Origin: an uncultured Actinomycetota bacterium
GTDB lineage: Bacteria; Actinomycetota; Actinomycetes; Jiangellales; Jiangellaceae
Assembly: GCA_963799425.1 (NCBI GenBank)
Contig: CAWCXA010000011.1
Span: 99,263 to 163,262 of the forward strand
Direction of reading: 5' to 3'
Length of the DNA stretch: 64,000 bases
Shown: piece after piece, positions 1 to 64,000 of the stretch
Layout of the letters: each line of letters begins with the position of its first letter
How positions within the stretch are numbered: the first letter of the stretch is position 1
The notes under the pieces: model-generated
The model's database searches: none
Seen by the model: only the letters and a program-made list of their open reading frames with translations
What the model was told of the DNA's origin: nothing
Position numbers and translations under genes: made by a program

Positions 1-40
1 GCCGGGGACGACACGCGCCGGTCGGCGCGAGGGTGACTCC

Positions 41-217
41 ATGAATGAGACCTGTGACCGGTGCGGACCAGCGGTCCGCGCGATGTATCGCCTCGATGGC
101 GCCGGCGATCTCTACCTGTGCGGACACTGCTGTAGCCAGCTAAGGCCGGCGCTGTCCGCACGGGGCGGGACCATGCGGCCCATCAGCGAGCATGCGCTCG
201 TCCGGTGGGCAAGCTAG
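41..217 (+). CDS. small Cys4 zinc-ribbon-like protein (58 aa), below the ORF-track length cutoff
   Basis: ATG at 41 and TAG at 215-217. The translation MNETCDRCGPAVRAMYRLDGAGDLYLCGHCCSQLRPALSARGG... carries CDRC and CGHC pairs. It resembles small conserved actinobacterial CxxC...CxHx proteins. GAGGG purine run about 10 nt upstream. Confidence 0.5.
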   Translation: MNETCDRCGPAVRAMYRLDGAGDLYLCGHCCSQLRPALSARGGTMRPISEHALVRWAS

Positions 218-468
218 CGGACGCCGACCCTGAATCGCCCGGTCCCGGCAGGCCCCGCTGTCACCTCGGGGGCGTGCGGTTCAGGCTGGTGCGCCGACGG
301 AGTCGTAGTCTGCGGCTGGGCTCGCCGTTGCGCGGCATAGCACCGAGCTTAGATTCCGAGACTGGCCCTGCAGGTTAGTGAGTACGCGCGTGACGTGCGC
401 CGGATCTTTGTTGGCCTACGTTGTTCATGTCGGCGTGACTTGCCTGGTGAGCGGCGGGACCATCAAGC

Positions 469-3219
469 ATGGGCATGTCCAGCGGTGATCCGGGGACGGG
501 GCTGCTGGACCGGCGCGGCGAGCGGGCGGCAGTGGACCGGGTGCTGGACCAGGCGCGGGCGGGCAGCAGCGCCGTGTTGGTGGTGCGCGGCGAGCCCGGG
601 ATCGGCAAGACGGTGCTGCTGGACTATGCGGCGAGCCAGGCGTCGGTTTCGGACATGCGTGTGGTCCGGGGCTGGGGCGTCGAGTCGGAGATGGAACTTC
701 CGTTCGCCGGGCTGCACCAGCTGTGCATGCCGTTGCTTGGCCGGTTGGAACGGCTGCCGGGGCCGCAGCGTGACGCGCTGGCGGTCGCCTTCGGGATGCT
801 GGAGGGGCCGGCCCCGGATCGGTTCCTGGTCGGCCTGGCGGTGTTGGGTCTGTTGGCCACGGCGGCTGAGGACCAGCCGCTGGCCTGTGTGCTGGATGAC
901 GCGCAGTGGCTCGACCGGGCCTCGGTGCAGTGCCTGGCGTTTGCGGCGCGGCGGCTGCTGGCCGAGCCGATCGCGCTGATCTTCGCGGTGCGCGGGCTTA
1001 GCGACGACCATGAACTGGCTGGGATGCCCGAGCTGACCGTTACCGGGCTCGGCCACGACGACGCGCGCACCTTGTTGGCTACGGCGGTCGGTGTACGGGT
1101 GGACGCCGAGGTGCGGGACCGGATCGTGGCCGAGACACGCGGCAACCCGCTGGCCCTGCTGCAGCTGCCCCGCGGTCTGGGACCGGCCGAGCTGGCCGGC
1201 GGGTTCTGGCTGCCCGGCACCCTGCCGCTGACGAGCCGCATCGAAAACAGCTTTCACCGGCAGTTCCAGTCCCTGCCGCGCGAAACACAGCGGCTGCTGC
1301 TGACCGCCGCGGCCGAGCCGACTGGCGCCGTGACCTTGTTGTGGCGCGCAGGCGAGCTGCAGGGGATCCCGGCCGAGGCCGCCGCGCCTGCGCAGGCCGT
1401 GGGACTGGTCGAGCTGGGCGCCCGGGTGCATTTCGGCCATCCGCTGGTCCGTTCGGCGGTCTATCAGGCGGCCTCTGCTGGCGACCGGCGGGAGGCGCAT
1501 CGCGCGCTGGCCGAGGCCACCGACGCTGAGGTTGATCCCGACCGGCGCGCCTGGCATCGCGCCCACGCTGCGACGGGGCCGCACGAGGAGGTGGCTACCG
1601 AGCTGGAGCGCTCGGCCGGGCGCGCCCAGGCGCGTGGTGGCCTGGCGGCGGCGGCTGCGTTCCTCGAGCGCGCGGCGGCACTGACACCGGACCCGGCGAA
1701 GCGCGCCGACCGCGCGCTCGCTGCCGCTCAGGCGAAAGTTCAGGCGGGCGCGTTCGAGGCGGCGGTGAAGCTGCTGGGTATGGCCGAGGCGGCACCGCTC
1801 GACGAGTTACAGCGTGCTCGCGTTGATCTGCTGCGGGCTCAGCTCGCGTTCGCAGCAAGCCGGGGCAGCGATGCCTCGCCACTGCTGCTGAGGGCGGCCA
1901 AACGGCTTGAGCCCATCGACGCCGATCTGGCCCGTGCCACTTATCTGGACGCGCTGAATGCCGCGCTGTTCGCGGGTCGCTTGGCAAGTCCGGGCGGAAC
2001 GCCGCAGGAGGTGGCAGCGGCAGCGCGTAAGGCGCCACGGCCGCCGCACCCGCCACGCGCGCCGGATCTCCTGCTGGACGGCCTGGCCGCGAAGTACAGC
2101 GAAGGATACGCGGCAGGATTGCCCCTACTGCGGCGCGCATTGAGCGCCTTCGACGGGGAGACGTCGGCGGAAGAGGATCTTCGTTGGCTGTGGCTGGCCT
2201 GTATCGCTGCTGTCGATCTGTGGGACGACGACCGGTGGGAGACGCTGTCCGTTCGGCTCCTACATCTCACCCGCGACTGCGGCGCTCTCAGCGAGCTTCC
2301 CCTCGCCCTGACCCAACGCATCTACGCGCTCCTGTTCGCCGGTGAGCTGGCCGCCGCGGCTTCCCTCGTCGAGGAAATGCAGGTCGTCACCGAGGCAACG
2401 GGAACCCGCATGACGCCCTACGGTGATGTGTGCCTCGCCGCGCTGCGGGGCCGCGAAGGCGGGATCTCCGACCTGGCCACCGCCACCAAGGACGAAGCCA
2501 TGCAACGTGGCGAGGGTATCGGGATCGGCCTCACTGATTGGGCGACCGCAGTACACGATAACGGTCTTGGCCACTACGAGAACGCGATGGCAGCAGCCGA
2601 AACGGCCTACGCATACCTCTCTGACGTGAGCGCCTCAGTGAACTGGAGTCTGGTCGAGCTGGTCGAGGCGGCCACCCGCTGCGGGTTGCCCGAGCGCGCC
2701 ACCGACGGAGTGCGGCGGCTGTCGGAGTGCACCGGGGCCACCGGCACCGATTGGGCGCTCGGGGTCGAGGCGCGTTCCCGGGCACTGGTGAGCGACGGCG
2801 AGACCGCTGATCGTCTGTACCGTGAGGCGATCGCGCGGCTCGGCCGCACCCGCATGCGGGTGGATCTGGCCCGCGCGCATCTCGTCTACGGCGAATGGCT
2901 ACGGCGTGAGGATCGCCGTACCGATGCGCGCGAGCAGCTTCGCGTCGCGCACGAGATGCTGACCGCGATGGGGATGGACGGTTTCGCCGACCGCGCCCGC
3001 CGCGAGCTGCTGGCCACCGGGGAAACCGTGCGCAAGCGCACGGTGGACACGCTCACCGATCTCACCGCGCAGGAGGCCCAGATCGCCAAGCTAGCCCGCG
3101 ACGGGCGCACCAACCAGGAGATCGGCGGCCAGCTGTTCATCAGCCCTCGCACCGTCGAGTGGCACCTGGGCAACGTCTTCACCAAGCTGGGCATCACATC
3201 ACGCAAAGACCTCCGCTGA
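469..3219 (+). CDS. LAL-type LuxR-family transcriptional regulator (N-terminal P-loop NTPase, helical repeat middle, C-terminal LuxR HTH)
   Basis: 916-aa ORF. Walker A GEPGIGKT near the N-terminus, a long Ala/Leu-rich helical middle, and a C-terminal HTH (TAQEAQIAKLARDGRTNQEIGGQLFISPRTVEWHLGNVFTKLGI). Confidence 0.9.
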   Translation: MGMSSGDPGTGLLDRRGERAAVDRVLDQARAGSSAVLVVRGEPGIGKTVLLDYAASQASVSDMRVVRGWGVESEMELPFAGLHQLCMPLLGRLERLPGPQRDALAVAFGMLEGPAPDRFLVGLAVLGLLATAAEDQPLACVLDDAQWLDRASVQCLAFAARRLLAEPIALIFAVRGLSDDHELAGMPELTVTGLGHDDARTLLATAVGVRVDAEVRDRIVAETRGNPLALLQLPRGLGPAELAGGFWLPGTLPLTSRIENSFHRQFQSLPRETQRLLLTAAAEPTGAVTLLWRAGELQGIPAEAAAPAQAVGLVELGARVHFGHPLVRSAVYQAASAGDRREAHRALAEATDAEVDPDRRAWHRAHAATGPHEEVATELERSAGRAQARGGLAAAAAFLERAAALTPDPAKRADRALAAAQAKVQAGAFEAAVKLLGMAEAAPLDELQRARVDLLRAQLAFAASRGSDASPLLLRAAKRLEPIDADLARATYLDALNAALFAGRLASPGGTPQEVAAAARKAPRPPHPPRAPDLLLDGLAAKYSEGYAAGLPLLRRALSAFDGETSAEEDLRWLWLACIAAVDLWDDDRWETLSVRLLHLTRDCGALSELPLALTQRIYALLFAGELAAAASLVEEMQVVTEATGTRMTPYGDVCLAALRGREGGISDLATATKDEAMQRGEGIGIGLTDWATAVHDNGLGHYENAMAAAETAYAYLSDVSASVNWSLVELVEAATRCGLPERATDGVRRLSECTGATGTDWALGVEARSRALVSDGETADRLYREAIARLGRTRMRVDLARAHLVYGEWLRREDRRTDAREQLRVAHEMLTAMGMDGFADRARRELLATGETVRKRTVDTLTDLTAQEAQIAKLARDGRTNQEIGGQLFISPRTVEWHLGNVFTKLGITSRKDLR

Positions 3220-3511
3220 CCCCATCGCCCGCGATCCGCGAGGACGTCCCGAGCAGTGGTCAACTCGCCGCAGCGCCTGCCGCGCTGCTGGGAGCAAGCG
3301 CACACGCAGGCCTTGCCGGTCCCCGTGCCCGGGCACAACCCGGTGCCATCTGCGGAGAAGCGCAGGTAGTCCTGGTTGCTGTCCCAGTCGCCTAGCGGTA
3401 GCCACTCTAGGCTCCGGACATCCGACGGCAGGCCCGAGTCATAGTGCCGACGTGGCTGCTGAACGCTGGACTCTTGACTGTCCGGCCGGTTAGCGGCTTG
3501 CAGATCGAGCC

Positions 3512-6265
3512 GTGGGGCCATCCACTTGGAGTGTGGCCGGCGGTGATGGCGAAGCCAGGTTGCTCGGCCGGCGCGGCGAGCGCGCAGCGGTGGATCGGGT
3601 GCTGGAGCGGGCGCGGGCGGGTAACAGTGCCGTGCTGGTGGTGCGCGGCGAGCCGGGGATCGGCAAGACGGTGCTGCTGGACTATGCGGTGAGCCGGGCG
3701 TCGGACTTCCGCGTTATCCGGGCCTCGGGCGTCGAGTCGGAGGTGGAGCTTCCGTTCGCCGGGCTGCACCAGTTGTGTGTGCCGTTGCTTGGCCGGTTGG
3801 AGCTGTTGCCGAAGCCGCAGCGGGAGGCGCTGGCGGTCGCCTTCGGGATGCTGGAGGGGCAGGCTCCGGATCGTTTCCTGGTGGGCCTGGCGGTGTTGAG
3901 TCTGCTGGCCGCGGCGGCGTCGGACCGGCCGCTGGCCTGTGTGGTGGACGACGCGCAGTGGCTCGATCAGTCCTCAGTGCGGTCACTGACGTTTGCGGCG
4001 CGGCGGCTGCTGGCCGAGCCAGTGGCCTTGATCTTCGCGGCGCGGGAACTCAGCGACGAGGATGAGCTGGCTGGCATGCCCGAGCTGACGGTCTCACGAC
4101 TTGGCGATCCCGACGCGCGCACCTTGCTGGCTTCGGCGGTCCCCGGGCGGCTGGACTCGCGGGTGCAGGATCGGATTGTCGCCGAGACGCGCGGCAACCC
4201 GCTTGCCCTGCTGCAGCTGCCGCGCGGTCTGGGACCTGCCGAGCTGGCCGGCGGCTTCTGGCTTCCGGGCACGCGACCGCTGGCGAGCCGCATTGAACAC
4301 AGCTTCTTTCGGCAGTTTCAGGCGCTCCCACGTCACACGCAGCGGCTGCTATTGACGGCCGCGGCTGAGCCAGTCGGCGATGTGACCTTGCTCTGGCGTG
4401 CTGCCCAGCTACAGGAAATTCCCGCCGACGCGGCGGCGCCTGCCGAGGCTGCGGGATTGGTCGAGTTCGGCGCCGCGGTCCGGTTCGTCCATCCCCTGGC
4501 GCGCTCCTCGGTCTACCGGTGGGCGTCTGCGGGTGACCGGCGAACCGCGCATGGCGCGCTGGCCGAGGCCACCGATGCGGAGGCCGATCCCGATCGGCGC
4601 GCCTGGCATCTGGCCGAAGCTGCCGGCGGCCCCGACGAGGACGTCGCCGCCGAGCTCGTGCGGGCGGCCGACCGCGCCGAGGCGCGCGGCGGACTAGCCG
4701 CCGCGGCAGCGTTTCTCGAGCGCGCCGCCGCGCTGACACCCGAGCGCTCGCGCCGTGCCCAGCGGGCCTTGGCGGCGGCGCAGAGCAAGTACGAAGCAGG
4801 CGCACTCGACGACGCCCTGGCACTCCTCGGCGCCGCGGAGGCCGGCGCGCTGGACGACTCCCAGCGCGCCCGCGTGCATTTGCTGCGCGCTCAGATCGCG
4901 TTCGCGTCCAGGCGCGGCAGGGACGCGCCCCAGCTGTTGCTGAAGGCCGCTTGCGAACTCGAAGCAGTCGACCCCAACCTCGCGCGTACGACCTACCTCG
5001 AGGCCCTCTCGGCAGCAATGTTCGCTGGCCGCCTGGTCCGCGGCGGCGGCGCGGTGGAGATCAGCGAGGCTGCGCTGGCTGGTCCCCCACCGCCGGCAGC
5101 GCCGGGTCCCTCAGATCTCCTCCTCCAAGGGTTGGCGGTTCAGTTCACCGCGGGCTACGCGGCGGGCGCGCCGATCATCAAGGAGGCGCTCCGCGCCTTT
5201 CGCGGGACGACCGCCCTCGCACCAGAGGATGCCCGTTGGCTCTGGTTCGCCAGCCAGATCGCGTTGCATCTGTGGGACGACGCGTCTTGGACCGTGCTCT
5301 CGACGCGGCACCTCGAGCTCGTACGCGAGGCCGGGGCGCTGACCGCGCTGCCGTTTGTCCTCGCCAATCGCAGCAGTGTCTACGCGTGGTCCGGCGAGTT
5401 GGCCGTGGCGGCCTCGCTCGAGGAGGAGCTGCGGGCCGCCATCGAGGCGACCGGGATCGCCCCTGTCCCCTACGGTGCCCTCTCGATTGCGGCTCTGCGT
5501 GGTCGCGAGACCGAGTTCTCGGAGCTCATCCAAACGTCGGTCGGGGAGGCCGAAGCGCGCGGGGAGGGGCTCGCGCTGACCGTCACCGAGATGCTTCGTG
5601 GAACGCTGTACCTCGGGCTCGGCCGCTACGACGAGGCCCTGGCCGCGGTCCGGCAAGCCGAGCGCTACCAACACGAGGGCCCGGCGATGTGGACGCTCAC
5701 CGAGCTGATCCAGGCGGCCGTCCGGTCGGGACAGCCTCAGCTAGCCGGCCATGCGCTTGAGTTGCTCGTGGAGACGACCCGCGCCGCCGGCACCGACTGG
5801 GCGCTCGGGATGGAAGCCCTCTGCCGCGCCCTGCTCAGTGACGGCGTTCCCGCCGAGCGGCTCTATCAGGAGGCGATCAAGCGGCTCGGGCGCTCGACCA
5901 TACGCGTGCAGCTGGCCCGCGCGCATCTGCTGTACGGCGAATGGCTCCGGCGCGAGGAGCGCCGGACCGATGCGCGCGAGCAGCTTCGCGTCGCCCACGA
6001 GATGCTGACCGAGATGGGTATGGAAGGTTTCGCCGACCGCGCCCGCCGCGAGCTGCTGGCTACCGGGGAGACCGTGCGCAGGCGCACGGTCGAGACAATT
6101 GACGAGCTCACGGCCCAAGAGGCCCAGATCGCCAAGCTAGCCCGGGATGGGCGCACCAACCAGGAGATCGGGGGCCAGCTGTTCATCAGCCCCCGCACCG
6201 TCGAGTGGCACCTGGGCAACATCTTCAGCAAGTTGGGCATCACCTCCCGCAAAGACCTCGGCTGA
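3512..6265 (+). CDS. LAL-type LuxR-family transcriptional regulator, tandem paralogue of 469..3219
   Basis: 917-aa ORF with the same architecture (GEPGIGKT; C-terminal TAQEAQIAKLARDGRTNQEIGGQLFISPRTVEWHLGNIFSKLGI). GTG start at 3512; an alternative in-frame GTG lies at 3533. Confidence 0.9.
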   Translation: MGPSTWSVAGGDGEARLLGRRGERAAVDRVLERARAGNSAVLVVRGEPGIGKTVLLDYAVSRASDFRVIRASGVESEVELPFAGLHQLCVPLLGRLELLPKPQREALAVAFGMLEGQAPDRFLVGLAVLSLLAAAASDRPLACVVDDAQWLDQSSVRSLTFAARRLLAEPVALIFAARELSDEDELAGMPELTVSRLGDPDARTLLASAVPGRLDSRVQDRIVAETRGNPLALLQLPRGLGPAELAGGFWLPGTRPLASRIEHSFFRQFQALPRHTQRLLLTAAAEPVGDVTLLWRAAQLQEIPADAAAPAEAAGLVEFGAAVRFVHPLARSSVYRWASAGDRRTAHGALAEATDAEADPDRRAWHLAEAAGGPDEDVAAELVRAADRAEARGGLAAAAAFLERAAALTPERSRRAQRALAAAQSKYEAGALDDALALLGAAEAGALDDSQRARVHLLRAQIAFASRRGRDAPQLLLKAACELEAVDPNLARTTYLEALSAAMFAGRLVRGGGAVEISEAALAGPPPPAAPGPSDLLLQGLAVQFTAGYAAGAPIIKEALRAFRGTTALAPEDARWLWFASQIALHLWDDASWTVLSTRHLELVREAGALTALPFVLANRSSVYAWSGELAVAASLEEELRAAIEATGIAPVPYGALSIAALRGRETEFSELIQTSVGEAEARGEGLALTVTEMLRGTLYLGLGRYDEALAAVRQAERYQHEGPAMWTLTELIQAAVRSGQPQLAGHALELLVETTRAAGTDWALGMEALCRALLSDGVPAERLYQEAIKRLGRSTIRVQLARAHLLYGEWLRREERRTDAREQLRVAHEMLTEMGMEGFADRARRELLATGETVRRRTVETIDELTAQEAQIAKLARDGRTNQEIGGQLFISPRTVEWHLGNIFSKLGITSRKDLG

Positions 6266-6499
6266 CATCGTCGCCGCGACTGTTACAGCTCCTCGATGGC
6301 GGCCTGCGCAGTTCCTGCACCGAATCCGTCGCATCGCCGATTACCCGAGCAGGGGATGACGGGATAGTCGAATCGTCGGCACACGCTCCGCCGCCGACGT
6401 CAGAGCCTCACCAACAGCACGACGTTCAGGATCCTGCAGTCCTTGCGTCACGACATCGGCGCCGGATCGCAGGTCCATCCCCTGAGAGAAGGGACCGGC

Positions 6500-7072
6500 A
6501 TGCCTCGCATCGGTGTCATTCTTGGAAGTACCCGCCCTGGTCGGCGAGGTGAGCAGGTCGCCCGATGGGTGATGGACATCGCCAGTCGGCGCAACGACGG
6601 AGAGTTCGAGCTCGTCGACCTCGCCGACTACCCGCTCCCGCACTTGGACGAGCCGCTGCCGCCAAGCATGGGTCAATACCAGAACGCGCATACACAGCAC
6701 TGGGCGGCGACCATCGGGCGCTTCGACGGTTTCGTCTTCGTCACACCCGAGTACAACCACTCCACCTCGGGCGTGCTCAAGAACGCGATCGACTACCTCT
6801 ACGCCGAGTGGAACGACAAAGCCATGGGCGTCGTCTCCTATGGCGCCGTCGGCGGCGCGAGAGCCGCCGAGCACCTGCGCCTGATCGCTGGTGAGCTGCA
6901 GATGGCAGACGTACGGACGAATGTTGCACTGTCCTTGTTCAACGACTTCGAGAACTTCACCGACCTCACACCCGCCGCGTACCAGCGGGAGGCGCTGGAG
7001 ACACTGCTCAGTCAGGTCATCGCCTGGAGTCAGGCGCTGGCACCGCTCCGCACGCTTCTTCGCGCCGCCTGA
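6500..7072 (+). CDS. NAD(P)H-dependent FMN reductase-family oxidoreductase
   Basis: ORF 6443..7072 trimmed to ATG 6500 (MPRIGVILGSTRPGRRG...). Flavodoxin-like FMN_red pattern VFVTPEYNHSTSGVLKNAIDYL. Confidence 0.8.
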   Translation: MPRIGVILGSTRPGRRGEQVARWVMDIASRRNDGEFELVDLADYPLPHLDEPLPPSMGQYQNAHTQHWAATIGRFDGFVFVTPEYNHSTSGVLKNAIDYLYAEWNDKAMGVVSYGAVGGARAAEHLRLIAGELQMADVRTNVALSLFNDFENFTDLTPAAYQREALETLLSQVIAWSQALAPLRTLLRAA

Positions 7073-7107
7073 CATCTACGACTGCCCTTGACAGGAGGTA
7101 CCTGGTC

Positions 7108-7989
7108 ATGAATGTGACACTCACCGGTGCAACCGGGTTCATCGGATCTCACGTACTGGCGGAGCTCCAAGCACACGGTCACGAGGTGACGGCGCTTGTG
7201 CGCGACGACGCCCAGGCCGACGTCGTCTCCGCCCGTGGCGCCAAGCCGACCGTCGTCGACCTCTATGACCGACCGGCGGTAGCCGATCTGCTCAGCAGTG
7301 CAGACGGAGCTATCCACACCGCCAGTCCGGGCGACGCCACCAGCGCAGCCTTGGATTCGGCCGTCGTGGATGCCGCGATCAATGCGTTCGCGGGCACTGG
7401 CAAGCCATACCTTCACATCAGCGGTCTATGGGTGTACGGCGCCAACCCGTCCATCACCGAGCAGTCCCCTTTCAATGCACCTGCACTGGTGTCGTGGAGG
7501 GAACCGATCGAACGCCGAATACTCAGCGCGGAAGACATGCGCGGAGTCGTGATCGTTTCCGGTGTCGCGTACGGCGACGGGGGCGGCGGGGTTCCCGGAC
7601 TGCTTCTGGGATCGCCCCGAGACGACGCGGGCAATCTGATCATGCTCGGCACGGGACAACAACACTGGCCGACCGTCCATGTTGCGGATCTGGCTGACAT
7701 GTTCCGCCGCGCGTTCGAATCCGGCTCGGCCCGCGGCTACTACGTCATCGGCAACGGAGAGAATTCGACCGCTGCGGACCTGACCGCAGCGGCCGCCGTC
7801 GCAGTCGGCGCTCCGGGAGCGGTTCCCGGTTCAGACGACGAGGCTCGGGCGCGCTTAGGCGACTACTTTGCCGAAGTCCTCCTGCTCGATCAGAGCACCG
7901 TCGCAGCCAAGGCTCGATCAGAGCTTGGTTGGTCCCCCAGCCACCCGGGACTCGTCGACGAGTTCCGCCACGGTAGCTATCGGAAGTGA
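7108..7989 (+). CDS. NAD-dependent epimerase/dehydratase-family (atypical SDR) protein
   Basis: 293 aa. N-terminal Rossmann motif MNVTLTGATGFIGSHV. AGGAGG about 9 nt upstream of the ATG. Confidence 0.8.
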   Translation: MNVTLTGATGFIGSHVLAELQAHGHEVTALVRDDAQADVVSARGAKPTVVDLYDRPAVADLLSSADGAIHTASPGDATSAALDSAVVDAAINAFAGTGKPYLHISGLWVYGANPSITEQSPFNAPALVSWREPIERRILSAEDMRGVVIVSGVAYGDGGGGVPGLLLGSPRDDAGNLIMLGTGQQHWPTVHVADLADMFRRAFESGSARGYYVIGNGENSTAADLTAAAAVAVGAPGAVPGSDDEARARLGDYFAEVLLLDQSTVAAKARSELGWSPSHPGLVDEFRHGSYRK

Positions 7990-8012
7990 GAGTCTGCGGA
8001 GCCTGATCCATC

Positions 8013-8894
8013 GTGGGTACCTCGACATTCCCACTCGGCAGCCGCCAAGTGCGACGGACTGGGTACGGCGCGATGCAGCTCGCCGGCCCCAACGTCTTCG
8101 GCGGGCCGGACGACCCGGTCGCTGCCATGGGCGTTCTGCGAGCTGCCGTCGCCGCCGGAGTCGATCACATCGACACTGCCCAGTACTACGGTCCGGACAT
8201 CGTCAACGAGCTGATCCGCGACGCGCTCTACCCCTACTCGCCGGAGCTGGCGATCGTCAGCAAGGTCGCTGCCCGCCGGGACGAGGTGGGCGCGGTGCTG
8301 CCCTATGACGACCCCGACCAGCTGCGCGCGGGCATCGAGGACAACCTGCGCAGCCTAAGGGTGGACCGGCTGGCCGCGGTCAACCTGCGCCTGCTCGGGC
8401 ACGGCCTGGTCGACGCCCGCTTCGACGACCAGCTGGCCGCCATGGTGCAAGCCCGCGACGACGGGCTCATCGCGGGAGTTGGGTTGAGCAACGTCAGCCT
8501 CGAACAACTGCGGCACGCCCTACAGGGCACCGACATCGTCTGCGTGCAGAACATGTTCCACCTCGCCGACCGCGGGGACGCCCCGGTCCTCGCCGAATGC
8601 TTCAACCGGGGCATCGCCTACGTCCCGTTTTGCCCACTGGGCTGGCCGCGTGGCCGGGCCAACCCGGTCCTCACCAACCCGGTGGTCATCACAACGGCCG
8701 CCCGCCTCGGCATCACTCCGGCGCAAGCTGCGCTGCGCTGGCTGCTTCAAGTCGCGCCAAACGTCCTGCTGATCCCCGGCACGGCCTCGCTTGCTCATCT
8801 CAAGGACAACCTGGCTGCCGAAGACGCGGTTCTTGACGAGCAAGCGCTGCGCGATCTTGACGGGGTCGGCGTCACGCGGCGCAGTTGGCCTTGA
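8013..8894 (+). CDS. aldo/keto reductase
   Basis: 293 aa with a GTG start. AKR-like motifs GYGAMQLAG, DHIDTAQYYG and LRVDRLAAVNLR. Confidence 0.85.
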   Translation: MGTSTFPLGSRQVRRTGYGAMQLAGPNVFGGPDDPVAAMGVLRAAVAAGVDHIDTAQYYGPDIVNELIRDALYPYSPELAIVSKVAARRDEVGAVLPYDDPDQLRAGIEDNLRSLRVDRLAAVNLRLLGHGLVDARFDDQLAAMVQARDDGLIAGVGLSNVSLEQLRHALQGTDIVCVQNMFHLADRGDAPVLAECFNRGIAYVPFCPLGWPRGRANPVLTNPVVITTAARLGITPAQAALRWLLQVAPNVLLIPGTASLAHLKDNLAAEDAVLDEQALRDLDGVGVTRRSWP

Positions 8895-8984
8895 GGAACA
8901 GCTGGGCATCAGCTCGGGGGAAGCGATGGACGCTGCGTGCGATCGCGGCACCCAAGTAGTCGACGGTGAGCTGGTCGACGCGGC

Positions 8985-9206
8985 TCACAAACGGAGCCAC
9001 ACGCTCAGGAGGCTAAGCACACGGGCAGTCGGATAGAACACAAGGCATGCGCCGACGAAGCCGCCGGCGAAGCAGAACACGAGTTAACGGATCGGCCCGA
9101 AGGCGTCCTCGACGTTCCTTCCGAAGATGTCCAGGAACAGCAGGTTGCCGAGGATGTGATCCTGACTGCCATGCGTCCAGCTCGGATTCGCTGCGCAGAA
9201 AGCTGC
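8985..9206 (-). pseudogene. rhomboid-family intramembrane protease remnant (TM2-TM3 region only, in-frame TAA)
   Basis: The minus-strand translation is AAFCAANPSWTHGSQDHILGNLLFLDIFGRNVEDAFGPIR*LVFCFAGGFVGACLVFYPTARVLSLLSV. It keeps the rhomboid H-x3-N and FG-x-NVE-D motif, but no N-terminus and no GxSG or His of the catalytic dyad were found. The stop lies at 9084-9086. Confidence 0.4.
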
Positions 9207-9514
9207 TGACCTGCACGAGTGAGGAGATGGCACTGCCAGGGATGAATCCGAGCTGACCGGTGACCAGTGCGTACCCGATCCACCCCGGCTGCACGGCCGC
9301 ACCGAGCAGCCAGCCCCACCACGCCCGGCGTCCAGCCGACCACAGGGCAAGCACCTGCAGGCCCGTCAGGACCCAAGGCCAGTACACAGGCGCCCCGAGG
9401 CGCGTGTCGATCCGTCCAGGAGGACACCATGACGCCCAGCGCCAGGCTGCCGCTGAGGGCGCAGAAGACCGCAAGTCGCCGGTAGCGGTCGCGGCGCATG
9501 ACGATGCTCGTCAT
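9196..9514 (-). pseudogene. small multi-TM membrane protein gene, apparently frameshifted near 9400
   Basis: ATG at 9514 overlaps the AI-2E stop (ATGA) and gives MTSIVMRRDRYRRLAVFCALSGSLALGVMVSSW. Protein-like TM sequence then continues only in another frame (VYWPWVLTGLQVLALWSAGRRAWWGWLLGAAVQPGWIGYALVTGQLGFIPGSAISSLVQVSSFL). The original frame becomes Arg/Ala/Cys-rich nonsense. Confidence 0.35.
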
Positions 9515-10674
9515 GTCGCGAGCGGCGTCGCCGCCTGGCCCTCGGGTGGCGTTTCCGGGGCGGTCGCCTGCCATAGCTCCCGGGCGACCACTTGCAGTGC
9601 GCCCGCGGTGGGAATGGAAATCAGCGCTGCCACGAAGCTGCCGAAGAAACCGCCGACCCAGCTCCCGATCGACGTTCCGACCAGGATGGACACGAGAACG
9701 AGCAACGGATTGACGCGCACCGTGCGGCTCATCACCACGGGGTTCAGCACATGGTTCTCAATCTGCTGATAGGCAATGAAGACGGCCGCGGTGACGATGC
9801 CCGCGGTCAGCGAGTGGCCTAGGGCGTACAACACAGTGGGGATCCCTGCCAGCGCGCCGCCGACCATCGGCAGGAAGTCGACCAGGGCGACCCACAGGGC
9901 CCACAGCAACGGGAAGGGAATCTGGAGGGCCGTGAGCGTGACGAACACTGTGGCGCCGGCGATCACAGACGTCAGGAGGTTGCCCACCATGTAGCCGGTC
10001 ACCGACTGGTTGATCTCATGGGCTATTCGGGCATAACGGCTGGCACGCTCCGGCGGCAGCAAGGCCAGCAGTCCACGGCGCATCTTGGGGCCCTCAAGCA
10101 GCAGAAGCACCACGAGCACGGCGACGGTCCCCAGCGTCAACACCAGTGACGCTGCACCCTTGCCGACGGTGAGCGCCGGCTTGGCCAGGCCCTCACCGAT
10201 GGTCTCCAGCTTGGGGGCGTTCTGCTGCACCCAGGCTGCCAGGTGGAAGCGGCGCACCAGGTCGCCGATCCACCCGTGGCCATCTTGCGCGTCCTGGACG
10301 TAGGTAGGCAGCTGCTGCGACAGGTTGGTGAGCCCGCGCAGCAGTGGAGAACCGAAGGCCAGCATCAGGCCGGTGAAGACCAGCGCCGCCCAGAAGGTCA
10401 CGACTGCCACTGCCCAGCCGCGACGCCGGATTCCTCGGCGTTGTAGGTAAAGCACCAGCGGGTTCAGGATCAGGGCGATGAATCCCGCGATGGTCATCAT
10501 GAGAAGGACGTCGCGTAGCCGGTAGATGACCCTGCCCGCGAGGTAAGCGCCAGCAACTACGGCGACGGTAGTGATGATCGTGGCCAGCGGGACGCCCCGG
10601 TCGGCGGCGGCGACCGAAAGACGACCCCGCCGAGTGGGCACCGGGCGGGTCGCATCAACCTCGTCGGTGGTCAT
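9511..10674 (-). CDS. AI-2E family transporter (PerM-like permease)
   Basis: 387 aa and multi-TM. Family-typical C-terminal half ...LWALWVALVDFLPMVGGALAGIPTVLYALGHS.... Confidence 0.85.
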   Translation of the reverse strand: MTTDEVDATRPVPTRRGRLSVAAADRGVPLATIITTVAVVAGAYLAGRVIYRLRDVLLMMTIAGFIALILNPLVLYLQRRGIRRRGWAVAVVTFWAALVFTGLMLAFGSPLLRGLTNLSQQLPTYVQDAQDGHGWIGDLVRRFHLAAWVQQNAPKLETIGEGLAKPALTVGKGAASLVLTLGTVAVLVVLLLLEGPKMRRGLLALLPPERASRYARIAHEINQSVTGYMVGNLLTSVIAGATVFVTLTALQIPFPLLWALWVALVDFLPMVGGALAGIPTVLYALGHSLTAGIVTAAVFIAYQQIENHVLNPVVMSRTVRVNPLLVLVSILVGTSIGSWVGGFFGSFVAALISIPTAGALQVVARELWQATAPETPPEGQAATPLAT

Positions 10675-10924
10675 GCCTAACTTCCTCGTGGACCGTTGGT
10701 GATCCGTTCCCGTCTACGGACGACCCGGTGACTGCCGCGATGGCACCACCTAGCGATAAGGCGACCGCGGTGACCGCCAATACGACCAGAATTGCCAGTC
10801 GCCCCGGGATGCGTCGTCTGCGCGGTGTGAGGCGCCGCTCGAACCGACGTACGAACGCAGGGTCATAGCGGCGCAGCACCGTCTCGATCTCGGCCAGCTT
10901 GCGCCACTCCGCGTCGCTGATCAT
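10655..10924 (-). CDS. DUF3040-like small membrane protein
   Basis: ORF trimmed to ATG 10924. MISDAEWRKLAEIETVLRRYDPAFVRRFERR is followed by a single TM (LAILVVLAVTAVALSLGGAIAAV). Confidence 0.7.
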   Translation of the reverse strand: MISDAEWRKLAEIETVLRRYDPAFVRRFERRLTPRRRRIPGRLAILVVLAVTAVALSLGGAIAAVTGSSVDGNGSPTVHEEVRHDHRRG

Positions 10925-10971
10925 GGCAATACCTCGATTCGTAGCTGACCCGGAGTCGACGGCTGCAGTCA

Positions 10972-11598
10972 TCACGACGCACCGATCAAGCCGTTCGCGA
11001 GTGCGAACAGCACGAGCTCAGCGCGTGTCCCGAGCCTGAGCTTCCGCATGATGTGGGCACGATGCGTATCGACCGTCCGCACCGAGATGTAGAGCTTCTT
11101 GCCGATCTCCTGGTTCGTGTAGCCGAGCGCGAGCAGATGGAGGACGTCGCGTTCGCGGTCCGAAAGCGGCCCAAGGGCGGCCACCTCGTCCGCGACGACG
11201 AGTTGCGCGCCGAGGCTCGGATCGACGTAGCGTTCACCGGCCGAGACCCGGCGGATCGCCTCGATCAACTCGGTGACAGACGCTCGCTTGGGCACATAGC
11301 CGCGGGCGCCAGCCGTGATTGCCTGCCGTACCGACGTCGGTTGGGTCTGTGACGAGACGACCAACACGTGCGTCGCCGGGGACACTTTCAGCAGGTCCGG
11401 GATGACGTCGTAGCCGTTCCTCCGTGGCAGGACCACATCGAGCAAGACCACGTCGGGCTGCAATGCGCGGGCTTTGATGACCGCCTGCTCGGCGGTCCCG
11501 GCTTCGCCGACCGGCACAATGCCGTCCTCGTGCTCCAGCCGCAGGCGCAGCGAGGAGCGGAACAGTTCGTGGTCGTCGACGAGGAGAATGCGGATCAT
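10972..11598 (-). CDS. NarL/FixJ-family response regulator (receiver + LuxR HTH)
   Basis: ORF trimmed to ATG 11598 (MIRILLVDDHELFRSS...). C-terminal HTH LSDRERDVLHLLALGYTNQEIGKKLYISVRTVDTHRAHIMRKL. The start overlaps the kinase stop (ATGA at 11595-11598). Confidence 0.9.
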   Translation of the reverse strand: MIRILLVDDHELFRSSLRLRLEHEDGIVPVGEAGTAEQAVIKARALQPDVVLLDVVLPRRNGYDVIPDLLKVSPATHVLVVSSQTQPTSVRQAITAGARGYVPKRASVTELIEAIRRVSAGERYVDPSLGAQLVVADEVAALGPLSDRERDVLHLLALGYTNQEIGKKLYISVRTVDTHRAHIMRKLRLGTRAELVLFALANGLIGAS

Positions 11599-12287
11599 CG
11601 GTCGGTGCCGGTCAGGACGATCACCGCGCGGGTTCCGCCACCCGTGCGTGGCTTGAGCTCCAGCACACCCCCGAACCGGGCAACAAGCCGGCGACACAGG
11701 GCGAGGCCAAGCCGAGCGCCAGTGGTGTAGCCGTCGGTCGACCCGAGACCAACGCCGTCGTCGTCGACGACGAGGGCCCACCGATTCTCGGTAGCGACAG
11801 CCGAGACATGGACGCGGTTAGCGCCGGCCGCGATGGCGTTCGCCAGCAGATTCCGGAGTACGAGACGGAGGGCGGCCGGCGGCATCGGAAAGTCGCCCGT
11901 CGCGCTCGTGATCACCTCGGCGCGGATGTCGCCGAGGTCGGCCACGGCCTGCCGCACGCAATCGGCGATCGGCGCGAGGCCGTCGCTTGCCCGATCGGCG
12001 TGCACCGCCTCCAGGATGGAGTCGACAAGCTCGAGCGCGCGCTTCAGGCCCTCGCGCGGCGCGTCGCGCAGCAGGGCGGATAGCAGCGACGACCTGACGT
12101 CGTGGGCGACGAGTCCGGCGAAATCCTCAAGCGCCTCGTTCCTTCGCGCAAGCCGGGCGGCTTGCTCGGCAAGCTGCTCCGCGGTGTCGTGCACGCCCTG
12201 CCGGCCGGTCGCGAGCGCAACGTCGCGACCCCCGTGCCAGTCCGTGTAGCCCTCCTGGGTGCCGTCTGTCGCAGTTATCGTGCTCAT
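11595..12287 (-). CDS. soluble sensor histidine kinase (HisKA + HATPase_c only)
   Basis: 230 aa with no predicted TM or recognisable sensor domain. H-box FAGLVAHDVRSSL and ATPase boxes RNLLANAI, VVDDDGVGLG and GARLGLALCRRL. GAAGGA RBS upstream of ATG 12287. Confidence 0.8.
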   Translation of the reverse strand: MSTITATDGTQEGYTDWHGGRDVALATGRQGVHDTAEQLAEQAARLARRNEALEDFAGLVAHDVRSSLLSALLRDAPREGLKRALELVDSILEAVHADRASDGLAPIADCVRQAVADLGDIRAEVITSATGDFPMPPAALRLVLRNLLANAIAAGANRVHVSAVATENRWALVVDDDGVGLGSTDGYTTGARLGLALCRRLVARFGGVLELKPRTGGGTRAVIVLTGTDR

Positions 12288-12505
12288 GACCTGGGTTCCT
12301 TCTGCTGGAGAGGTCTTTGATGGCCTTGAGGTGCTCCGTGAGGACGATGCTCGGGTCCTGGTGAGATGCCCATGAGAGCGTGTGCGGTGCTGATGCGACT
12401 ACCCTCGCGCCGATCGGCGCCCGTCGTACCCGGGGCATACCCGGGGTAGTCACCTGGTCGACCCCGGGGACGGGCTCCGGTGGCCCGGGTGGCGAGTCGC
12501 ACGCC

Positions 12506-12541
12506 CCTCGGCGGCGGCCCCGTGGGGGAGCGCCGCCGAGG
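12506..12541 (-). terminator. GC-rich stem-loop downstream of the 472-aa repeat-protein gene
   Basis: Perfect 11-bp stem CCTCGGCGGCG / CGCCGCCGAGG with a 14-nt loop, 20 nt beyond the stop at 12561. There is no U-tract (I-shaped actinobacterial type). Confidence 0.5.
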
Positions 12542-12560
12542 AGCGTTGTGTCAGGTTGTG

Positions 12561-13979
12561 TCAGTACGCGCCGCCGCCTTGGATGAACGTGCCAGTCACG
12601 TCCATGACGAGTGCGCCTTGCTCCGCGTCGCCGATCTGTGCGTTGACGTCGCCCGTACCACCGATCACGACGTTGCCGTCATCGCGTGTGATGACGATGT
12701 TCTCGCCGACGGCGCGGTTGTCGTCGTCGTCGTAACCGTCAGCGCCGATGACGATCGCTTCCGATCCGGACGCGAGCGTGGTGCCTTCGTCGGTGTGCAC
12801 GGCGGTCGCGGCCCCGCCGCTGGCGTGCTCGACCCACGACTCGTACGGGAAGTCGAAGTCGTCGCCCCCCGTCGAGGGAGATGGGAGGACTGCTGCGGTG
12901 GCGGCGGGCGATGTGGGAGACGACGACTGCGTGGCCTGAGTCGCCGGCGTCCCGATGAGACCGGGAAGTGCGTCACCGTTCGGCTCCGCCGCCTCGGCGA
13001 GGTCATCGGAGTCCTCATCGTCATCGGAGTCCTCATCGTCGTCGGCGGGTGGCGGCTCGTCTCCGTTGCCGCCGCCGGAGGCGAGGTCGACGAGGGCCGC
13101 CGCCATCGTTTGCCAGGGCGCCTCATCCGCGGACTCGCTCCCACGGATGAAGGAGTCGGTGGCATCGATCACGTTCAATCCGCTCGCGTCAATGTCTCCG
13201 GTGTTCGCGTTGATCTGCCCGTTGCGGTCTCTGAAGAAGTTCGAGTCGTCCGTCGTTACAAGGATGTTCCGACCTGCGACGTCGGTCCGGTACGACTCCC
13301 ACTCCGAGAACGCGACCCCGCGGGATGTGGCGCCCGGCAGGGGGTTCCAGAGGTTCTGGGCGAAGAACGGCGGACTCACGAGAGGAGGCAGCGGTTGCGT
13401 CGGCCCCCAAGCGCCGATGCCAGTGACTGGGAACGAGAGCGGCGTGGCGATCGGTGGTTGCGCAGCGCTGGGGAGAGAGACGGGGGCTACGTCGGCGGGG
13501 ACGCGCATCGGTGTCCCCACGACGTTGTCGTCGGTGGGCGTGGCCTGGGTGTTGCTGGGTGCGGGAGCAGCACTCGGGCCGGCGGGCGGGTCGGGGGTGT
13601 TCGAGCCACCGGTGACAGAGACGATGCGGACGCTGCTGTTTGGGGTGGTTGCTTGGCCGCGATAACCGTCGGGCGTCGCGACGATCTGGACTGTGCTGTT
13701 GACTGTTGCGGCGGCACCCTCGAGCGCCACTGCGGGTGGGGATGGGGCATCGTTGGTGACCGCCGGCGCGGCCGGGTCGGGCGCGCCGATGCTGCCCGGA
13801 GCGGCGTCGCCGGTCGCGGGATCCACGACCGGCGCACCAATGTCGGGTGCGGGCGGCGCCGTCGACGCGGTGCTCGCCATGACCAGGTCGGCGGCGCCGA
13901 TCAGCCAGCCACCGACGCAACCGACGGCGGCCAGGAAACCGACGATCAGCCATCTGAGGGAATTTGCAGGGATGTACAT
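12561..13979 (-). CDS. membrane-anchored secreted repeat protein (unrecognised ~60-aa repeat, acidic linker), paralogue of 13995..15308
   Basis: 472 aa. N-terminal TM (LRWLIVGFLAAVGCVGGWLIGAA) and Pro/Ala-rich spacer. Repeats end in NANTGDIDASGLNVIDATDSFIRGSES and GDVNAQIGDAEQGALVMDVTGTFIQGGG. GAAAGGA RBS. Confidence 0.7.
   Translation of the reverse strand: MYIPANSLRWLIVGFLAAVGCVGGWLIGAADLVMASTASTAPPAPDIGAPVVDPATGDAAPGSIGAPDPAAPAVTNDAPSPPAVALEGAAATVNSTVQIVATPDGYRGQATTPNSSVRIVSVTGGSNTPDPPAGPSAAPAPSNTQATPTDDNVVGTPMRVPADVAPVSLPSAAQPPIATPLSFPVTGIGAWGPTQPLPPLVSPPFFAQNLWNPLPGATSRGVAFSEWESYRTDVAGRNILVTTDDSNFFRDRNGQINANTGDIDASGLNVIDATDSFIRGSESADEAPWQTMAAALVDLASGGGNGDEPPPADDDEDSDDDEDSDDLAEAAEPNGDALPGLIGTPATQATQSSSPTSPAATAAVLPSPSTGGDDFDFPYESWVEHASGGAATAVHTDEGTTLASGSEAIVIGADGYDDDDNRAVGENIVITRDDGNVVIGGTGDVNAQIGDAEQGALVMDVTGTFIQGGGAY
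13002..13037 (-). repeat. 2 x 18-bp in-frame tandem repeat (encodes DEDSDD DEDSDD)
   Basis: GTCATCGGAGTCCTCATC occurs twice in tandem on the plus strand, inside the acidic linker of the 472-aa protein. Confidence 0.9.
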
Positions 13980-13994
13980 GGGGACAGTCCTTTC

Positions 13995-15308
13995 TCACGG
14001 TGAGGTTGGAGTTGGTGACGTCTGGGAGGCGGAGTTGCCGGTCGTGATCTGCGAATCGGTGATGTCCATCACCACCGCGCCACTCGTGTCGCTGTCGCCG
14101 ACCTGGGCGTTCACGTCGCCGACGCCACCGACCGCGACGTTCCCGTCGTCGGAGGTCGCGACGTTGTGATCGCCGTGCATTGTGACGCTGGCGTCGACGA
14201 CCCCGTTGCCGCCGATGACCAGCGAGTCAGCCCCGGACGCCGTAGCGGTGCCGTTCTGGGAGGTCACGGACGCCGAAGCGGTCCCCGGCGCCGGGGTCGG
14301 CACTGCCACCACCGGCGTGGACCGGGCAGGCTCAGCTGACGAGGCGGAACTGCCGGAGCGGACCACCGAGCGCGTCGCGTCAACGACGTTCAAGCCGCTC
14401 ATGTCGGTGTCACCGGTGTTCCCGTTGAGATCGCCGGCGCGGTGATAGAAGACGTTCGAGTCGTTGTTGGTCAACAGGTTGTGGTTGCCAACGACCTCAA
14501 GCGCTTTGTTCTCGTAGCCCGCGATTGCGACCGCGCGTGTAGGCGGCCCGCTGCCCGCAGCCGTGTTCGTCGTCGCGGTGGCGACGGGTGCGCCCCCCTG
14601 GGTGCCCGTCGGAGATCCTGGCGTCGTTCCAGAAGACCCGCCGGCCGACACGCCGTGGGAACTACCGGACGTGACCACTGAATCGACGACCTCGAGGGCG
14701 ATTACGCCGCTTGCTGCCGCATCGCCGGTGTTCGCCTTCACGACGGTGTTGTCGCCCACCGAAATGATCGAACCGTTGTTCGCGATCACAATGTGATCGC
14801 CGATCGCGATCACGGACAGGCCTTCCACCCGATCGGCACCGCGGATTCCAGTTGGCCCGGAATCCGTGAGCTCCCGTGACGAATCGCCCACGAGGCGCGT
14901 CTGCGTTGCCGAGAACATTGGCGCGGACGCGGACGCGACCGAGCGAGGCGAGAAAGACGTAAACGTCTGCGTCGGCGCGGAGCCGGACGAGGCCGAACGC
15001 CGGGAGGATGACATGATCCTGTACGTGGACGCCCGCGGCGTACGTGCCGTGTGTGCGCTACTGGGCACGGGCAGCAAGGCGACCGGCGGTCCTGCCTGGC
15101 TGACTGGCGCTTCGGGCATCACGATCGTGACATTGACGGGCGGACTCGCCGATTGACCTCGCGGGACCGCTGCCGCCGGCCGCGAGGAATCGGCCGGTGC
15201 GACGGTACTTGTTCGCGAGCCGTCGGCGACGGCTGCGCGCAGCATTCCTCCGACGAAGAGTGCCACGAGAGCACCTACTCCCACGAGCAACCACTTCGGT
15301 ATGACCAC
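13995..15308 (-). CDS. membrane-anchored secreted repeat protein (three copies of the ~60-aa repeat)
   Basis: 437 aa with a GTG start and AGGAAAGGAAAG upstream. N-terminal TM (WLLVGVGALVALFVGGML). Three repeats end in KANTGDAAASGVIALEVVDSVVTSGSS, NGNTGDTDMSGLNVVDATRSVVRSGSS and GDVNAQVGDSDTSGAVVMDITDSQITTGNS. Confidence 0.7.
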   Translation of the reverse strand: MVIPKWLLVGVGALVALFVGGMLRAAVADGSRTSTVAPADSSRPAAAVPRGQSASPPVNVTIVMPEAPVSQAGPPVALLPVPSSAHTARTPRASTYRIMSSSRRSASSGSAPTQTFTSFSPRSVASASAPMFSATQTRLVGDSSRELTDSGPTGIRGADRVEGLSVIAIGDHIVIANNGSIISVGDNTVVKANTGDAAASGVIALEVVDSVVTSGSSHGVSAGGSSGTTPGSPTGTQGGAPVATATTNTAAGSGPPTRAVAIAGYENKALEVVGNHNLLTNNDSNVFYHRAGDLNGNTGDTDMSGLNVVDATRSVVRSGSSASSAEPARSTPVVAVPTPAPGTASASVTSQNGTATASGADSLVIGGNGVVDASVTMHGDHNVATSDDGNVAVGGVGDVNAQVGDSDTSGAVVMDITDSQITTGNSASQTSPTPTSP

Positions 15309-15446
15309 GGGACTTTCCTTTCCTAATTAGCGCGGCGATATGGCTTCTCCGTGGCCGTCGTCAGCCACAGGTGTCTACATCGATGGCGACCATCGTGCGT
15401 ATCGACTAGGGAGAGTCACGGCCGTCGTGTAAGCCGGTGCGTGCCG

Positions 15447-16136
15447 TCAGCTGGTGACATCGAGCAACCGTGCGAACACGACCACGTTGTCCAGGTAGTG
15501 CCCGGACGAGCGGTCGAACGCCCCGCCACAAGTGATCAGGCGCAGCTCCGGCGACTGGGTCGGGCCGTACACCCGCTCGGTGGGGAAGCTGTCCTTGTCG
15601 TGCTGCTCGCGGGCGACGACCTCGAACCGGGCCACCGAACCGTCGGCGCGTTCGACCTCGACAAGCGCGCCAGGCGCCAGCTCCCGCAATCGGTAGAACA
15701 CGGCGGGGGCTGTCTTCGAGTCGATGTGGCCAGCGATCACGGCCGGCCCCGGTTCGCCCGGTACGGGCCGGTGCACGTACCACCCGGCCACCGAGAAGTC
15801 CTCGGGTACTTGGAGGGTGCCGTCAGGATTGAGGCCGAGGTCCACAAGGGGGGAGTTGACCCCGATCGAAGGAATCCTGACCACCGTGGGCGGCGGAGGC
15901 GGAGCGGGCACGGGTGCTGACGCCGTGGGCGGGGGCGGCGGAGCGGGCAGGGGGGGCGGTGAAGGTTTGAGCATGTCGCCGGTTGTCGTTGCGACTTCGG
16001 CGTCACTGGGTTGGCGCAAGGCCTCGGCGGGGGCCCTGGCGACCAGTCCGGTCACCGAGACGGTGACCAAGAAGAGGCCCAGCATGGCGGACATGGCGGT
16101 CAGGACAGGCCGCAGCGGACGGGATCGACGGTTCAT
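15447..16136 (-). CDS. class F-like sortase
   Basis: ORF trimmed to ATG 16136 with a GGAGG RBS. N-terminal TM and Pro-rich linker. Core motifs IPSIGVNSPLVDLGL, AGWY, PAVIAGHID and LRLITCGG (catalytic Cys), ending DNVVVFA. Confidence 0.8.
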   Translation of the reverse strand: MNRRSRPLRPVLTAMSAMLGLFLVTVSVTGLVARAPAEALRQPSDAEVATTTGDMLKPSPPPLPAPPPPPTASAPVPAPPPPPTVVRIPSIGVNSPLVDLGLNPDGTLQVPEDFSVAGWYVHRPVPGEPGPAVIAGHIDSKTAPAVFYRLRELAPGALVEVERADGSVARFEVVAREQHDKDSFPTERVYGPTQSPELRLITCGGAFDRSSGHYLDNVVVFARLLDVTS

Positions 16137-16250
16137 CGGTCGAGCCTCCGGGTGGTGAATCGAGTGTGATGCGCGTCGGTGGCCCGCACCCGCTGTGCGA
16201 GCCACCGATGCGTCAGGCGGCTTGCGCGGTCCCGGAAGGACCGCACCGTC

Positions 16251-16961
16251 TTACAGGGTGTCGCTCGACCCGGCGACGGCCGTGGCCGTCGAGCGGCGCC
16301 GGGCGGCCATCGCGCCCGCGGCGAGGAGCGCGAGGCCAGCACCACCGGCGAGCGTCAGCGGGAGGGTGCCCTCGCTGCCGTCACCGCCAGCAAGGAAGCC
16401 GCCACCAGTGGCGGCGCCGCCCTGAGGCGTGGCGCCCATCACGGGGTTAGCGGCCTGGCTCACACCGGTGCTGACCGGTGCGGCCTGGACCGGGCTCGGG
16501 GAGCCGGAGGGTGAGCTCTGGCTCGGGCCGGCCGGGGGCGCGATGGCGTCCGAGTCCGCCTCGTCGTCCTCGCTGTCGCCGGAGGAATCTGCCGGCTCCG
16601 CCGCCTCGGGGGCTTCGGTCGCGGCCGGGTCTTCGACGTCTGCCGGGTCTTCGACGTCTGCCGGGTCTTCGACGTCTGCCGGGTCTTCGACGTCTGCCGG
16701 GTCCTCGACGTCGGCTGGGTCCTCGACGTCGGCTGGGTCTTCGACGTCGGTCGGGTCCGTGGTGCCGGTGTCCTCGGGATCAGCCTGCTCCTCAGGCGCC
16801 TCGGGAGCCTCGGGAGCCTCGGGCAGGTCGGCCGTCTCAGTGACCCCGGACTCGTTGGGGTCGGGACCGGGATCGGTCTGGGCGTCCGCGGGAAGACCGA
16901 CCGCGATGCCGAGCATCATGGTCGCCGCCGCCACGGGGGTTAGGAGAATTGTCTTGCGCAT
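16251..16961 (-). CDS. secreted acidic tandem-repeat protein with C-terminal sorting-signal-like tail
   Basis: ORF trimmed to ATG 16961 (signal peptide MRKTILLTPVAAATMMLGIAVGLPADA). Contains (DPADVE)x7. The C-terminus reads TLPLTLAGGAGLALLAAGAMAARRR followed by a 13-aa tail. Confidence 0.7.
   Translation of the reverse strand: MRKTILLTPVAAATMMLGIAVGLPADAQTDPGPDPNESGVTETADLPEAPEAPEAPEEQADPEDTGTTDPTDVEDPADVEDPADVEDPADVEDPADVEDPADVEDPADVEDPAATEAPEAAEPADSSGDSEDDEADSDAIAPPAGPSQSSPSGSPSPVQAAPVSTGVSQAANPVMGATPQGGAATGGGFLAGGDGSEGTLPLTLAGGAGLALLAAGAMAARRRSTATAVAGSSDTL
16627..16752 (-). repeat. 7 x 18-bp in-frame tandem repeat (DPADVE units)
   Basis: GGGTCTTCGACGTCTGCC is repeated head-to-tail on the plus strand: 4 identical copies, then 3 variants. 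Confidence 0.95.
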
Positions 16962-17421
16962 GGTCTTGCTCCTTTGAGTTGGGTCGTGTCGAGCCGGTCG
17001 GATCGACACGGGCAGTGCGCGCGCCGTTCCACCACCGTCACGTCGATCCGCCTTTCTCGTCCCCGGGGCAGACCCGGGTCCGGTCCCTTGGCTGAGCCCC
17101 GGGGTGTGTGTGCCCGTGCTCGGCCTACTGGGCGAGTGACGCGGCGCAGAAAAACGGGCGAGATGCGAATAGCTAGCCGCACGCGTTGTGCCGGGTCGAC
17201 CTAGCCGCGCACATCTCCAATTGGTGAATGGCTACGTCGTGAGACTCGTCGCATCGACGCTGGCGGGGAGCAACCGGACCGACGTGCACGCACTGCCGCT
17301 GTCACGACGGGGTTGCCTTCTTCGTCGTCCTTTCCGCAACCACTCCGCGATGGCTCCGATGACGCGGAAGGTGCTGGCGGCTGACGATGGAGTGTCCGAT
17401 CAACAACGAAAGGAGCACGGA

Positions 17422-18075
17422 ATGTCCATGAACGACGACCTGGCGGCCGACGCCATCGCCGAGCTGTTCTGGGACCCCAAGGTGGACAACGAAGCTGTCT
17501 CTGTCTCCGCGGACGGCGGCAACATCACCCTGCGGGGGACCGTCGGGAGCCTGCGCGAGAAGCACGAGGCGCAGAAGGCGGTGCAGCGGGTGTACGGCGT
17601 GACCTCGGTCGACAACCAGCTGCAAGTGCGGCTGCTGAATGACCAGAGGCGCTCCGACGCCGACCTCCGCGGTGACGTCCTACAGGCGCTCATGCTCGAC
17701 AGCCTCATCCCGAGCACGGTCGACGCGAAGGTGGCGGACGGCTTCGTCACCCTCACCGGGACTGCGAACTGGCAGTACCAGCGCGACGAGGCCGAGTTTG
17801 TCGCCGAGAACATCGCCGGCGCTCTTGACGTCCTTGACGAGATCGAGCTCAAGCCCCCGACACCCAACGCCGGGGATACGAAGGACTCGATCGGGAGGGC
17901 GTTCAAGCGCAACGCGGCATTCGACGCCGACAACCTCCAAGTCTCGACCGATAACGGCACCGTGACCATTTACGGCACCGTGCGCTCATGGGCCGAACAC
18001 GACGAGGCCATCGATGCAGCGTGGGCGGCGCCGGGCGTCATGTCCGTGCGCGACGACATGACGATCGCGTACTGA
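17422..18075 (+). CDS. BON domain-containing protein (OsmY-like, three BON repeats)
   Basis: ORF trimmed to ATG 17422 with AAAGGAG 7 nt upstream. Repeated pattern ...VSADGGNITLRGTV.S..E...A...V.GV..V.N.L.V. Confidence 0.85.
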   Translation: MSMNDDLAADAIAELFWDPKVDNEAVSVSADGGNITLRGTVGSLREKHEAQKAVQRVYGVTSVDNQLQVRLLNDQRRSDADLRGDVLQALMLDSLIPSTVDAKVADGFVTLTGTANWQYQRDEAEFVAENIAGALDVLDEIELKPPTPNAGDTKDSIGRAFKRNAAFDADNLQVSTDNGTVTIYGTVRSWAEHDEAIDAAWAAPGVMSVRDDMTIAY

Positions 18076-18181
18076 CACGCAGCTGCAGGCGGCGCGCACG
18101 GTGTCACCCCGCCGCTCGCGCCGCCTGCGGTCACCGGGGGCCGCTGGCTCTCGCCCGACTTGAAGGAAAGGAACCCCTGTT

Positions 18182-18736
18182 ATGTTCAAGTCAACGTCCA
18201 CCTCATTGATCCTGCTTGGCGTCCTGAGCGTCATCGTTGGGATCGTCGCGATCGCCTGGCCTAGCGTGACCGTTCTCGCGCTGGTCATCCTGTTCGCGAT
18301 CTACGCATTCATCGGCGCGGGCCTTGCGGCCACGCGCGCGTTCAACAGCGCCAGTGCAGGACCGGTCGTCGGCTATCTGCTGCTTGCGCTGATCGACATC
18401 GCCGCCGGTGTGGTCGCCCTGGTCTGGCCAGGTCCCACCGCGCTGGTGCTCGTACTCGTCGTCGCCATCTGGGCGTTCGTGGCTGGCTTCGTCGAGATCT
18501 TCGCTGCCTTCGGCAGCGGGGAGACCGCGGGCACCCGGGCGTTGTTCATCGTGACCGGGCTCGTGTCGATCGCGTTCGGCGTGGTCCTCAGCGCCCGTCC
18601 CGACATCGGGGCGACCACCCTGGCGCTGCTGTTTGGCCTGTACACCATGGTCTACGGAGTGTTGGAGATCGTGGTGGGCGTCCAAATGCGCAACACCGGG
18701 CGGACCTTGGACCGGGTTTTGCAAGACGCAGTCTGA
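18182..18736 (+). CDS. HdeD-family (DUF308) membrane protein
   Basis: 184 aa with six TM-like segments. N-terminus LILLGVLSVIVGIVAIAWPSVTVLALVILFAIYAFIGAG is typical of the family. Confidence 0.8.
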   Translation: MFKSTSTSLILLGVLSVIVGIVAIAWPSVTVLALVILFAIYAFIGAGLAATRAFNSASAGPVVGYLLLALIDIAAGVVALVWPGPTALVLVLVVAIWAFVAGFVEIFAAFGSGETAGTRALFIVTGLVSIAFGVVLSARPDIGATTLALLFGLYTMVYGVLEIVVGVQMRNTGRTLDRVLQDAV

Positions 18737-18862
18737 ACCGGGACATGGCGCGCGCCGACCGCACACGTGGCAGACGCCCCGGTGTACGTCTGCCAAGCCC
18801 TCGCCCGGCTTGGCAGACGCCTCACCCGCAACTCGGCCGTACCAAGAACGAGAGGCACCACG

Positions 18863-19300
18863 ATGGCAAAGCCTGAGGGGCGCACCGCACAGCCGGAGAC
18901 ACCCCGCCACCACCCGGTTGTCCTCGAGCAACAGGCGCAACGTGCCCAGGACGTCCAGGTGCGAATCGCCGACTGGATCACGGCCTTCGCGGGGTCGATG
19001 AACTTTGTCTACATTCACGTCGCGCTGTTCACCGTCTGGATGCTGTTCATCGAGTCAAAGCCGTGGCCGATGCTGACGCTGGTGGTGTCGCTGGAAGCGA
19101 TCTTCCTCTCCACCTTCGTCATGATCGGCCAGAACCGGCAGGCTGCCTTCCAGCAGGACAAGGCCGACCACGACTTCAACGAACAAGAGCTGGAGCTCAA
19201 GACCAACACCCAGCTGACTCGGGAGATCCACACCCTCACCACCGAACTGCACAACCGACTGCTAAAGGGCTCGGTTGGAAACGGTCGGCCGGCGGCGTGA
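18863..19300 (+). CDS. DUF1003 domain-containing membrane protein
   Basis: ORF trimmed to ATG 18863. The core is ADWITAFAGSMNFVYIHVALFTVWM...LTLVVSLEAIFLSTFVMIGQNRQAAFQQDKADHDF. Confidence 0.75.
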   Translation: MAKPEGRTAQPETPRHHPVVLEQQAQRAQDVQVRIADWITAFAGSMNFVYIHVALFTVWMLFIESKPWPMLTLVVSLEAIFLSTFVMIGQNRQAAFQQDKADHDFNEQELELKTNTQLTREIHTLTTELHNRLLKGSVGNGRPAA

Positions 19301-19339
19301 TGGGCTGATCGCCATCCGCGGTGGAACCGGAGTTGATTC

Positions 19340-19882
19340 TCAATCAGCCGTGAGGTGTCGCTTCTTGGCCTCATCAATGACGACCAGCAATACGACGGAG
19401 ACGGCCAAGACAGCGATCGACGTGAGCCACCACCACGGCGACTGCAGCCGCAACGGAAGCGCCAGGAGGAGGTCGTCGCCCCCGAAGACCAGGCGGGCGA
19501 CGAATGGCGCGATGCCGTTGTAGATCCCGACCAGGAAGACGATGCCCGAGGCAACGCCATAGACGGCGGCGCCATCCGATGATGCGAGTGTGCCTGCCTC
19601 CGACGTCGAGGCCGGAGCACTCACCGGCTCCGGTTCGGCAGGGAAATGCCGATCCCTCACGTCGTCGATCATGGCGAGCAGGGCAAGCGCCGCAAGAACG
19701 ATGGCAAGGCACGCGATCCACCACCACGGTGCCGGCAGCCACAACGCCGGCGCGAAGCGTTGGTCGGCGTCAAACAGTGACCGCGCCACTAGAGGCACGA
19801 GCCCTTGGTACAGACCGGCGAACACCACCACGCCGAAGGCCACGTCATACGCCCGTTTGCTGTGGATCGCGCCCAGGTCCAT
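19340..19882 (-). CDS. hypothetical 4-TM membrane protein built from an internal 2-TM duplication
   Basis: The halves AFGVVVFAGLYQGLVPLVARSLFDAD...PWWWIACLAIVLAALALLAMIDDVRDRH and VASGIVFLVGIYNGIAPFVARLVFGGD...PWWWLTSIAVLAVSVVLLVVIDEAKKRH align. The start is uncertain (ATG 19882 or further upstream). Confidence 0.55.
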   Translation of the reverse strand: MDLGAIHSKRAYDVAFGVVVFAGLYQGLVPLVARSLFDADQRFAPALWLPAPWWWIACLAIVLAALALLAMIDDVRDRHFPAEPEPVSAPASTSEAGTLASSDGAAVYGVASGIVFLVGIYNGIAPFVARLVFGGDDLLLALPLRLQSPWWWLTSIAVLAVSVVLLVVIDEAKKRHLTAD

Positions 19883-19979
19883 GGTGGCCACGAAACCGCA
19901 ACCACGGGGATGGCACATCGTTCGTCGGTCGGTTCCGCGGTTGACCAAAGTCGATGTGCCGCGCCGCCCCTGTCAGGGA

Positions 19980-20396
19980 CTAGTAAGGCCGGCGGTCTGA
20001 CGACCTCGGCGAGCAGCTGCCGAACGAGCGCGACGCCAGCAGGAAGACCCCGACCCAGACCAGCGGTATCAGGACAAATGGCGCGCTCATGAGGAACGCG
20101 AGGGCGATCAACGGAAACAGCAGCACCGGGATGGGGAATCCCGACCGGCGGCGGGGGCCTTGGCGGGGCCGCTGTTCCGACTTATCAGGCGCAGGTCGCA
20201 GTTGCGGGAGGTCCTGGAACAGGCTGTTGAGATCGCTGCGCATCTTGGCCGCATAGGCCTGCCCGATCCGCTCCTCGTGCTCCGTGACATCGAGCCTTCC
20301 GGCCACGAAGTGCTCACCGAGCGCCTGAACCGCGGCTTCTCGCTCCGCGTCGCCGATCCGCAGGTCGCCCTTACCGTAGGAGAAACTCTCCGTCAT
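19980..20396 (-). CDS. DUF1707 domain-containing membrane protein
   Basis: ORF trimmed to ATG 20396. The N-terminus LRIGDAEREAAVQALGEHFVAGRLDVTEHEERIGQAYAA is the DUF1707 pattern. C-terminal TM segments follow. Confidence 0.75.
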   Translation of the reverse strand: MTESFSYGKGDLRIGDAEREAAVQALGEHFVAGRLDVTEHEERIGQAYAAKMRSDLNSLFQDLPQLRPAPDKSEQRPRQGPRRRSGFPIPVLLFPLIALAFLMSAPFVLIPLVWVGVFLLASRSFGSCSPRSSDRRPY

Positions 20397-20598
20397 CGCG
20401 GTCACATCCTTAGCGTGTGCAATTCCAGAGTGCCACGACTTGGCCAACTAGCGCGTCGGTGTCTCGGAGGGTCCCTCCGTACGCCATTCGTCGTACGGCC
20501 GGCGAAGGACGTTAGGCAATCCGCCACGGGCGGAATACTCTGGTGCGGCCGTTAGTTGCACGAGCAACAATCGGACCAAGCAATGGGGAGCAACGATC

Positions 20599-21708
20599 AT
20601 GCAGTTCGGCGTCTTCAGCGTGGGCGACGTGACACCTGACCCGACTACGAGCCAGACGCCGACGGAGCACGAGCGGATCAAGGCGATGGTCACCATCGCG
20701 CTCAAGGCCGAGGAGGTCGGGCTCGACGTCTTCGCCACTGGTGAGCACCACAATCCGCCGTTCGTGCCGTCGTCACCCACGACGATGCTGGGCTGGATCG
20801 CCGCCAAGACCAAGCGGCTCATCCTCTCCACTTCGACGACGCTGATCACCACGAATGACCCGGTGAAGATCGCCGAGGACTTCGCGATGCTGCAGCACCT
20901 CGCCGACGGGCGGGTCGACGTGATGATGGGCCGCGGCAACACCGCGCCTGTCTACCCCTGGTTCGGTAAAGACATCCGCGATGGCATCGACCTCGCCATC
21001 GAGAACTATCACCTGGTGCACAAGCTGTGGCGGGAGGATGTCGTCGACTGGCAGGGCAAGTTCCGTACGCCGCTGCAGTCGTTCACGTCGACGCCCCGCC
21101 CCCTTGACGGCATCCCGCCGTTCGTGTGGCATGGCTCGATCCGCAGCCCGGAGATCGCCGAGCAGGCGGCCTACTACGGCGACGGCTTCTTCGCCAACAA
21201 CATCTTCTGGCCGAAGGATCACTACCAGCGGCTGATCCGGCTCTACCGGCAGCGCTATGCGCACTACGGCCACGGCACGCCCGAGCAGGCCTATGTCGGT
21301 CTCGGCGGCCAGGTGTTCATGCGCAAGAACTCGCAGGATGCGATCCGCGAGTTCCGGCCCTATTTCGACGTTGCCCCGGTGTACGGCCACGGGCCGTCGC
21401 TCGAGGAGTTCATGGCGCAGACCCCGCTCACTGTCGGCAGTCCGCAGCAGGTCATCGAGCGCACCTTGCAGTTCCGCGACTTCTTCGGTGACTACCAGCG
21501 CCAGCTGTTCCTCATGGACCACGCCGGGCTTCCGCTCAAGACAGTGCTCGAGCAGCTCGATCTCCTCGGCGGGGAGGTCGTTCCGGTGCTGCGCAAGGAG
21601 TTCGCGGCGCTCAAGCCGGCGGACGTGCCCGACGGCCCGACGCACGCGGCCCGCAAGGCCGCGGCCGAGGCTGCAGCGGCGACAGCGGAGCCGGAGGTGA
21701 CCAAATGA
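20599..21708 (+). CDS. LLM-class (luciferase-like) FMN-dependent monooxygenase
   Basis: 369 aa. MQFGVFSVGDVTPDP...GLDVFATGEHHNPPF. Paired with a downstream FMN reductase (ATGA overlap). From memory this matches the CE1758/CE1759-type pair. Confidence 0.85.
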   Translation: MQFGVFSVGDVTPDPTTSQTPTEHERIKAMVTIALKAEEVGLDVFATGEHHNPPFVPSSPTTMLGWIAAKTKRLILSTSTTLITTNDPVKIAEDFAMLQHLADGRVDVMMGRGNTAPVYPWFGKDIRDGIDLAIENYHLVHKLWREDVVDWQGKFRTPLQSFTSTPRPLDGIPPFVWHGSIRSPEIAEQAAYYGDGFFANNIFWPKDHYQRLIRLYRQRYAHYGHGTPEQAYVGLGGQVFMRKNSQDAIREFRPYFDVAPVYGHGPSLEEFMAQTPLTVGSPQQVIERTLQFRDFFGDYQRQLFLMDHAGLPLKTVLEQLDLLGGEVVPVLRKEFAALKPADVPDGPTHAARKAAAEAAAATAEPEVTK

Positions 21709-22319
21709 CGTTCCGACTTGCTGTTGTCACCGCTGGGGTAGGGGTGCCCTCGTCGTCCCGTCTCCTGGCCGACCACCTCGCACAGGCGGCTCGCGCACAA
21801 CTCATCGCCGCCGGCGACCAGGTCGAGATCACCGTTGTCGAGCTCCGTGAGCTCGCGCACGACATCGTCAACCACACACTCACAGGGTTCCCCAACCCCG
21901 ACCTCGAGCGGGTGCTCAAGGAGGTCGAGGCGGCCGACGGGCTGATTGCCGTGACGCCTATCTTCAACGCGTCCTTCAGCGGGCTGTTCAAGTCCTTCTT
22001 CGACCTGTTCGAGCCCGACGACCTTGCCGGGAAGCCCGTGCTCATCGCGGCCACTGGTGGCACCGAACGCCACTCGCTGGCACTCGAGCACGCCGTGCGT
22101 CCGCTGTTCAGCTACCTGCGCGCCGTCGTGGTACCGACCTCGGTCTTCGCCGCATCGTCCGACTTCGGAGGCGGTACGGAGTCGGGCTCGGCTCTGGTCG
22201 ACCGGATCGACCGCGCCGCGGCACAGTTCGTACAACTCGTGCGGCAGGCCCCGCCGCGTACGCAGCACGACGACTACGCCGACATCACACCGTTCGAGCA
22301 GTTGCTCGCAGCCGACTGA
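21705..22319 (+). CDS. NAD(P)H-dependent FMN reductase partner of the LLM monooxygenase
   Basis: 204 aa. MTFRLAVVTAGVGVPSSSRLLAD...LIAVTPIFNASFSGLFKSFFD. Confidence 0.8.
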   Translation: MTFRLAVVTAGVGVPSSSRLLADHLAQAARAQLIAAGDQVEITVVELRELAHDIVNHTLTGFPNPDLERVLKEVEAADGLIAVTPIFNASFSGLFKSFFDLFEPDDLAGKPVLIAATGGTERHSLALEHAVRPLFSYLRAVVVPTSVFAASSDFGGGTESGSALVDRIDRAAAQFVQLVRQAPPRTQHDDYADITPFEQLLAAD

Positions 22320-22433
22320 CGCGTGCCGGGGTCGGCCCATAGCCGTGCGAGCCGGTGCCCTCCACCGGCCGCACTGATCGACTCACGTCCGCCTGCGCTA
22401 CCCTGTCTTCGTGGCATTGCTGCTCCTTAGAGA

Positions 22434-22492
22434 GCCGCGCTGACTGGCTCCATCTCAGCGCGGCGACCCCTCCTGTGCGAGGGGGTTTTTTA
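22434..22492 (+). terminator. double hairpin ending in an intrinsic terminator (U-tract)
   Basis: The first stem is 10 bp, GCCGCGCTGA/TCAGCGCGGC (22434-22464). A second stem CCCCTC/GAGGGG (22467-22484) follows, then G-TTTTTT-A. It lies 115 nt after the FMN reductase stop and 60 nt before the leuS ATG. Confidence 0.7.
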
Positions 22493-22552
22493 TGCCCGGA
22501 GCGGCGTGACACCGCGAGAACTACGCGATCAAGACAAGGACGGCACCCGCCC

Positions 22553-25423
22553 ATGAGCGAGAACGACACCGCAACCCCGCCGGAGGACGTACCGGCCTAT
22601 CGGTACACGGCTGCGCTGGCGGCCGACATCGAGGCGCGCTGGCAGGACCGTTGGGAGAAGGAGGGCACCTTCGAGGCGCCCAACCCGAGCGGTGACCTTG
22701 CGCCCGCGGATGGTGCTCCGCTCCCAGCGGAGAAGTTCTTCGTCATGGACATGTTCCCGTACCCGTCCGGGGCGGGCCTGCACGTCGGACACCCACTCGG
22801 CTACATCGCGACCGACGTCATCGGCCGGTTCAAGCGCATGTGCGGCATCAACGTTCTGCACACACTGGGGTACGACTCGTTCGGGCTGCCCGCCGAGCAG
22901 TACGCCGTACAGACCGGTCAGCACCCGCGCGTGACGACTGAGGCCAACATCGTCACCATGCGTCGGCAGTTGCGTCGGCTCGGGCTGGGGCACGACCAAC
23001 GGCGTTCGTTCGCCACGATCGATCCCGAGTATGTCCGCTGGACGCAGTGGATCTTTCTGCAGCACTTCACCGCGTGGTACGACCGCGATGCCGACGGCGG
23101 ACGCGGCAAGGCCCGACCGATCGCGGAGCTGGAGGCCGAGCTGGCGAGCGGCGCTCGGCCAACTCCCGATGGCCGCCCCTGGCAGCAGCTGTCCGCCGAT
23201 GAGAAGAGTGCAGTGCTTGACGACCACCGCCTTGCCTACGTCGCAGATGCCCCGGTCAACTGGTGCCCTGGCCTGGGGACCGTGCTGGCCAACGAGGAGG
23301 TCACGTCGGAGGGCCGCAGTGAGCGCGGCAACTTCCCTGTGTTCCAGCGGCGGCTGCGGCAGTGGATGATGCGCATCACTGCCTACGCAGACCGGCTGAT
23401 CGACGACCTCGACCGCATCGAATGGCCCGAGAAGGTCAAGCTGATGCAGCGCAACTGGATCGGACGCTCGCAGGGCGCCACCGTGCACTTCGCCACCGAT
23501 GCAGGCGACCTGTCGGTGTTCACCACTCGCCCCGACACGGTCTTCGGTGCGACGTTCATGGTGGTCGCACCGGAGCATCCGCTTGTCGAGGAGCTGATCG
23601 CCGACGAGTGGCCCGAGGGCACCCCCGAATCGTGGACCCACGGGCAGCCGACGCCTGTCGAGGCCGTCCGCGCGTACGAAGCCGAGACCGCCGCCCGCAC
23701 CGAAGTCGAGCGGCAGACCGAGGGCCGGCAGAAGACCGGCGTCTTCACCGGTGCCCACGCGACCAACCCCGCCACCGGCAAGCGCATCCCTGTCTTCGTG
23801 GCCGACTACGTACTCATGGGCTATGGCACCGGCGCCATCATGGCCGTGCCGGGTCAGGACGAGCGCGACTGGGAGTTCGCCGAGCGGTTCGGGCTTCCGA
23901 TCATCCGCACTGTCCAGCCACCGGAAGGGTGGACCGGTGAGGCCTACACGGGCGAGGGGCCGGCCATCAACTCGGCCAACGCCGAGGTCTCGCTCGATGA
24001 GCTCGATGTCGAGACGGCCAAGTCGCGCATCATCGAGTGGCTGGAGGCCAAGGGGCTGGGCACTGGCACGGTCACGTACCGGTTGCGTGACTGGCTGTTC
24101 AGCCGGCAGCGCTACTGGGGCGAGCCGTTCCCGATCGTCTACGACGAGTCCGGTTCCGCGCACGCGATCCCAGACGAGCTGCTGCCGGTGGACCTGCCGG
24201 ACGTCCCCGATTATTCGCCGAAGACCTACGACCCCGACGACGCCGACTCGCAGCCGGAGCCACCGCTGGCCCGCGTGCCGGAGTGGGTCGACGTCGAGCT
24301 CGACCTGGGCGACGGGCTCAAGCACTACACGCGGGACACCAACACGATGCCCAACTGGGCGGGCTCGTGCTGGTACGAGCTGCGCTACCTCGACCCAGGC
24401 AACACTGAGCGGTTCACCGATGCCGACGCCGAGCGATATTGGATGGGACCACGTGAACCCGGCGGCACCGGCGGCGTCGACCTGTACGTCGGCGGCATCG
24501 AGCACGCGGTGCTGCACCTGCTCTATGCACGGTTCTGGCACAAGGTGCTGTTCGACCTGGGCTACCTGACGAGCGAAGAGCCCTTCTACCGGCTGTTCAA
24601 CCAGGGCTACATCCAGGCCTACGCCTACACGGACTCGCGCGGTCAGTACGTGCCGGCCGATGAGGTCATCGATGACCTGGACTCGTCGACCGGCTTCTCG
24701 TGGCATGGCCAACCGGCCAACCGCGAGTACGGCAAGATGGGCAAGAGCCTGAAGAACATCGTGACGCCGGACGACATGTACGAGGCCTACGGCGCCGACA
24801 CGTTCCGGGTCTACGAGATGTCGATGGGTCCGCTCGACGTGTCCCGACCCTGGGAGACGCGGGCAGTCGTGGGCGCGCAACGGTTCTTGCAGCGCGTGTG
24901 GCGCAACGTCGTCGACGAGGCGACGGGTGACCTACGCGTCGCGGAATCCACACCCGATGAGGCGACCCTCCGACTGCTGCACCGCACGATCGACGGCGTA
25001 CGCAGCGACTATGAGGGCCTGCGCTTCAACACCGCAATCGCCAAGCTCATCGAGCTCAACAACGGGCTGACCAAGCTGGGCGAAGTGCCGCGTGCGGCCA
25101 TCGAGCCGTTGGTGCTGATGCTTGCCCCGGTCGCGCCGCACATAGCCGAGGAGGTGTGGTCGCGACTGGGCCATGAGGGGTCGCTGGCGCGCGAGCAGTT
25201 CCCTGTCGCCGACCCCGCCTACCTCGTCGAGGAGACGGTGACTTGTGTCGTACAGGTGGCAGGCAAGGTGCGTGACCGCATCGAAGTGCCGCCGTCGATC
25301 GGTGAGGACGAGCTGCGCGAGCTAGCGGTCGCGACCGAGGGCGTGCAGCGGGCTCTCGACGGTCGAGGTATCCGCACGGTCATCGTTCGTGCGCCCCGCC
25401 TCGTCAACGTCGTGCCTGCCTGA
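22553..25423 (+). CDS. leuS: leucine--tRNA ligase
   Basis: ORF trimmed to ATG 22553 ([18 protein letters not shown]...). Class I motifs [12 protein letters not shown] (HIGH) and KMGKSLKN (KMSKS). Confidence 0.95.
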
Positions 25424-25426
25424 CGC

Positions 25427-26287
25427 ATGGGGCGACGCGTCGCACTCGTCACCGACTCGACCGCCTGCCTGGGCGCCGATGACGTGCAGGGGCGGGGGAT
25501 CACGGTCGTCCCGTTGCAGGTCGTGATCGACGGCAGGGCGTTCGACGAGGACGAACGGCTGTCCTCACGCGACGTGGCGGACGCGTTGCGGCACTCCAAG
25601 TCGGTGAGCACATCGCGGATCGCGCCCGAGGCACTGCAAGCGACCTACGCCTCGGTGGCGTCGACGGGCGCCGACGAGATCGTGTCGGTGCACCTGTCGA
25701 GCGAGCTGTCGGGGACGTACGAGTCGGCGGTGCTCGCCGCCCGGGAGGCGCCGATCGCCGTGCACGTCGTGGACTCGCGCTCGCTTGCCATGGGACTGGG
25801 CTTCGCGGTGCTCGCGGCGAGCGATGCACTCGCGGCTGGCGCGTCGGCAGCGGACGCGGTGGAGGTCGCGCAGCAGCGAGCGGCCGCCTCGTCGGCGGTG
25901 TTCTACGTCGACACGCTCGAGTACCTACGTCGCGGCGGGCGCATCTCCGCGACGACTGCGTTCATCGGCACTGCGCTGCACGTGAAGCCCTTGCTGCACC
26001 TGATCGATGGCCGCATCGAGCCGCTGGAGAACGTACGCACCGCGTCCCGCGCGCTGGCCCGCCTCGAGGAGGTCGCCCTCGACCGAGCCGGGCTTGATGT
26101 CGTCGAGGTCGCCGTGCACCACCTCGCTGCGGAGCAGCGCGCGGCGGCTCTCGCCGACAGCCTCCGACGGCGGCTCCCTGCGAGCGCCGGCATCGTGGTG
26201 CGCGAGGTTGGCCCGGTCATCGGGGCGCACGTCGGCGCAGGGCTCGTCGCGGTGGTGGTGGCACCGGTGCTGCAACGATCACGCTGA
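25427..26287 (+). CDS. DegV-family fatty-acid-binding protein
   Basis: 286 aa. VALVTDSTACL...VSVHLSSELSGTYESA...FYVDTLEYLRRGGRIS. Confidence 0.85.
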   Translation: MGRRVALVTDSTACLGADDVQGRGITVVPLQVVIDGRAFDEDERLSSRDVADALRHSKSVSTSRIAPEALQATYASVASTGADEIVSVHLSSELSGTYESAVLAAREAPIAVHVVDSRSLAMGLGFAVLAASDALAAGASAADAVEVAQQRAAASSAVFYVDTLEYLRRGGRISATTAFIGTALHVKPLLHLIDGRIEPLENVRTASRALARLEEVALDRAGLDVVEVAVHHLAAEQRAAALADSLRRRLPASAGIVVREVGPVIGAHVGAGLVAVVVAPVLQRSR

Positions 26288-26395
26288 ACAGCCAAGTTGT
26301 TGCAGGAACCGGCGAATACGGCTGTCCAGGCAGCAAATTGTCTATGCAGGCTGGCGACGCGGGCGTGCCGGTGACGCCGGTGCGCGCGAAGCGGC

Positions 26396-28196
<1,801 letters not shown>

Positions 28197-28242
28197 TAAT
28201 CTGTATCTTCGACGGGCAGACATGCGGTGTCAAATCACGGAC

Positions 28243-28281
28243 TGTCCACATGCGTACGCGGCGACGGCGCGCCGTCCACAG
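28243..28281 (+). promoter_or_regulatory. composite direct-repeat element TGTCCACATGC-N20-GTCCACAG (copy A, upstream of comEA)
   Basis: Read directly from the sequence as cTGTCCACATGCGtacgcggcgacggcgcgccGTCCACAGtc. It ends 50 nt before the comEA ATG (28332). Identical architecture occurs at 38771 and 45471. Confidence 0.6.
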
Positions 28282-28331
28282 TCTTGGTCAGCACCGTGGG
28301 ACCCGGCGGCCGGCGACCCTAGCGTCGAAAC

Positions 28332-29240
28332 ATGTCCCTCTGGAGCCGGCGTCGGGAGCGGCGCGTCCTGCAGCAGCAGGCGCGGCAACGGCTGGCCGCC
28401 GTGTTACCGCCGCCGAGTGCCGGTTGGGTGCCAAGCGATCCACCTTCCGGGGGTTCGGCCACACCTGAGCCGTCTCGGGGCAGGCATCGCCAGCCGCGGG
28501 CGAGGAGTCACCTCGTCGACCGGCTTCCTGTGCGGCTGCGGGCTTTGCTGGCTCGGCTCGGGGCGGGGCAGGAGTTCGGGCTCGACCGAGGGCACGCCGT
28601 CGTGCTTGTCCTTCTTGCCTGCCTTGGAGTCGGCGTTGCGATGGTCGTCGTCTTGGCCAGCCGTCCCGACGAGATCGAGATCCCGACGCGGACGATGACC
28701 TCGTCGCCGACAGCCACGGGGGAGGCCGGTGCGCCGTTGGCGACCGAGGAGCCGAGCTCGGGCGAAACCCCTGCACCTACCCCTGGTGCGGAGGGGGACG
28801 CCGTCACCGTGCACGTCGCGGGGCAGGTGGCGCAACCGGGGTTGATCCGGCTTCCCGCGGGGTCGCGGGTCGACGATGCGCTGCATGCGGCGGGGGGCGC
28901 ACTCCCCGGTGTCGACCTTTCAGACCTCAACCTGGCCCGCCTGCTCTCCGACGGTGAGCAGGTCGCGGTGGGAATTGAGGGAGCCGCCGATGCCCAGCCG
29001 GGTCGCGGCGCGGCTGACGGCGGAGCCGCGGCGGCGGGGTCGGGCGGCGGTCTCGTCGATCTCAACCACGCGACCCTCGAGGAGCTCGACACGTTGCCAG
29101 GCGTCGGGCCGGTTCTTGCCCAGCGGATCCTCGACTGGCGGTCAGCCAATGGGCAGTTCACGACGGTCGACGAGCTGCAAGAGGTGAGCGGCATCGGCCC
29201 CAAGGTCTTCGCGACGCTGGTCCCGAAGGTTCACGTGTGA
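28332..29240 (+). CDS. comEA: ComEA-family DNA-binding protein (TM + SLBB-like + helix-hairpin-helix)
   Basis: 302 aa. C-terminal HhH VDLNHATLEELDTLPGVGPVLAQRILDWRSANGQFTTVDELQEVSGIGPKVF. Confidence 0.85.
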   Translation: MSLWSRRRERRVLQQQARQRLAAVLPPPSAGWVPSDPPSGGSATPEPSRGRHRQPRARSHLVDRLPVRLRALLARLGAGQEFGLDRGHAVVLVLLACLGVGVAMVVVLASRPDEIEIPTRTMTSSPTATGEAGAPLATEEPSSGETPAPTPGAEGDAVTVHVAGQVAQPGLIRLPAGSRVDDALHAAGGALPGVDLSDLNLARLLSDGEQVAVGIEGAADAQPGRGAADGGAAAAGSGGGLVDLNHATLEELDTLPGVGPVLAQRILDWRSANGQFTTVDELQEVSGIGPKVFATLVPKVHV

Positions 29241-32146
29241 AGGCGGCGCCTGGATCCTTAGGCGACGGCGCACACGACGGATATGCACGTGATCTGCGAC
29301 TGACCCTGCCCGCCGTCGCGTGCATCCTGGGCGCGTTGTGCGGCCTGTTGCTACGCCCAGCGACCGCCGTCGCTGGGGTTGCAGTGGTTGTGGGCCTGCT
29401 CGCGCTTGGCGCCGCGGCGTGGCCAGCGGCGCGTCGCACGCTCGCGGTGCTCGCAGTCTGCGTCGTCGCCGCCGCCCTGTGCGCGGGGCTGCGTGCCGCT
29501 CTGCTTCGTGCCGGGCCGCTCGCCGATCTCGCTGCGCAGGGTGCTCAAGTCACGGTCGAGGCCGTCATCACCAGCGACCCGGCGCTGCGCGAGAGCAACC
29601 GGTCGTGGGACGACGCGCGCCGCCCGTACGTCGTGGTCAGCGCGCGCGTCCACCAGGTGACGGGTCGCGGCCACACGTTCGAGCTGCGCGCGCCGGTGAC
29701 GCTGATCGCCGACGAGTCGTGGGCCGATGTAAGACCCGGCCAGCGGGTCGCCAGCACGGGGCGGCTCGATCGTGCGGAGCCAGGGGAGCCGATCACCGCC
29801 GTGCTGCAGGCCAACGGTCCGCCGGACGTATTGGACGAGGCGGGCACCCTGCAGGCGTTTGCGGAGCCGCTGCGGGCTGGGCTGCGGGAGTCGGTCTCTA
29901 GCCTGCCGCCGGACGTCGGCGGTTTGGTGCCGGCGCTGGTCGTGGGGGACGAGGTGCTCCTCCCACAACAGGTCCGCGACGACATGCAGGAGACCGGGCT
30001 GACCCATCTCACCGCGGTCAGCGGGGCCAACGTGAGCTTGCTGCTTGCCGCTGTGCTCGGGCTGGCCCGCTGGTGCGGAGTGCGTGGCTATTGGCTGCCA
30101 GTCGTCGGGGCAGTCTGCGTGCTCGCCTTCGTCGTCGTGGCACGCCCGCAGCCGAGTGTGGTTCGGGCGGCTGCGATGGGACTTGTGGCACTGGGCGCAC
30201 TTAGCGCCGGCGGCCGACACCGCGGAGCCGCCAACCTGTCGATTGCAGTGCTCGTGCTGGTGCTCGTCGACCCCTGGCTGGCCCGCTCGGCCGGGTTCGC
30301 CCTGTCTGTGCTCGCCACTGGCGGCATCTTGTTTCTGGCGCCGGGGTTGAGCGCGGCCGCCGAGCGATGGATGCCGCACTGGGTCGCTGTCGCACTTGCA
30401 GTGCCGCTCGGCGCCCAGCTTGCCTGCACACCGATCGTGGTTGCCCTGTCCGACGAGCTCAGCCTGGTGTCATTGCCGGCCAACCTGCTGGTCGCACCGG
30501 CAGTCGGCCCGACGACTGTCGCTGGCGCCCTCGCGTCGGTCACGGCGCCGCTGCTGCCCTGGATGGGGATTGCCGCGGCGTGGGTGGCTGGCGGCGCAGC
30601 GTGGTGGATCGTGACCGTTGCGCAGCACGGTGCGGACCTGCCGGGTGCGGCAGTGACCCTCGCAGGCAGCCCGTTCGTGCTCATAGTCCTACTCCTTGCG
30701 TGCCTTGCCGGGTGCGTGCTGCTGCCGGCGTTGCTCCGACGACGTGCAGCCACGGCAGCCGCCGGCGCTGCGCTCGTGGTTGCCGTCCTGCGACCGGGCA
30801 GCATGGGCGTCCTGCCCGGGTTGTCCACCTGGCCACCCGACAACTGGGTGCTCGTTGCGTGCGATGTCGGTCAGGGTGATGCGCTTGCGGTGAGGGCCGG
30901 CGAGGGCTCGGCTCTGGTGGTCGACGCGGGCGGCGATGCGGGCGCTGTCGGCCGCTGCCTTGACGACTTGCACGTGCGCGAGGTGCCCAGCCTCGTGCTC
31001 ACCCACTTCCACGCCGACCACGTCGACGGGCTCGCCGGTGTGCTCCAGGGACGAGAGGTCGGCGAGATCATCATCTCGCCGCTGCCTGACCCTGCCGCAC
31101 AGGCAGATGACGTTGCGGAGACCGCGGCCGCGGAGCAGATTCCCGTCCGGCAGGCTCGAGCCGACGATAGGCGTGTCACGGGCGAAATCACGTGGACGGT
31201 GCTCTGGCCGCGACGGGTCATCCACGAGGACTCGATGCCCAACAACGCGAGCATCGTGCTGATGGTCGAGGTCGCCGATTCGCGGATACTGCTTACCGGA
31301 GACGTCGAGCCGCCGGCGCAGCGCGCCATCCTCCGCAGCGGGGCCGATCTCTCCGCCGACGTGCTGAAGGTGCCGCACCACGGTTCCGTGTATCAGGAGC
31401 CGGACTTCCTGGCCGCGACCGGCGCGCGGGTTGCGCTTGTGTCCGTGGGTGCCGACAACGATTACGGTCACCCGGCGCCCGAGACTCTGCGGTCGCTTGA
31501 AGCTGCCGGCGCACTGGTGCAGCGTACGGATCGCTCGGGTGACGTCGCTGTCGCTGGCGGTGGGCGACGCCTCTCAGTCGTGCAAAAGGGCGCGGCGCTC
31601 GCTAGTGGTGCCGATCGGGCGGCTCGGTCAAACGTCGGCGCGTCGATCGAGCTCGCCACGCACGACATCGACAATGGCGTCGTCGGAAAGTCCGGCATTG
31701 CGCAGCGTGGCGACGAACGCGCGAGCGGCCTGCCGGGCGATGACCTCGGCGGCGGCCGCTCGCTCGGCGACAACCGTGCCCGCTCGCCGCCGCGTGACGA
31801 CGGCTCCGGATGTCTCGAGCTCGCGATAGGCACGGGCGACCGTTCCGGCAGCGACACCAAGCTCGCTGGCGAGGTGTCGGATCGCGGGGAGCTGGTCGCC
31901 GGGCAGCAGCCGCCCGGAGGCAATGTGTGCCTCGAGCTGGCTGCGGATCTGCTCGTACGGTGCAACGCGCGACGCACTGTCAAGCTCGACGGGGGCAGCA
32001 CTGTCGCTCATCCCCGGCCGCCTGGCACACATGTCAGCACGCCAGCACAATGGCACACCCCGCACCCATCCGACTGGGGCTGCGGGGTGTGTCCAGTTCT
32101 GTCGTCGCGTCATGGCATGCTGCGCAGCGATGGCTCGACGCGCTGA
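29237..32146 (+). CDS. comEC: ComEC/Rec2 DNA internalisation channel protein (multi-TM + MBL-fold domain); 3' end anomalous
   Basis: 969-aa ORF. Competence TM core, then the MBL domain (ACDVGQGDA, THFHADHVDGL, LKVPHHGS). The family-like sequence ends near 31600, but the first in-frame stop is at 32144-32146. Confidence 0.75.
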   Translation: MKAAPGSLGDGAHDGYARDLRLTLPAVACILGALCGLLLRPATAVAGVAVVVGLLALGAAAWPAARRTLAVLAVCVVAAALCAGLRAALLRAGPLADLAAQGAQVTVEAVITSDPALRESNRSWDDARRPYVVVSARVHQVTGRGHTFELRAPVTLIADESWADVRPGQRVASTGRLDRAEPGEPITAVLQANGPPDVLDEAGTLQAFAEPLRAGLRESVSSLPPDVGGLVPALVVGDEVLLPQQVRDDMQETGLTHLTAVSGANVSLLLAAVLGLARWCGVRGYWLPVVGAVCVLAFVVVARPQPSVVRAAAMGLVALGALSAGGRHRGAANLSIAVLVLVLVDPWLARSAGFALSVLATGGILFLAPGLSAAAERWMPHWVAVALAVPLGAQLACTPIVVALSDELSLVSLPANLLVAPAVGPTTVAGALASVTAPLLPWMGIAAAWVAGGAAWWIVTVAQHGADLPGAAVTLAGSPFVLIVLLLACLAGCVLLPALLRRRAATAAAGAALVVAVLRPGSMGVLPGLSTWPPDNWVLVACDVGQGDALAVRAGEGSALVVDAGGDAGAVGRCLDDLHVREVPSLVLTHFHADHVDGLAGVLQGREVGEIIISPLPDPAAQADDVAETAAAEQIPVRQARADDRRVTGEITWTVLWPRRVIHEDSMPNNASIVLMVEVADSRILLTGDVEPPAQRAILRSGADLSADVLKVPHHGSVYQEPDFLAATGARVALVSVGADNDYGHPAPETLRSLEAAGALVQRTDRSGDVAVAGGGRRLSVVQKGAALASGADRAARSNVGASIELATHDIDNGVVGKSGIAQRGDERASGLPGDDLGGGRSLGDNRARSPPRDDGSGCLELAIGTGDRSGSDTKLAGEVSDRGELVAGQQPPGGNVCLELAADLLVRCNARRTVKLDGGSTVAHPRPPGTHVSTPAQWHTPHPSDWGCGVCPVLSSRHGMLRSDGSTR
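31628..32011 (-). CDS. small GntR-family (wHTH-only, YtrA-like) transcriptional regulator
   Basis: 127 aa from ATG 32011. APYEQIRSQLEAHIASGRLLPGDQLPAIRHLASELGVAAGTVARAYRELETSGAVVTRRRAGTVVAE. It lies entirely antisense within the comEC ORF tail. Confidence 0.8.
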   Translation of the reverse strand: MSDSAAPVELDSASRVAPYEQIRSQLEAHIASGRLLPGDQLPAIRHLASELGVAAGTVARAYRELETSGAVVTRRRAGTVVAERAAAAEVIARQAARAFVATLRNAGLSDDAIVDVVRGELDRRADV

Positions 32147-33107
32147 CCACGTACTTGCCCCTGTCACCCTGGTGATCGGGCCTGAGAGTCTGCTCGCCGA
32201 CCGCGCGGTGCACGCCGTCGCGGCCGCGGCTCGCCGAGCTGACGCCGAAGCCGAGGTGATCGACGCGGCCGCTGCTGACCTCTCGGCCGGGTCCTTCGCC
32301 GAGCAGGTTGGGCCCTCGCTGTTCGCAACCCGCCGGGTCTTGGTGCTCAGAGACATCCAGGATGCCGGTGATGACCTGTCGGCGGCGCTGCGCGGCTACG
32401 CGGCGGCTCCAGCCGACGACGTCCAGCTCGTGCTCGTGCACGGCGGCGGCATCAAGGCCAAGGCCCTCGTCGATGCGTTGCGCAAGGCAGGTGTCCAGCA
32501 GATCCAGGCAGAGCGCGTGACCCGGTTCGACGATCAGGTCGCGTTCGTGGGCGCGGAGGTGGCTGCGGCCGGGTCACGCATCAGCGACTCGGCGGCGCGA
32601 CGGCTGGTTGACTCGGTCGGAGCAGACTTGCGTGGGCTGGCCGCCGCCGCGGAACAACTCGCGGCCGACGCCGATGGGCCGGTGACCGATGAGGTGGTCG
32701 CTCGCTATTTCGACGGTCGGGCCGAAGTCAAGGGTTGGACCATCGCCGACCGCGCGATGGAGGGTCGCACCAGCATCGCTGTCGAGGAGCTGCAGTGGGC
32801 ACTCGACACGGGCACCGTGCCGGTGCTTGTTGTTGGGGCGCTGGCGGCAGCGGTCCGTACGTTGGCACGGCTCGGCACACTCGGGCGCGGGTTGCGCGAC
32901 GCCGACGTGGCACGTGAGCTCGGGGTGCCGCCGTGGAAGCTGTCTTCGCTGCGCCGCCAGCTGCAGGGCTGGACGCCGGCCGGTCTGGAGCGCGCCCTCC
33001 AGGCCGTCGCCACGGCCGATCTGGCAGTCAAGGGTGGCTCAAACGATGCCCGGCTTGCGCTCACCAGGGCACTGGTGGAGATCGGTGCGGCGCGAGCGGC
33101 CGCCTGA
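32130..33107 (+). CDS. holA: DNA polymerase III subunit delta
   Basis: ORF 31923..33107 trimmed to ATG 32130 (an alternative ATG lies at 32112). 326 aa. LAPVTLVIGPESLLADRAV...RVLVLRD.... The position after comEC is the conserved one. Confidence 0.8.
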   Translation: MARRADHVLAPVTLVIGPESLLADRAVHAVAAAARRADAEAEVIDAAAADLSAGSFAEQVGPSLFATRRVLVLRDIQDAGDDLSAALRGYAAAPADDVQLVLVHGGGIKAKALVDALRKAGVQQIQAERVTRFDDQVAFVGAEVAAAGSRISDSAARRLVDSVGADLRGLAAAAEQLAADADGPVTDEVVARYFDGRAEVKGWTIADRAMEGRTSIAVEELQWALDTGTVPVLVVGALAAAVRTLARLGTLGRGLRDADVARELGVPPWKLSSLRRQLQGWTPAGLERALQAVATADLAVKGGSNDARLALTRALVEIGAARAAA

Positions 33108-33141
33108 CAGGCGGGTCGGGGCTGTGTGCCGCGCAACAGCA

Positions 33142-33185
33142 TGATGAGGGCGCCGCACCCATGTTTGGATGCGGCGCCCTCATCA
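33142..33185. terminator. bidirectional stem-loop between convergent holA and rpsT
   Basis: Perfect 16-bp stem TGATGAGGGCGCCGCA / TGCGGCGCCCTCATCA with a 12-nt loop. Confidence 0.65.
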
Positions 33186-33210
33186 GAGCTGCGCGCCTCA
33201 GTGCTTGGCC

Positions 33211-33471
33211 TCAGAGGCCGGCGGCCTGCTTGGAGATCGCCGACTTGCGGTTGGCGGCCTGGTTCTGGTGGATGACGCCCTTGGACGCCGCCCTGTCGAG
33301 CTTGCGGCCGGCCTCACGCGCCAGCTCGCGGGCCTTGTCGGCGTCGCCAGTGGCCGCGGCCTCGCGGAACTTGCGGATAGCCGTCTTGAGCGACGACTTG
33401 ACCGCCTTGTTGCGCAGACGAGCCTTCTCGTTGGTGAGAATGCGCTTCTTCTGGGACTTGATGTTCGCCAC
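33211..33471 (-). CDS. rpsT: 30S ribosomal protein S20
   Basis: 86 aa. [35 protein letters not shown].... Confidence 0.95.
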
Positions 33472-33832
33472 GCGTATGCCTTTGGGTTGGTGGGCCTTCG
33501 AGTCGATGGGACAGGTCTGAGAGCGTCAGCCAGTCTCGGGACACGTGGCCGGGGATGACCACGGCGCGGCAAAGACAGACCGTCGTGCGCGCGACCTGGG
33601 CGCACACGCAGTTGTGAACCATACCAAGCAGCGGCGCTCAGGCCGAATCCGGCCGGCGGGAGGCGACCCGTTAGGCGCGACCACTTGTCACCGTCTGGCA
33701 CAATAAACGGTTGAACCCGACGTGCCCGGCCCCTCTCAGCCTGCACGCCGTGTCCATCGAGGCGTCGACCACGGTGTCCCCACCCGCATTCGACGACTCA
33801 CCCGTGCCAATACACAGGAGACTCCACACACC

Positions 33833-34393
33833 GTGGCCGTCAAGATCAAGCTCAAGCGGATGGGCAAGATCCGCACCCCGCAATACCGCATAGTCGTGGC
33901 CGATGCGCGCACCAAGCGTGACGGTCGTGCCATCGAGGAGATCGGGAAATACCACCCGAAGGAGGACCCCTCGTTCATCGAGGTCAACTCCGAGCGCGCG
34001 CAGTACTGGCTGTCCGTCGGCGCCCAGCCGACCGAGCCGGTCGTTGCCATCCTCAAGGTGACCGGCGACTGGCAGAAGTTCAAGGGCATCGAGGGCGCCG
34101 AGGGCACCCTCAAGACCGCCGCGCCGAAGGCCGACAAGCGAGCCGCGTACGACTCCGCCCTCGCCGAGGCTCACGCCGAGCCGCAGGCCGAGGCCACGAC
34201 ACCTCGCAGGTCCAAGAAGGCTGCCGCTCAGCCTGAGCCCAAGCCGGATGCTCCGGTGGCCGATGATCCGGTGGCCGATGCTCCGGTGGCCGATGCTCCG
34301 GTGGTCGATGCTCCGGTGGTCGAGGAGGCCCCCGCGGCCGAGGCTGCGCCGGCGGCCGAGACGGCGGAGACCCCGGCTCAAGACGAGGCCTGA
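33833..34393 (+). CDS. rpsP: 30S ribosomal protein S16 with Ala/Pro/Asp-rich C-terminal extension
   Basis: ORF trimmed to GTG 33833 ([38 protein letters not shown]). AGGAGA RBS upstream. Confidence 0.9.
34247..34321 (+). repeat. 5 x 15-bp in-frame tandem repeat (DAPVA units) in the S16 tail
   Basis: GATGCTCCGGTGGCC and close variants occur head-to-tail five times. Confidence 0.9.
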
Positions 34394-34398
34394 GCGCG

Positions 34399-34635
34399 AT
34401 GCTGGCCGAGGCGCTGGAGCACCTCGTCAAGGGCATTGTCGAGCACCCCGACGAGGTCACCGTACGCAGCCGGGAGCTGCGTCGCGGCCGCGTACTCGAG
34501 GTGCGAGTGCATCCCGACGACCTGGGCAAGGTCATCGGGCGTGCTGGTCGCACGGCCACGGCGCTGCGCACCGTCGTCGGCGCCCTAGCCGGCGACGGCG
34601 TGCGCATCGACTTTGTCGACGTGCGCGAGCGTTGA
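34399..34635 (+). CDS. KH domain RNA-binding protein (YlqC/UPF0109 type)
   Basis: 78 aa. LVKGIVEHPDEVTV...VHPDDLGKVIGRAGRTATALRTVV. It sits in the conserved position between rpsP and rimM. Confidence 0.9.
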   Translation: MLAEALEHLVKGIVEHPDEVTVRSRELRRGRVLEVRVHPDDLGKVIGRAGRTATALRTVVGALAGDGVRIDFVDVRER

Positions 34636-34651
34636 TCATCAGCTGTCCCGG

Positions 34652-34692
34652 ACGGGCCGTGTCGACCGCACACTGCGGTTGACACGGCCCGT
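34652..34692 (+). other. strong stem-loop inside the rpsP operon (between the KH gene and rimM)
   Basis: 12-bp stem ACGGGCCGTGTC / GACACGGCCCGT. Its 17-nt loop itself contains a 5-bp stem, ACCGC/GCGGT. There is no U-tract. It lies 39 nt upstream of the rimM GTG. Confidence 0.5.
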
Positions 34693-34730
34693 ACATATGT
34701 CCACCTTTTGACACTCCTGGAGTCCAGCCA

Positions 34731-35252
34731 GTGCAGTTGACCGTGGGCCGCGTCGGCCGCGTCCAGGGGAACCGCGGCGAGGTTGCCGTCGAGGTGCGTA
34801 CCGACGACCCTGATAGCCGCTTCGCTCCGGGGATGGTGCTTCTCACCGACCCCGAGCAGGTCGGTCCGCTGACCGTGGGGCGGGTCCGCTGGCAGGGCAA
34901 CCGCCTGATCGTCCGGTTCCGCAACGTGCCCGACCGCACCGCGGCCGAGGCGCTGCGCGGGGTGCTGCTGCTCGTCGACGTCGATGACAGCGAGCGACTT
35001 CCCGATCCCGACGAGTTCTACGACCACCAGCTCGTCGGGCTGCATGCGGTGACTAGCCGCGGCGTCGACATCGGCGAGGTCACCGAGGTGCTGCACCTGC
35101 CGGCGCACGAGCTGCTTGCGGTGCGCCGCGAAGACGGCACAGAGGTGCTGGTCCCGTTCGTGTCGCAGATCGTCAGCGACATCGACCTTGCCGAACGCGT
35201 CGTCACCATCGACCCGCCTGGGGGACTCCTCGAGGCCGAGCCGGAGGCCTGA
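34731..35252 (+). CDS. rimM: ribosome maturation factor RimM
   Basis: 173 aa. LTVGRVGRVQGNRGEVAVEVRTDDP... and the PRC-barrel C-terminus ...EVLVPFVSQIVSDIDLAERVVTIDPPGG. Confidence 0.9.
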   Translation: MQLTVGRVGRVQGNRGEVAVEVRTDDPDSRFAPGMVLLTDPEQVGPLTVGRVRWQGNRLIVRFRNVPDRTAAEALRGVLLLVDVDDSERLPDPDEFYDHQLVGLHAVTSRGVDIGEVTEVLHLPAHELLAVRREDGTEVLVPFVSQIVSDIDLAERVVTIDPPGGLLEAEPEA

Positions 35253-35255
35253 GCC

Positions 35256-36068
35256 ATGCGCGTCGATGTCGTCACGATTTTCCCGGACTACATGGCGCCT
35301 CTTGGGTTGTCCCTGGTCGGCAAGGCTCGCGAGGCGGGTCTTGTCGACGTCCGCGTGCATGACCTCCGTGCCTGGACAACGGACCGTCACCGCACCGTGG
35401 ACGACACTCCGTACGGTGGCGGCGCCGGCATGGTCATGAAGCCCGGACCGTGGGGGGTCGCGCTCACGGAGATCACGGCCGACCCACCCGAAGACGCCTC
35501 GCCAAGGCTCATCGTGCCGTCGCCGTCGGGTCGACCCTTCACCCAACAGACCGCGCAGGAGCTCGCGGGGGAACCGTGGCTGGTCTTTGCCTGCGGCCGG
35601 TACGAAGGGATCGACGCGCGCGTCTCCGAGTGGGCCGCCGATCGCATGCGGGTCGACGAGGTCTCTCTCGGCGACTACGTCCTCAACGGCGGCGAGGTCG
35701 CGGTGCTCGCGATCGTCGAGGCGGTGGCGCGGCTGCTGCCAGGCTTCATGGGCAATCCGGAGTCGATCGTCGAGGAGAGCCACGCCGCCGGGACCGGCGG
35801 GTTGCTCGAATATCCGGTCTACACCAAGCCGCCCACCTGGGATGGTCGCGACGTTCCGGAGGTGCTGCTTTCCGGGCACCACGGCCGGGTGGCCCGCTGG
35901 CGTCGTGACCAGGCGTTGGCCCGCACCGCGGCGCGCCGCCCCGACCTCATCACCGCGCTGGACCCCGACACGCTCAACGCCAAGGACCGCAGCGTGCTCC
36001 GCGAGCTCGGCTGGCTGCCTGGCGACGACGGACGGTTTCGTCCGGCAGGTCCGGCTGTGGCAAACTAG
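35256..36068 (+). CDS. trmD: tRNA (guanine37-N1)-methyltransferase
   Basis: 270 aa. [12 protein letters not shown]..., [25 protein letters not shown] and [11 protein letters not shown]. Confidence 0.95.
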
Positions 36069-36191
36069 GTCGCTGTTGCCCACCACCCGCGCACCTGCCA
36101 CAGGGGGATCGCCGCGATAACGGGCAAACGTGATGTCCATACCTCACTGCCCGTCCGTGACCTGTGGCACGTTCGAGAAAGCGACCCCAGC

Positions 36192-36542
36192 ATGAACGCC
36201 CTGACCGCGCTCGACACCGCCAGCCTCCGCGAGGATGTGCCAGCGTTCCGCGCTGGCGACACGCTGAAGGTCCACGTCAAGGTCGTCGAGGGCAGCCGCT
36301 CCCGCGTCCAGATCTTCCAGGGTGTCGTGATCCGCCGCCAGGGTGCCGGCGTTCGCGAGACCTTCACCGTTCGCAAGATCAGCTTTGGCGTCGGGGTGGA
36401 GCGCACCTTCCCGGTGCACACGCCGATCATCGACAAGATCGAGCTCGTCACCCGCGGCGACGTGCGTCGTGCCAAGCTCTACTACCTGCGCAATCTGCGC
36501 GGCAAGGCCGCCAAGATCCGCGAGAAGCGCGACAACGGCTGA
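36192..36542 (+). CDS. rplS: 50S ribosomal protein L19
   Basis: 116 aa. [58 protein letters not shown]. Confidence 0.95.
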
Positions 36543-36556
36543 GCGCCACAAGCTTC

Positions 36557-36607
36557 GACGCAACGACACCCTGTGTCGAACATATCGACGCGGGGTGTCG
36601 TTGCGTC
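36557..36607 (+). terminator. stem-loop downstream of rplS
   Basis: 15-bp stem GACGCAACGACACCC / GGGTGTCGTTGCGTC with a 21-nt loop (inner GTCGA/TCGAC pairing). It begins 15 nt after the rplS stop. There is no U-tract. Confidence 0.55.
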
Positions 36608-36693
36608 TGTAGGGCCGCGCCTGGCCGGGCCGCCCGGTGGGCAAGGTAGCGTCAGGGCCGGTCGTCGGCGAGATCTCAGCATGAGGAGTCCAC

Positions 36694-37422
36694 GTGGTGG
36701 AGGCGTCCGAGCGGGACGGCGAGCGACAAGAACCTGAGTCGCCGCACCCCGACGGCGGGCGCGAGAAGCGCAACCACGGGATGTCGCTGCTCAAGGAGAC
36801 CGCCCTTGTGGTGGCGCTGGCGCTCGTCATCGCAACCTTGGTGCGGGTCTTTCTCGTGCAGGCCTTCCTGATCCCGTCGGGCTCGATGGAGGACACCCTC
36901 CAGATCAGTGACCGTGTGCTCGTCAGCAAGCTCACCACCCGATTCGGCGACGTCGAGCGCGGCGATGTCGTGGTGTTCTCTGACCCCGACGGCTGGCTCG
37001 GCCCGCAGGTGGACGTCGGCCGCGACGGTCTCGCCGGCACGATCCAAGATGCGCTCGAGTTCGTGGGCGTCCTGCCCAACAGCGCCGAGGGACATCTCAT
37101 CAAGCGGGTGATCGGTGTCGGCGGTGACCATGTGGTCTGTTGCGACGATGAGGGTCGGGTGACCGTCAACGACCATCCGCTCGACGAGTCGTCGTACCTT
37201 TTCCCGGGAGACGTGCCGTCGACCTCGCCGTTCGACGTCGACGTCCCCGAGGGTCAGCTGTGGGTGATGGGCGACCATCGCTCCGACTCGGGTGACTCGC
37301 GGGCCAATGGCACGGTGCCCGAACGGCTGGTCACCGGCCGCGCCTTTGCCATCGTCTGGCCGCTCTCCCGGTGGTCCGGGCTCGGCCGACCGGGGACGTT
37401 CGAGGGTGTCCCCGACCCGTGA
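36694..37422 (+). CDS. lepB: signal peptidase I
   Basis: 242 aa with a GTG start. IPSGSMEDTL (catalytic Ser), GDVVVF, KRVIGVGGD and GDHRSDSGDSR. Confidence 0.9.
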   Translation: MVEASERDGERQEPESPHPDGGREKRNHGMSLLKETALVVALALVIATLVRVFLVQAFLIPSGSMEDTLQISDRVLVSKLTTRFGDVERGDVVVFSDPDGWLGPQVDVGRDGLAGTIQDALEFVGVLPNSAEGHLIKRVIGVGGDHVVCCDDEGRVTVNDHPLDESSYLFPGDVPSTSPFDVDVPEGQLWVMGDHRSDSGDSRANGTVPERLVTGRAFAIVWPLSRWSGLGRPGTFEGVPDP

Positions 37423-37480
37423 CCGGCCGTCGCGTGGCGCCCTGTCGCTCGTACGCACGTCGTCGCTAGGCTCGGCCACG

Positions 37481-38329
37481 ATGGGGCAGAACACATTGCG
37501 GGCACGCTCGCCCAGCGTCGTCGGCGCACCGGGGAAGCCGCCCAGCCTACGGTTCGAGAAGGCACTCCTGCGCCAGGGGCACACGCTCGTCGCCGCGTGC
37601 GACGAGGTTGGCCGCGGCGCGCTGAGTGGGCCTGCCACGGTCGGCGTGGTGCTGGTCGATGTCAGCGTCCAACGACTGCTGCCCGGGCTGCGTGACAGCA
37701 AGCTGCTCCTGCCGGAGGCCCGCGAGCGGCTTGCCCCGCGGATCCGGCGCTGGGCACTTGCGACCGCAGTGGGTCACGCCAGCGCCTGCGAGGTCGATGC
37801 GATGGGCATTCTGCCGGCCCTGCGACTTGCCGGCCGCCGAGCACTAGGCGCGCTGCCCGCTCGCCCCGACGTGATCATCCTCGACGGCAACCACGACTAC
37901 CTGACACCGCCGGCCCAGCGAGGCTTGTTCGATCTCGAGCCCGTACTCGATGACGAAGATGTACCACCCGTCGTGACCAAGATCAAAGCCGATCTGACCT
38001 GCGCATCTGTTGCAGCGGCAAGCGTCCTTGCCAAGACTGAGCGTGACCGGCTCATGGTCCGGCTTGCAGATATTTATCCCGGTTTCGCATGGGAGATAAA
38101 CAAGGGATACGCAACGCCTGAGCACATGGCGGCAATCCGTCGGCTCGGACCATGCGAGCAGCACCGCCGGACCTGGCGGCTGCCGCTGCGCGAGCTGGCC
38201 GCCCTCGAAGAAGCGGCGGCGGCTGTCCTTGGCAGGCACGGCTTCGACCCTGAGGAGGCGGGCATGACGAGCCTCGAGGCGCTCCTGGGTGACAATGGAG
38301 CCGTCGAGGCCGAGCGTCAGCCGGCCTGA
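37481..38329 (+). CDS. rnhB: ribonuclease HII
   Basis: ORF trimmed to ATG 37481. ACDEVGRGALSGPATVGVV, DSKLL, ASVLAKTERDRLM and GYATPEH. Confidence 0.9.
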   Translation: MGQNTLRARSPSVVGAPGKPPSLRFEKALLRQGHTLVAACDEVGRGALSGPATVGVVLVDVSVQRLLPGLRDSKLLLPEARERLAPRIRRWALATAVGHASACEVDAMGILPALRLAGRRALGALPARPDVIILDGNHDYLTPPAQRGLFDLEPVLDDEDVPPVVTKIKADLTCASVAAASVLAKTERDRLMVRLADIYPGFAWEINKGYATPEHMAAIRRLGPCEQHRRTWRLPLRELAALEEAAAAVLGRHGFDPEEAGMTSLEALLGDNGAVEAERQPA

Positions 38330-38381
38330 CCCGGCGGCGTCAGACGTCGTCGGGGGGCACGTCGAGAAGGGCAGGCAGGGC

Positions 38382-38702
38382 GTGAGCGCCGAGGACCTCG
38401 AGAAGTACGAGACCGAGATGGAGCTCTCGCTCTACAAGGAGTACCGCGACGTGGTGGGCCTTTTCTCGTACGTTGTCGAGACTGAGCGGCGGTTCTATCT
38501 GACCAACAACGTCGACCTGCAGGTCCGCAGTGACGGTGGCGAGGTCTACTTCGAGGTGACGATGAGCGACGCGTGGGTCTGGGACATGTATCGCCCGGCG
38601 CGCTTCGTCAAGAACGTGAAGGTCGTGACGTTCAAGGACGTCAACGTAGAGGAGCTCGCCAAGAGCGACTTGGAGATCAAGTCGCCGCCGTTCGGATCCT
38701 GA
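38382..38702 (+). CDS. DUF2469 domain-containing protein
   Basis: ORF trimmed to GTG 38382. SAEDLEKYETEMELSLYKEYRDVVGLFSYVVETERRFYLTN.... This is the conserved actinobacterial neighbour of rnhB. Confidence 0.8.
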   Translation: MSAEDLEKYETEMELSLYKEYRDVVGLFSYVVETERRFYLTNNVDLQVRSDGGEVYFEVTMSDAWVWDMYRPARFVKNVKVVTFKDVNVEELAKSDLEIKSPPFGS

Positions 38703-38770
38703 TCCGGTTAGGCCCTGGTTCGGCGGCACGCCGCCGGGCGACCGCGTTCGTCCGATTCGACGCGGCCGGT

Positions 38771-38809
38771 TGTCCACATGCGCTGTGAGGGCCCCTCGGC
38801 TGTCCACAG
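38771..38809 (+). promoter_or_regulatory. composite direct-repeat element TGTCCACATGC-N20-GTCCACAG (copy B, upstream of yraN-comM-dprA)
   Basis: Read directly as tTGTCCACATGCGctgtgagggcccctcggcTGTCCACAGtt. It ends 39-63 nt before the candidate yraN starts (38849, 38858, 38873). Confidence 0.6.
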
Positions 38810-38848
38810 TTGCGCGGTCTGATCTTCTCGCCATCCTTCTGCGCCGCG

Positions 38849-39232
38849 ATGGTGGTCGTGGAGGTGGTGCACGTGCGGGCCAAGGACGGGGTCGGATCCT
38901 ACGGCGAGAGGGTGGCCGAGCGGCACCTGATCGAGGCCGGGTTCACGGTGATCGACCGCAACTGGCGCTGTGACGTCGGGGAGGTCGATCTCGTGGCCTT
39001 CGACGGCGAGGACCTGGTGATCTGCGAGGTCAAGACACGCTCGTCTGATGCCTTTGGCGCGCCGCTCGAGGCGGTCACGCCCGTCAAGCTCCGCCGCTTG
39101 TGGCTGCTGGCCATGAGATACGCCGCCGCGCATGACGTTGCCTATCGACAGCTGCGAGTAGACGCCGTTGCCGTGCTCAGGCAGCGCAAGGGTGCGGCAG
39201 TCGTCGAGCACATCCGGGGGATCGGCTCATGA
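38849..39232 (+). CDS. YraN-family (UPF0102) endonuclease-like protein
   Basis: GERVAERHLIEAGFTVIDRNWRCDVGEVDLVAFDGEDLVICEVKTR. The start is uncertain (ATG 38849, GTG 38858 or 38873). The stop overlaps the comM start. Confidence 0.8.
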   Translation: MVVVEVVHVRAKDGVGSYGERVAERHLIEAGFTVIDRNWRCDVGEVDLVAFDGEDLVICEVKTRSSDAFGAPLEAVTPVKLRRLWLLAMRYAAAHDVAYRQLRVDAVAVLRQRKGAAVVEHIRGIGS

Positions 39233-40776
39233 CCGTGGCCCGCACGCACTGTGTCGCATTGCTCGGCATCGAAGGGCGCATGGTCGAGGTCGAGGCAGAT
39301 ATTGCCAATGGGATTCCAGGGTTCGTTCTCGTGGGGTTGCCCGACGCCACGCTCAACGAAGCGCGGGATCGGGTGCGATCGGCACTCGTCAACTCAGGCG
39401 AGGGATGGCCGCAGCGGCGGCGCACCGTGAGCCTCTCACCGGCCGACCTGCCCAAGAAGGGCAGTCACTTCGACCTGGCGATCGCGGTTGCCATTGCGGC
39501 CGCCGCCGGCACGGTGCCGCCGTCGGCGCTCGATGGCATGGTCTTCCTCGGCGAGCTGGGTCTCGACGGGCGAGCGAGGTCTGTTCCTGGCGTGTTGCCC
39601 GCCGTTCTGGCGTCGTCAAAGCGCGGCTTCACTCAGGTGGTTGTGCCCGAGGCCAATGCGGCCGAAGCCACGCTTCTGCCGGAGATGGCTGTGCTCGGGA
39701 TCCGGTCGCTTCGTCAGTTGCTAGCAGTGCTCCGTGGCGACCTGGTGCCGGACGAGCCGTCCGTTCCGACCGAGGAGGTCGTCTCCGAATCACCCCTGCC
39801 GCGGCTCTCGCTCGACATGGCCGACGTCGTGGGTCAGGCAACGGCACGGACGGCCGCAGAGGTGGCGGCCGCTGGGATGCACCACGTGATGATGATCGGG
39901 CCACCCGGATCGGGGAAGACGATGATCGCCGAGCGGCTGCCCGGCCTCCTGCCCGACCTCGATGCCGAGGAGGCGCTCGAGGTGACGGCAGTGCACTCGC
40001 TGGCCGGACTGTTGCACCCAGGGCAGCCGCTGGTGACGACGCCTCCATTCGCCGACCCGCACCACACCGCTTCCGTGGCCGCGATGGTTGGTGGTGGTTC
40101 GGGGGTCGCGCGCCCAGGTGCCGTCAGCCAGGCACATCGAGGAGTCCTGTTCATGGATGAGGCGCCGCAGTTCGGCGTTCGAGTGATCGATGCGCTGCGG
40201 GAGCCGCTGGAGAAAGGCGAGGTGCTCATGGCGCGCAGCCAGCGATCGATCCGGTTCCCGGCTCGCTTCCTGCTTGCGATGGCAGCCAATCCGTGTCCGT
40301 GTGGCTACTTCGGCCAACTGGACCACCCCTGTCAGTGTCTGCCCGACGCCGTGCGGCGCTACCGTCAGCGCATTTCCGGCCCGATCCGGGACCGCATCGA
40401 CCTCTGGGTCAAGGTCCCTTCCGTCAGAAGGTCTGCCCTCCTCGCAGGGCTCGGCCAGTCGGAGTCCAGCGTGACGGTTGCGGCGCGCGTTGCGGAGGCC
40501 CGGCTCCGGCAGCGACGGCGTTACACCGGGCTGCCGTGGCGGTGCAACGGCGACGTGCCAGGACCTGAGTTCCGCCGTCGTTGGCCGCTTTCCGCCGATG
40601 TTCTGGCCCCCGTCGAGGAAGCGCTACGCCTCGGGGAGCTCACCGCCCGCGGCGCCCATCGATCCATCCGGGTGGCCTGGACGGCGGCCGACCTGGCCGG
40701 GCGTAACCGACCGATCCTCGACGACACGGCGTTTGCTGTCGCCCAGCACCTCGAGACTCGGGCGGCCGCCGCATGA
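39229..40776 (+). CDS. comM: YifB/ComM-family Mg-chelatase-like AAA ATPase
   Basis: 515 aa. Lon-like N-domain, Walker A MIGPPGSGKTM, VLFMDEAPQF and a Cys cluster NPCPCGY...CQC. Confidence 0.9.
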   Translation: MTVARTHCVALLGIEGRMVEVEADIANGIPGFVLVGLPDATLNEARDRVRSALVNSGEGWPQRRRTVSLSPADLPKKGSHFDLAIAVAIAAAAGTVPPSALDGMVFLGELGLDGRARSVPGVLPAVLASSKRGFTQVVVPEANAAEATLLPEMAVLGIRSLRQLLAVLRGDLVPDEPSVPTEEVVSESPLPRLSLDMADVVGQATARTAAEVAAAGMHHVMMIGPPGSGKTMIAERLPGLLPDLDAEEALEVTAVHSLAGLLHPGQPLVTTPPFADPHHTASVAAMVGGGSGVARPGAVSQAHRGVLFMDEAPQFGVRVIDALREPLEKGEVLMARSQRSIRFPARFLLAMAANPCPCGYFGQLDHPCQCLPDAVRRYRQRISGPIRDRIDLWVKVPSVRRSALLAGLGQSESSVTVAARVAEARLRQRRRYTGLPWRCNGDVPGPEFRRRWPLSADVLAPVEEALRLGELTARGAHRSIRVAWTAADLAGRNRPILDDTAFAVAQHLETRAAAA

Positions 40777-41957
40777 CCGGGGCGGATCGGCCGGCGAGCT
40801 CACCCGACCTGCTCGAGGGGCAGGATGAGAGGCACGCACGCGCGCTCCTTACAGCGATCTGGGAGCCGGGAGACATCCCCTTCGGGCAGCGGGTGGCCGA
40901 GATCGGTGCCGTGCGCGTCGTCGCAGAGCTGCGCGACGGTTCACTGCCTCGGACCTCGACGGCTCGCCAAGGACTTGCCGCCGATCGCGCCCGGGTGATC
41001 AACGTCGCCGAGCTGCTCGATGCCGCCGCGCGCCGGGGCATCCGGTTCGTCATCCCCGGCGATGCCGAGTGGCCCGACTCCCTGGGCGTGCTCGACATGG
41101 TGAGCCTCGACAACATGGGCGGCCAGCCATACGGACTGTGGCTGCGTGGCCCGCTCGACCTGGCGGAGACATTGCGGCGATCGGTGTCAGTTGTGGGCGC
41201 GCGCGCCGCAAGTGCTTACGGAGAGCACGTCGCCACCGACGTGGCCGCCGGGTTGGCGGACCGGGGGGTGGCTGTCATGTCGGGGGCCGCCTACGGCATC
41301 GACTCGGCAGCTCATCGGGGCGCCCTCGCGGTCGGCGGGGCCACGATCGCGGTGCTGGCCTGCGGGGTCGACGTGATCTACCCGCGAGGTAACGCGAGTC
41401 TGCTAGGACGGGTCGCCGACGAGGGCCTCATCGTGAGCGAGGCGGCACCGGGTGCGACGCCCACGCGCCCGCGATTCCTGATTCGCAACCGCATCATTGC
41501 CGCGGCCACGCCTGGCACGGTCGTCGTGGAGGCAACTCCCCGGTCTGGCGCGCTAAACACGGCCAACTGGGCAGACAAATGCTCCCGCCAGGTCATGGGC
41601 GTCCCGGGCCCGGTGACATCGTCACTGTCGGCGGGTGTGCACGAGCGAATACGAAGCAGCGCCACGTTGGTGACCAGCAGCGCCGAGATCCTCGAGCTGA
41701 TCGGGCCCATTGGGACCGATACGGCGCCCGTGCCGAGGGGCCCGGAGCGTCCACGCGATGGTTTGCCGTCCGCGGCCGTCACCGTGCTCGAAGCAATGCC
41801 CAGCCGAGGTTGCGTCACGGTCGACGAGCTGTGCGCGACCACGCCGATCGCGCCGCGCGAGTGCATCGCGGCGCTGGGCTTGCTCATGGCTCGTGGGTTG
41901 GTGCAGTCCTCGCCCACCGGCTGGTCGCTCACCCGGCTGGCACGCACCGGAGGTTGA
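40773..41957 (+). CDS. dprA: DNA-processing protein DprA (Smf)
   Basis: 394 aa. VVGARAASAYGEHVA...MSGAAYGIDSAAHRGAL...RFLIRNRIIAA...GALNTA. Confidence 0.9.
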   Translation: MTGADRPASSPDLLEGQDERHARALLTAIWEPGDIPFGQRVAEIGAVRVVAELRDGSLPRTSTARQGLAADRARVINVAELLDAAARRGIRFVIPGDAEWPDSLGVLDMVSLDNMGGQPYGLWLRGPLDLAETLRRSVSVVGARAASAYGEHVATDVAAGLADRGVAVMSGAAYGIDSAAHRGALAVGGATIAVLACGVDVIYPRGNASLLGRVADEGLIVSEAAPGATPTRPRFLIRNRIIAAATPGTVVVEATPRSGALNTANWADKCSRQVMGVPGPVTSSLSAGVHERIRSSATLVTSSAEILELIGPIGTDTAPVPRGPERPRDGLPSAAVTVLEAMPSRGCVTVDELCATTPIAPRECIAALGLLMARGLVQSSPTGWSLTRLARTGG

Positions 41958-42127
41958 GCGCTCGTGGCGGGTGCACACCCGTGTGTTGCGGATCAAGACG
42001 TGCCGAGCGCCGTGACTGTTGCGAGGTCATGCCGTGCGCAGCCTCTGGATCCTCAAGCGGCAAACGACACGGCGCCAAGGGGGTGGCGGTTCTTGACCGT
42101 CCGCGCCACGGCGGCAACGGTGATCAT

Positions 42128-43090
42128 GTGAGCCGTGAGCCGAGCGAGCTGCCTGCATCGCTGCAACATGTCCTCGACGCATTCGTCCGGCACTTGGCGC
42201 AAGAACGCGATCGGTCGCCGCATACGCTCCGGGCCTACCGCGGAGACATCGCTTCGCTGCTCGACCACATGGTCCGGCTGCGGCATGACGATGTCTCCGC
42301 GCTCGACATCAGCGTTCTGCGGTCGTGGTTGGCTCGCCTTGCCTCCGAAGGTAGATCGCGAAGCACGCTCTCGCGACGGGCAGCGGCCGCCCGAGTCTTC
42401 TCCGCGTGGGGACACCGCACGGGCCTGCTCAGCACTGACCCGGGCGGTCAGCTCGCAACTCCCCGGCGAAGCAGGCCGCTTCCGGCTGTGCTCGAGGCAC
42501 GACAGGCACGTGACGTCCTACAAACTGCGGCTGAGGGCGCAGCCGCGGCGCCAGACACGGCATCTTTGCCGGCGGCCGCATTGGCGGTGGCAGTGCGAGA
42601 CAGTGCACTGCTCGAGCTGCTCTATGCCTCGGGCATCCGGGTCGGTGAGCTCGTGGGGCTAGACGTGGACGACATCGATCGTGGGCGTCGCGTGGTGCGC
42701 GTCCTGGGCAAGGGGCGCAAGGAGCGGACAGTGCCGTACGGCGCGCCGGCTGCGGCCGCGCTGGAGACGTGGCTGCGCAGCGGCCGGCCGCTGCTTGCGA
42801 GGGAAGCCAGCGGTCCGGCTCTCTTTCTCGGCCTACGTGGCCGACGCTTGGACCCGCGCACCGTCCGCCGTGTCGTGCACGCAGCAATGCAAGCGCTCGA
42901 CGGTGTGCCCGACCTAGGGCCGCACGGCTTGCGTCACTCGGCCGCGACCCACCTGCTCGAAGGTGGTGCCGACTTGCGAAGCGTCCAAGAGATGCTCGGG
43001 CATGCTTCGTTGGCGACCACCCAGATCTATACACACGTGTCTGTCGAGCGGCTGCGGCGCGCCTATGCGCAAGCCCACCCGCGTGCCTGA
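42128..43090 (+). CDS. xerC: tyrosine recombinase XerC
   Basis: ORF trimmed to GTG 42128. SPHTLRAYRGDI, ELLYASGIRVGELVGLD, GKGRKERTVP, HGLRHSAATHLLEGGADLR and LGHASLATTQIYTHV. Confidence 0.9.
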   Translation: MSREPSELPASLQHVLDAFVRHLAQERDRSPHTLRAYRGDIASLLDHMVRLRHDDVSALDISVLRSWLARLASEGRSRSTLSRRAAAARVFSAWGHRTGLLSTDPGGQLATPRRSRPLPAVLEARQARDVLQTAAEGAAAAPDTASLPAAALAVAVRDSALLELLYASGIRVGELVGLDVDDIDRGRRVVRVLGKGRKERTVPYGAPAAAALETWLRSGRPLLAREASGPALFLGLRGRRLDPRTVRRVVHAAMQALDGVPDLGPHGLRHSAATHLLEGGADLRSVQEMLGHASLATTQIYTHVSVERLRRAYAQAHPRA

Positions 43091-43111
43091 GCGAGCCACG
43101 CCACCGAGCGG

Positions 43112-44611
43112 TCATCGCTCAACGGAGGCGTCGTCGGGCACCCCCGCGACGACCGCGGCGATGTTGTGCTGCGACTCGGTGCCCGCGTCGAGGTAACTCG
43201 AGTGCCCGGTGATGCGCTCACGTTCCGCGGTACCGTCCGTCTCGAGCCGGATCGCGCCGAATGCTTCCTCACCCGGGTCGGCACCGAAGCGGCTCAGCAT
43301 CGCAATCCAGTCGCGGTCGGCCTCCGCGACATAGACCGCACCGTCGTCGAGCCGGACGTCGTCGGCTTCGTCAACGCCGATGCCGGGTGACCCGAGCAGG
43401 ACCAGGTCATCGACCCCGTGATGGGCGACGCCCAACGTCTGCCCGGCGACCAAGGATCCGTACGAGTGCCCGATCACGGTGACGTGCGAGTCGCGCCCTG
43501 CCACCAGCGCCCGCTGCGCGAGGCCGTCCAGCGTGCCGCGCAAGAGGGTCGATCCGGCTCGTGCAGACTTCGTGAACGCGGCTTCCAGACCCTGCGGGGT
43601 TTTGTAGCCCAACCAGGCGATCACCGCGACCGGCCCCGACGTCATTCTTGTCGCTGTCCGCTGCAGCGCCTCAGCCTTGCCGACGAGGGAGTCCAGGTCG
43701 GCCGAGACGGTCGTCGACATGCCCGGCACCAGCAGCGCGACATGTCGGGCCGTCTCGGGATTGCCGACGGACACGACGGCGTGGCCGCGCGCCGGATCGA
43801 ACGCCACCAGCAACCGATCCGGGTGGCCCGTCACCTGCGACCCCACCCGCTCGAGCAGCTCGAGCCGATCAGCCAACGCGATCAGGTGCTGAAGGGTCTC
43901 TCTCATGCCCGGCTGCGCCGCGGATCGCAGCTCGGCGAGCGCCTGCGAACGGGACTCACGCAGGAGGCGTCGGTTGGCCCGATCTCGAACTGTTGCCGGC
44001 AGACCGTCCAGCGTGCCGAGCCAGCTGGGAGCGTCACGCCGAAGGTCTTGGCGACGGGAAGGCGGCAGTGCCGCCCACCACTCCGCCACCTGGCCAGCCG
44101 CGCGGACGCCGCCGAGTGGCCGCGACATCGCGATGGGACAACCGGCAACGACTTCGCTCGGCGGCCACGTCGTCGACCAGCGCGGCACATCGGCGACGAG
44201 GACTCGGTTCAATGCCTGCAGCCGATCGACTAGTGCGATAACCCCTGTCGCGACGACTCGCTCCGCATCGTTGGCGAGCTCGTCTGCGGCACCCGCCGGG
44301 AACACCGGCCCACCGGCGGAGTCCCGAGCGACCTGCGCCAGCTCGCGAGCTCGATCGAGCTGTTGGCCGCCAGCTCGGACGACCGCGGCAACGCGTCGTG
44401 ACTCGACCTCGACCGCACGAACCGCGTCGTGCAGTCGGGCCAGGGGCCACGCCGCTGCGTCGGCCGCGGCTCCAGCCCAGCCCTGCGTGAGCGTCGAGAT
44501 GGCGATGCGGAGCAGGGCGACAAGATCCGCCAGGCGGTCGGCTTCGGTGCCTAGTAGCCGAGCGGCGTTGTGCAGCTGCTCGGGCGGCCCGAGGCCGAGG
44601 GCGCGACTCAT
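43112..44611 (-). CDS. alpha/beta hydrolase (DUF1023-like) with N-terminal WXG100-like helical domain
   Basis: 499 aa. The N-terminus is a helix-turn-helix with a W-x-G motif (TLTQGWAGAAADAA). The C-terminal hydrolase has the nucleophile elbow VIGHSYGS. Confidence 0.75.
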   Translation of the reverse strand: MSRALGLGPPEQLHNAARLLGTEADRLADLVALLRIAISTLTQGWAGAAADAAAWPLARLHDAVRAVEVESRRVAAVVRAGGQQLDRARELAQVARDSAGGPVFPAGAADELANDAERVVATGVIALVDRLQALNRVLVADVPRWSTTWPPSEVVAGCPIAMSRPLGGVRAAGQVAEWWAALPPSRRQDLRRDAPSWLGTLDGLPATVRDRANRRLLRESRSQALAELRSAAQPGMRETLQHLIALADRLELLERVGSQVTGHPDRLLVAFDPARGHAVVSVGNPETARHVALLVPGMSTTVSADLDSLVGKAEALQRTATRMTSGPVAVIAWLGYKTPQGLEAAFTKSARAGSTLLRGTLDGLAQRALVAGRDSHVTVIGHSYGSLVAGQTLGVAHHGVDDLVLLGSPGIGVDEADDVRLDDGAVYVAEADRDWIAMLSRFGADPGEEAFGAIRLETDGTAERERITGHSSYLDAGTESQHNIAAVVAGVPDDASVER

Positions 44612-44874
44612 CTCGTTGCGGCTCGCCGATCGGCGGATTCGTAGCCGTCCGCAGCCCAGTCGAGCCGAGCACTCAGAGAGACGATGCGGAGCACCAGCCG
44701 GGTGCCGACGTCGTCCACGTCAGCTCCGGTGATGTGCGCGCCAAGGCGCGGCAGCGCGTCCACGATGAGTGCGAGCGCGCGTTCCGGCCGAGGCTCGCCG
44801 ATCCGGTCGGTGCCCTGGCGAAGCCGGTGTGCCACGGCCCGCAGCAGTGCCGGGTCGGCCGAGAACCCATTCAC
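44608..44874 (-). CDS. small helical protein (88 aa), possibly ESX/EspC-like secretion-associated
   Basis: GTG 44874 preceded by GGAGG. VNGFSADPALLRAVAHRLRQGTDRI.... The start overlaps the M23 stop (GTGA) and the stop overlaps the hydrolase start (ATGA). The family assignment is weak. Confidence 0.5.
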   Translation of the reverse strand: MNGFSADPALLRAVAHRLRQGTDRIGEPRPERALALIVDALPRLGAHITGADVDDVGTRLVLRIVSLSARLDWAADGYESADRRAATR

Positions 44875-45419
44875 CGCGACCTCCGCCCGAGCACTGCTCC
44901 CTGGATTGGCAGCAGTCGCACCCGGAGGTGCCCGAAGAGCAGTCGCGGATCGAGGTAGAGCGACCCTCGCCGCAAGCCGAAATGCAGGCAGGCGGCCGGC
45001 GCGCAGTGACCGCCACGATCTTCGATCGTGCCGATGACGGTCGCGACCGTGACAAGGTCGCCTCGGCCGACCTGGGCAGCCACGGGCTCGTACGTGGTGG
45101 TCAGCGGCCCGTGGCTGATGGACACGACGCCCCGTCCGGCGACCACGCCCGCGAACCGCACAACGCCGGTGCCCGCCGCGCGCACCGGGGTGCCGACCGG
45201 GGACTGCAGGTCGAGTCCGCGGTGACCGGACAGCCAGGGCAGCGGTGGTGGCGCGAAGTCCCGAACCACATCCGGCGGACTCGTGGGCCACATCCAGCCG
45301 GCGGCCGACGCCGGCTGAGTCACCCGGATCGCCGCGCTTGGCATCGCCGGCAGCACGGCCGTGACGAGCGCGAGGGCAACGAGCCCCAGTGTTCTCCGGG
45401 CGGTTAGGGACGATCTCAT
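44871..45419 (-). CDS. secreted M23-family metallopeptidase
   Basis: Only the last 182 codons of the 809-aa track ORF are used. Signal peptide MRSSLTARRTLGLVALALVTAVL, then HRGLDLQSPVGTPVRAAGTGVV...HCAPAACLHFGLR. Conserved position divergent from rpsB. Confidence 0.85.
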   Translation of the reverse strand: MRSSLTARRTLGLVALALVTAVLPAMPSAAIRVTQPASAAGWMWPTSPPDVVRDFAPPPLPWLSGHRGLDLQSPVGTPVRAAGTGVVRFAGVVAGRGVVSISHGPLTTTYEPVAAQVGRGDLVTVATVIGTIEDRGGHCAPAACLHFGLRRGSLYLDPRLLFGHLRVRLLPIQGAVLGRRSR

Positions 45420-45470
45420 GCTTTCGAGCGTCCGCCCGGCTTGATCATGAGGACAGTGCTCCGAGTGGCT

Positions 45471-45509
45471 CTGTGGACGTGGGCCGCTGTCGGACGCGGC
45501 ATGTGGACA
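45471..45509 (-). promoter_or_regulatory. composite direct-repeat element TGTCCACATGC-N20-GTCCACAG (copy C, upstream of the M23 peptidase operon)
   Basis: The minus strand reads cTGTCCACATGCCgcgtccgacagcggcccacGTCCACAGag. It ends 51 nt before the M23 ATG (45419). Confidence 0.6.
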
Positions 45510-45755
45510 GGCCGCCCACCGGCCCGTTGGACCCCTGCCCGCGTACTCCCGTACACTCAGGGGGCGACCCGTGCACCATGGGTCGACTTCGCACGCCCTG
45601 GGCCAGTTCGGTCCGCACCCGCGTGCCCCAACGGTCCCCGGCGCCAGCCGGGGCGGGGTTCGTACGAGGGCGTCAGGCGCGGCGGCCGACCGGTCGTCGC
45701 GAGGAACCGAGTGCGTCGGCCCCATGGGTCGGCGCGGAGGAGGTAGCGCACGGCT

Positions 45756-46757
45756 ATGGCCGTCGTCACCATGAAGCAGCTGCTCGAGAGCGGCGTGCAC
45801 TTCGGGCACCAGACCCGCCGTTGGAACCCGAAGATGAAGCGCTTCATCTTCACCGAGCGCAACGGCATCTACATCATCGACCTGCAGCAGTCGCTGTCCT
45901 ACATCGACCGCGCCTTCGAGTTCATCAAGGAGACTGTGGCCCACGGCGGCTCGGTCCTCTTCGTGGGCACCAAGAAGCAGGCGCAGGAGGCGGTCCGCGA
46001 GCAGGCGACCCGCGTCGGCATGCCCTACGTCACCGAGCGCTGGCTCGGCGGCATGCTCACCAACTTCCAGACCGTCCACAAGCGTCTCCAGCGGCTCAAG
46101 GAGCTCGAGGAGATGAACTTCGACGACGTTGCCGGCTCCGGGTTCACCAAGAAGGAGCTGCTCCAGCGCCGCCGCGAGAAGGAGAAGCTGGAGAAGACGC
46201 TGGGCGGCATCCGCGACATGCAGCGCGTGCCGAGCGCCGTCTGGGTGGTCGACACCAAGAAGGAGCACCTGGCCATCAACGAGGCGCGCAAGCTGGGCAT
46301 CCCGGTTGTCGCGATCCTCGACACCAACTGCGACCCCGACGAGGTCGACTACCCGATCCCGGGCAACGACGACGCCATTCGCGCCGTCACGCTGCTGACG
46401 CGGGTTGTCGCTGACGGTGTCGCCGAGGGTCTCATCGCCCGTGCCGGCCGTGGCCAGGCCGACGAGAAGCCGGCCGAGGGTGACCTCGCCACCGACGAGC
46501 CGCTGGCCGAGTGGGAGCAGGAGCTCCTTGGCGGCAGGGCCGCTGAGGCTCCCGCCGCCGAGGCTCCCGCCGCCGAGGCTGCGACCGCCGAGTCTGCGAC
46601 CGAGGACGCCGAGATCACGTCCGGGGCCGAGACTGAGAAGGTTGCCGACCTCGACAGCGAGACCGTCGACCAGGACGTGGCCGAGACTGTCGCCGAAGAC
46701 GTGGCAGCGGCCACCGCGCCAGCCGAGCCGGACAACGCAGCAGGTGAGCAGGCCTGA
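45756..46757 (+). CDS. rpsB: 30S ribosomal protein S2 with acidic Ala/Glu-rich C-terminal extension
   Basis: 333 aa. [43 protein letters not shown]. Confidence 0.95.
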
Positions 46758-46765
46758 TGCACGAT

Positions 46766-46808
46766 GACGGCAGCGGTGCCTCGCAGCAGTGCGGGTGCCG
46801 CTGCCGTC
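46766..46808 (+). other. stem-loop in the rpsB-tsf intergenic region
   Basis: 11-bp stem GACGGCAGCGG / CCGCTGCCGTC with a 21-nt loop. It begins 9 nt after the rpsB stop. Confidence 0.4.
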
Positions 46809-46866
46809 GCATGTGCGCAGTCGTACGTACATACGCTGCGACCCTAAGAACAAGAGGAAGCGAGAG

Positions 46867-47685
46867 ATGGCGAACTTCACCGCCGCCGACGTCAAGAAGC
46901 TCCGGGACGCCACGGGCGCCGGCATGATGGACGCGAAGAGGGCGCTCGAAGAGACCAACGGCGACTTCGAGGCCGCCGGCGAGGTGCTGCGCGTCAAGGG
47001 TGCGGCCAAGGCCGCCAAGCGCGGCGCGGAGCGCACCGCCAGCAACGGCCTCGTGGCCGCGGCTGAGGGCGCGCTGATCCAGCTCAACTGCGAGACCGAC
47101 TTCGTCGCCAAGAACGAGCAGGTCCAGCAGCTCGCCGCCGACATCGTCACGCACGCCTGGGCGGCCAAGCCGGCCGACAAGGAGGCGCTGCTCGCCGAGG
47201 TGCTCGCCGACGGTCGCACCGTCGCCGACAACATCATCTCCGCCAGCTCGGTCATCGGCGAGAAGATCGAGCTCGCGGACGCCGCCATCTTCGATGGCAA
47301 GGTTGCCGCCTACATGCACCGTCGGGCCTCCGACCTGCCGCCGCAGGTTGGTGTGCTGGTGGAGTTCGACGGTGACGACATCGAGGCCGCGCGCGGTGTC
47401 GCGATGCAGGTCGCCTCGATGCGCCCGCGGTACGTCACCCGCGACGAGGTGCCCGCCGATGTCGTCGAGCACGAGCGCCGCATCGCCGAGGCGACCACCC
47501 GCGAGGAGGGCAAGCCCGAGCAGGCGATCGCAAAGATCACCGAGGGCCGCCTCAACGGCTTCTTCAAGGAGGTCGTGCTGCTGGAGCAGGAGTCGGTGCG
47601 GGACTCCAAGAAGTCAGTCAAGGCGCTCGCCGACGAGGCGGGCATCACCGTCAAGCGGTTCGCGCGCTTCGAGGTCGGCGCCTGA
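46867..47685 (+). CDS. tsf: translation elongation factor Ts
   Basis: ORF trimmed to ATG 46867. [37 protein letters not shown]. Confidence 0.95.
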
Positions 47686-47761
47686 CCAGTCCGCCGAGCG
47701 CCTGAGGCAAACCGTACGGAGCAACCAACGCGTGGAGGCCGGTGTCGTGGAGGTAACCGAG

Positions 47762-48535
47762 ATGGAGACCCAAGCGACGCCGGCCTGGCCGCTGTCGCAC
47801 GGCTTCAAGCGCGTGATGCTCAAGCTGTCCGGCGAGGCCTTCGGCGGCGGCCGCGTTGGTGTCGACCCCGATGTCGTGCAGAGCATCGCTCGGCAGATCG
47901 CCGATGTGGTCACCACGGGCACTCAGGTGGCCGTGGTCGTGGGCGGGGGCAACTTCTTCCGCGGCGCCGAGCTGCAGCAGCGTGGCATGGATCGCGACCG
48001 CGCCGACTACATGGGAATGCTGGGCACTGTCATGAACTGCCTGGCGCTGCAGGACTTCCTGGAGAAGGCCGGCGTCCCGACGCGGGTGCAGACGGCGATC
48101 ACGATGGGTCAGGTCGCCGAGCCGTACATCCCGCGACGCGCGGAGCGGCACCTCGAGAAGGGCCGTGTGGTGATCTTCGGGGCGGGTGCTGGGATGCCGT
48201 ACTTCTCCACCGACACCGTGGCCGCCCAACGCGCCCTGGAGATCGGTTGCGAGGTGCTGCTCATGGCCAAGAACGGCACGGATGGCGTCTACGACGCCGA
48301 TCCTCGGACGAACCCCGACGCCCGCCGGTTTGCCACGCTCTCCGTCGAGGACGTCATCGCCCGCAACCTGCAGGTCGCCGACACAGCTGCGTTCAGCCTG
48401 TGCCGCAACAACGGCCTGCCGATCGTGGTGTTCGACCTCAACCGCGAGGGCAACATCGCGCGGGTCGTTGCCGGAGAGCCCGTCGGCACCTTCGTGTCGG
48501 ATGACGTGCCGACGACGTACGTCGAGGACGCGTAG
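47762..48535 (+). CDS. pyrH: UMP kinase
   Basis: ORF trimmed to ATG 47762. [35 protein letters not shown] and [14 protein letters not shown]. Confidence 0.95.
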
Positions 48536-48638
48536 GCCAGCCTGGCGTTGTGGGACAACGGGTATAGCGTCAGCACAGACCGATTCGGTCAGGCAGTCCA
48601 CCAGCCGGTGACCCCGGCGGGCATGTGAGGGAGCGAAG

Positions 48639-49196
48639 TTGATCGACGACACCCTCCTCGAGGCTGAGGAGAAGATGGAGAAGGCCGTCTCGGTGGCACG
48701 AGAGGACTTCGCGACGATTCGCACGGGGCGGGCGCATCCCTCGCTGTTCAACAAGGTCGCCGTCGACTACTACGGCACCCCGACGCCGGTCAACCAGCTG
48801 GCGTCGTTCCACGTGGCCGACGCTCACATGATCACGATCACGCCCTACGACAAGGGCTCGCTGGGCGGCATCGAGCGGGCGATCCGCGACTCCGACCTGG
48901 GTGTCAACCCGAGCAACGACGGGGTGGTGATCCGCGTCGTGATGCCGCAGCTGACCGAGGAGCGCCGCCGCGACTACATCAAAGTGGCGCGCAGCAAGGC
49001 CGAGGACGCCAAGGTGTCCATCCGCAACGTGCGCAGGCACGCGAAGGATGCCCTTGACAAGCTGGCCAAGGATGGCGAGTCCGGCGAGGACGAGGTCGCG
49101 CGGGCTGAGAAGCAGCTCGAGACAATGACGAAGAAGCACGTCGACCAGGTCGACGAGCTCCTCAAGCACAAGGAATCAGAGTTGCTCGAGGTCTGA
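48639..49196 (+). CDS. frr: ribosome recycling factor
   Basis: 185 aa with a TTG start. [28 protein letters not shown]...[14 protein letters not shown]. Confidence 0.95.
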
Positions 49197-50050
49197 TGGG
49201 GGGGCCCGACGACTCCGCTCCACCTGCCCCGCCTGTCCCGCACGGCCGCGCAGGACGCAACCTCGGCGCAGCCACTGGCGTAGCCGTTGCCCTCGGCGCC
49301 GTCATCATCGCCAGCCTCTTCATCGAGAAGGTCGCCTTCGTCTGGCTGGTCGGCGCTGTCATCGCGATCGCGGTGTGGGAGCTGTCGACTGCGCTCGGTT
49401 TGCGCGACATCCAGGTGCCGGTCGTACCCGTCGTGCTCGGTGCCGTCGCGCTGCTCGGCTCGGCCTACGTGGGTGGCACCGAGGCGATGGTGGTGGCGCT
49501 CGCGCTCACCGTGCTCGCGGTGCTCGTGTGGCGGCTGGGCGAGCCACAGCCCGGCTACCTTCGCGACGTCAGCGCGGGCGCCTTTACGACGCTCTACGTA
49601 CCGTTCCTCGCCGGTTTCGCTGTGTTGCTCGTCCAGCCGGACGACGGCGCGTGGCGTGTGGTCACCTTCCTGTTGGTGGTCAGCGCTTCGGACACGGGTG
49701 GCTATGCATTTGGGGTGTTGTTCGGCAAGCACCCGATGGCGCCGCGGGTGAGCCCGAAGAAATCCTGGGAAGGCTTCGTCGGCTCCACCCTGCTCTGCGT
49801 TGTCGTCGGAGTGATCACGGTGGTGCTGCTGCTCGACGGCCGGTGGTGGGTCGGCATTGTGCTCGGCGTTGCCACGCTTGTCTCGGCGACACTGGGCGAC
49901 CTGGGCGAGTCGATGATCAAGCGTGACCTTGGCATCAAGGACATGGGCACCCTGCTGCCTGGTCACGGCGGCATCATGGACCGACTCGACTCGTTGCTGC
50001 CGAGCGCTCCGGTGGTCTGGCTCGTGCTCACATGGCTCGTCCCCGCCTGA
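49196..50050 (+). CDS. cdsA: phosphatidate cytidylyltransferase
   Basis: 284 aa and multi-TM. SDTGGYAFGVLFGKHPMAPRVSPKKSWEG and GDLGESMIKRDLGIKDMGTLLPGHGGIMDRLDS. Confidence 0.9.
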   Translation: MGGPDDSAPPAPPVPHGRAGRNLGAATGVAVALGAVIIASLFIEKVAFVWLVGAVIAIAVWELSTALGLRDIQVPVVPVVLGAVALLGSAYVGGTEAMVVALALTVLAVLVWRLGEPQPGYLRDVSAGAFTTLYVPFLAGFAVLLVQPDDGAWRVVTFLLVVSASDTGGYAFGVLFGKHPMAPRVSPKKSWEGFVGSTLLCVVVGVITVVLLLDGRWWVGIVLGVATLVSATLGDLGESMIKRDLGIKDMGTLLPGHGGIMDRLDSLLPSAPVVWLVLTWLVPA

Positions 50051-50076
50051 CGACCTGACACATCGGAACCCCGGTC

Positions 50077-52602
50077 TTACTCGTTGTCGCCGGCGGTGTC
50101 GAGGGAGCTAGCGGCCCGGCGGCGTCCACCACGTCTCGTGGCGGCTTCGCCCGCCTCCCACGCCCAGTTGCTTACCTCGGGCATGTCCTCACCCGTACGG
50201 CGGATGTACTGGCTGTGCTCGATCAGCTTGTCCCGCAAGGCTTCTCGCGCGTACGCCGCCGATGGTCCCAGCTGCGGGCAACGGTCGATGACGTCGATCG
50301 CCAGGTGGAACCGGTCTATCTGGTTGAGCACACACATGTCGAACGGAGTCGTGGTGGTGCCCTCCTCCTTGTACCCGCGCACGTGCATGTTGGGGTGATT
50401 GTTTCGACGGTAGGTAAGCCGGTGGATCAGCCATGGATACCCGTGATAGGCGAACACGATCGGCTTGTCCCTGGTGAACAGCGAGTCGAACTCCTGGTCA
50501 GACAGTCCGTGCGGGTGCTCGCGCTCGTCCTGCAGGCGCATCAGGTCGACAACGTTGATGAACCGGATCCGCAGGTGGGGAAAGAAGCCACGCAGCAGCT
50601 GGGTCGCGGCTAGTGCCTCCATCGTCGGCACGTCGCCCGCGCAGCCGATGACCACGTCGGGCTCGTTGTCCCGGTCGTTGCTCGCCCAGTCCCAGATGCC
50701 GATGCCCTTGGTGCAGTGTTTGACGGCAGCGTCCATCGACAGGAACTGCCGAGCCGGCTGCTTACCCGCCACGATGACGTTGACATAGTTGCGACTGCGC
50801 AGGCAGTGGTCGCCGACAGACAGCAGCGTGTTTGCGTCCGGTGGCAGGTAGACCCTGATGACGTCGGCCTTCTTGTTGATCACGTGGTCGATGAAGCCTG
50901 GGTCCTGGTGCGAGAAGCCGTTGTGGTCCTGGCGCCACACGTGCGAGGTCAACAGGTAGTTCAGTGACGCGATCGGCCGCCGCCACGGGATCCCGCGAGT
51001 CGTCTTCAGCCACTTTGCGTGCTGGTTGAACATCGAGTCGATGATGTGGATGAAGGCCTCGTAGCACGAAAAGAACCCGTGCCGACCCGTCAAGAGATAG
51101 CCCTCCAGCCAGCCCTGACACGTGTGCTCGGACAGGATCTCCATCACCCGCCCGTCGGGTGCGAGCTTGTCGTCGTACGGGAATGTCTCGGCGTTCCACG
51201 CGCGATTGGTGACTTCGAGGACTGCGCCGAGACGGTTGGAGTTGTTCTCGTCCGGCGAGAAGACCCGGAAGTTCTTGTTCTCCTTGTTGCGTGCCATGAC
51301 GTCGCGCAGAAACACGCCAAGGATCCGCGTGGCCTCCGCCACCGGCACACCCGGCTGGTCGACGTCCACGGCGTAGTCGCGAAAGTCCGGCATCCGCAGG
51401 TCATGCAGCAGGGCGCCGCCGTTGGCGTGCGGGTTGGCACTCATGCGGCGGGTGCCCTGTGGGTGGAAGTTGGCGACCTCTGGTACGGGAGCGCCGGTGC
51501 TGTCGAAGAGCTCTTGGGGCCGGTACGACTTGAGCCACTTCTCGAGCGCCTTGAGGTGCTTGGGGTCGTCGCGCACCTCGGAGAACGGCACCTGGTGGCT
51601 GCGCCAGTAGCCCTCTTCGCGAAGGCCGTCGATCTCTTTCGGCCCGGTCCAGCCCTTGGGTGAGCGCAGCACGATCATGGGCCAGCGCGGGCGCGTCGGG
51701 TCACCATGGTCGCGGGCCTGCCGGCGAATCTTGTCGATGGCGTCGAGGACCTGGTCGAGTGTGCCGGCGAACTCCTGGTGCATGTAGTCCGGGTCGGAGC
51801 CGCTGACGAAGTACGGCTCCCAGCCGCAGCCCACGAGGAAGGCGCGTAGCTCGTCTTCGGGGATGCGGGCCAGAACTGTCGGGTTGGCGATCTTGTATCC
51901 GTTGAGGTGCAGGATCGGCAGCACAGCGCCGTCCGTGACCGGGTCGAGGAACTTGTTGCCGTGCCATGACGTCGCGAGCGGCCCGGTCTCCGCCTCGCCG
52001 TCACCGATCACGCAGGCAACGACGAGGTCGGGATTGTCGAAGGCCGCGCCGAAGGCATGTGACAGCGAATAGCCAAGCTCGCCGCCTTCGTGGATGGACC
52101 CCGGCGTCTCCGGAGCGACGTGGCTGGGGATGCCGCCCGGGAACGAGAACTGGGTGAACAGACGCTGCATCCCTTCCTCGTCCAGCGACACGTTCGGATA
52201 GACCTGTGAGTACGTGCCCTCCAGCCAGGCGGCCCCGACGATGGCTGGACCGCCATGGCCAGGGCCGGTGATGTAGATCATGTCGAGGTCGCGAGCCATG
52301 ATCGCCCGGTTGAGGTGTGCATAGATGAACGAGAGCCCCGGCGACGTGCCCCAGTGGCCCAGCAGCCGCGGCTTGACGTGCTCGGCACGCAACGGCTCCT
52401 TCAGCAGCGGGTTGTCCAAAAGGTAGATCTGCCCCACGGACAGGTAGTTGGACGCCCGCCACCACTGGTCGATGACGCGCAGCTCGTCGGCAGACAGCGG
52501 GCCGTCGGCTGGGGAAGTGCTCTTGCTGGTTCTGCTGACGGACTTCTTGGCCACTCTCTTGCCGGCTCCGCGGGCTTTGCGAGCGCGCGTGGTCGTGGTC
52601 AT
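50077..52602 (-). CDS. phosphoketolase (xylulose-5-P/fructose-6-P phosphoketolase family)
   Basis: ORF trimmed to ATG 52602 with a [42 protein letters not shown] and [15 protein letters not shown]. Confidence 0.9.
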
Positions 52603-52700
52603 GGGCGATCCTCCGCTGCGGAGTGGGTATGGGCTCGATGGCAAGCCTTTCGCGTCGACGGACAAACGCAACATGGCGTGCATGGGACACTGGTCGGGTC

Positions 52701-53831
52701 ATGCCTGCACCCGGTGAGCTCACCTTCGTCGCCCCGCGTCGCGCCAAACCGCCGCGCCACCTCGCAGACCTTGCGCCAGGTGAGCGCCGAGAGGCGGTGA
52801 CCGAGCTCGGACACAAACCGTTCCGGGCGGCGCAGCTGTCCCAGCACTACTTCGCGCGGTTCACCCGCGACCCGCACGAGATGACCGACCTGCCCAAGGC
52901 CGTACGGGACGAGCTCGTGGGCCAGCTCATGCCGCGCCTGCTCGATCCCGTACGGCATCTCGAAGCCGACCGCGGCATGACCCGCAAGACGTTGTGGAAG
53001 CTGTTCGACGGCGCCCTCGTCGAGAGCGTCCTCATGCGCTATCCGGGCGGCGGCGTGCACCGCGACCGAGTAACGATCTGTGTTTCCAGCCAGGCCGGCT
53101 GCGGCATGAACTGCCCGTTCTGTGCGACGGGCCAGGCCGGCCTCACCCGCAACATGTCAGCCGGTGAGATCGTTGACCAGGTCGTGGCCGCGGCGGGCGC
53201 GCTCGCCCGCGGCGAGATCGCAGGTGGCCCGGGCCGCATCACCAACGTGGTGTTCATGGGGATGGGCGAGCCGCTCGCCAACTACAAGGCGGTCATCGGC
53301 GCGGTGCGTCGTCTCACCGAGCCGGCTCCGGACGGCCTCGGCATCTCCCAGCGCGGCGTCACAGTGTCGACCGTTGGCCTCGTACCCAAGATCACGCAGC
53401 TGACCGACGAGGGATTGTCGGTCACCCTCGCGCTGTCCCTGCACGCGCCCGACGACGAGCTGCGCGACGAGCTCGTGCCGATCAACACCCGCTGGCGGGT
53501 CGGGGAGGCCCTGGACGCGGCACGGGCCTACTTCGACCGCACCGGCCGGCGGGTCAGCATCGAGTACGCGCTCATCCGCGACATCAACGACCAGGCCTGG
53601 CGCGGCGACCTGCTGGGTCGGCTGCTCGTGCAGCGCGGGAAGGGCTGGGTGCACGTCAACCCCATCCCGCTCAACCCGACACCCGGCTCGAAGTGGACTG
53701 CGTCACGTCCGGAGGACGAGCGCGCCTTCGTCGAATCGCTAGCCGCACACGGCGTTCCGGTCACCATCCGCGACACCCGTGGCCGCGAGATCGATGGGGC
53801 CTGTGGACAGCTCGCCGCGGTGGAGGTCTAA
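52701..53831 (+). CDS. rlmN: 23S rRNA/tRNA (adenine-C2)-methyltransferase RlmN (radical SAM)
   Basis: ORF trimmed to ATG 52701. [32 protein letters not shown] and the C-terminal IDGACGQL. Confidence 0.9.
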
Positions 53832-53864
53832 CATCACCCCGATACGAATGGGGTGAATCGGTCT

Positions 53865-54821
53865 ATGGCTGTCTCTCGGGAGCCCGAGTTCGGCACGGTT
53901 CGCATGCGCGAAGGGTACGACCTCGACGACGTCGACGACTTCGTCGATCTCGTGGTCGACTCGCTCGACGGCAAGGGCAATCGCAAGGTCACGCCAGAGC
54001 AGATCGAGCGGTACGAGTTCAAGATCGTGCGCATGCGCACCGGCTACTCGATGGAGGATGTCGACCGCTGGCTCGATGAGGCCGCGGCCGAGCTGCGCGC
54101 CCGCCTGAAGGCGGCCCGCCAGTCGGAACCGGCGCGCGCGGCGCAGCCGCCGCCGCCCCCACCTCCGGTTGCGCCGCCGCCACCCCCGGTCGCCCCTCCC
54201 GTCAGCCCTGGCTACGACGACTCCACGCAATGGTGGCCTGCGCCGACCCCGCCGGCACCCCCCGCTCCCGCGCCGCTCCCGATGCCTGCTCCGATGCCGG
54301 TCCCGGCTGCCGGCTACACCACGACGACCACCTACGGCACGCCCGCGTACGACCCGCAGCCCAGCTACCCCCCGGGCACTCCGCTCGAGCAGACCGGCCA
54401 CGGCCGCGACACGGCCACCGGCCACGCTGCTGCGCTGGTGCACCACATCGAGCTGTGGGTCCGCGACTTCGACTCCGGTGTCGCGTCGTGGGGCTGGCTA
54501 TTCCAGCGGCTCGGCTGGCGCATCGGCCGGGTGTGGGAGCACGGCTGCGCCTGGGCGAGCCCCGACGGGCCCTACATCGTGATCGAGTCCGGCCCGGACC
54601 TGCGCTGGATGCCGCACGACCGGCGCTCGCCCGGGATGAATCACCTCGCATTCGAGGTGCTCGACCGGGCCACGGTCGACCGCATCGTCGCCGACGGCCC
54701 ACTGCACGGTTGGCAACTGATGTTCCCCGACCGGCATCCGTTCGCGGGTGGGCCCGACCACTATGCGGCCTACATGGAGAACGGCGAGGGGTTCGAGGTA
54801 GAGATCGTCTCGGCGCAGTAG
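53865..54821 (+). CDS. fusion protein: two DivIVA-type N-terminal motifs, Pro-rich linker, VOC/glyoxalase-fold C-terminal domain
   Basis: FGTVRMREGYDLDDVDDFVDLVVDSL and FKIVRMRTGYSMEDVDRWLDEAAAEL come first. A ~90-aa Pro-rich segment follows. The C-terminus is HHIELWVRDFD...NHLAFEV...EVEIV. Start is ATG 53865 or GTG 53853. Confidence 0.65.
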   Translation: MAVSREPEFGTVRMREGYDLDDVDDFVDLVVDSLDGKGNRKVTPEQIERYEFKIVRMRTGYSMEDVDRWLDEAAAELRARLKAARQSEPARAAQPPPPPPPVAPPPPPVAPPVSPGYDDSTQWWPAPTPPAPPAPAPLPMPAPMPVPAAGYTTTTTYGTPAYDPQPSYPPGTPLEQTGHGRDTATGHAAALVHHIELWVRDFDSGVASWGWLFQRLGWRIGRVWEHGCAWASPDGPYIVIESGPDLRWMPHDRRSPGMNHLAFEVLDRATVDRIVADGPLHGWQLMFPDRHPFAGGPDHYAAYMENGEGFEVEIVSAQ

Positions 54822-54839
54822 GGGCTGCTCGAGTGGGCG

Positions 54840-56210
54840 CTAGTCGCCGAGGAGACGGCCAACGGCGGCGGCGCGGCGGGACGGCCGGCTCTTGCGGGCC
54901 TCGGCGGCATCGGCGGACTGCATGAGGCGCAGGGCGGCGTTGACGCCGAGCCAGCGAAAGGGTTCGGGCTCCCAGCGTGGCGAGCGGTGACCGACCCACG
55001 CCAGCTTCACCAGATCGGAGTCGCGGCCGAGCACCAGGTCGGCGAGAGTGCGTCCGGCCAGGTTGCTCGTCGCGACGCCGTCACCGACGTAGCCGCCAGC
55101 CCAGCCGAGCCCCGTGTGCACATCCAGGCCGCACGACGGAAACCAGTCCCGGGGCACTCCGAGCGGCCCGCCCCACTGATGCGTGATCTGCGCCCCCGCG
55201 AGCACCGGGAACAGCTCGCGCAGCGTCTCGTGCAGCGCCACGTGCACGCCGGCGTCCACGTCGTACGCAGGCCGCGTTTGAGAGCGGAAGTGGTACGGCG
55301 CACCGCGGCCGCCGAAGGCCAGCCGGCCGTCCGCCGTCCGCTGCCCGTAGATGATCATGTGCCGGAAGTCCGCGAACGTCTCTCGCTGCACCAGCCCGAT
55401 CTGCTCCCACACGGAGTCAGGGAGTGGCTCGGTGGCGAGCATCAGGGAGTAGACCGGCGCCAGCGTGCGGGCATGCCCGGGCAGCACCGCCGTATAGCCC
55501 TCGGTGGCCCGCAGGACGACGTCCGCTCGGACAGTTCCGTAGGGCGTCTCCAGGCGTCGTGGAGCGATGCGGGTGACCGGGGTGTGCTCGTGCACCCGTA
55601 CGCCGTGACGCTCGACCGCTGCGGCCAGCCCTCGGACGAGACGCGTAGGCTGGATTGCCGCGCAGTGCGGCGTAAAGGTCCCGCCCAGCACGTTGGTCGC
55701 TCCCATGCGCTCCGCGGCCTCCGCGGGCCCGAGGAGCGCCAGGTCGTCCTCCGAGTCGCCCCACTCGCGGCCCTCGGCGACGTATGCGCGCGCCCGCTCG
55801 AGCTGCGCCTTCGACCGCGCGGCGACCACCGTGCCGCCCTTGGTGAAGTGGCAGTCGATCCCCTCGAGATCGGCCACCCGACGGACCTCGTCGATGGTGC
55901 GCCGCATCGCCCGCTGCAGGGTGAGGGCCGGCTCACGCCCGTACCGTCGCGCAACGGCCGGCAGCGAGGCCGGGAACAACGCCGAGCACCAGCCGCCGTT
56001 GCGGCCCGACGCGCCGAACCCCGCGACCGCCTGCTCGAGCACGACGATTCGCAGGCTCGGGTCGGCAGCCGCCAGGTAGTACGCGGACCACAGCCCCGTG
56101 TAGCCCGCTCCGACGATGGCGACGTCGACATCGAGGTCGCCGGCGAGCGGCGGGCGCTCGGGGCCGCGCAAGTCGTCCGGCAGGGCGTCCCACCAGAGCG
56201 GGATGTGCAC
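54840..56210 (-). CDS. FAD-dependent oxidoreductase (DAO family, gamma-glutamylputrescine-oxidase-like)
   Basis: ORF trimmed to GTG 56210. Dinucleotide motif DVAIVGAGYTGLWSAYYLA and GASGRNGGW. The start choice is uncertain. Confidence 0.8.
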   Translation of the reverse strand: MHIPLWWDALPDDLRGPERPPLAGDLDVDVAIVGAGYTGLWSAYYLAAADPSLRIVVLEQAVAGFGASGRNGGWCSALFPASLPAVARRYGREPALTLQRAMRRTIDEVRRVADLEGIDCHFTKGGTVVAARSKAQLERARAYVAEGREWGDSEDDLALLGPAEAAERMGATNVLGGTFTPHCAAIQPTRLVRGLAAAVERHGVRVHEHTPVTRIAPRRLETPYGTVRADVVLRATEGYTAVLPGHARTLAPVYSLMLATEPLPDSVWEQIGLVQRETFADFRHMIIYGQRTADGRLAFGGRGAPYHFRSQTRPAYDVDAGVHVALHETLRELFPVLAGAQITHQWGGPLGVPRDWFPSCGLDVHTGLGWAGGYVGDGVATSNLAGRTLADLVLGRDSDLVKLAWVGHRSPRWEPEPFRWLGVNAALRLMQSADAAEARKSRPSRRAAAVGRLLGD

Positions 56211-56218
56211 GAGTTCGC

Positions 56219-57589
56219 CTAGAGCAGCGACCAGGCGCGGCCGAGTACGTCTCGCAGGATCTGCTCGATCTCGTCGAACTCCTCCTGACCCACGATCAGC
56301 GGCGGGGCGAGCTGCACGACCGGGTCGCCGCGGTCGTCGGCGCGGCAGTACAGCCCGGCGTCGAACAGCGCCTTGGACAGGAAGCCGCGCAGGATCCGCT
56401 CGCTCTCCTCGTCGGTGAACGTCTCCTTGGTGCTCTTGTCCTTGACCAGCTCGATGCCGTAGAAGTACCCGTCGCCACGGACCTCGCCGACGATCGGCAG
56501 GTCGGTGAGCTTCTCCAGCGTCGCGCGGAAGGCGCCCTCGTTGTCGAGCACCCGCTGCGGCAGCTTCTCGCGCTCGAAGATGTCGAGGTTGGCGAGCGCC
56601 ACCGCCGACGAAACCGGGTGCCCGCCGAACGTATAGCCGTGCGGGAAGAACGTGTCGCCCTGATAGAACGGCTCGGCAATGCGGTCGGAGAAGATCGCCG
56701 CGCCGATGGGGGAGTATCCCGAGGTCATTCCCTTGGCGCACAGGACGATGTCGGGTAAGTAGTCGAACTTCTCGCAGGCGAACATCGTGCCCAGTCGGCC
56801 GAAGGCGCAGATCACCTCATCGGACACGAGCAGCACGTCGTACGCGTCGCAGATCTCGCGCACCCGCTGGAAATAGCCCGGCGGCGGCGGAAAGCAACCG
56901 CCCGCGTTCTGCACCGGCTCCAGGAACACCGCGGCGACGGTGTCGGGTCCCTCGAAGAGGATCGCCTGCTCGATCTGGTCGGCCGCCCAGCGCCCGAACG
57001 CCTCCAGGTCGTCGCCGTGTTCAGGAGCGCGGTAGAAGTTGGTGTTGGGCACCCGGAACGAACCCGGCACTAGGGGCTCGAACGGTGCCTTGAAAGCGGG
57101 GATGCCGGTGATCGACAGCGCGCCTTGCGGCGTGCCGTGGTAGGCGATCGCCCTGCTGATCACCTTGTACTTGCCGGGCTTGCCGACCAGCTTGAAGTAC
57201 TGCTTGGCGGCCTTCCACGCCGTCTCGACCGCCTCGCCGCCGCCGGTCGTGAAGAAGACCTTGTTGAGATCGCCGGGGGCGTACGACGCGAGCCGGTCGG
57301 CGAGCTCGACCGCGGCCGGGTGGGCGTAGCTCCAGATCGGGAAGAACGCGAGCTCGGCTGCCTGCTTGGCGGCGACGTCAGCGAGTTCCCTGCGTCCGTG
57401 TCCAGCCTGCACGACGAAGAGCCCGGCAAGACCATCGAGGTAGCGCCGGCCGTTGCTGTCGTAGATGTAGGCGCCTTCGCCGCGCACGATCGTGGGCACG
57501 GGTGCGTCCGCGTACGACGACATGCGGGTGAAGTGCATCCACAGGTGTTCGTAGGCGGTGCGGGACATCTGGTCAGGGTTGCTCGTCAT
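56219..57589 (-). CDS. class III (omega) aminotransferase
   Basis: 456 aa. GLAGLFVVQAGHGR, DEVICAFGRLG and CAKGMTSGYSPIG (PLP Lys). Confidence 0.9.
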   Translation of the reverse strand: MTSNPDQMSRTAYEHLWMHFTRMSSYADAPVPTIVRGEGAYIYDSNGRRYLDGLAGLFVVQAGHGRRELADVAAKQAAELAFFPIWSYAHPAAVELADRLASYAPGDLNKVFFTTGGGEAVETAWKAAKQYFKLVGKPGKYKVISRAIAYHGTPQGALSITGIPAFKAPFEPLVPGSFRVPNTNFYRAPEHGDDLEAFGRWAADQIEQAILFEGPDTVAAVFLEPVQNAGGCFPPPPGYFQRVREICDAYDVLLVSDEVICAFGRLGTMFACEKFDYLPDIVLCAKGMTSGYSPIGAAIFSDRIAEPFYQGDTFFPHGYTFGGHPVSSAVALANLDIFEREKLPQRVLDNEGAFRATLEKLTDLPIVGEVRGDGYFYGIELVKDKSTKETFTDEESERILRGFLSKALFDAGLYCRADDRGDPVVQLAPPLIVGQEEFDEIEQILRDVLGRAWSLL

Positions 57590-58065
57590 CGTGTTCCCCA
57601 GGTGTAGGTCTGCTTGCGGAGCTTGAGGTAGAGAAAGGTCTCGGTGCTCGCCACGCCGGGCAGTGCGCGGATGTGCTCGGAGAGCAGGTCGAGCAGGTGC
57701 GCGTCGTTCTCTGCGACCACCTCGGCGAGGATGTCGAACGACCCGGCAGTCAGCACGACGTAGTCGACCTCGGCGATCTCGGCCAGCGCATCGGCGACCA
57801 CCCTGCAGTCGCCCTCGACGCGGATGCCGATCATCGCCTGCCGCCCGAGACCGACCTGGACGGGGTCGGTGACAGCCACGACTTGCATCACTCCGGTGTC
57901 GATGAGCCGCTGGACACGCTGCCGGACGGCCGCCTCGGACAGCCCCACGGCCTTGCCGATGGCGGCGTACGACCGGCGGCCGTCCTGCTGCAGCTGCTCG
58001 ATGATCGATTTCGAGACGTCATCGAGGTGGCCGTTGCGGTCGCGGAGAGTCACGCGGGTCATCAT
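57586..58065 (-). CDS. Lrp/AsnC-family transcriptional regulator
   Basis: ORF trimmed to ATG 58065. LDDVSKSIIEQLQQDGRRSYAAIGKAVGLSEAAVRQRVQRLIDTGVM. The stop overlaps the aminotransferase start. Confidence 0.9.
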   Translation of the reverse strand: MMTRVTLRDRNGHLDDVSKSIIEQLQQDGRRSYAAIGKAVGLSEAAVRQRVQRLIDTGVMQVVAVTDPVQVGLGRQAMIGIRVEGDCRVVADALAEIAEVDYVVLTAGSFDILAEVVAENDAHLLDLLSEHIRALPGVASTETFLYLKLRKQTYTWGTR

Positions 58066-58365
58066 TACGGCCGCACGATCTCGTTGACAAGCAAATCCGC
58101 GGAGATTCGGCACGCCAGGTGCGGAATCAACACGTCCGGCTGGGCGTGGCCACGGTTTACGCAGCCTGGACCGGCGAGCTCTGGCCTCTTGCCCTCGGTG
58201 CACAACGATCCGATAGCGATTCCGTGGCAAATAGCGCAGGGCCCCTACGGAATCCCTTGTCAGCACCCGGCTCACATGTCAGGATCAGCGACTTGGGGGG
58301 GTGGATCGGGCGATGCCGCTATATTCGATCCGGTTTGGGACGACTTGAACATCGGGTGAGGTGAT

Positions 58366-59895
58366 ATGGCCACGGTCGAGGATGTGCGAGCGATCAACGT
58401 ACCCGTCCGAGACGTGGCCATGGTCGACGGTGTGTTCCGCGGCGGCCGCCGGGTGTCGGGCGCCGGCAACATACACGATGTCGTGGATCCGGCCAACGGT
58501 CGACCCGTGGCCCGCTACGGCCTGGCGACCGCCGAGGACGTCGACGCCGCGGTCGCGGATGCACGCGCGGCGTTCCCCGAGTGGTCGGGCAGCACTCCGG
58601 CCGAGCGGTCAGCCGCTCTGACCCGCCTCGCTGCGATCCTCACCGAGCGAGCGGAGGGGCTCGCGCACACCGAGACCCGCCAGACTGGCAAGCCCATCCG
58701 GCTGTCGACCGGCTTCGACGTGCCCGGCACGATCGACAACGTCGCCTACTTCGCCGGCGCCGCCCGTAGTCTCGAGGGCAGGGCGAGCGCGGAGTACAGC
58801 CCCGACCACACCTCGTCGATCCGCCGCGAAGCGGTCGGGGTGATCGGCTCGATCGCTCCGTGGAACTACCCGCTGCAGATGGCGGCCTGGAAGATCCTGC
58901 CCGCGATAGCCGCCGGCAACACGATCGTGCTCAAGCCCTCCGAGCTCACACCACTCACGTCGCTTGCCCTCGCCAAGGCCTGCCAGGACGCCGGCATTCC
59001 GGACGGTGTTGTCAACGTCGTGAGCGGGCTCGGGCTTGACGCGGGACAGGCGCTGGTAGGCCATCCCGGTGTCGACATGGTCTCGTTCACCGGTTCGACC
59101 CGAGCCGGCCGCGAGGTCATGACCGCCGCGGCGCGCGGCCTCAAGCGCGTGCACATGGAGCTAGGAGGCAAGGCTCCGTTCCTCGTCTTCGACGACGCCG
59201 ACCTCGATGCCGCCATCAACGGCGCGGTCGCGGGCTCCCTCATCAACACTGGGCAGGACTGCACCGCGGCAACCCGAGCGATCGTTCACCGCAGCGTGAT
59301 CGACGACTTCGTCACCGGTGTCGCCGACCTCATGCGAGACGTACGGCTTGGCAACCCGCTCGACCACGCCACCGACATGGGCCCGCTCGTGTCCATCGCG
59401 CAGCGTGACCGCGTGTCCGGCTTTGTGGAGCGTGCCCGCGCCGCCGGCGCGCGAGTCGTGACCGGTGGCCGGTCACCCGGCGGCGCCCTCGCCACCGGTG
59501 CCTTCTACGAGCCCACCCTCGTCACCGACGTCGACGCGGGTGCAGAGATCGTCCGCGATGAAGTTTTCGGGCCGGTGCTCGTCGCCATGGCGTTCGATAC
59601 CGACGACGAGGGAATCGCGCTTGCCAACGACACGCCGTACGGCCTCGCGGCATCGGCGTGGACTCGCGACGTTTTCCGGTCCCTGCGAGCCACGCGCGAG
59701 ATCCGCGCGGGCTGCGTCTGGATCAACGACCACATCCCGATCGTGAGCGAGATGCCGCATGGGGGGTACGGTCAGTCGGGCTTCGGCAAGGACATGAGCC
59801 CTTACTCGTTCGATGACTACACCGTGGTCAAGCATGTGATGTGCGACACCTCGGGGGTCGTCCGCAAGACCTGGCACCGCACAATCTTCACCTGA
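58366..59895 (+). CDS. NAD-dependent aldehyde dehydrogenase (aminobutyraldehyde dehydrogenase-like)
   Basis: 509 aa. PWNYPLQMAAWK, FTGSTRAGREV, ELGGKAP and GQDCTAATR. Confidence 0.9.
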   Translation: MATVEDVRAINVPVRDVAMVDGVFRGGRRVSGAGNIHDVVDPANGRPVARYGLATAEDVDAAVADARAAFPEWSGSTPAERSAALTRLAAILTERAEGLAHTETRQTGKPIRLSTGFDVPGTIDNVAYFAGAARSLEGRASAEYSPDHTSSIRREAVGVIGSIAPWNYPLQMAAWKILPAIAAGNTIVLKPSELTPLTSLALAKACQDAGIPDGVVNVVSGLGLDAGQALVGHPGVDMVSFTGSTRAGREVMTAAARGLKRVHMELGGKAPFLVFDDADLDAAINGAVAGSLINTGQDCTAATRAIVHRSVIDDFVTGVADLMRDVRLGNPLDHATDMGPLVSIAQRDRVSGFVERARAAGARVVTGGRSPGGALATGAFYEPTLVTDVDAGAEIVRDEVFGPVLVAMAFDTDDEGIALANDTPYGLAASAWTRDVFRSLRATREIRAGCVWINDHIPIVSEMPHGGYGQSGFGKDMSPYSFDDYTVVKHVMCDTSGVVRKTWHRTIFT

Positions 59896-59940
59896 CAGTT
59901 CCACCCATCCACGCCGCGCAGAGACGAAGGAAGCCCAACC

Positions 59941-61140
59941 ATGACCCGTAAGCCCCCGCTTTCCCCGGAGGCCCGCGCCGTCCTCTCGCTGATGTCCCGT
60001 CGCACAGTGCTGCGTGGGGCGGGCGCGCTGGGCGCCGCCGCCGCCCTGGCCGCCTGCGGCACGGACGGCACCACCAGTGACGCTCCGTCGGCGGCGACCG
60101 ACTTGTCGGAGGAGGAAAAGGTCGTCCGGTGGGCCAACTGGGCCTACTACCTCGACTACGACGACGAGGCGCAGAACTACCCGACCCTCGAGCGGTTCAA
60201 GCAGGAGACCGGGATAGACGCGACCTACGTCGAGGACATCGAGGACAACGACTCCTATTTCAGCAAGATCGCGCCGCAGCTCCGCGACGGCCAGGACATC
60301 GGCCAGGACCTCGTGGTGTTCACCGACTGGATGGCCACTCGCCTGATCCGTCAGTCCCTCGTGCAAAAGCTCGACGCCGCCAACATCCCCAACAAGGGCA
60401 ACATCCTGGCCAACCTCGCCAACGTCGATTTCGACCCCGGCCGCGAGCACTCCCTGACCTGGCAGTCCGGCTTCGCCGGCATAGCGTGGAACATGGAGAA
60501 GGTGCCCAACGGCCTGCAGTCGGTATCCGACCTGTGGAACCCGGAGCTGCGCGGCCGGGTCGAAGTGTTGTCGGAGATGCGCGACACGATGGGCCTGATC
60601 ATGCTCGAGCAGGGGGTCGACATCTCGGGGGACTTCAGTGACGACGAGTTCTTCAACGGACTCGACGTCCTGCAGCAGCAGCTCGACAACGGCCAGATCC
60701 GGCAGGTCAAGGGCAACTCCTACACCGAGGACCTGATTTCCGAGGACGCCCTCGCCGTCATCGCCTGGTCCGGAGACATCACTGCACTCAATGTCGAGAA
60801 CGGCGAGAAGTGGCAGTTCGCCATCCCGGATGCGGGCGGCACTCTCTGGAGCGACAACCTGCTCGTTCCGATCGGCTCGCCATACAAGGCCAACGCGGAG
60901 CAAGTGATCAACTTCTACTACGACCCCGCGGTAGCAGCTGAGGTTGCGGCCTATGTCAATTACATCTGCCCGGTGCAAGGCGCCAAGGAGGAGATCGTCA
61001 AGATCGACCCCGCGCTCGCTGAGAACCAACTGATCTTCCCCGACGACACGACTCTGGCAAACGTCAAAGTCTTCCGCTCGCTGTCGCCGGAGGAGGAGAC
61101 GACCTTCTCCACCGAGTACCAGAAGACGCTGGGTAACTGA
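59941..61140 (+). CDS. ABC transporter substrate-binding lipoprotein, spermidine/putrescine (PotD/PotF-like)
   Basis: 399 aa. Twin-Arg signal plus lipobox (SRRTVLRGAGALGAAAALAACG). Followed by the PotA/B/C-like genes. Confidence 0.8.
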   Translation: MTRKPPLSPEARAVLSLMSRRTVLRGAGALGAAAALAACGTDGTTSDAPSAATDLSEEEKVVRWANWAYYLDYDDEAQNYPTLERFKQETGIDATYVEDIEDNDSYFSKIAPQLRDGQDIGQDLVVFTDWMATRLIRQSLVQKLDAANIPNKGNILANLANVDFDPGREHSLTWQSGFAGIAWNMEKVPNGLQSVSDLWNPELRGRVEVLSEMRDTMGLIMLEQGVDISGDFSDDEFFNGLDVLQQQLDNGQIRQVKGNSYTEDLISEDALAVIAWSGDITALNVENGEKWQFAIPDAGGTLWSDNLLVPIGSPYKANAEQVINFYYDPAVAAEVAAYVNYICPVQGAKEEIVKIDPALAENQLIFPDDTTLANVKVFRSLSPEEETTFSTEYQKTLGN

Positions 61141-62294
61141 TGACCAACAGCACGGACATCGCCGATGGCGGCGCGGGAGACCTTCGGCTGGTCGGGCTGA
61201 CCAAGCGGTTCGGCTCCTTCACCGCGGTCGACGGCATCGACCTGACAGTGCCCGAGGGGTCGTTCTTCGCACTCCTCGGGCCGTCGGGTTGCGGCAAGAC
61301 GACGACGCTCCGCATGATTGCCGGCCTCGAGGAGCCCACTGCCGGCCAGATCGTGCTCGGCGGGCAGGACGTCACGTACTCGAAGCCCTACAAGCGGCCC
61401 GTCAACACCGTCTTCCAGAGCTATGCGCTCTTTCCGCACCTCGACGTCTTCGAGAACGTCGCCTTCGGCCTCCGGCGTCGTGGGTTCCAGCACCCGAAAC
61501 CACAGGTCGAGGAGGCGCTCGAGCTGGTCCAGCTGGGCCACCTGGCCCGGCGCAAGCCCAGTCAGCTCTCCGGCGGGCAGCAGCAACGCGTCGCACTGGC
61601 CCGGGCGATCGTCAACCGACCACGCGTGCTGCTCCTCGACGAGCCGCTCGGTGCGCTCGACCTCAAGCTGCGGCGTCAGATGCAGGTCGAGCTCAAGCGC
61701 ATCCAGACCGAGGTCGGCCTCACCTTCGTGCACGTCACGCACGACCAGGAAGAGGCCATGACGATGGCCGACACCATTGCGGTGATGAACGAGGGACGCG
61801 TCGAGCAGCTGGGTGCGCCCACCGCGCTGTACGAGTCGCCACACACGACGTTCGTCGCCAACTTCCTCGGCCAGTCCAACCTCGTGACGGGGCGGGTCAT
61901 CGCGGCTGGAGACGTGATGATGGTTGACGTGCTGGGCACCCCGATCGCAGTGCCGGTCAGCCGCTCGCACGTGACCGGCAGCTCGGCGCTGGTGGGCGTC
62001 CGGCCGGAGAAGGTGCGCTTGATCACCGATCCCGCCGCCGTGCCTGCCGGCCTCAACGTCCTGCGCGGCGGCGTGGTGCGCGACGCAAGCTTCATGGGCG
62101 TCTCGACGCAGTACCTCGTCGAGATGCCTTGGGGCCAGGAGCTCACCGTCTTCACCCAGAATCTCGGTGCGGGCGTGGTCGTTCCCGGCACACCGGTCAT
62201 CCTGGCGTGGGACGTTCAGCACACGTTCGCGCTCAGCGGTGACGCGGATGCCGGCGTGATCGTCGACAAGCAGCTCGCCACCGGCGCGGTCTGA
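61140..62294 (+). CDS. potA: ABC transporter ATP-binding protein (PotA-like)
   Basis: 384 aa. Walker A GPSGCGKTT, signature LSGGQQQRVALARA, Walker B LLLDEP. Confidence 0.9.
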   Translation: MTNSTDIADGGAGDLRLVGLTKRFGSFTAVDGIDLTVPEGSFFALLGPSGCGKTTTLRMIAGLEEPTAGQIVLGGQDVTYSKPYKRPVNTVFQSYALFPHLDVFENVAFGLRRRGFQHPKPQVEEALELVQLGHLARRKPSQLSGGQQQRVALARAIVNRPRVLLLDEPLGALDLKLRRQMQVELKRIQTEVGLTFVHVTHDQEEAMTMADTIAVMNEGRVEQLGAPTALYESPHTTFVANFLGQSNLVTGRVIAAGDVMMVDVLGTPIAVPVSRSHVTGSSALVGVRPEKVRLITDPAAVPAGLNVLRGGVVRDASFMGVSTQYLVEMPWGQELTVFTQNLGAGVVVPGTPVILAWDVQHTFALSGDADAGVIVDKQLATGAV

Positions 62295-62313
62295 GCGGAC
62301 GAAGGACTCTCAC

Positions 62314-63216
62314 GTGGTCGCCGTCATCAGTAACGCCACCGCCCACGAGGACGCTGGCCGGTCCCGGCGCAGGCGGCGGCGCATCGCCTACCTCCTGCTG
62401 CTTCCCGGCCTCCTGTGGCTCGCCATCTTCTTCGTCGCCCCGATCCTCACGTTGTTCGGCACGTCGCTGCAGACCCCTGTGCCGGGTGGCGACGTCGGGC
62501 AATACCAGCAGAGCTTCCGGTTCGCCAACTACATCGATGCCATCAGCGAGTACATCCCGCACTTCGTGCGTTCGTTCGTGTACGCCGGAACCGCCACCGT
62601 GCTCGCGCTTCTCATCGGCTATCCGATCGCCTATTTCATCGCGTTCAAGGCCGGCCGCTGGCGCAACCTGCTCCTGGTTATGGTCGTGGCGCCGTTCTTC
62701 ACGAGCTTCATCCTTCGCACGGTGGCCTGGCGGCAGATCCTCGCCGAAGAGGGCTTTGTCGTGCAGACGATGAAGACCATCGGCATCGTGCCCGACGACA
62801 TGAACGTCACCGCGAGCGCCTTCGCCGTCGTGATGGGCCTCACCTACAACTTCCTCGCGTTCATGACTCTGCCGATCTACGCAAGCCTGGAGCGCGTTGA
62901 CCACCGCGTGATCGAGGCCGGCTCCGACCTCTACGGCAACGCGTTCAGCGTGCTACGCAAAGTCACCGTGCCGCTGTCGATGCCGGGCATCGTCGCGGGC
63001 ACTCTGTTGACATTCATCCCGGCGGCCGGCGACTACGTCAACGCCGCCCTGCTCGGCACCGCCCGCACGCAGATGATCGGTAACGTCGTCGAGAGCAGGT
63101 TCTTCCGCATCCAGGACTACCCGACTGCTGCCGCACTGTCGTTCGTACTCATGGCGACGATCCTCGTGCTCGTCACGCTCTACATCCGACGTGCCGGGAC
63201 AGAGGAGCTCGTATGA
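62314..63216 (+). CDS. ABC transporter permease (PotB-like)
   Basis: 300 aa with six TMs. EAA-like loop IEAGSDLYGNAFSVLRKVTVPLSMPG. Confidence 0.9.
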   Translation: MVAVISNATAHEDAGRSRRRRRRIAYLLLLPGLLWLAIFFVAPILTLFGTSLQTPVPGGDVGQYQQSFRFANYIDAISEYIPHFVRSFVYAGTATVLALLIGYPIAYFIAFKAGRWRNLLLVMVVAPFFTSFILRTVAWRQILAEEGFVVQTMKTIGIVPDDMNVTASAFAVVMGLTYNFLAFMTLPIYASLERVDHRVIEAGSDLYGNAFSVLRKVTVPLSMPGIVAGTLLTFIPAAGDYVNAALLGTARTQMIGNVVESRFFRIQDYPTAAALSFVLMATILVLVTLYIRRAGTEELV

Positions 63217-64000
63217 GCATCGCCGAACGCCAGGAGCAGGAGGCCCTGCCGCGCTCGGCGCGACACCGACCGACGGCGGTCCAACAGGGCATCCACTGGT
63301 TGCGCGAGCACCTGCTGCTCATCTATGTGGTTCTCGCTTTCGCCTACATCTTCCTGCCGATCGCCTACGTCACCGTCTTCTCGTTCAACGAGCCCGGACG
63401 CAGCAACCTCACCTGGCGTGGCTTCACCCTCGAGAACTGGGCAAACCCGTGCGGTGCACCGCAGGTGTGCGAGGCGGTCGGCAACAGCCTCAAGATCGGC
63501 GTGGTCGCCACCATCGGCGCCACGGTGCTCGGGACGATGGTTGCGTTCGCTCTCAGTCGTTACCGGTTCCGGGGTCGCGGCGCGGTCAACCTGCTCATCT
63601 TCCTGCCGATGGCCACACCTGAGGTTGTGCTGGCCGCCTCGCTGCTGACCTTGTTCCTCAACCTCGGGACTTTCGAGCTCGGTTTCACCACGATCGTCAT
63701 CGCGCACGTGATGTTCTGCATCAGCTTCGTCGTGGTCACGGTCAAGGCCAGGCTCGCGAGCCTCGACCCGCGGCTGGAAGAAGCGGCGATGGACCTCTAC
63801 GGGAACGAGCGCGTCACGTTCCTGCGGGTGACCCTGCCGCTCGCTGCGCCCGGCATCATCGGTGGGGCACTCCTGGCGTTCAGCCTGTCGTTCGACGACT
63901 ACATCATCACCAGCTTCAACTCTGGTGCTTTCGTGACGTTCCCCAAGTTCGTGTACGTGTCTGCACAGCGCGGCATCCCCGCCCAGGCGTACGTGGTCGG
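63213..64000 (+). CDS. ABC transporter permease (PotC-like), 3' end beyond window
   Basis: ATG 63213 overlaps the upstream stop (ATGA). My translation is MSIAERQEQEALPRS...LEEAAMDLYGNERVTFLRVTLPLAAPG.... It is open to the window end and is absent from the ORF track because no stop is reached. Confidence 0.85.
   Translation, partial: MSIAERQEQEALPRSARHRPTAVQQGIHWLREHLLLIYVVLAFAYIFLPIAYVTVFSFNEPGRSNLTWRGFTLENWANPCGAPQVCEAVGNSLKIGVVATIGATVLGTMVAFALSRYRFRGRGAVNLLIFLPMATPEVVLAASLLTLFLNLGTFELGFTTIVIAHVMFCISFVVVTVKARLASLDPRLEEAAMDLYGNERVTFLRVTLPLAAPGIIGGALLAFSLSFDDYIITSFNSGAFVTFPKFVYVSAQRGIPAQAYVV

Follow-up and report, generated by a model that had tools for sequence, protein, structure and literature searches.

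A strictly paired family of putative surface proteins built from a previously unclassified repeat in Actinomycetota

Results

Genes A and B

The initial annotation of this locus, which belongs to an uncultured soil actinobacterium, had described two ORFs 15 bp apart, and both were found on the minus strand of the window, that is, the whole 64-kb stretch of DNA analysed. The genes, referred to here as A and B, and the elements next to them are as follows.

13995..15308, minus strand: gene A, 437 aa; signal anchor (predicted N-in), disordered stalk and three repeats; A-type (ORF, homologues, model)
12561..13979, minus strand: gene B, 472 aa; signal anchor, Pro-rich stalk, repeat, poly-Asp/Glu linker, repeat and invariant C-terminus …FIQGGGAY; B-type (ORF, B-type alignment, census)
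15313..15323, minus strand: ribosome-binding site GGAAAGGAAAG of A, 4 nt ahead of the GTG start (read from the sequence)
12501..12546, minus strand: GC-rich hairpin of 16+4 bp, beginning 17 nt past the B stop, without a T-tract (RNA fold)

The start codons, GTG 15308 for A and ATG 13979 for B, are the earliest possible starts in their open frames, and each is preceded by a GAAAGGA-type ribosome-binding site. GC3 is 0.65-0.93 across both frames. The recorded automatic gene call for A (P0003) comprises only 272 aa; the 437-aa form is preferable because its N-terminal segment, 'IPK' followed by a transmembrane (TM) stretch, is conserved in distant homologues. The hairpin after B has a folding energy of -47 kcal/mol (z = -4.87), and none of 200 shuffled sequences was equally stable. 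It is not a canonical terminator in the pattern scan, and no canonical promoter or terminator was found by scanning 12200-15500. The A-B transcript probably ends at this hairpin. With the 15-bp gap, the matching ribosome-binding sites and the hairpin 3' of B, the best reading of the sequence is that A and B form a conserved two-gene operon.

Anchor, stalk and linker

Both proteins had been proposed to carry an N-terminal TM anchor and a Pro/Ala/Ser-rich stalk. The AlphaFold2 (AF2) model of A contains the helix, at residues 5-31, and the disordered stalk, at residues 32-156.

15216..15296, minus strand: TM helix of A, residues 5-31, with the conserved 'h-I/V-P-K' motif ahead (AF2 helix pLDDT 79-94; Kyte-Doolittle maximum 2.32)
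14838..15215, minus strand: stalk of A, residues 32-157, low-complexity Ser/Thr/Pro/Ala with 38 S+T and 16 P, net basic (pLDDT 31-49, composition)
13884..13952, minus strand: TM segment of B, residues ~10-32, hydrophobicity maximum 2.15 at residue 11; aligns with the TM helix of A
12855..13109, minus strand: acidic linker between the two repeats of B, residues 291-375, with 20 D+E and 0 K+R (composition)

The motif before the TM helix of A recurs among homologues, and the length of the stalk varies between them. In all B-type homologues the inter-repeat linker is acidic and of variable length. Across homologues, conserved Lys/Arg residues lie ahead of the TM segment and neutral or acidic residues behind it, and many A-type homologues have a C-terminal Cys pair (AGCEGDLC). 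Since Lys/Arg precedes the TM segment, the stalk is disordered and Pro/Ser/Thr-rich, and the Cys pair fits exported proteins, we infer an N-in topology for A and B, with the repeats outside the cell. No sorting signal was found in A, which ends …SQTSPTPTSP, or in B, and a C-terminal hydrophobic segment was present in 0 of 192 homologues (maximum Kyte-Doolittle below 1.5). A and B were rejected as sortase substrates, as they do not show an LPXTG/LAXTG-like motif with a hydrophobic segment and a positive tail.

The repeat

BLASTP of A against B aligned two collinear modules, A257-325 with B219-287 (48% identity, E 5e-17) and A340-424 with B386-469 (47% identity, E 8e-17). A and B also have the plan of TM anchor, stalk and repeats in common, and the proposal that they are paralogues thus held up. 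A repeat HMM found exactly three copies in A and exactly two in B, in line with the three and at least two counted initially, and none elsewhere in the window or in the 4.07-Mb genome.

14652..14852, minus strand: A repeat R1, divergent, with GDAAASG in place of GDTDTSG (HMM 66.5 bits; hhalign to R2/R3 E ~2e-6)
14340..14549, minus strand: A repeat R2 (…NNDSNVFYHRAGDLNGNTGDTDMSGLNVVDATRSVVRSGSS), matching the first B repeat (HMM 101 bits; BLASTP to B219-287)
14025..14234, minus strand: A repeat R3 (…SDDGNVAVGGVGDVNAQVGDSDTSGAVVMDITDSQITTGNS), matching the second B repeat (HMM 88 bits; BLASTP to B386-469)
13125..13334, minus strand: B repeat 1, with invariant SEWESYRTD…TTDDSN…NTGD.DASGLN motifs (HMM 86.7 bits; invariant columns)
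12564..12767, minus strand: B repeat 2 (…DDDDNR…RDDGNVV.GGTGDVNAQIGD.EQGA.VMDV…IQGGGAY), running to the stop codon (HMM 70.3 bits; invariant columns)

The repeats of A are homologous to one another in hhalign (R2-R3 E 5.5e-13, R1-R2 2e-6, R1-R3 1.8e-6). A repeat is 55-70 aa long, typically ~65, and R3 has a conserved N-terminal extension of ~20 aa in the alignment, back to about 14291. The repeats are strongly acidic and rich in Gly/Asn/Gln/Ser/Thr, with GN-x-A-like turns. Periodicity inside the repeat is limited to a faint signal at ~10 residues, and no solenoid coil length is clearly apparent.

DxDxSG loops occur in three of the five repeats. In R2, R3 and the first B repeat a GD(T/S)D(T/A)SG loop is equally placed and is followed by a hydrophobic strand and Asp. 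Calcium-binding loops of the DxDxDG type were reportedly described by Rigden and Galperin in 2004 in EF-hand-like, dockerin and thrombospondin-type sites, and the loops of these three repeats resemble them. They differ in that the fifth ligand is Ser instead of Asp; moreover, R1 lacks the loop and its acidic residues, and in the last B repeat the loop is shortened by a one-residue deletion. Such loops and the Asp clusters suggest a stabilising role for divalent cations, probably Ca2+, in the repeats.

Homologues and strict pairing

The family is tiny, with only 200 matches among 1.84 billion representative proteins. All of them have three repeats, two repeats or are fragments, and more than three repeats were found in none of the 1.84e9 representatives. 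Homologues of A align over 97-100% of its length and are 40-62% identical to it, and the repeats, whose failure to align in homologues would have counted against the initial annotation, align well in roughly 200 of them. At all 11 loci with enough DNA, a 3-repeat gene is followed by a 2-repeat gene that ends in GGGAY-stop, and each carrier genome has one A-B pair. A and B carry the signature of the family: 'h-I/V-P-K/R' and a TM segment, three repeats (A) or two repeats and GGGAY-COOH (B), and an A-type gene directly followed by a B-type gene. Long invariant runs (SEWESYRTD, HTDEGTT, DDDDNR and GGGAY) show that B is under much stronger constraint than A. Given the constant co-occurrence of the paralogues and the strong constraint on B, A and B most likely form a hetero-oligomer.

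Carriers are metagenome genomes of Acidimicrobiia or Actinomycetes. The pair was found in 0 of 60 relatives and 0 of 400 genomes of the class, and it lies within a ~13-kb segment that is absent from same-genus genomes. It is a rare accessory pair of patchy distribution.

High-GC DNA here contains long ORFs in several frames, and the gene caller cut A short, so one may ask whether A and B are spurious ORFs in low-complexity DNA or their repeats due to chance. The probability of this is practically nil: about 200 homologous clusters show strong purifying selection and invariant motifs, the GC3 bias lies in the correct frame, order and architecture are kept in the 11 loci, and the homology between repeats is significant in hhalign. 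These data already refute it.

Searches for a known family

The repeat had initially been described as belonging to no recognised family, and the searches agree. Pfam gave no family for whole A and only TRAPP14_N (E 0.31) for B, and NCBIfam and PADLOC gave no match for the whole proteins. Among 27 single repeats, the best Pfam E-value was 0.007, with scattered unrelated names. Against the PDB, the full-length profile matched only a TonB-like artefact of TM and Pro-rich sequence (E 0.84). The RTX beta-roll (PF00353) was also rejected: there was no HemolysinCabind match, and on inspection GGVGDVNAQ is off register and tandem GGxGxDxUx nonapeptides are absent. The repeat is a new, previously unclassified domain family with no match in Pfam, NCBIfam, PADLOC or PDB sequences beyond marginal or irrelevant ones.

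The sole PDB matches of the repeat profile were garlic and other monocot bulb lectins (full-sequence E 1.4e-3). The three repeats of A might then form a three-fold beta-prism akin to bulb-type (beta-prism II) lectins, and the heads would bind wall or environmental glycans. Exactly three repeats in A would suit such a prism, as would the structure prediction, in which full-length A is seemingly one body and the lone repeat does not fold. However, the per-domain E-value is 0.3, and the matched part is about 30 residues of a plain strand-DGN-strand hairpin ('G-N-x-V-L-V-L-Q-E-D-G-N-V-V-I-Y'). B_lectin (PF01453) gave no match with the whole proteins, with any of the 27 repeats or with the genome, a rejection at the HMM level only; it also matched 0 of 151 phylum genomes and none of the controls. 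The sugar-binding motif QxDxNxVxY is not conserved and is reduced to T-Y-D-D-G-N-V, the repeat of ~65 aa is about twice as long as the lectin subdomain of ~35 aa, B has only two repeats, and Foldseek returned no beta-prism. We consider lectin-like heads quite improbable.

Structure prediction

In the AF2 model of A the repeats are all-beta with pLDDT 77-88, and the full-length model has a pTM of 0.48 although about half of the chain is disordered. The mean pLDDT of the five models is 44-63, a moderate confidence. A single repeat modelled alone from a 27-row alignment failed to fold, with pLDDT 45; the shallowness of that alignment could be the sole cause. The difference between the repeats in the full-length model and the lone repeat suggests an all-beta head, possibly a single rigid body, with the packing between repeats judged from pTM alone.

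Foldseek with the full-length model found no match below E 0.1 in PDB and BFVD. The top matches are beta-solenoids, namely FapC, CsgA, HpmA, tapirin, an ice-binding protein and left-handed beta-helices, all with E >= 0.13 and TM <= 0.12. The earlier suggestion of a beta-solenoid or other beta-rich surface module with Asp-rich, perhaps cation-binding turns is plausible: its beta-rich part agrees with the model, whereas the solenoid matches are non-significant.

The best of these matches raise the idea that the repeats stack as in curli, FapC or chaplins and that anchored A/B nucleate or anchor an extracellular beta-solenoid fibre. FapC was matched at E 0.13 and CsgA fibrils at E 1.7 (TM 0.05-0.12), and 'Curlin associated' phage proteins were also among the non-significant matches. 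Like CsgA and Pseudomonas FapC, A and B have short strands, imperfect tandem repeats and Gly/Asn-rich turns, and their Gly/Asn/Gln/Ser/Thr-rich composition would suit stacking. The long chaplins of Streptomyces, which are sortase-anchored, offer a precedent. Class E sortase-dependent hydrophobic wall proteins have been described (PMC13251363). On the other hand, the matches to CsgA and FapC are non-significant (E 0.13-9, TM <= 0.14), and the curlin (PF07012, Sx5QxGxGNxAx3Q)/Fap repeats and chaplins were rejected, there being no curlin motif, no Pfam match and no significant structural match to the fibril fold. The strong acidity of the repeats disfavours stacking, and A and B differ further from CsgA and FapC in being membrane-anchored in monoderm hosts without CsgG/FapF secretion. 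The copy number is fixed at 3+2, never above three per protein, and free secreted single-repeat subunit genes are absent beside the pair except for remnants in G424 and L018. A functional amyloid is, in our view, improbable.

Neighbouring regulators and sortases

The pair had been placed between a sortase and a two-component system, and the components of both were identified.

15447..16205, minus strand: class F sortase, lying 138 bp upstream of A (PF04203; NF033748 at 200 bits, cut-off 166)
16251..17009, minus strand: acidic (DPADVE)x7 secreted protein with a C-terminal hydrophobic+RRR tail and no LPXTG, the presumed sortase substrate (translation)
11595..12287, minus strand: soluble histidine-kinase-like protein with HATPase_c, without TM or sensor domain (Pfam)
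10972..11598, minus strand: NarL/LuxR-type response regulator with Response_reg+GerE, likely start ATG 11598 overlapping the kinase stop as ATGA (Pfam, ORF coordinates)

The (DPADVE)x7 protein has weak sub-threshold matches to sorting-domain models, and the L017 orthologue of the response regulator has 208 aa. In about 6 of 10 independent contexts (window/L017, L014, L018, L019, G424 and G425), a sortase of class F or class E-like type is no more than 10 kb away. This is far above chance, because with 3-6 sortases per 5-6 Mb genome ~2% would be expected per locus. None was found within ±8 kb in L004, L006, L015 and the P0032 contig. The idea of a dedicated sortase is weakened, since the neighbouring sortases are of two classes and are absent from these four contexts. 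Whether homologues always neighbour a class F sortase or this two-component system had been raised initially; the exact neighbours differ outside close kin, and what recurs is some LuxR/GerE-type regulator and some sortase.

Every context examined has LuxR/GerE-type regulators beside the pair. Regulators of the LAL type occur in L004, L006, L008, L017, L018 and L019, and NarL-type response regulators in L015, L019 and the window; L014 has a MimR_N-GerE protein, and L007 has a GerE protein. HisKA_3-type kinases accompanied by NarL regulators are next to the pair in L015, L019, the P0032 contig and the window. Given these neighbours and a window kinase without its own sensor domain, A and B might be extracytoplasmic sensors or modulators that, like LiaF/LiaG or further membrane-anchored beta-helix partners of HisKA_3/NarL systems, inform the adjacent LuxR-family regulators about the envelope. 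The LiaG/LiaF-type DUF4097 beta-helix proteins are likewise membrane-anchored, extracytoplasmic and beta-rich, and are found beside HisKA_3-type kinases and NarL/LuxR regulators. However, the cytoplasmic part of A/B would be only 4-9 residues, so that contact with a soluble kinase or a cytoplasmic LAL is hard to picture. A dedicated sensor partner would normally have co-evolved with a single regulator, whereas here the type varies by locus (LAL, NarL, MimR_N-GerE, BTAD-WD40). DUF4097/LiaG (PF13349) was rejected: there was no hmmscan match, hhalign against an alignment of 15 DUF4097 domains from same-class genomes gave a probability of 0.1-0.2% (E 0.3-0.6), and the genome encodes a separate, genuine DUF4097 protein elsewhere. 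A signalling accessory is rather unlikely.

Discussion

We tentatively favour, at somewhat less than even chance, the reading that A and B form a heteromeric, membrane-tethered, wall-spanning surface module that is encoded by the two-gene operon, is probably cation-stabilised, and is structural or adhesive. Each protein would be inserted via an uncleaved signal anchor with its N-terminus in the cytoplasm. A flexible stalk of Pro/Ser/Thr/Ala, some 125-165 residues in length and thus able to span the wall, would present a compact acidic all-beta head of three (A) or two (B) repeats of ~65 residues. The repeats would consist of short strands with tight Gly/Asn/Asp/Ser turns between them, and those of one chain are probably packed together into a single solenoid-like or prism-like body. 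The most probable role lies in the cell envelope, as a structural or adhesive element. The LuxR-family regulators always found beside the pair probably control its expression, but their variety could instead stem from accessory regions that are rich in regulators. The module may be part of an accessory envelope gene set, often with a sortase and a low-complexity acidic substrate.

The module as proposed resembles the stalked, anchored repeat surface proteins of Gram-positive bacteria, which have an N-terminal TM segment, a wall-spanning low-complexity spacer and tandem beta-rich repeats outside, with a sortase and secreted low-complexity proteins nearby. However, Pfam, NCBIfam and PDB contain no relative of the A/B repeat by sequence or structure, an LPXTG-type signal is absent, the copy number is fixed (3 and 2) instead of variable, and the paralogues are an obligatory pair.

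A more far-reaching version, in which the repeat represents a new beta fold that depends on cations and the heteromeric, membrane-rooted A/B structure cooperates with sortase-anchored acidic low-complexity proteins as a new accessory envelope system of uncultured soil Actinomycetota, is a long shot. The physiological role of class F sortases is still unknown (PMC13251363). If the reading as a cation-dependent heteromer is true, A and B would be the first functional partner set for these sortases. The repeated proximity to two sortase classes and to LuxR-family regulators makes accessory sortase-linked surface modules amenable to testing.

If our proposal is correct, the repeat defines a new extracytoplasmic domain family without a Pfam entry, a structure or a cultured carrier. 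Its genetic signature is unusually rigid, in that a single 3-repeat gene is always followed by a single 2-repeat gene. For structural work the family is a compact target, since its beta fold may turn out to be new. It may also help to explain how the envelope is specialised in Acidimicrobiia-like bacteria of soil, a group both abundant and barely studied. A family model would improve annotation, because automatic calls truncate or split these genes, giving 272-274 aa for A and fragments for B.

Genes A and B

Both open reading frames proposed in the initial annotation hold at their positions on the minus strand. The features of the pair are as follows.

13995-15308, minus strand: gene A, open reading frame of 437 aa with a GTG start
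12561-13979, minus strand: gene B, open reading frame of 472 aa with an ATG start
12501-12546: GC-rich hairpin (16+4 bp), 17 nt past the B stop, fold -47 kcal/mol, z = -4.9

The two starts are the earliest possible in their open frames (443 and 477 codons for A and B, respectively), each has a GAAAGGA-type ribosome-binding site upstream, and GC at the third codon position is 0.65-0.93 throughout both frames. The genes are separated by only 15 bp. The hairpin has no T-tract and is not called by a terminator pattern scan. A and B probably constitute a bicistronic unit, distinct from the kinase/regulator pair encoded downstream.

In that downstream pair, the stop codon of the kinase gene overlaps the likely start codon of the response regulator in an ATGA (window 11595-11598), so the NarL-type regulator (10972-11598), listed as a 269-aa ORF, is probably 208 aa, as it is in the closely related locus L017. 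The recorded automatic gene calls shorten A to 272-274 aa, with loss of the TM segment and the stalk (window 13995-15308; L017:8001-8825; L014:9657-10923), while B-type genes come out as 2-3 pieces. Both kinds of error would be mended by family-aware annotation.

The repeat

With its distinctive, obligatory gene pair, the A/B repeat represents a domain family (DUF-level) that has not been described before; the general plan of the proteins, composed of an anchor, a stalk and repeats, is a familiar one. The copies first noticed (three, and at least two) are real. By the repeat HMM, A has exactly three and B exactly two, and no further copy was found in the window or in the whole 4.07-Mb genome. 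A and B align in BLASTP over two collinear modules, which are 47-48% identical (E 5e-17 and 8e-17). When the three successive modules of A-type proteins (R1, R2 and R3) were compared profile to profile, R2 was related to R3 with E 5.5e-13, R1 to R2 with 2e-6 and R1 to R3 with 1.8e-6. The core comprises 55-70 residues, and its skeleton consists of strands with G-x-x-N-h-h-T-x-D-D-(S/G)-N-h in the first part, G-x-h-N-(G/A)-(N/Q)-(T/h)-G-D-x-D-x-S-G-h-x-V-h-D in the middle and S-x-h-x-x-G-x-S at the end.

Pfam, NCBIfam and PADLOC gave no match to the whole A and B proteins. None of 27 individual repeats matched Pfam, in agreement with the earlier statement that the repeat could not be assigned to a known family. 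The full-length profile retrieved only TonB from the PDB sequences (E 0.84), because of the TM segment plus Pro-rich spacer. When the repeat profile was compared with all PDB sequences, only marginal matches to garlic and other monocot bulb lectins were obtained (full E 1.4e-3, domain E 0.3), covering one strand-DGN-strand hairpin. It is very unlikely that A and B are lectin-like beta-prisms, given that the PF01453 test failed. The Pfam B_lectin model had no match in the source genome or 150 others of the phylum. A relationship to LiaG/DUF4097 was rejected, with an hhalign probability of 0.1-0.2% in a comparison with 15 aligned DUF4097 domains, drawn from genomes of the same class.

Foldseek found no significant match in PDB or BFVD. 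Its top PDB matches were beta-solenoids, namely FapC (E 0.13), then CsgA, HpmA, tapirin, an ice-binding protein and left-handed beta-helices, all with TM <= 0.18. That A and B form a curli/chaplin-like fibre system is quite unlikely, given that their repeats are acidic, that the copy number is fixed at 3+2 and that there is no free subunit gene.

Family size and distribution

A word-indexed search yielded 56 homologues, all annotated as 'hypothetical', none with a Pfam domain and nearly all metagenomic. The exhaustive HMM search with the repeat profile gave only 200 matches (163 at E <= 1e-10) among 1.84 billion representative proteins, each with one, two or three matched stretches and never more than three. 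In a census of 192 sequences, 113 carried three repeats, 47 two and 32 one; most of the shorter and one-repeat proteins are apparently fragments. A-type proteins start with an IPK+TM motif. Every B-type protein terminates exactly at …(F/Y)IQGGGAY, and this type shows long invariant runs such as SEWESYRTD, HTDEGTT, DDDDNR and RDDGN. The idea that A and B are an artefact is refuted by this conservation and deserves practically no credence.

The named carriers are soil metagenome-assembled genomes of Acidimicrobiales, Acidimicrobiia and 'Actinomycetes', with one A-B pair in each. The repeat was not found in 60 relatives, of which 2 belong to the same genus and 34 more to the same family, nor in 400 genomes sampled across the class. 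Neither of the two same-genus genomes has a DNA counterpart of window ~6270-19290, and the flanks on either side are 84-91% identical; therefore, the A-B pair lies within an accessory segment of ~13 kb. This segment contains genes for an AI-2E permease, the two-component system, B, A, a sortase, an acidic protein, BON, HdeD and DUF1003 proteins, and shows no obvious GC anomaly.

Partial copies were seen at two other loci. At L018:10647-11248, the 3' end of the B-type gene recurs directly past that gene in four tandem copies of ~150 bp, each a stop-bounded mini-ORF ending in …FIR(G/S)GGA(Y/H)-stop; these may represent either a genuine cassette-like array or an artefact of long-read assembly. 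At L020:4195-4674 (G424:C13), 7.7 kb from the A-B pair of genome G424, a truncated single repeat (…TYDDANVFDGELNGNTGDTDTSGLNVVDTERS…) is located about 90 bp past a class E-like sortase gene and is followed by sequence that is not protein-like. This repeat is probably what is left of an A/B-type gene.

The conserved pair and its neighbourhood

The order of three repeats, two repeats and GGGAY-stop was found in 11/11 loci with enough DNA. What is conserved as a unit is the A-B pair; the wider set of genes around it in the window is kept only among close kin. The neighbourhood sample comprises about 11 loci, some of them related. The initial annotation asked whether homologues always stand beside a class F sortase or the two-component system seen here; in the locus survey this held for the types of gene and failed for the specific genes. 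A LuxR/GerE-type regulator adjoins the pair in every context. Regulators of the AAA+TPR+GerE (LAL) type stand there in L004, L006, L008, L017, L018 and L019. The window, L015, L019 and the P0032 contig have NarL-type regulators accompanied by HisKA_3 kinases, L014 has a MimR_N-GerE regulator and L007 a GerE protein. L019 and the P0032 contig additionally encode BTAD-WD40 regulators.

Palindromes occur upstream of A-type start codons, in the window within 15309-15446 (CGATGGTCGCCATCG) and 60-110 nt upstream in L004 and L006 (ATCACGTGAT), L019 (ATCACACGATCGTGCGAT) and L005 (GATCGTGTGAT). They may be operators for the adjoining LuxR-type regulators.

A sortase gene lies <=10 kb from the pair in the window, in the closely related L017, in L014, L018 and L019, and in genomes G424 and G425; none was found nearby in L004, L006, L015 and the P0032 contig. 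Since there are 3-6 sortases per genome of 5-6 Mb, chance proximity would be about 2% per locus, and thus the association is real but loose; as the loci are related, the figure is a guide rather than a formal test. Class F sortases are encoded in the window, L017 and L014; those of L018, L019, G424 and G425 are class E-like. No C-terminal sorting signal is present in A, in B or in any homologue, and hence none of them is a conventional sortase substrate.

What class F sortases do physiologically is still unknown, according to PMC13251363. The genes just upstream of the class F sortase genes encode secreted proteins of low complexity that are acidic and have a hydrophobic+Arg tail.

Window 16251-17009: acidic low-complexity protein
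L017:5787-6521: acidic low-complexity protein
L014:15300-15950: acidic low-complexity protein

Common to these three proteins are a QGGxxTGxGG motif and, at the C-terminus, a hydrophobic+RR(R) tail, and LPXTG was found in none of them, which suggests a non-canonical class F sorting signal.

Protein architecture and possible role

The AlphaFold2 model of A, built from a 57-row alignment, has a mean pLDDT of 63 and a pTM of 0.48. It consists of an N-terminal helix (residues 5-31, pLDDT 79-94), a disordered region (residues 32-156) and the repeats as three all-beta blocks (pLDDT 77-88) with many strands of 3-7 residues. Because pTM reaches 0.48 though half of the chain is disordered, the model suggests that the three repeats form one body. 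A single repeat modelled alone gave a pLDDT of only 45, from a shallow alignment. The stalk is Ser/Thr/Pro-rich, the repeat blocks are acidic and devoid of Cys, and the linker between the B repeats has 20 Asp/Glu and zero Lys/Arg. Across homologues, Lys/Arg precede the TM segment ('h-I/V-P-K') and the residues after it are neutral or acidic, so that the positive-inside rule predicts an N-in, C-out topology. The Cys pair (AGCEGDLC) that is the C-terminal end of many A-type homologues likewise fits export.

It is plausible, though short of probable, that A and B assemble as a heteromeric surface module, which would be rooted in the membrane and span the wall. Its acidic all-beta heads would probably be stabilised by divalent cations, its role might be structural or adhesive, and its expression may be under LuxR-family control within an accessory envelope gene set. 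A and B could instead be a signalling accessory, which we consider unlikely: their cytoplasmic part is just 4-9 residues, and the regulator type varies between loci.

The wider neighbourhoods of L019, the P0032 contig (JGI 3300041967) and also L018 have further genes in common, which encode a weak lysyl-oxidase-like protein, cupredoxin-like proteins, alpha/beta hydrolases, large BTAD-WD40 regulators and an S8 peptidase adjoining the sortase. These shared genes hint at an envelope or matrix gene set that is larger and varies in its arrangement.

Follow-up and report, generated by a model that had tools for sequence, protein, structure and literature searches.

What is the 39-bp sequence that stands upstream of a DNA-uptake operon, a DNA-processing operon and a peptidoglycan peptidase gene in the same genome, and which protein reads it? 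In the window (the whole 64-kb stretch of DNA analysed here), the composite pattern TGTCCACATGC-N20-GTCCACAG gave three exact matches, at 28243-28281 (+), 38771-38809 (+) and 45471-45509 (-), upstream of comEA, yraN and the M23 peptidase gene, respectively, in agreement with the original prediction of three identical copies. No further match was detected in the window with up to 3 mismatches, so that its statement that the 64 kb hold no other paired copy was also confirmed. The mean number of matches expected by chance, as estimated from dinucleotide-preserving shuffles, was 0.02, and none of 100 shuffles contained three. The heptamer GTCCACA alone was not enriched (10 copies in the window against 9.7 expected), and six of the ten copies belong to the three pairs, indicating that the signal resides in the pairing and placement of the heptamers. 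The lone copies number four (at 5688, 15840, 46074 and 53802) instead of the two counted originally; one of these is located within rpsB, and the remaining three are taken to be coding as well. The distances to the start codons, 50 nt for comEA and 51 nt for the M23 gene, were as first described, as was that of 63 nt for yraN, which starts with GTG at 38873. A relaxed scan of the window, allowing 1 mismatch in TCCACAG and applying the 38-nt promoter geometry described below, added no more convincing promoters. Taken together, these observations support the view that the three sites represent one cis-regulatory element common to three operons, and we regard it as very probable that the boxes constitute a conserved regulatory site.

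The gene identities proposed originally were borne out by Pfam, which gave ComEA, ComEC, UPF0102/YraN, ComM, DprA, Peptidase_M23 and Abhydrolase_8, the last with a weak WXG100 match. On the forward strand, comEA (28332-29240), comEC (29237-32146) and holA (32130-33107) are overlapping ORFs, the start of holA at 32130 overlapping the end of comEC, and they probably form a single operon (28332..33107); the comEA-comEC-holA synteny is retained in locus L070 and in the M. tuberculosis locus L082. The distal comEA box R1 (28243..28253, +) is cTGTCCACAtgc, which agrees with the DnaA box TTGTCCACA at 8 of 9 positions and would lie at about -89 to -79 from the predicted transcription start site (TSS); it is kept in loci L007 and L070. 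The proximal box R2 (28274..28281, +), which reads cCGTCCACAG and would lie at about -58 to -51, is invariant in relatives. It is followed, after 38 nt, by the putative -10 hexamer TAGCGT (28320..28325, +), 6 nt before the ATG at 28332. This hexamer, the following 6-7 nt and the ATG are kept in L007, in L070 and in a Jiangellaceae contig that starts 30 nt upstream of comEA, the box region being outside the contig.

The second unit on the forward strand consists of yraN/UPF0102 (38873-39232), comM (39229-40776) and dprA (40773-41957), as identified from Pfam and ORFs, and is followed by xerC, which extends up to 43090. Its distal box R1 (38771..38781, +) is gTTGTCCACAtgc, a perfect DnaA box with 0 mismatches to TTGTCCACA at 38770-38778. 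The proximal box R2 (38802..38809, +) reads cTGTCCACAG, and a box is found at the same position in many distant lineages. The putative -10 hexamer GATGGT (38848..38853, +) predicts a TSS at approximately 38860, the first G of GGAGGTGG; this sequence, 6 nt past the hexamer, is the Shine-Dalgarno sequence of yraN, and the yraN transcript would thus start at its own Shine-Dalgarno sequence. At 38-39 nt from the proximal box, the hexamers of six lineages are GATGGT, GAAGGT, GACGGT, GAGCCT, GACTCT and GATCCT.

On the reverse strand, the M23 peptidase gene (45419-44871, -) is followed by a gene for an Abhydrolase_8 protein with a weakly WXG100-like N-terminus (44611-43112, -), again by Pfam and ORFs, and this gene order is identical in L077-L079. 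The distal box R1 (45499..45509, -) is cTGTCCACAtgc, as at comEA, and the proximal box R2 (45471..45478, -), aCGTCCACAG, is kept in L005, L077, L078 and L079. A third, degenerate box, cTGTCCtCA (45448..45456, -), is located between R2 and the putative -10 hexamer; such a third box was observed only at M23 promoters, and in L077 the same place is occupied by CTGTCCACG. The putative hexamer GACGCT (45427..45432, -) ends 7 nt before the ATG at 45419, and in five genomes the M23 hexamer at exactly 38 nt is GACGCT, GAGGCT, GACTCT or GAGTCT.

The sequence of the repeats points to a known type of site. In M. tuberculosis and S. coelicolor, DnaA binds with high affinity to the box TTGTCCACA (PMC4285127, Table 1). 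This 9-mer is matched in the window at 9 of 9 positions at 38770-38778 and at 8 of 9 positions at 28242-28250, 38800-38808 and 45502-45510, while the other two boxes, CCGTCCACA and ACGTCCACA, match at 7 of 9. Judged by its sequence, the 39-bp element consists at every site of two DnaA boxes in direct orientation, their cores 30 bp apart, and the original view of the motif as undescribed was not upheld, each repeat corresponding to the actinobacterial DnaA box TTGTCCACA. Among the boxes collected from many lineages, the base two before TCCACA was a pyrimidine in 46 of 49 (27 of 30 proximal and 19 of 19 distal boxes), and the base directly before it was G in 34 and A in 5 of the 49. The proximal box was followed by G in 26 of 30 cases. 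The resulting flank consensus, YYG-TCCACA-(G), is that of a relaxed form of the actinobacterial DnaA box to which a conserved G is added. At the same promoter position, TTATCCACAG was found in L042, L043 and L058, and TGATCCACAG in mycobacteria. The variants TTATCCACA and TGATCCACA, which are the canonical box of E. coli and B. subtilis and that of Caulobacter, respectively (PMC4285127), were also found there in other lineages. The variation across orthologous sites follows the specificity of DnaA: TCCACA is invariant, position 2 is nearly always a pyrimidine, and position 3 is mostly G or A. Positions 1-3 of the 9-mer are loosely conserved, and the extra G after ACA is not predicted by the DnaA consensus.

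To what extent is the element conserved? An exact-pattern scan of 185,579 species, each represented by a single genome (596 Gb in all), gave only seven matches, with approximately 3-4 expected by chance according to our estimate; because matches were so few among 185,579 species, the exact 39-bp composite is lineage-specific. Three of the seven are located on CAVWSM010000006.1, one contig of an uncultured Actinomycetota MAG that is a relative of the window organism (ComEA 83% identical), and they occupy the three corresponding promoters; their cores are identical and their spacers have diverged. The four matches outside the relatives of the window organism are all from Actinomycetota, and each lies upstream of, and points toward, an ORF; in other genera, an SSB-family gene, as well as DUF222 and DUF559 genes, lies downstream of the exact composite. 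These four show extended similarity but mostly lack the 38-nt geometry, and they are possible additional members of the group.

Three further relatives, ena contig_26055, contig_42260 and contig_40351, were found via protein homologues (ComEA approximately 63% and M23 76-78% identical), and at each of comEA, yraN and M23 they carry two boxes at a distance of 30 bp. In all four relatives (the CAVWSM01 MAG and the three ena contigs), both box cores are kept at all three promoters, the spacers have diverged and the proximal box is GTCCACAG at every site. The tail of R1 is inconstant, being ATGC at some sites and AACC or AGGT at others, and R1 is TTATGCACATGC at one yraN site among the relatives. 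At the yraN promoter of L070, the DnaA-like part of R1 is degenerate (TTATGCACA), with CACATGC retained. In an alignment of nine sites from the three operons, nothing was invariant except the heptamers themselves and, in the downstream hexamer, the A and the T. Of the composite as first defined, only the TCCACAG cores and the placement of the proximal box with respect to the hexamer are general; as a 39-bp unit it is lineage-specific, its ATGC tail is lost in some close relatives and its box spacing varies.

Conservation at orthologous promoters, for which the original prediction had proposed phylogenetic footprinting, extended to distant relatives as well. In Nocardioides daedukensis, two TCCACAG boxes 28 bp apart are present at M23 and yraN, with a 38-39 nt geometry, and in Actinoplanes sp. 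OR16 the same two promoters each carry a pair with a distance of 17 bp. At comEA, two boxes are present in Mycobacterium, and Kribbella monticola, together with a related metagenomic contig, has a single TTTCCACAGG box 37 nt before TACCTT at comEA. Across lineages other than that of the window, the box-to-box distance is 17, 18, 23, 27, 28 or 30 bp. A box at the same place before yraN was found in many metagenomic loci whose ComM is only 40-57% identical; it reads TTATCCACAG in one contig of 70% G+C and forms a cluster of three canonical boxes in a contig of 51% G+C. In distant loci, CTCCACA is present at the M23 promoters, and in L067 it also precedes yraN on that contig. Over approximately 1 Mb of retrieved DNA, two exact TCCACA copies at 14-33 bp from each other were found nearly exclusively at these promoters. 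With carriers ranging from uncultured lineages to Nocardioides, Actinoplanes and Mycobacterium, the conserved arrangement is best read as a phylum-wide DnaA-box regulon. In one large group, the proximal box lies within a hairpin resembling the terminator of the upstream gene.

The position of the boxes relative to the promoter was next considered. At all three window sites, a hexamer of the form nAnnnT, the actinobacterial -10 pattern, begins exactly 38 nt after the proximal box, and the same form was found 37-39 nt after TCCACAG in 22 of 28 tabulated comEA, yraN and M23 promoters from many lineages. In both Actinoplanes promoters the hexamer follows after 29 nt and in Mycobacterium after 50 nt, each a shift by about one helical turn. 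A standard scan of the three upstream regions detected no sigma-70 -35/-10 pair and no recognizable -35 element, and a terminator scan of the same regions detected no terminators. Counted from the predicted TSS, the proximal box would occupy approximately -58 to -52, with the distal box between approximately -88 and -82, and the comEA and M23 transcripts are predicted to be leaderless.

Binding data for DnaA are available for mycobacteria. The mycobacterial DnaA map comprises five strong sites: oriC, rpmH-dnaA, the region upstream of dnaB, Rv0010c-Rv0011c and Rv3843c (Hicks et al. 2020, PMC7738170). The S8 Table of the same study lists windows enriched more than 5-fold in any condition, roughly 45-50 regions genome-wide, including many AT-rich PE/PPE promoters. 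With purified M. tuberculosis DnaA in IDAP-seq, the window designated 'Rv2415c -92 nt' was enriched 3.6-7.5-fold at 300 nM and only 1.4-3.0-fold at 150 nM (PMC7738170, S8 Table), and Rv2415c is the ComEA homologue (PMC2587704). The site is not discussed in the main text of PMC7738170, Rv2898c (yraN) and Rv2891 (M23) are absent from the S8 list, and none of the five robust peaks in M. smegmatis DnaA ChIP-seq during exponential growth is annotated as comEA.

We identified the corresponding M. tuberculosis complex locus, L082, via RpsT, with the gene order rpsT-holA-comEC-comEA-eis-degV. Its comEA-eis gap of 339 nt agrees with the 92 + 248 nt of the S8 Table. Upstream of comEA, gcTTGTCCACAGcctcggattgaTCCACAGcag is followed by 50 nt, TACGGT, 6 nt and ATG, and a perfect box TTGTCCACA is located 82-90 nt upstream of the start codon. 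The comEA (Rv2415c) promoter thus contains two direct boxes, TTGTCCACAG and TGATCCACAG, 18 bp apart, and the weak in vitro enrichment by DnaA coincides with these boxes. As at comEA in the window, two direct boxes are followed by a putative -10 hexamer and a leaderless ATG, whereas the spacing is 18 bp instead of 30 and the proximal box is 50 nt instead of 38 nt from the hexamer. Other mycobacteria keep both boxes and this geometry despite a different upstream neighbour. The Rv2415c site is the sole experimental DnaA-binding datum for this regulon.

On balance, and with modest confidence, we take DnaA to be the protein that reads the boxes. The two boxes would be bound by two DnaA monomers interacting through their AAA+ domains; monomeric box binding is preferred over a rigid dimer because the spacing varies between 17 and 30 bp. 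The promoter would be recognized by its -10 hexamer alone, the proximal box ending 38 nt upstream and the distal box 30 bp farther, and from this upstream position on a fixed helix face the proximal DnaA may modulate RNA polymerase. Since neither box reaches into the core promoter, activation seems somewhat more likely than repression. The status of replication initiation would thereby be coupled to DNA uptake and the clamp-loader delta subunit (comEA-comEC-holA), to the processing and recombination of incoming DNA (yraN-comM-dprA) and to the M23 peptidoglycan peptidase. The TSSs, the occupancy by DnaA in the window organism, the direction of regulation and the co-transcription of the operons are all predictions in this model. 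Against DnaA stand the weak enrichment in M. tuberculosis, the absence of Rv2898c and Rv2891 from the S8 list, the conserved G after ACA, the looseness of positions 1-3 and the TGC tail of R1, which DnaA does not explain.

Regulation by DnaA from sites of this type is well established elsewhere and includes autoregulation of dnaA, sda and other genes in B. subtilis, nrd in E. coli and cell-cycle genes in Caulobacter. The same asymmetric 9-mer is bound by a monomer in these cases, and the sites are upstream of promoters, as in the operons described here. What is non-standard is the strict positioning, in phase with the helix, with respect to the -10 hexamer, and also the conserved G following the box. 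Depending on context, DnaA activates or represses, according to a 2021 review of DnaA as a transcription factor, which makes no mention of competence genes or holA. The comEA-comEC-holA, yraN-comM-dprA and M23 operons are neither among the targets in that review nor among the five strong mycobacterial sites. No published link between DnaA and competence genes was found in the literature, and searches for the bare motif (GTCCACA with comEA, or TGTCCACA alone) returned only noise. The M. luteus competence papers examined name no cis-element or regulator for these genes in Actinomycetota and give no promoter sequence for comEA/EC. To this extent the claim of novelty stands, and it falls for the motif itself: the box type is known, and the DnaA link to these operons is probably undescribed. 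If DnaA binds these boxes, the status of replication initiation would be linked to genes for uptake and recombination, to holA and to a wall hydrolase; the very small mycobacterial DnaA regulon of five strong sites would be enlarged, and the secondary IDAP-seq site at Rv2415c would be accounted for.

The gene content invites comparison with the competence regulons of Firmicutes and Proteobacteria (ComK boxes, the ComX/SigX cin-box and CRP-S/Sxy). These likewise include comEA/EC, dprA, comM or radA-type genes, ssb and murein hydrolases, and likewise place one shared cis-element before dispersed operons. The motif, however, is unrelated, the window operons include holA, and most carriers are not known to be transformable. 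No such system as ComK, ComX or Sxy is known in Actinomycetota, and these factors are reported to be absent from M. luteus. The analogy to Firmicute fratricins drawn in the original prediction is speculation, and the resemblance to a competence regulon lies in gene content alone. With the replisome gene holA in one operon and xerC after dprA in another, a reading in terms of replication and the cell cycle fits as well as competence does. For the control of the conserved DNA-uptake and DNA-processing genes of Actinomycetota, the boxes provide a concrete, testable cis-element.

A different protein may nevertheless be the reader. It is possible, if rather unlikely, that a dedicated actinobacterial transcription factor, not yet identified, recognizes TCCACAG at -55 and drives a competence-like regulon for DNA uptake and recombination, with the likeness to DnaA boxes being coincidental or the factor competing with DnaA. 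The core TCCACAG(G), with its G after ACA in 26 of 30 boxes and its loose positions 1-3, would fit such a factor, as would the rigid 38-nt distance to the -10 hexamer, strict positioning of this kind being typical of dedicated activators. The R1 of the L070 yraN promoter, which retains CACATGC and loses the DnaA-like 5' part, points in the same direction and leaves the TGC tail to be explained; so do the weakness of the DnaA signal in M. tuberculosis in vitro, the lack of an annotated M. smegmatis ChIP-seq peak at comEA, and the occurrence of the exact composite in other genera before SSB-family, DUF222 and DUF559 genes. Mutations in Mlut_14660, a small essential HTH_17 protein of M. luteus, deregulate the comEA/EC promoter, and the regulators of actinobacterial competence genes were stated to be unidentified in January 2026 (M. 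luteus literature). Small essential HTH_17 'excisionase-family' proteins such as that of M. luteus are accordingly a candidate class for the factor. On the other side, no such factor is known and none is conserved next to the sites, and BldC, the best-studied HTH_17 protein, has a different motif and spacing. The TTGT-, TTAT- and TGAT-CCACA forms are known DnaA-box variants, the M. tuberculosis site was enriched by DnaA in vitro, and the variable box-to-box spacing argues against a rigid oligomer.

In an extended form, which we consider still more doubtful, a master regulator yet to be named reads the boxes instead of, or as well as, DnaA and governs a phylum-wide regulon of comEA/EC, comM, dprA, an SSB paralogue and a wall hydrolase, its site overlapping and competing with DnaA boxes such that replication status gates a cryptic competence. 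If true, this would reveal a cryptic competence programme in bacteria generally held to be non-transformable. If DnaA is not the binder, the boxes can serve as bait for the missing regulator.

Sites for two other groups of regulators were compared with the boxes and rejected. BldC-family (HTH_17) sites are contiguous repeats of 9-10 bp, AATTxxxx(C), read through an AT-rich minor groove, while no AT-rich tract is present in the boxes, between which 10-23 unrelated bases intervene. The GACAC(GCC) motif of WhiA/WhiB2 is absent from the boxes.

Binding by the divergent HutC-type GntR (27402-28196) or by an OmpR-type regulator such as MtrA, both proposed originally, is very unlikely. In the window, the MAG and L070, the GntR gene and comEA are divergently oriented; the GntR gene is absent beside comEA in the box-bearing Kribbella and Mycobacterium and is not near yraN or M23, and HutC-type regulators bind palindromic sites. 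With boxes present at yraN, at M23 and at comEA genes that have another upstream neighbour, this candidate was dropped. MtrA regulons include cell-wall hydrolases and dnaA, and the MtrA system resembles the present one in its direct repeats, its phylum-wide conservation, its control of cell-wall hydrolases and its interaction with dnaA/oriC. The MtrA consensus is (G/T)T(G/A)ACC-N5-GT(G/T)ACN, 6-bp direct repeats with an 11-bp period (PMC5650626), which is neither TCCACAG nor spaced by 17-30 bp. Both the repeat sequence and the period (30 bp in the window and 17-28 bp elsewhere) thus disagree with MtrA.

Even less credit can be given to the idea that the repeats serve as -35 and -10 elements in an alternative (ECF-type) sigma promoter, a class marked by distinct -35 and -10 elements, a fixed spacer of 16-20 bp and a TSS about 7 nt past the -10. 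Some proximal boxes begin with CGTC, which we take to resemble ECF -10 motifs, and the standard scan found no sigma-70 -35/-10 pair. The two elements, however, are identical, whereas sigma regions 4 and 2 read different motifs; their distance varies between 17 and 30 bp among lineages, Kribbella has one box, and farther downstream, at a constant distance, there is a separate nAnnnT that precedes a start codon by 6-7 nt. On the grounds of identical elements, variable spacing and a separate -10 hexamer, the original argument for a transcription-factor site over -35/-10 boxes was sustained. Finally, the probability that the repeats are a transcribed RNA element or a mobile or repeat remnant with no regulatory role is negligible, since only the repetition itself speaks for it, whereas the whole window gave no Rfam match at the gathering threshold, RNAalifold found 0 consensus pairs in the nine aligned sites, invariance amid unrelated spacers is confined to the two 7-mers and the -10 positions, and the element is conserved at orthologous promoters across orders.

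In the window, comEA (28332–29240) encodes a protein of 302 aa, while the calls for the database comEA proteins of the window lineage, P0001, P0002 and P0003, are 199, 235 and 214 aa long. The comEA start in the database gene calls of this lineage is placed approximately 70–100 codons too far downstream. Two relatives of the window organism (L007 and L070) conserve the amino-acid sequence of the N-terminal region that begins with the 28332 ATG. The hexamer TAGCGT is also conserved and is followed, after 6–7 nt, by the comEA ATG (28332 in the window); this short distance implies that comEA is transcribed as a leaderless mRNA.

In the window (38854–38873) and in several distant lineages, among them Nocardioides (L081) and the group A loci, the inferred transcription start of yraN coincides with the initial base of its Shine-Dalgarno sequence (GGAGGTGG or AGGAGG). 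The yraN leader would thus be very short, with the ribosome-binding site at its 5′ end. In one large group of metagenomic loci (L010–L015, L045, L049, L052–L054, L057, L063 and L068), the proximal box before yraN forms part of a perfect hairpin, GGCCCCTGTCC-ACATA-GGACAGGGGCC, with a T-rich stretch directly behind it. The hairpin resembles a terminator for the DUF2469 gene on its 5′ side, so that terminator and box overlap. In two relatives, an AMP-binding or thiolase gene (L078, 16604–18184; L079, 17204–18103) is located upstream of yraN instead of DUF2469/rnhB (compared with 38289–38702 in the window), indicating rearrangement of the locus. Both boxes and the −10 geometry of yraN remain intact in L078 and L079 despite this rearrangement.

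The promoters of the M23 peptidase gene carry a third, degenerate box, detected as cTGTCCtCA in the window (45448–45456, minus strand) and as cTGTCCACg in the related locus L077 (about 7967–7975). This box lies near −35, at a distance of 17 nt downstream of the proximal box, and is absent from the comEA and yraN promoters. The product of the gene 3′ of the M23 peptidase gene (43112–44611, minus strand) is an Abhydrolase_8 protein whose N-terminal region weakly resembles WXG100; it is possibly a hydrolase of the secreted (ESX) type. All relatives of the window lineage keep the two genes in synteny, with an 88-aa ORF separating them in L078 and L079.

Exact copies of the 39-bp composite were identified in other genera before an SSB-family gene of Ca. 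Phosphoribacter hodrii (L006, 6338–6376, minus strand), a DUF222 gene of another MAG (L003, 5704–5742, minus strand), a DUF559 gene of Kineosphaera limosa (L001, 6644–6682, plus strand) and, at a distance of 130 nt, pdxS of Paractinoplanes maris (L004, 6392–6430, minus strand). Most of these four composites lack the 38-nt −10 geometry. These genes may be further members of the regulon.

Between the start of the HutC-type GntR gene (28196, minus strand) and the distal repeat before comEA, gcAGACA and GTCAA(a/g)T are retained in relatives (window, 28197–28242; L070, 9596–9640; L007, about 1085–1124), with the L070 version reading cTTGTATCTT...AGCAGACAA. This conserved stretch may be the operator of GntR itself, separate from the DnaA boxes.

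Finally, comM, dprA, tsf and the phosphoketolase gene are each broken into at least two called genes in related metagenomic contigs (L077, 12423–14012; L079, 13361–16085; L078, 2796–5261 and 7728–8548), probably reflecting frameshift errors of long-read assemblies and not real pseudogenes.

Follow-up and report, generated by a model that had tools for sequence, protein, structure and literature searches.

A Direct Pair of DnaA-Box-Type Repeats before yraN-comM-dprA as a Candidate Control Element of Competence and Recombination Genes in Actinomycetes

Cis elements of competence genes are known from several bacterial groups and include the ComK boxes of Bacillus, the cin-box of sigma-X in streptococci, and the CRP-S/Sxy sites of Gammaproteobacteria. 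A second point of reference for the locus described here is the DnaA regulon, which covers dnaA autoregulation, nrdAB, polA, and uvrB in E. coli and a replication-stress regulon in B. subtilis. A third is provided by HTH_17-fold proteins such as lambda Xis and BldC, whose monomers bind head to tail on direct repeats; the repeat used by BldC is rich in AT and has a period of ~10 nt. E. coli DnaA controls nucleotide synthesis and repair genes and requires box pairs that are 2–3 bp apart (PMC11317965). Micrococcus luteus induces comEA/EC in minimal medium (PMC12849477); according to papers on this species from 2021 and January 2026, the competence regulator and the upstream signals are not known. 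We address the question of how high-GC Gram-positive bacteria switch on competence through a paired-box element of which no description was found in the literature searched; string searches with the box sequence returned only primer noise.

The element was examined in a 64,000-nt stretch of DNA (the window) from an uncultured member of the Jiangellaceae, where it occupies the gap between a DUF2469 gene and yraN. The DUF2469 gene (38379–38702, plus strand; PF10611, E = 3e-52) is the last of a trmD-lepB-rnhB housekeeping run. It is followed on the same strand by yraN (UPF0102, 119 aa, start GTG 38873; 38873–39232; PF02021, E = 5e-25), by comM for an Mg-chelatase-like AAA+ protein (39229–40776; PF01078, PF13541, and PF13335), by dprA for DNA-processing protein A (40773–41957; PF02481, E = 2e-62), and, after a 170-nt gap, by a gene for a xerC-type tyrosine recombinase with a GTG start at 42128 (42128–43090; PF00589 and PF02899). 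An earlier sequence-only reading of the window had named these genes, and its calls for trmD, lepB, rnhB, DUF2469, yraN, comM, dprA, and the xerC-type gene are upheld by Pfam, with the matches of YraN, ComM, and DprA exceeding the gathering score. The stop/start overlaps that it described are likewise real: the comM start overlaps the yraN stop (39229–39232) and the dprA start overlaps the comM stop (40773–40776), by 4 nt each.

Within the gap (...ggTTGTCCACAtgcgctgtgagggcccctcggCTGTCCACAGttgcg...), positions 38770–38809 read TTGTCCACATGCGCTGTGAGGGCCCCTCGGCTGTCCACAG directly from the window. This stretch, referred to as copy B, consists of the direct repeats TTGTCCACA (box 1, 38770–38778, plus strand) and CTGTCCACAG (38800–38809) in a 30-nt register, which confirms the repeats reported by the sequence-only reading. 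Box 1 matches the actinobacterial DnaA-box consensus at 9/9 positions, and box 2, CTGTCCACA plus a G (38800–38809, plus strand), matches the DnaA box at 8/9. The octamer TGTCCACA occurs at 38771–38778 and again at 38801–38808; the window holds five copies of it, against 1.66 expected. The 21-nt spacer between the two 9-mers (38779–38799) is not conserved in sequence. Its information content is ~0 across 49 sites from five genomes; it is constrained in length only, through the 30 ± 1 nt register in this genome, and no conserved element was found within it save a lineage-specific CGTCGCGTCCC in Arsenicicoccus. The same module precedes comEA-comEC as copy A (28243–28281, plus strand; TAGCGT at +39 and ATG 6 nt later) and, with the same geometry, the gene for an M23 peptidase (ATG 45419) as copy C (45471–45509, minus strand). 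As had been claimed, the first half-site of copy B plus three flanking bases is identical to copy A: TGTCCACATGCG, its first 12 letters, recurs letter for letter at 28243–28254, and the corresponding 12 letters of copy C (45498–45509, minus strand) are one base off.

The search for further pairs covered the whole assembly (4.07 Mb, 68% G+C). Direct pairs of GTCCACA up to 200 nt apart number eight at 30 nt, two at 29 nt, and one at 31 nt, with at most one at each remaining spacing. Given the 410 copies of GTCCACA in the genome, simple arithmetic predicts ~0.06 pairs at 29–31 nt genome-wide. The shorter 6-mer TCCACA gives 16 pairs at 30 nt and no more than two at any other spacing. The copy B pair is far beyond chance. 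A weight matrix built on two half-sites returned ~19 sites scoring >22, with noise at or below 18.5; a T-T precedes box 1 at most of these 19 sites, and a G follows box 2 in 16/19.

The genes downstream of the 19 sites include comEA-comEC (copy A), yraN-comM-dprA (copy B), the M23 peptidase gene (copy C), comFC, recA, two ssb paralogues, the tadZ/ssd Tad-pilus operon, and a Flp pilin gene (DUF4244). The remainder comprises a DUF4192 gene, a DUF2786 gene, an XRE-type gene, four paralogues with an AbiEi_4-like N-terminus, and three copies of a repeated element beside DUF222-HNH genes. An extra pair in a 41-nt register lies between the cpaB-cpaE operon and a small HTH_17 gene, and nrdR is preceded by three boxes. 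At recA, the pair is situated between a LexA box and a RecA-NDp element (TGTCGGGG-N8-TAGCGT) and shares its −10 at +39, an arrangement also present in three other genera (Knoellia, Arsenicicoccus, and Amycolatopsis). Judged from gene annotation, this is the content of a competence and recombination regulon of ~20 operons.

Alignment of the 19 sites on box 2 revealed a −10-like hexamer, nAnnnT, at +39 to +44, with A at +40 in 17/19 and T at +44 in 15/19, as well as a weak −35-like cT (C at +15 in 13 sites and T at +16 in 14). The ~19 sites share a layout in which box 2 is followed 39 nt on by nAnnnT and then by the start codon, at once or behind a very short leader. Sites in Knoellia, Arsenicicoccus, Amycolatopsis, Lentzea, and Kitasatospora and the yraN loci of relatives keep this distance between box 2 and the −10, and the fixed position recurs in seven other genera. 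An ATG located 6–7 nt behind a −10 hexamer is a signature of leaderless actinobacterial mRNAs. The start codons of comEA, the M23 gene, and comFC lie 6–7 nt after the hexamer, implying transcripts that would be leaderless, and a start codon close after the −10 is also seen for most members in Knoellia, Arsenicicoccus, Amycolatopsis, Lentzea, and Kitasatospora. Because start codons repeatedly fall at this distance, in keeping with leaderless transcripts, the assignment of the −10 is trusted. From the fixed geometry, the box centers would fall near −56 and −86 at weak promoters, a placement of the kind used by activators.

At copy B, the predicted −10 hexamer is GATGGT (38848–38853, plus strand), 39 nt after box 2, and a putative weak −35-like region, CTTCTC (38824–38829), lies 23 nt before it. 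The predicted TSS is G 38860 ± 1, 6 nt after the −10 and at the Shine-Dalgarno-like GGAGGTGGT (38860–38868), placing the centers of box 1 and box 2 at about −86 and −56, respectively. The predicted mRNA would begin GGAGGUGGUGCAC and reach a GUG at 38873 after a 13-nt leader. The sequence-only reading had listed three candidate yraN starts (38849, 38858, and 38873), all of which are present, and had proposed that the element could help to choose among them. It does so in favor of GTG 38873, the predicted start codon. ATG 38849 falls inside the predicted −10 and GTG 38858 only 4 nt past it, while GTG 38873 has the conserved GGAGGTGGT 8 nt upstream, a motif that occupies the same place in many genera. 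Translation from GTG 38873 gives 119 aa, within the family length of 118–119 aa; homologues are mostly 118 aa, and 97–100% of this reading is covered.

The suggestion that copy B provides yraN-comM-dprA with a regulated promoter of its own inside the trmD-lepB-rnhB-DUF2469 run is supported by comparison, namely by the geometry common to 19 sites, by the retention of the pair in 40/62 relatives, and by the same module at other operons. A scan of 38703–38770 for a GC-rich hairpin found no intrinsic terminator between DUF2469 and yraN, and the fold of 38695–38775 is not more stable than shuffled sequences (z-score −0.25). Since no terminator-like structure separates the two genes, read-through may supplement the internal promoter.

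To assess conservation, 80 loci around DUF2469 were fetched from named Actinomycetota, 62 of which have a recognizable yraN. A pair was counted when two co-oriented boxes, each with at most one mismatch, lay within 170 nt upstream of yraN. Pairs were found before yraN in 40/62 loci (65%), compared to 25/1240 (2%) random control windows from the same loci. The loss of conservation that the sequence-only reading had named as evidence against the element is therefore not seen. In seven loci, genes are inserted between DUF2469 and yraN, and the pair stands directly before yraN; it tracks yraN, not DUF2469.

Box 2 keeps a constant distance to the −10-like hexamer; the register between the two boxes is lineage-specific. 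Streptomyces, Kitasatospora, Lentzea, Amycolatopsis, and Blastococcus fall into a class with 17–20 nt, and Knoellia, Arsenicicoccus, Ornithinimicrobium, Cellulomonas, Nocardioidaceae, and the present genome into one with 26–31 nt, a difference of roughly one helical turn. The whole regulon is present in both classes. Exact pairs number 6–16 per genome in Knoellia, Arsenicicoccus, a MAG, Amycolatopsis, and Lentzea, compared to 0–2 for the reversed pattern; in the long-spacing set with Knoellia, Arsenicicoccus, and a MAG, the counts are 11, 14, 9, and 6, compared to 0–1. The excess over the reversed pattern is small in Kitasatospora (10 vs 6) and Streptomyces (7 vs 4). Taken across these genomes, the comparison indicates a regulon conserved across Actinomycetes.

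Mycobacteria offer a partial view of the same locus. In a contig from the M. tuberculosis complex, the two boxes ahead of the Rv2898c homologue form an inverted pair and one of them is weak, which counts against DnaA as the reader. A TSS has been mapped in M. tuberculosis 214 nt upstream of Rv2898c, within the intergenic region, so that the gene has its own start, though elsewhere than predicted (PMC4633059 supplement). Among the starts listed in mycobacterial TSS tables from exponential cultures are −214 (Rv2898c) and −186 (Rv2415c), and none is at the predicted positions.

DnaA is considered the most likely reader of the boxes because they equal the DnaA box of oriC. The origin of this genome, in the dnaA-dnaN gap (C7:299974–300481), contains two copies of TTGTCCACA along with TTATCCACA and weaker boxes. 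From lineage to lineage, the regulon boxes differ at 9-mer positions 1–3 (TTG, TTA, TTT, and TTC) and keep TCCACA, as DnaA boxes do. The boxes at nrdR likewise speak for DnaA, given its control of nucleotide synthesis genes in E. coli (PMC11317965). The genome encodes one protein with a DnaA DNA-binding domain; a second protein with DnaA domain IV was looked for in the genome and none was found. Purified DnaA of M. tuberculosis enriches a window 92 nt upstream of the comEA homologue Rv2415c, by 3.6–7.2-fold at 300 nM, placing it among ~45 loci above 5-fold (PMC7738170, S8 Table). The same IDAP-seq data have no entry at the yraN, recA, or tad homologues, and only five strong DnaA sites, none of them at competence genes, emerged from the in vitro experiments together with exponential-phase ChIP-seq in M. 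smegmatis (PMC7738170). The double-box spacing of E. coli is not that of the present element, in which the 9-mers are 21 nt apart (8–12 or 20–23 nt in relatives). There are also loci where the regulon box and the origin box differ: Actinotalea and one MAG have GTCCCCA in both yraN boxes and TCCACA at oriC, and in Cellulomonas one yraN box is GTCCCCA and the other GACCACA, with TCCACA at oriC and GTCCACA at other regulon sites. Nor is it obvious that DnaA would serve as an activator when nutrients are limiting. On this evidence, we would call the chances that DnaA reads the boxes roughly even.

The reading that we prefer combines these observations. Copy B would be the upstream control module of an activator-dependent, SigA-type promoter, with two direct DnaA-box-type sites at about −86 and −56 on roughly the same face of the DNA. 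These sites would precede −35 and −10 elements that are both poor (CTTCTC and GATGGT, respectively), from which transcription would start near G38860 and proceed through a short leader bearing GGAGG to GTG 38873. One DnaA monomer might occupy each box, with the N-terminal domains bridging the two, and thereby aid RNA polymerase at weak promoters. On this view, plentiful active DnaA, as under replication stress or when starvation slows the forks, would raise the expression of the genes for DNA uptake and recombination. For this model as a whole, comprising the promoter module, the regulon, and DnaA as its most likely reader, we estimate a probability of about 0.5; the TSS, the activation, and the part played by DnaA are those components that we infer. 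The broader proposal, that DnaA is the master activator of the competence and recombination regulon of Actinomycetes and that an HTH_17 protein of the Mlut_14660 type is a lineage-specific modulator and not the reader, is more tentative and falls a little short of even odds.

The strongest competing explanation retains the module and the regulon and assigns the boxes to a dedicated regulator, which would recognize the DnaA-box sequence by convergence or compete for it. The best named candidate is the HTH_17 (excisionase/BldC-like) orthologue of Mlut_14660, a small and apparently essential M. luteus protein encoded divergently from cpaB-cpaE (PMC8467076). In an M. luteus comEA/EC-lacZ screen, nearly every de-repressed mutant was altered in Mlut_14660 or its leader, and the R64W substitution alone confers the de-repressed phenotype (PMC8467076). 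These genetics, which name the HTH_17 protein and cpaB and not dnaA as modifiers of the comEA/EC promoter, speak for a dedicated reader over DnaA (PMC8467076). The genome studied here has the same divergent HTH_17/cpaB-cpaE module (C12:491385–491771), with two perfect TCCACAG boxes 41 nt apart in the intergenic region. Orthologous modules in Arsenicicoccus, Knoellia, Cellulomonas, a Nocardioidaceae genome, and a MAG contain one or two boxes each, and that of Arsenicicoccus has a 30-nt pair with TACACT at +39 directed at the HTH_17 gene. The strict lineage-specific spacing and the GTCCCCA variants would suit a dedicated reader, as would the mostly negative outcome of mycobacterial DnaA ChIP and IDAP at regulon genes.

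Against this assignment, an HTH_17 orthologue was found in 46/61 genomes of a class-wide sample, and strong pair enrichment occurs without it in five of them (G024, G033, G046, G049, and G036). Amycolatopsis and Lentzea show strong pair enrichment and lack the orthologue, and many genomes that possess it display no pair enrichment. The HTH_17 protein is therefore not taken as the universal reader; it is treated as a regulon member and a probable modulator. Identity to the DnaA box at 9/9 positions, including its typical degeneracy, would be improbable for an unrelated protein, and the negative role suggested by the M. luteus data fits poorly with sites at −56/−86. A dedicated reader has a fair chance, though a smaller one than DnaA.

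Several other candidates were considered and set aside. An association of the ~30-nt class with the HTH_17 orthologue held in 11/11 genomes and then failed in the 61-genome sample. An autoregulated XRE regulator was rejected, as this genome and Knoellia have their sites at XRE-type genes that are not related to each other, and a GntR gene divergent from comEA is not conserved beside comEA. No dedicated regulator recurs within or beside the regulon in the genomes compared. An ECF41-type promoter (TGTCACA-N16-CGTC) is a misfit in its 22-nt spacing, and box 2 of copy B reads TGTC. The boxes of NrdR, MtrA, and PhoP presumably have half-sites one base off, and their 11- or 31-nt dimer logic is, we assume, a misfit as well.

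A different explanation assigns the boxes a negative role, in which the bound protein, DnaA or another, represses the promoter or blocks read-through from DUF2469 and the operon is on when binding is lost. DnaA is a repressor of its own and other promoters (review PMC8203912), the com genes are repressed in rich medium in the M. luteus model (PMC8467076), and the element lies in the path of any transcript reading through from DUF2469. The arrangement of the sites nevertheless makes repression unlikely: in all members the boxes are upstream of the −35 at a fixed distance and leave the core promoter uncovered, and the −35 and −10 have the weakness of promoters that depend on an activator. Where a member is divergent or stands first in its operon (comEA, M23, and recA), no read-through arrives that could be blocked, and growing M. 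smegmatis showed no DnaA occupancy (PMC7738170).

The pairs might also have no part in transcription and act as DnaA reservoir or titration sites (datA-like) or in chromosome organization. This receives support from DnaA-box clusters outside oriC that control replication, familiar from E. coli and with reports from Streptomyces as well. It is nonetheless very improbable, given that each site has two boxes only, that their orientation and their distance to the −10-like hexamer and the start codon are fixed, and that the downstream functions are strongly biased to DNA uptake and recombination. A chance repeat without function, which has in its favor the shortness of each box and nothing else, is already refuted for copy B by the statistics, that is, by the spacing histogram, the 65% vs 2% of control windows at yraN, and the reversed-pattern controls.

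Under the DnaA model, paired boxes at −56/−86 of weak, mostly leaderless promoters would couple DNA uptake, the loading of DprA, ComM, and RecA, and Tad-pilus synthesis to the replication state. If DnaA is indeed the reader, replication status would act directly on uptake and recombination throughout a class to which Streptomyces and mycobacteria belong. As a cis-signal with exact geometry, the element predicts regulon members, promoters, start codons, and two candidate readers (DnaA and HTH_17). For annotation, it points to GTG 38873 as the yraN start and suggests that yraN-comM-dprA is more than a mere extension of the trmD-lepB-rnhB housekeeping run.

Compared with known systems, the element resembles DnaA-controlled promoters in that its 9-mer is that of the genome's own origin boxes, its sites are paired, and its targets, with recA, ssb paralogues, and nrdR among them, serve DNA metabolism and repair. 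It differs from the E. coli DnaA regulon in the distance between the 9-mers (21 nt here and 8–12 nt elsewhere, not 2–3), in their strict co-orientation, in the fixed −56/−86 placement, and in targeting the DNA-uptake machinery. RecA-NDp/PafBC promoters (TGTCRGTG-N8-TAnnnT) share with it the relation to DNA repair, the independence from LexA, and the TAnnnT −10. Here, however, the boxes lie 39 nt upstream of the −10 rather than 8, and copy B and most other members lack a TGTCRGTG 8 nt before the −10. The −26 element of PafBC was looked for at copy B and is absent, GATGGT being preceded by tctgcgcc and then gc. With BldC/Xis-type HTH_17 systems, the element has in common a direct-repeat architecture, the boxes carried by the HTH_17/cpaB module of this genome, and the M. 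luteus genetic link to comEA/EC expression; it differs in that the orthologue is missing from several regulon-bearing genomes.

In function, the element is like those of competence regulons. The motif stands before uptake and processing operons of one genome, cpaB-cpaE among them, at a fixed core-promoter position. As in those regulons, comEA-comEC, comF, dprA, comM, ssb, recA, and pilus genes are brought together by a single short motif whose place in the promoter is fixed, and ComK boxes too come in classes that differ by whole helical turns. What sets it apart from ComK boxes, the cin-box, and CRP-S sites is an unrelated sequence, a repeat that is direct and not inverted, its occurrence in another phylum, and a logic in which no ComK, sigma-X, or TfoX is evident.

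In the window, the box pair before yraN-comM-dprA (two direct copies of a DnaA-box-type 9-mer) is followed by a Shine-Dalgarno-like GGAGGTGGT at 38860-38868, which sits at the predicted mRNA 5′ end before yraN and is kept in many genera (L007, L036, L042, L049, L081, and L090, among other loci fetched from relatives). Knoellia yraN, by contrast, is predicted to be leaderless. In a contig of the M. tuberculosis complex (L123:2890-3001, Logan SRR34504958), the pair upstream of the Rv2898c (yraN) homologue is inverted, reading TTATCCCCA-N9-CTGTCCACA on the opposite strand with an 18-nt register; on that strand a −10-like CATCAT follows 39 nt further, directed away from yraN. M. decipiens (L125) carries a degenerate version of this inverted pair, and the published TSS of Rv2898c lies at −214 (PMC4633059). 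Past the end of dprA there is a 170-nt gap (41958-42127) before the xerC-type gene, which starts at GTG 42128 in frame with a long ORF spanning 41579-43090.

Elsewhere in the genome of the same organism (G000), the recA control region (C6:18120-18270) is composite, with a LexA box (TCGAACAACCGTTCGA) followed by a box pair and then a RecA-NDp element. The latter reads TGTCGGGG-N8-TAGCGT, and the distance from box 2 to its −10 is exactly 39 nt; recA in Knoellia, Arsenicicoccus, and Amycolatopsis shows the same stacking. On the same contig, nrdR is preceded at a distance of about 100 nt by three boxes (C6:44905-44960; TCATCCACAAG, TCGTCCCCAGG, and TCATCCACAGAT, at 0, 31, and 42 nt).

Four paralogous genes (C16:319508, C9:163489, C7:495688(−), and C12:335632(−)) each start 45-52 nt past a box pair. 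Pfam recognizes an AbiEi_4-like N-terminal domain in one of the four, and the 320-aa forms have no match in Pfam or NCBIfam; genes resembling these paralogues also belong to the regulon of Knoellia and to that of Arsenicicoccus. A repeated element consisting of ttaccccacaaggcttcccggccaccc, a box pair, and a good TTGACx −35 occurs in three copies (C7:39541(−), C16:105125(+), and C13:262687(+)), each upstream of a DUF222-HNH (REP13E12-like) gene and pointing away from it; two of these three genes look frameshifted. A weak pair (CTGCCCCCAAC ... CTGTCCCCAGACC; score 18.5, probably below threshold) was observed at C12:507403(−), upstream of a gene whose 5′-extended ORF contains MKGRVLIVDDD. Such a sequence is typical of response regulators, and the gene is a putative mtrA.

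In Arsenicicoccus (G008), the inter-box spacers of several sites (L093, L098, L103, L107, L122, and others) have a common motif (CGTCGCGTCCC / TGACGCGT), located some 4-14 nt past box 1, which is absent from the spacers of the other genomes compared and may represent a lineage-specific third site or the trace of a recent duplication.

Two perfect TCCACAG boxes, 41 nt apart and facing cpaB, were also observed at a G000 locus (C12:491385-491771), in the intergenic region between a small HTH_17 gene (ATG 491529, forward strand) and a divergent operon of cpaB (SAF-domain) and a cpaE/tadZ-like gene (ATG 491385, reverse strand). This layout is that of M. luteus Mlut_14660 / Mlut_14650-14640, the locus hit in a mutant screen on the comEA/EC promoter of that species (PMC8467076).

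Follow-up and report, generated by a model that had tools for sequence, protein, structure and literature searches.

A paired DnaA-box-like promoter element predicted to link an M23 peptidase gene with the DNA-uptake genes of Actinomycetota

The two-box element at positions 45471-45509 on the minus strand of the window (the whole 64-kb stretch of DNA that was analysed), which reads TGTCCACATGCCGCGTCCGACAGCGGCCCACGTCCACAG, is predicted from sequence to be the upstream operator of the promoter of a peptidase M23 gene and to be one site of a cis-element that is used throughout a regulon. The factor that binds it is unidentified and on balance we lean toward a dedicated one. It is very probable, judged from the sequence evidence, that this shared regulatory site ties M23 to genes for DNA uptake. 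The regulon is predicted to contain comEA-comEC, yraN-comM-dprA and M23 and, elsewhere in Actinomycetota, genes for SSB paralogues, recA, the Tad pilus locus and DUF222-HNH genes. The first-pass annotation of this DNA had proposed that M23 stands under the same control as comEA, comEC and dprA, and phylogenetic footprinting now supports this, on a basis of sequence alone. That Actinobacteria can be naturally transformed was recognised decades ago, but the regulator has yet to be identified; a January 2026 study of a model organism reports that the regulatory cascade, or regulator, of competence in Actinomycetota is still unidentified. In the full-text literature no description was found of the motif or of the regulon, nor of DnaA boxes linked to competence genes.

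Exactly three matches to the pattern TGTCCACATGC-N20-GTCCACAG were found in the 64-kb window, compared to 0.02 expected from shuffled sequences:

Copy A: 28243-28281, plus strand, upstream of comEA-comEC, exact pattern match.
Copy B: 38771-38809, plus strand, upstream of yraN-comM-dprA, exact pattern match; its distal box is a perfect TTGTCCACA.
Copy C: 45471-45509, minus strand, upstream of M23, exact match to TGTCCACATGC-N20-GTCCACAG.

All 19 specified bases are the same in copies A, B and C while the 20-nt spacers are unrelated, and a relaxed scan of the window yielded no sites besides these three. The exact match verified the strand and position that had been given earlier for copy C, and the offsets given there, 51 nt from copy C to the M23 ATG (45419) and 50 nt from copy A to the comEA ATG (28332), are both right. 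Each copy consists of two direct 10-mers of the form YYRTCCACA+G, in the window separated by 30 bp from start to start. Read with their 5' flanks, the six boxes of the window are CTGTCCACA (three times), TTGTCCACA, CCGTCCACA and ACGTCCACA.

The genes downstream of the three copies, together with the regulator gene neighbouring copy A, are the following:

Peptidase_M23 gene: 44871-45419, minus strand; Pfam E = 2e-13; 182 aa with a signal-peptide-like N-terminus; predicted leaderless.
88-aa ORF: 44608-44874, minus strand; overlaps M23 by 4 nt; among relatives found after M23 only in loci L001 and L002.
499-aa protein: 43112-44611, minus strand; Abhydrolase_8 E = 2e-35; WXG100-like N-terminus.
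comEA: 28332-29240, plus strand; Pfam SLBB/HHH_3.
comEC: 29237-32146, plus strand; Pfam Competence and Lactamase_B.
yraN: 38849-39232, plus strand; Pfam UPF0102, NCBIfam YraN; start called at GTG 38873 in relatives.
comM: 39229-40776, plus strand; Pfam Mg_chelatase.
dprA: 40773-41957, plus strand; Pfam DNA_processg_A.
GntR/HutC regulator gene: 27402-28223, divergent from comEA; starts 20 nt from box A1.

The M23, 88-aa and 499-aa reading frames overlap by 4 nt, which fits a single operon. The first-pass annotation had described this operon as conserved. This holds for M23, but the 88-aa gene and the WXG-like/hydrolase gene follow M23 only in this lineage and constitute a lineage-specific extension of the operon rather than conserved members of the regulon. 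For the 88-aa ORF no Pfam or NCBIfam family was found, and the WXG100 matches of the 499-aa protein lie under the curated cut-offs. Export of the operon products and a role of these in lysis or cell-wall remodelling are inferences. The M23 subfamily of the window has C-L-H at the position of the canonical H-x-H, and catalysis can be inferred at most. An exact protein look-up returned no record for the window M23 and for one Kribbella ComEA. When the window genes were scanned for a candidate regulator, none was found besides GntR. Rfam gave nothing at the gathering threshold over the whole window and only noise around the element at a permissive threshold. A scan for sigma-70 consensus promoters and terminators returned nothing in 45300-45800; the promoters there are non-consensus.

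The closest relatives are uncultured Actinomycetota MAGs with M23 proteins that are 78-82% identical. In close relatives both boxes are retained upstream of M23 (L001-L003) and of yraN while the spacer diverges, and the same element is found in the same orientation and promoter register before M23, yraN-comM-dprA and comEA. The GTCCACAG part is unvaried in all nine sites of the window and of close relatives, and the element of copy B is kept in L001-L006 and in seven loci of the genome scan described below. Beyond close relatives, Nocardioides daedukensis carries two boxes 28 bp apart at both M23 and yraN, while in Paractinoplanes abujensis M23 is preceded by GTTATCCACAGG and yraN by two boxes with a distance of 17 bp. 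The number of boxes varies from 1 to 4 between loci.

A search of metagenomic data with the M23 alignment returned 80 loci with 47-60% identity, of which 57 had enough upstream sequence. TCCACA boxes in forward orientation were found in 46 of these 57 loci and the reverse complement in 3. At least two boxes are present in 29 of the metagenomic M23 loci, with a spacing of 17-19 bp (15 cases) or of 27-30 bp (12 cases), and the box is followed by G in 64 of 75 cases. Certain lineages alter both boxes jointly to TCCCCAG. In the 83 loci L053-L135, searched on both strands, every one of the 52 strong boxes with consistent geometry precedes M23 (48), yraN (2) or comEA (2), and independent comEA loci show the same arrangement and geometry. 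A profile was built from M23 loci by anchoring only on CACA and the promoter geometry, which gave 46 sites on the M23 strand and 2 on the control strand. Among the 46 sites, position 1 is T in 27 and C in 13, position 2 is T in 25 and C in 17, position 3 is G in 32, A in 8 and C in 5, position 4 is T in all 46 and position 5 is C in 44. Positions 6-9 are the CACA anchor and position 10 is G in 39/46. The fetched loci were also searched for an oriC-like cluster of boxes and none was found.

A genome-wide motif scan, which the first-pass annotation had suggested as a check, was run over one genome per species (185,579 species) with the pattern TGTCCACATG-N21-GTCCACAG and recovered DNA-uptake and DNA-processing genes as well as M23 downstream. 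It gave 45 matches, 41 of them in Actinomycetota, mostly in Dermatophilaceae or Intrasporangiaceae and further in Jiangellaceae, Geodermatophilaceae, Paractinoplanes and one Ilumatobacteraceae MAG. The downstream genes are:

Uptake and wall: yraN-comM-dprA, 7; M23, 4; comEA-comEC, 2-3.
DNA processing: SSB paralogue, 5; small SSB-like protein, 2-3; recA, 3.
Tad: CpaE-like gene followed by the TadA/CpaF ATPase gene, 2.
Rest: DUF222(-HNH), 3-4; DUF4192, 1; AbiEi-like, 1-2; other or unknown, 6.

As far as gene annotation goes, this set is what a classical competence regulon contains, with M23 in addition. Some matches adjoin genes without an obvious link to DNA uptake, e.g., PdxS and an epimerase. 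The genome of the window itself is absent from the scanned collection, and the regulon is known in this organism only for the 64 kb with its three sites.

The boxes keep a fixed position relative to putative core promoter elements. For copy C and for the promoters with which it is compared these are:

Distal box C1 (9-mer CTGTCCACA): 45502-45510, minus strand; centre at about -87 from the M23 start; agrees with TTGTCCACA, the DnaA-box consensus, with a score of 14.2 of about 15.2 in the Mtb DnaA matrix.
Proximal box C2 (ACGTCCACA plus G): 45471-45480, minus strand; centre at about -57; geometry-anchored profile YYRTCCACA+G.
Weak -35-like hexamer TGTCCT: 45450-45455, minus strand; 15 nt past the proximal box; inferred, in a loosely conserved region.
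-10-like hexamer GACGCT: 45427-45432, minus strand; 38 nt past the proximal box, with 7 nt between it and the M23 ATG.
Predicted rpsB -10 hexamer TACACT: 45552-45557, on the rpsB side.
Hexamer TAGCGT: 28320-28325, plus strand; 6 nt before the comEA ATG 28332; same layout in L045, L050, L051, L134 and L135.
Hexamer GATGGT: 38848-38853, plus strand; downstream of copy B.

An nAnnnT hexamer lies 37-39 nt from the proximal box in 32 of the 42 sites from the genome scan and the window, at 38 nt in 23 sites, at 39 nt in 7 and at 37 nt in 2, with 0-3 sites at any other offset. The same was observed for 62 metagenomic M23 sites, in which the hexamer is found at 38, 39 and 37 nt in 27, 16 and 5 cases, respectively; in these 48 of 62 sites the hexamer is followed 5-8 nt later, mostly 6-7 nt, by ATG or GTG. 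Five independent comEA loci have TAGCGT or TACGGT as this hexamer, placed 6 nt ahead of the start codon. Conservation of the -35 region is merely loose, with TGG at 26-28 of the 42 sites. A hexamer 6-7 nt before the start codon predicts leaderless mRNAs, and the mRNAs of the element-bearing promoters are inferred to be of this kind. With the transcription starts inferred in this way, in the absence of transcription-start data, the boxes would be centred at about -56 and -86, the proximal one spanning about -60 to -52. Such a layout would be of the activator-dependent class-I type, and activation from upstream of the -35 region is the probable, albeit inferred, mode of action. Sites upstream of -35 can also serve repression or looping.

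The RecA-NDp/PafBC promoter motif is tTGTCRgtg-N8-TAnnnT, i.e., it is placed 8 nt upstream of the -10 hexamer. This motif is absent at M23, comEA and yraN, and at recA and the DUF222 genes, as read from the site alignments, the RecA-NDp-like sequence is the core promoter downstream of the boxes. A RecA-NDp/PafBC promoter was ruled out as the identity of the element, as both sequence and position differ.

Mechanistically, a DNA-binding protein would sit on the two direct 10-bp boxes from one face of the helix, ahead of a poor -35 region, and would recruit RNA polymerase to a -10-like hexamer lying 38-39 nt after the proximal box. M23 would thereby be a core member of an actinobacterial regulon for competence and DNA processing. 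The role of the M23 protein is inferred: it plausibly opens or remodels peptidoglycan for the uptake machinery, or it releases DNA.

Which protein reads the boxes is a matter of inference. The reading that we favour, without strong conviction, is that of a dedicated factor that recognises a decamer resembling the DnaA box, an assessment that includes the HTH_17 protein discussed below; it is favoured because of the near-invariant G10 and because of the spacings of 17-19 or 27-30 bp. The first-pass annotation had not remarked that every box fits the DnaA-box consensus. It remains possible, though it is not what we expect, that DnaA itself binds the paired consensus boxes and activates or represses the uptake, processing and M23 genes. 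For M. tuberculosis and S. coelicolor the high-affinity DnaA box was published as TTGTCCACA, to which the YYRTCCACA consensus corresponds. Among 42 distal boxes, 24 match TTGTCCACA perfectly, and the 5' flanks consist of pyrimidines. Scores in the Mtb DnaA matrix range from 13.6 to 15.0 with a maximum of about 15.2, and the six window boxes reach 13.6-14.8. Position 3 varies (G, A, C) while T4 and CACA are fixed, which is like the degeneracy of DnaA boxes, and several orders share the motif without change, as is expected for the site of a highly conserved essential protein. Furthermore, published work shows that DnaA regulates genes for DNA repair and replication. Whichever sequence criterion is applied, the boxes qualify as consensus DnaA boxes, and consequently in vitro binding of DnaA is expected and a separate factor is not required. 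In this case DnaA would be the master switch of a phylum-wide competence regulon encompassing comEA/EC, comM, dprA, SSB paralogues, recA, Tad pili and M23, and DNA uptake would be under direct control of the status of replication, or of replication stress; on the sequence data we regard such a switch as a tentative proposal.

The points against DnaA come largely from a comparison with mycobacterial rpmH-dnaA and oriC regions, to which DnaA was shown to bind both in vitro and in vivo; the set includes no oriC of a regulon-bearing species. The base following 31 good boxes of mycobacterial oriC and dnaA promoters is C in 10, A in 9, G in 7 and T in 5, so that G10 is found in 7/31 of these boxes, in contrast to 39/46 proximal boxes of the regulon. 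A point for DnaA is that the boxes R1 and R4 of E. coli are also followed by G. The double box of the mycobacterial dnaA promoter has 12 bp from start to start, unlike the 17-19 or 27-30 bp found here, and it agrees with the gap of 2-3 bp between boxes that E. coli DnaA was reported to favour in vivo. Position 5 is C in 44/46 regulon boxes but variable at oriC, and the joint change of both boxes to TCCCCAG in some lineages also speaks against DnaA. Neither IDAP-seq in Mtb nor ChIP-seq in M. smegmatis revealed sites at M23, yraN or comEA, although the presence of boxes at these genes in the two species is unchecked. Taken as features of a DnaA site, the 9-mer consensus is met, whereas the close spacing of double boxes or clusters and the freedom of sequence past the 9-mer are not. 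As a close variant, a dedicated competence factor might mimic the specificity of DnaA and compete with it at the sites. For a binding factor that is neither a dedicated protein nor DnaA there is little room.

Within the preferred reading of a dedicated factor, a small HTH_17 protein of the excisionase family, similar to Mlut_14660 and binding the direct repeats head to tail, is one candidate, and not a strong one. In M. luteus, Mlut_14660 is a small, probably essential HTH_17 gene adjoining the SAF/TadZ operon; mutations recovered in a screen cluster in this gene and its 5' UTR and deregulate the comEA/EC promoter, and one missense change alone reproduces its up-regulation. Proteins of the BldC family were shown to form head-to-tail multimers on direct repeats of variable number, and the boxes described here are direct repeats numbering 1 to 4 that are also carried by Tad-locus genes. 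However, binding by Mlut_14660 is unshown, as stated by its authors, BldC recognises a contiguous, AT-rich site (AATTNNNNC) whereas the present boxes are GC-rich and separated by 8-21 bp, and no HTH_17 gene was found in the window or beside the readable Tad-locus sites. The features of a BldC/HTH_17-type operator are not met, as contiguous AT-rich AATTNNNNC repeats are absent.

A different question is which gene the element serves. That it acts on the divergent rpsB promoter and not on M23 is very unlikely. It could be argued that the window boxes, with the rpsB start predicted where it is, lie at about -58 and -88 from this start and are placed as symmetrically toward rpsB as toward M23; the rpsB -10 is directly adjoined by the distal box in L054 and L059. 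A separate promoter and a conserved 5' leader are present on the rpsB side. The distance of the proximal box to this leader ranges from 62 to 217 nt over 22 loci and differs even among close relatives (115 in the window, 145 in L002, 182 in L003 and 208 in L001), whereas the distance to the M23 -10 is constant at 38-39 nt. The boxes moreover stay with M23 where rpsB is not adjacent, as in L023, L033 and L004/L005, and they are oriented toward M23, with 46 forward against 3 reverse. The fixed spacing to M23, the variable spacing to rpsB and the presence of boxes without rpsB as a neighbour mean that the element belongs to M23. The first-pass annotation had named service of rpsB as an outcome that would refute the link to M23, and upon checking this outcome did not materialise.

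The neighbouring GntR/HutC regulator would have to bind the GT-N2-AC cores of the boxes, which is scarcely credible. Its gene starts 20 nt from box A1 so that its own promoter must overlap the element, and TGTccACA resembles the GT..AC core of GntR-type sites. Operators of the HutC type are palindromic, whereas the boxes are direct repeats. The adjacency of GntR and comEA is restricted to the lineage of the window (window and L045), with degV-plsY or unrelated neighbours at other comEA loci, and the regulon spans orders that lack this arrangement. A GntR/HutC operator was ruled out, as the element is made of direct repeats and not of a palindrome and as the link to the regulator is unconserved. 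In the window the heptamer GTCCACA occurs 10 times, 6 of these inside copies A, B and C, and with 9.66 occurrences expected it is not over-represented, which also takes a DNA uptake sequence (USS/DUS) out of consideration. That the repeats are non-regulatory at all and arose by chance, or represent an RNA motif, a DNA-uptake sequence or an element of mobile or REP-like kind, can for practical purposes be dismissed, for although they are short, lie in GC-rich DNA and at some genome-scan matches adjoin repeated gene families (DUF222), only 0.02 copies are expected in the window, the spacers are unconserved and strand and promoter register are strict, no Rfam family matches and the inferred transcription start is downstream of the boxes.

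The signature supplies a predicted regulon, a 39-bp bait for capture of the regulator and simple box mutations that can be tested. It adds M23 to the genes linked to competence, and in some taxa also HNH nucleases and lipoproteins, and these new members point to cell-wall remodelling or DNA release within the competence programme. It further predicts that many actinomycetes from soil and industry in which genetic manipulation is difficult may have inducible competence genes.

The element can be compared with several known systems. In B. subtilis the ComK boxes constitute one master signal before comEA, comEC, ssbB, recA and pilus-type genes; each consists of two half-sites, which are inverted AT-boxes, and the spacing of these differs by whole helical turns between promoters. 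The present element resembles them in the gene content of the regulon and in half-site spacings that differ by whole helical turns. The sequences are unrelated, however, with GC-rich direct decamers here, and no ComK homologue is implied. The CRP-S/Sxy regulons and the streptococcal ComX cin-box regulons comprise comEA, comEC, comM, dprA, ssb, recA or radA and pili, the former using CRP together with Sxy and the latter an alternative sigma factor. They have the same functional content but differ in the sequence and position of the motif. Two features of a competence operator, namely a shared motif before uptake and processing genes and a fixed position relative to the core promoter (32/42 and 48/62 sites), are present in the element; joint induction of the genes in the competent state by a defined regulator is predicted from sequence alone.

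DnaA-controlled promoters, such as those of dnaA autoregulation in Streptomyces and mycobacteria and those of the B. subtilis and E. coli regulons, share with the element the 9-mer TTGTCCACA, the pyrimidine flank and the variation at position 3. The element differs from DnaA sites in the near-invariant G10, in the spacing of 17-19 or 27-30 bp and in the strict promoter register, and its gene set concerns DNA uptake and not replication. The competence system of Micrococcus luteus, with its Tad pili, the comEA/EC promoter and the Mlut_14660 locus, belongs to the same phylum and has the same structural genes, and Tad-locus genes carry the element in two taxa; in contrast to the present regulon, no cis-element was described there. 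In pneumococcal fratricide, CbpD and LytA are competence-linked secreted cell-wall hydrolases of the CHAP or amidase type. The likeness lies in a secreted wall hydrolase that is predicted to be co-regulated with the uptake genes, the role of M23 being inferred, whereas the enzyme is here of the M23 metallopeptidase family and no immunity gene is evident.

In the window lineage, the block comEA-comEC-rpsT is located about 6 kb from the block rpsP...yraN-comM-dprA-xerC-M23-rpsB (window 33211-45419), and therefore all three regulon sites of the window are found within a span of 17 kb. At the comEA end of this span, the following genes are encountered:

26396-28223, minus strand: GntR/HutC regulator and NAD-dependent epimerase, inserted between degV and comEA
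28332-29240, plus strand: ComEA, 302-aa open reading frame

The insertion of the GntR/HutC regulator and the epimerase at degV/comEA is limited to the window lineage. As only 20 nt separate box A1 of the comEA element from the GntR start codon, whatever binds this element probably also affects the GntR gene. The window ComEA is given as a protein of 199 aa in the database (P0121) and that of a relative as one of 235 aa. The 302-aa reading frame starts 6 nt past the conserved -10-like hexamer TAGCGT, and in the alignment its N-terminus matches the relative from residue 1. Judged from the sequences, the database ComEA starts have probably been placed too far downstream.

The opposite end of the span carries the M23 gene and the divergent rpsB gene with its leader:

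44871-45419, minus strand: M23 gene
45552-45596, plus strand: conserved rpsB 5' leader, from a layout comparison across Actinobacteria
45552-45557, plus strand: rpsB -10 TACACT, within the leader
45565-45585, plus strand: hairpin CGACCC/GGGTCG, within the leader

This layout of -10, hairpin and an invariant tail, (T)GACTTCGCACG, recurs in no fewer than 25 loci of diverse Actinobacteria, with compensatory changes in four of the five stem pairs. No Rfam family was found for the leader, neither in the whole window at the gathering threshold nor in a permissive search around the element; it may represent an S2 autoregulatory leader. In the subfamily to which this M23 protein belongs, C144-L145-H146 is invariant at the canonical H-x-H position of M23 enzymes. 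Conservation extends to H-x3-D and to a second cysteine pair. Some members are named 'murein hydrolase activator EnvC' by NCBI, and the protein may act either as an enzyme or as an activator.

The boxes vary in number and sequence. In an Actinomycetales MAG (L050 2445-2530), comEA is preceded by four direct boxes, made up from a repeated unit of 24 bp that lies upstream of the standard pair. In some metagenomic lineages (L093, L128, also L080, L084) both M23 boxes read TCCCCAG or TGCACA instead of TCCACAG, and this paired change hints that the specificity of the unidentified binding factor shifted along with its boxes.

Boxes are also present at other genes, such as in Nocardioides daedukensis:

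L006 11666-16490: island between xerC and dprA

It contains a DUF222-HNH gene, predicted to be leaderless, and three DUF6318 lipoprotein paralogues, each of the four with a single box followed after 38-39 nt by a -10-like hexamer (TACGCT at two DUF6318 paralogues, TAAAAT at the HNH gene). At recA (L012, L034, L044) and DUF222 (L025, L031, L040), a core promoter resembling the mycobacterial RecA-independent DNA-damage promoter (consensus TGTCGGKG-N8-TAGSRT) lies downstream of the boxes. On sequence grounds, these boxes would be positioned upstream of a PafBC-type promoter.

For comparison with DnaA boxes, mycobacterial dnaA loci were inspected:

L136 ~2385-2410, minus strand: classical double DnaA box CTGTCCACAtggCTATCCACA, M. 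tuberculosis rpmH-dnaA region

The spacing of this double box is 12 bp from start to start, and an equivalent pair is found in L137, a Mycobacterium locus with a M. marseillense-type DnaA.
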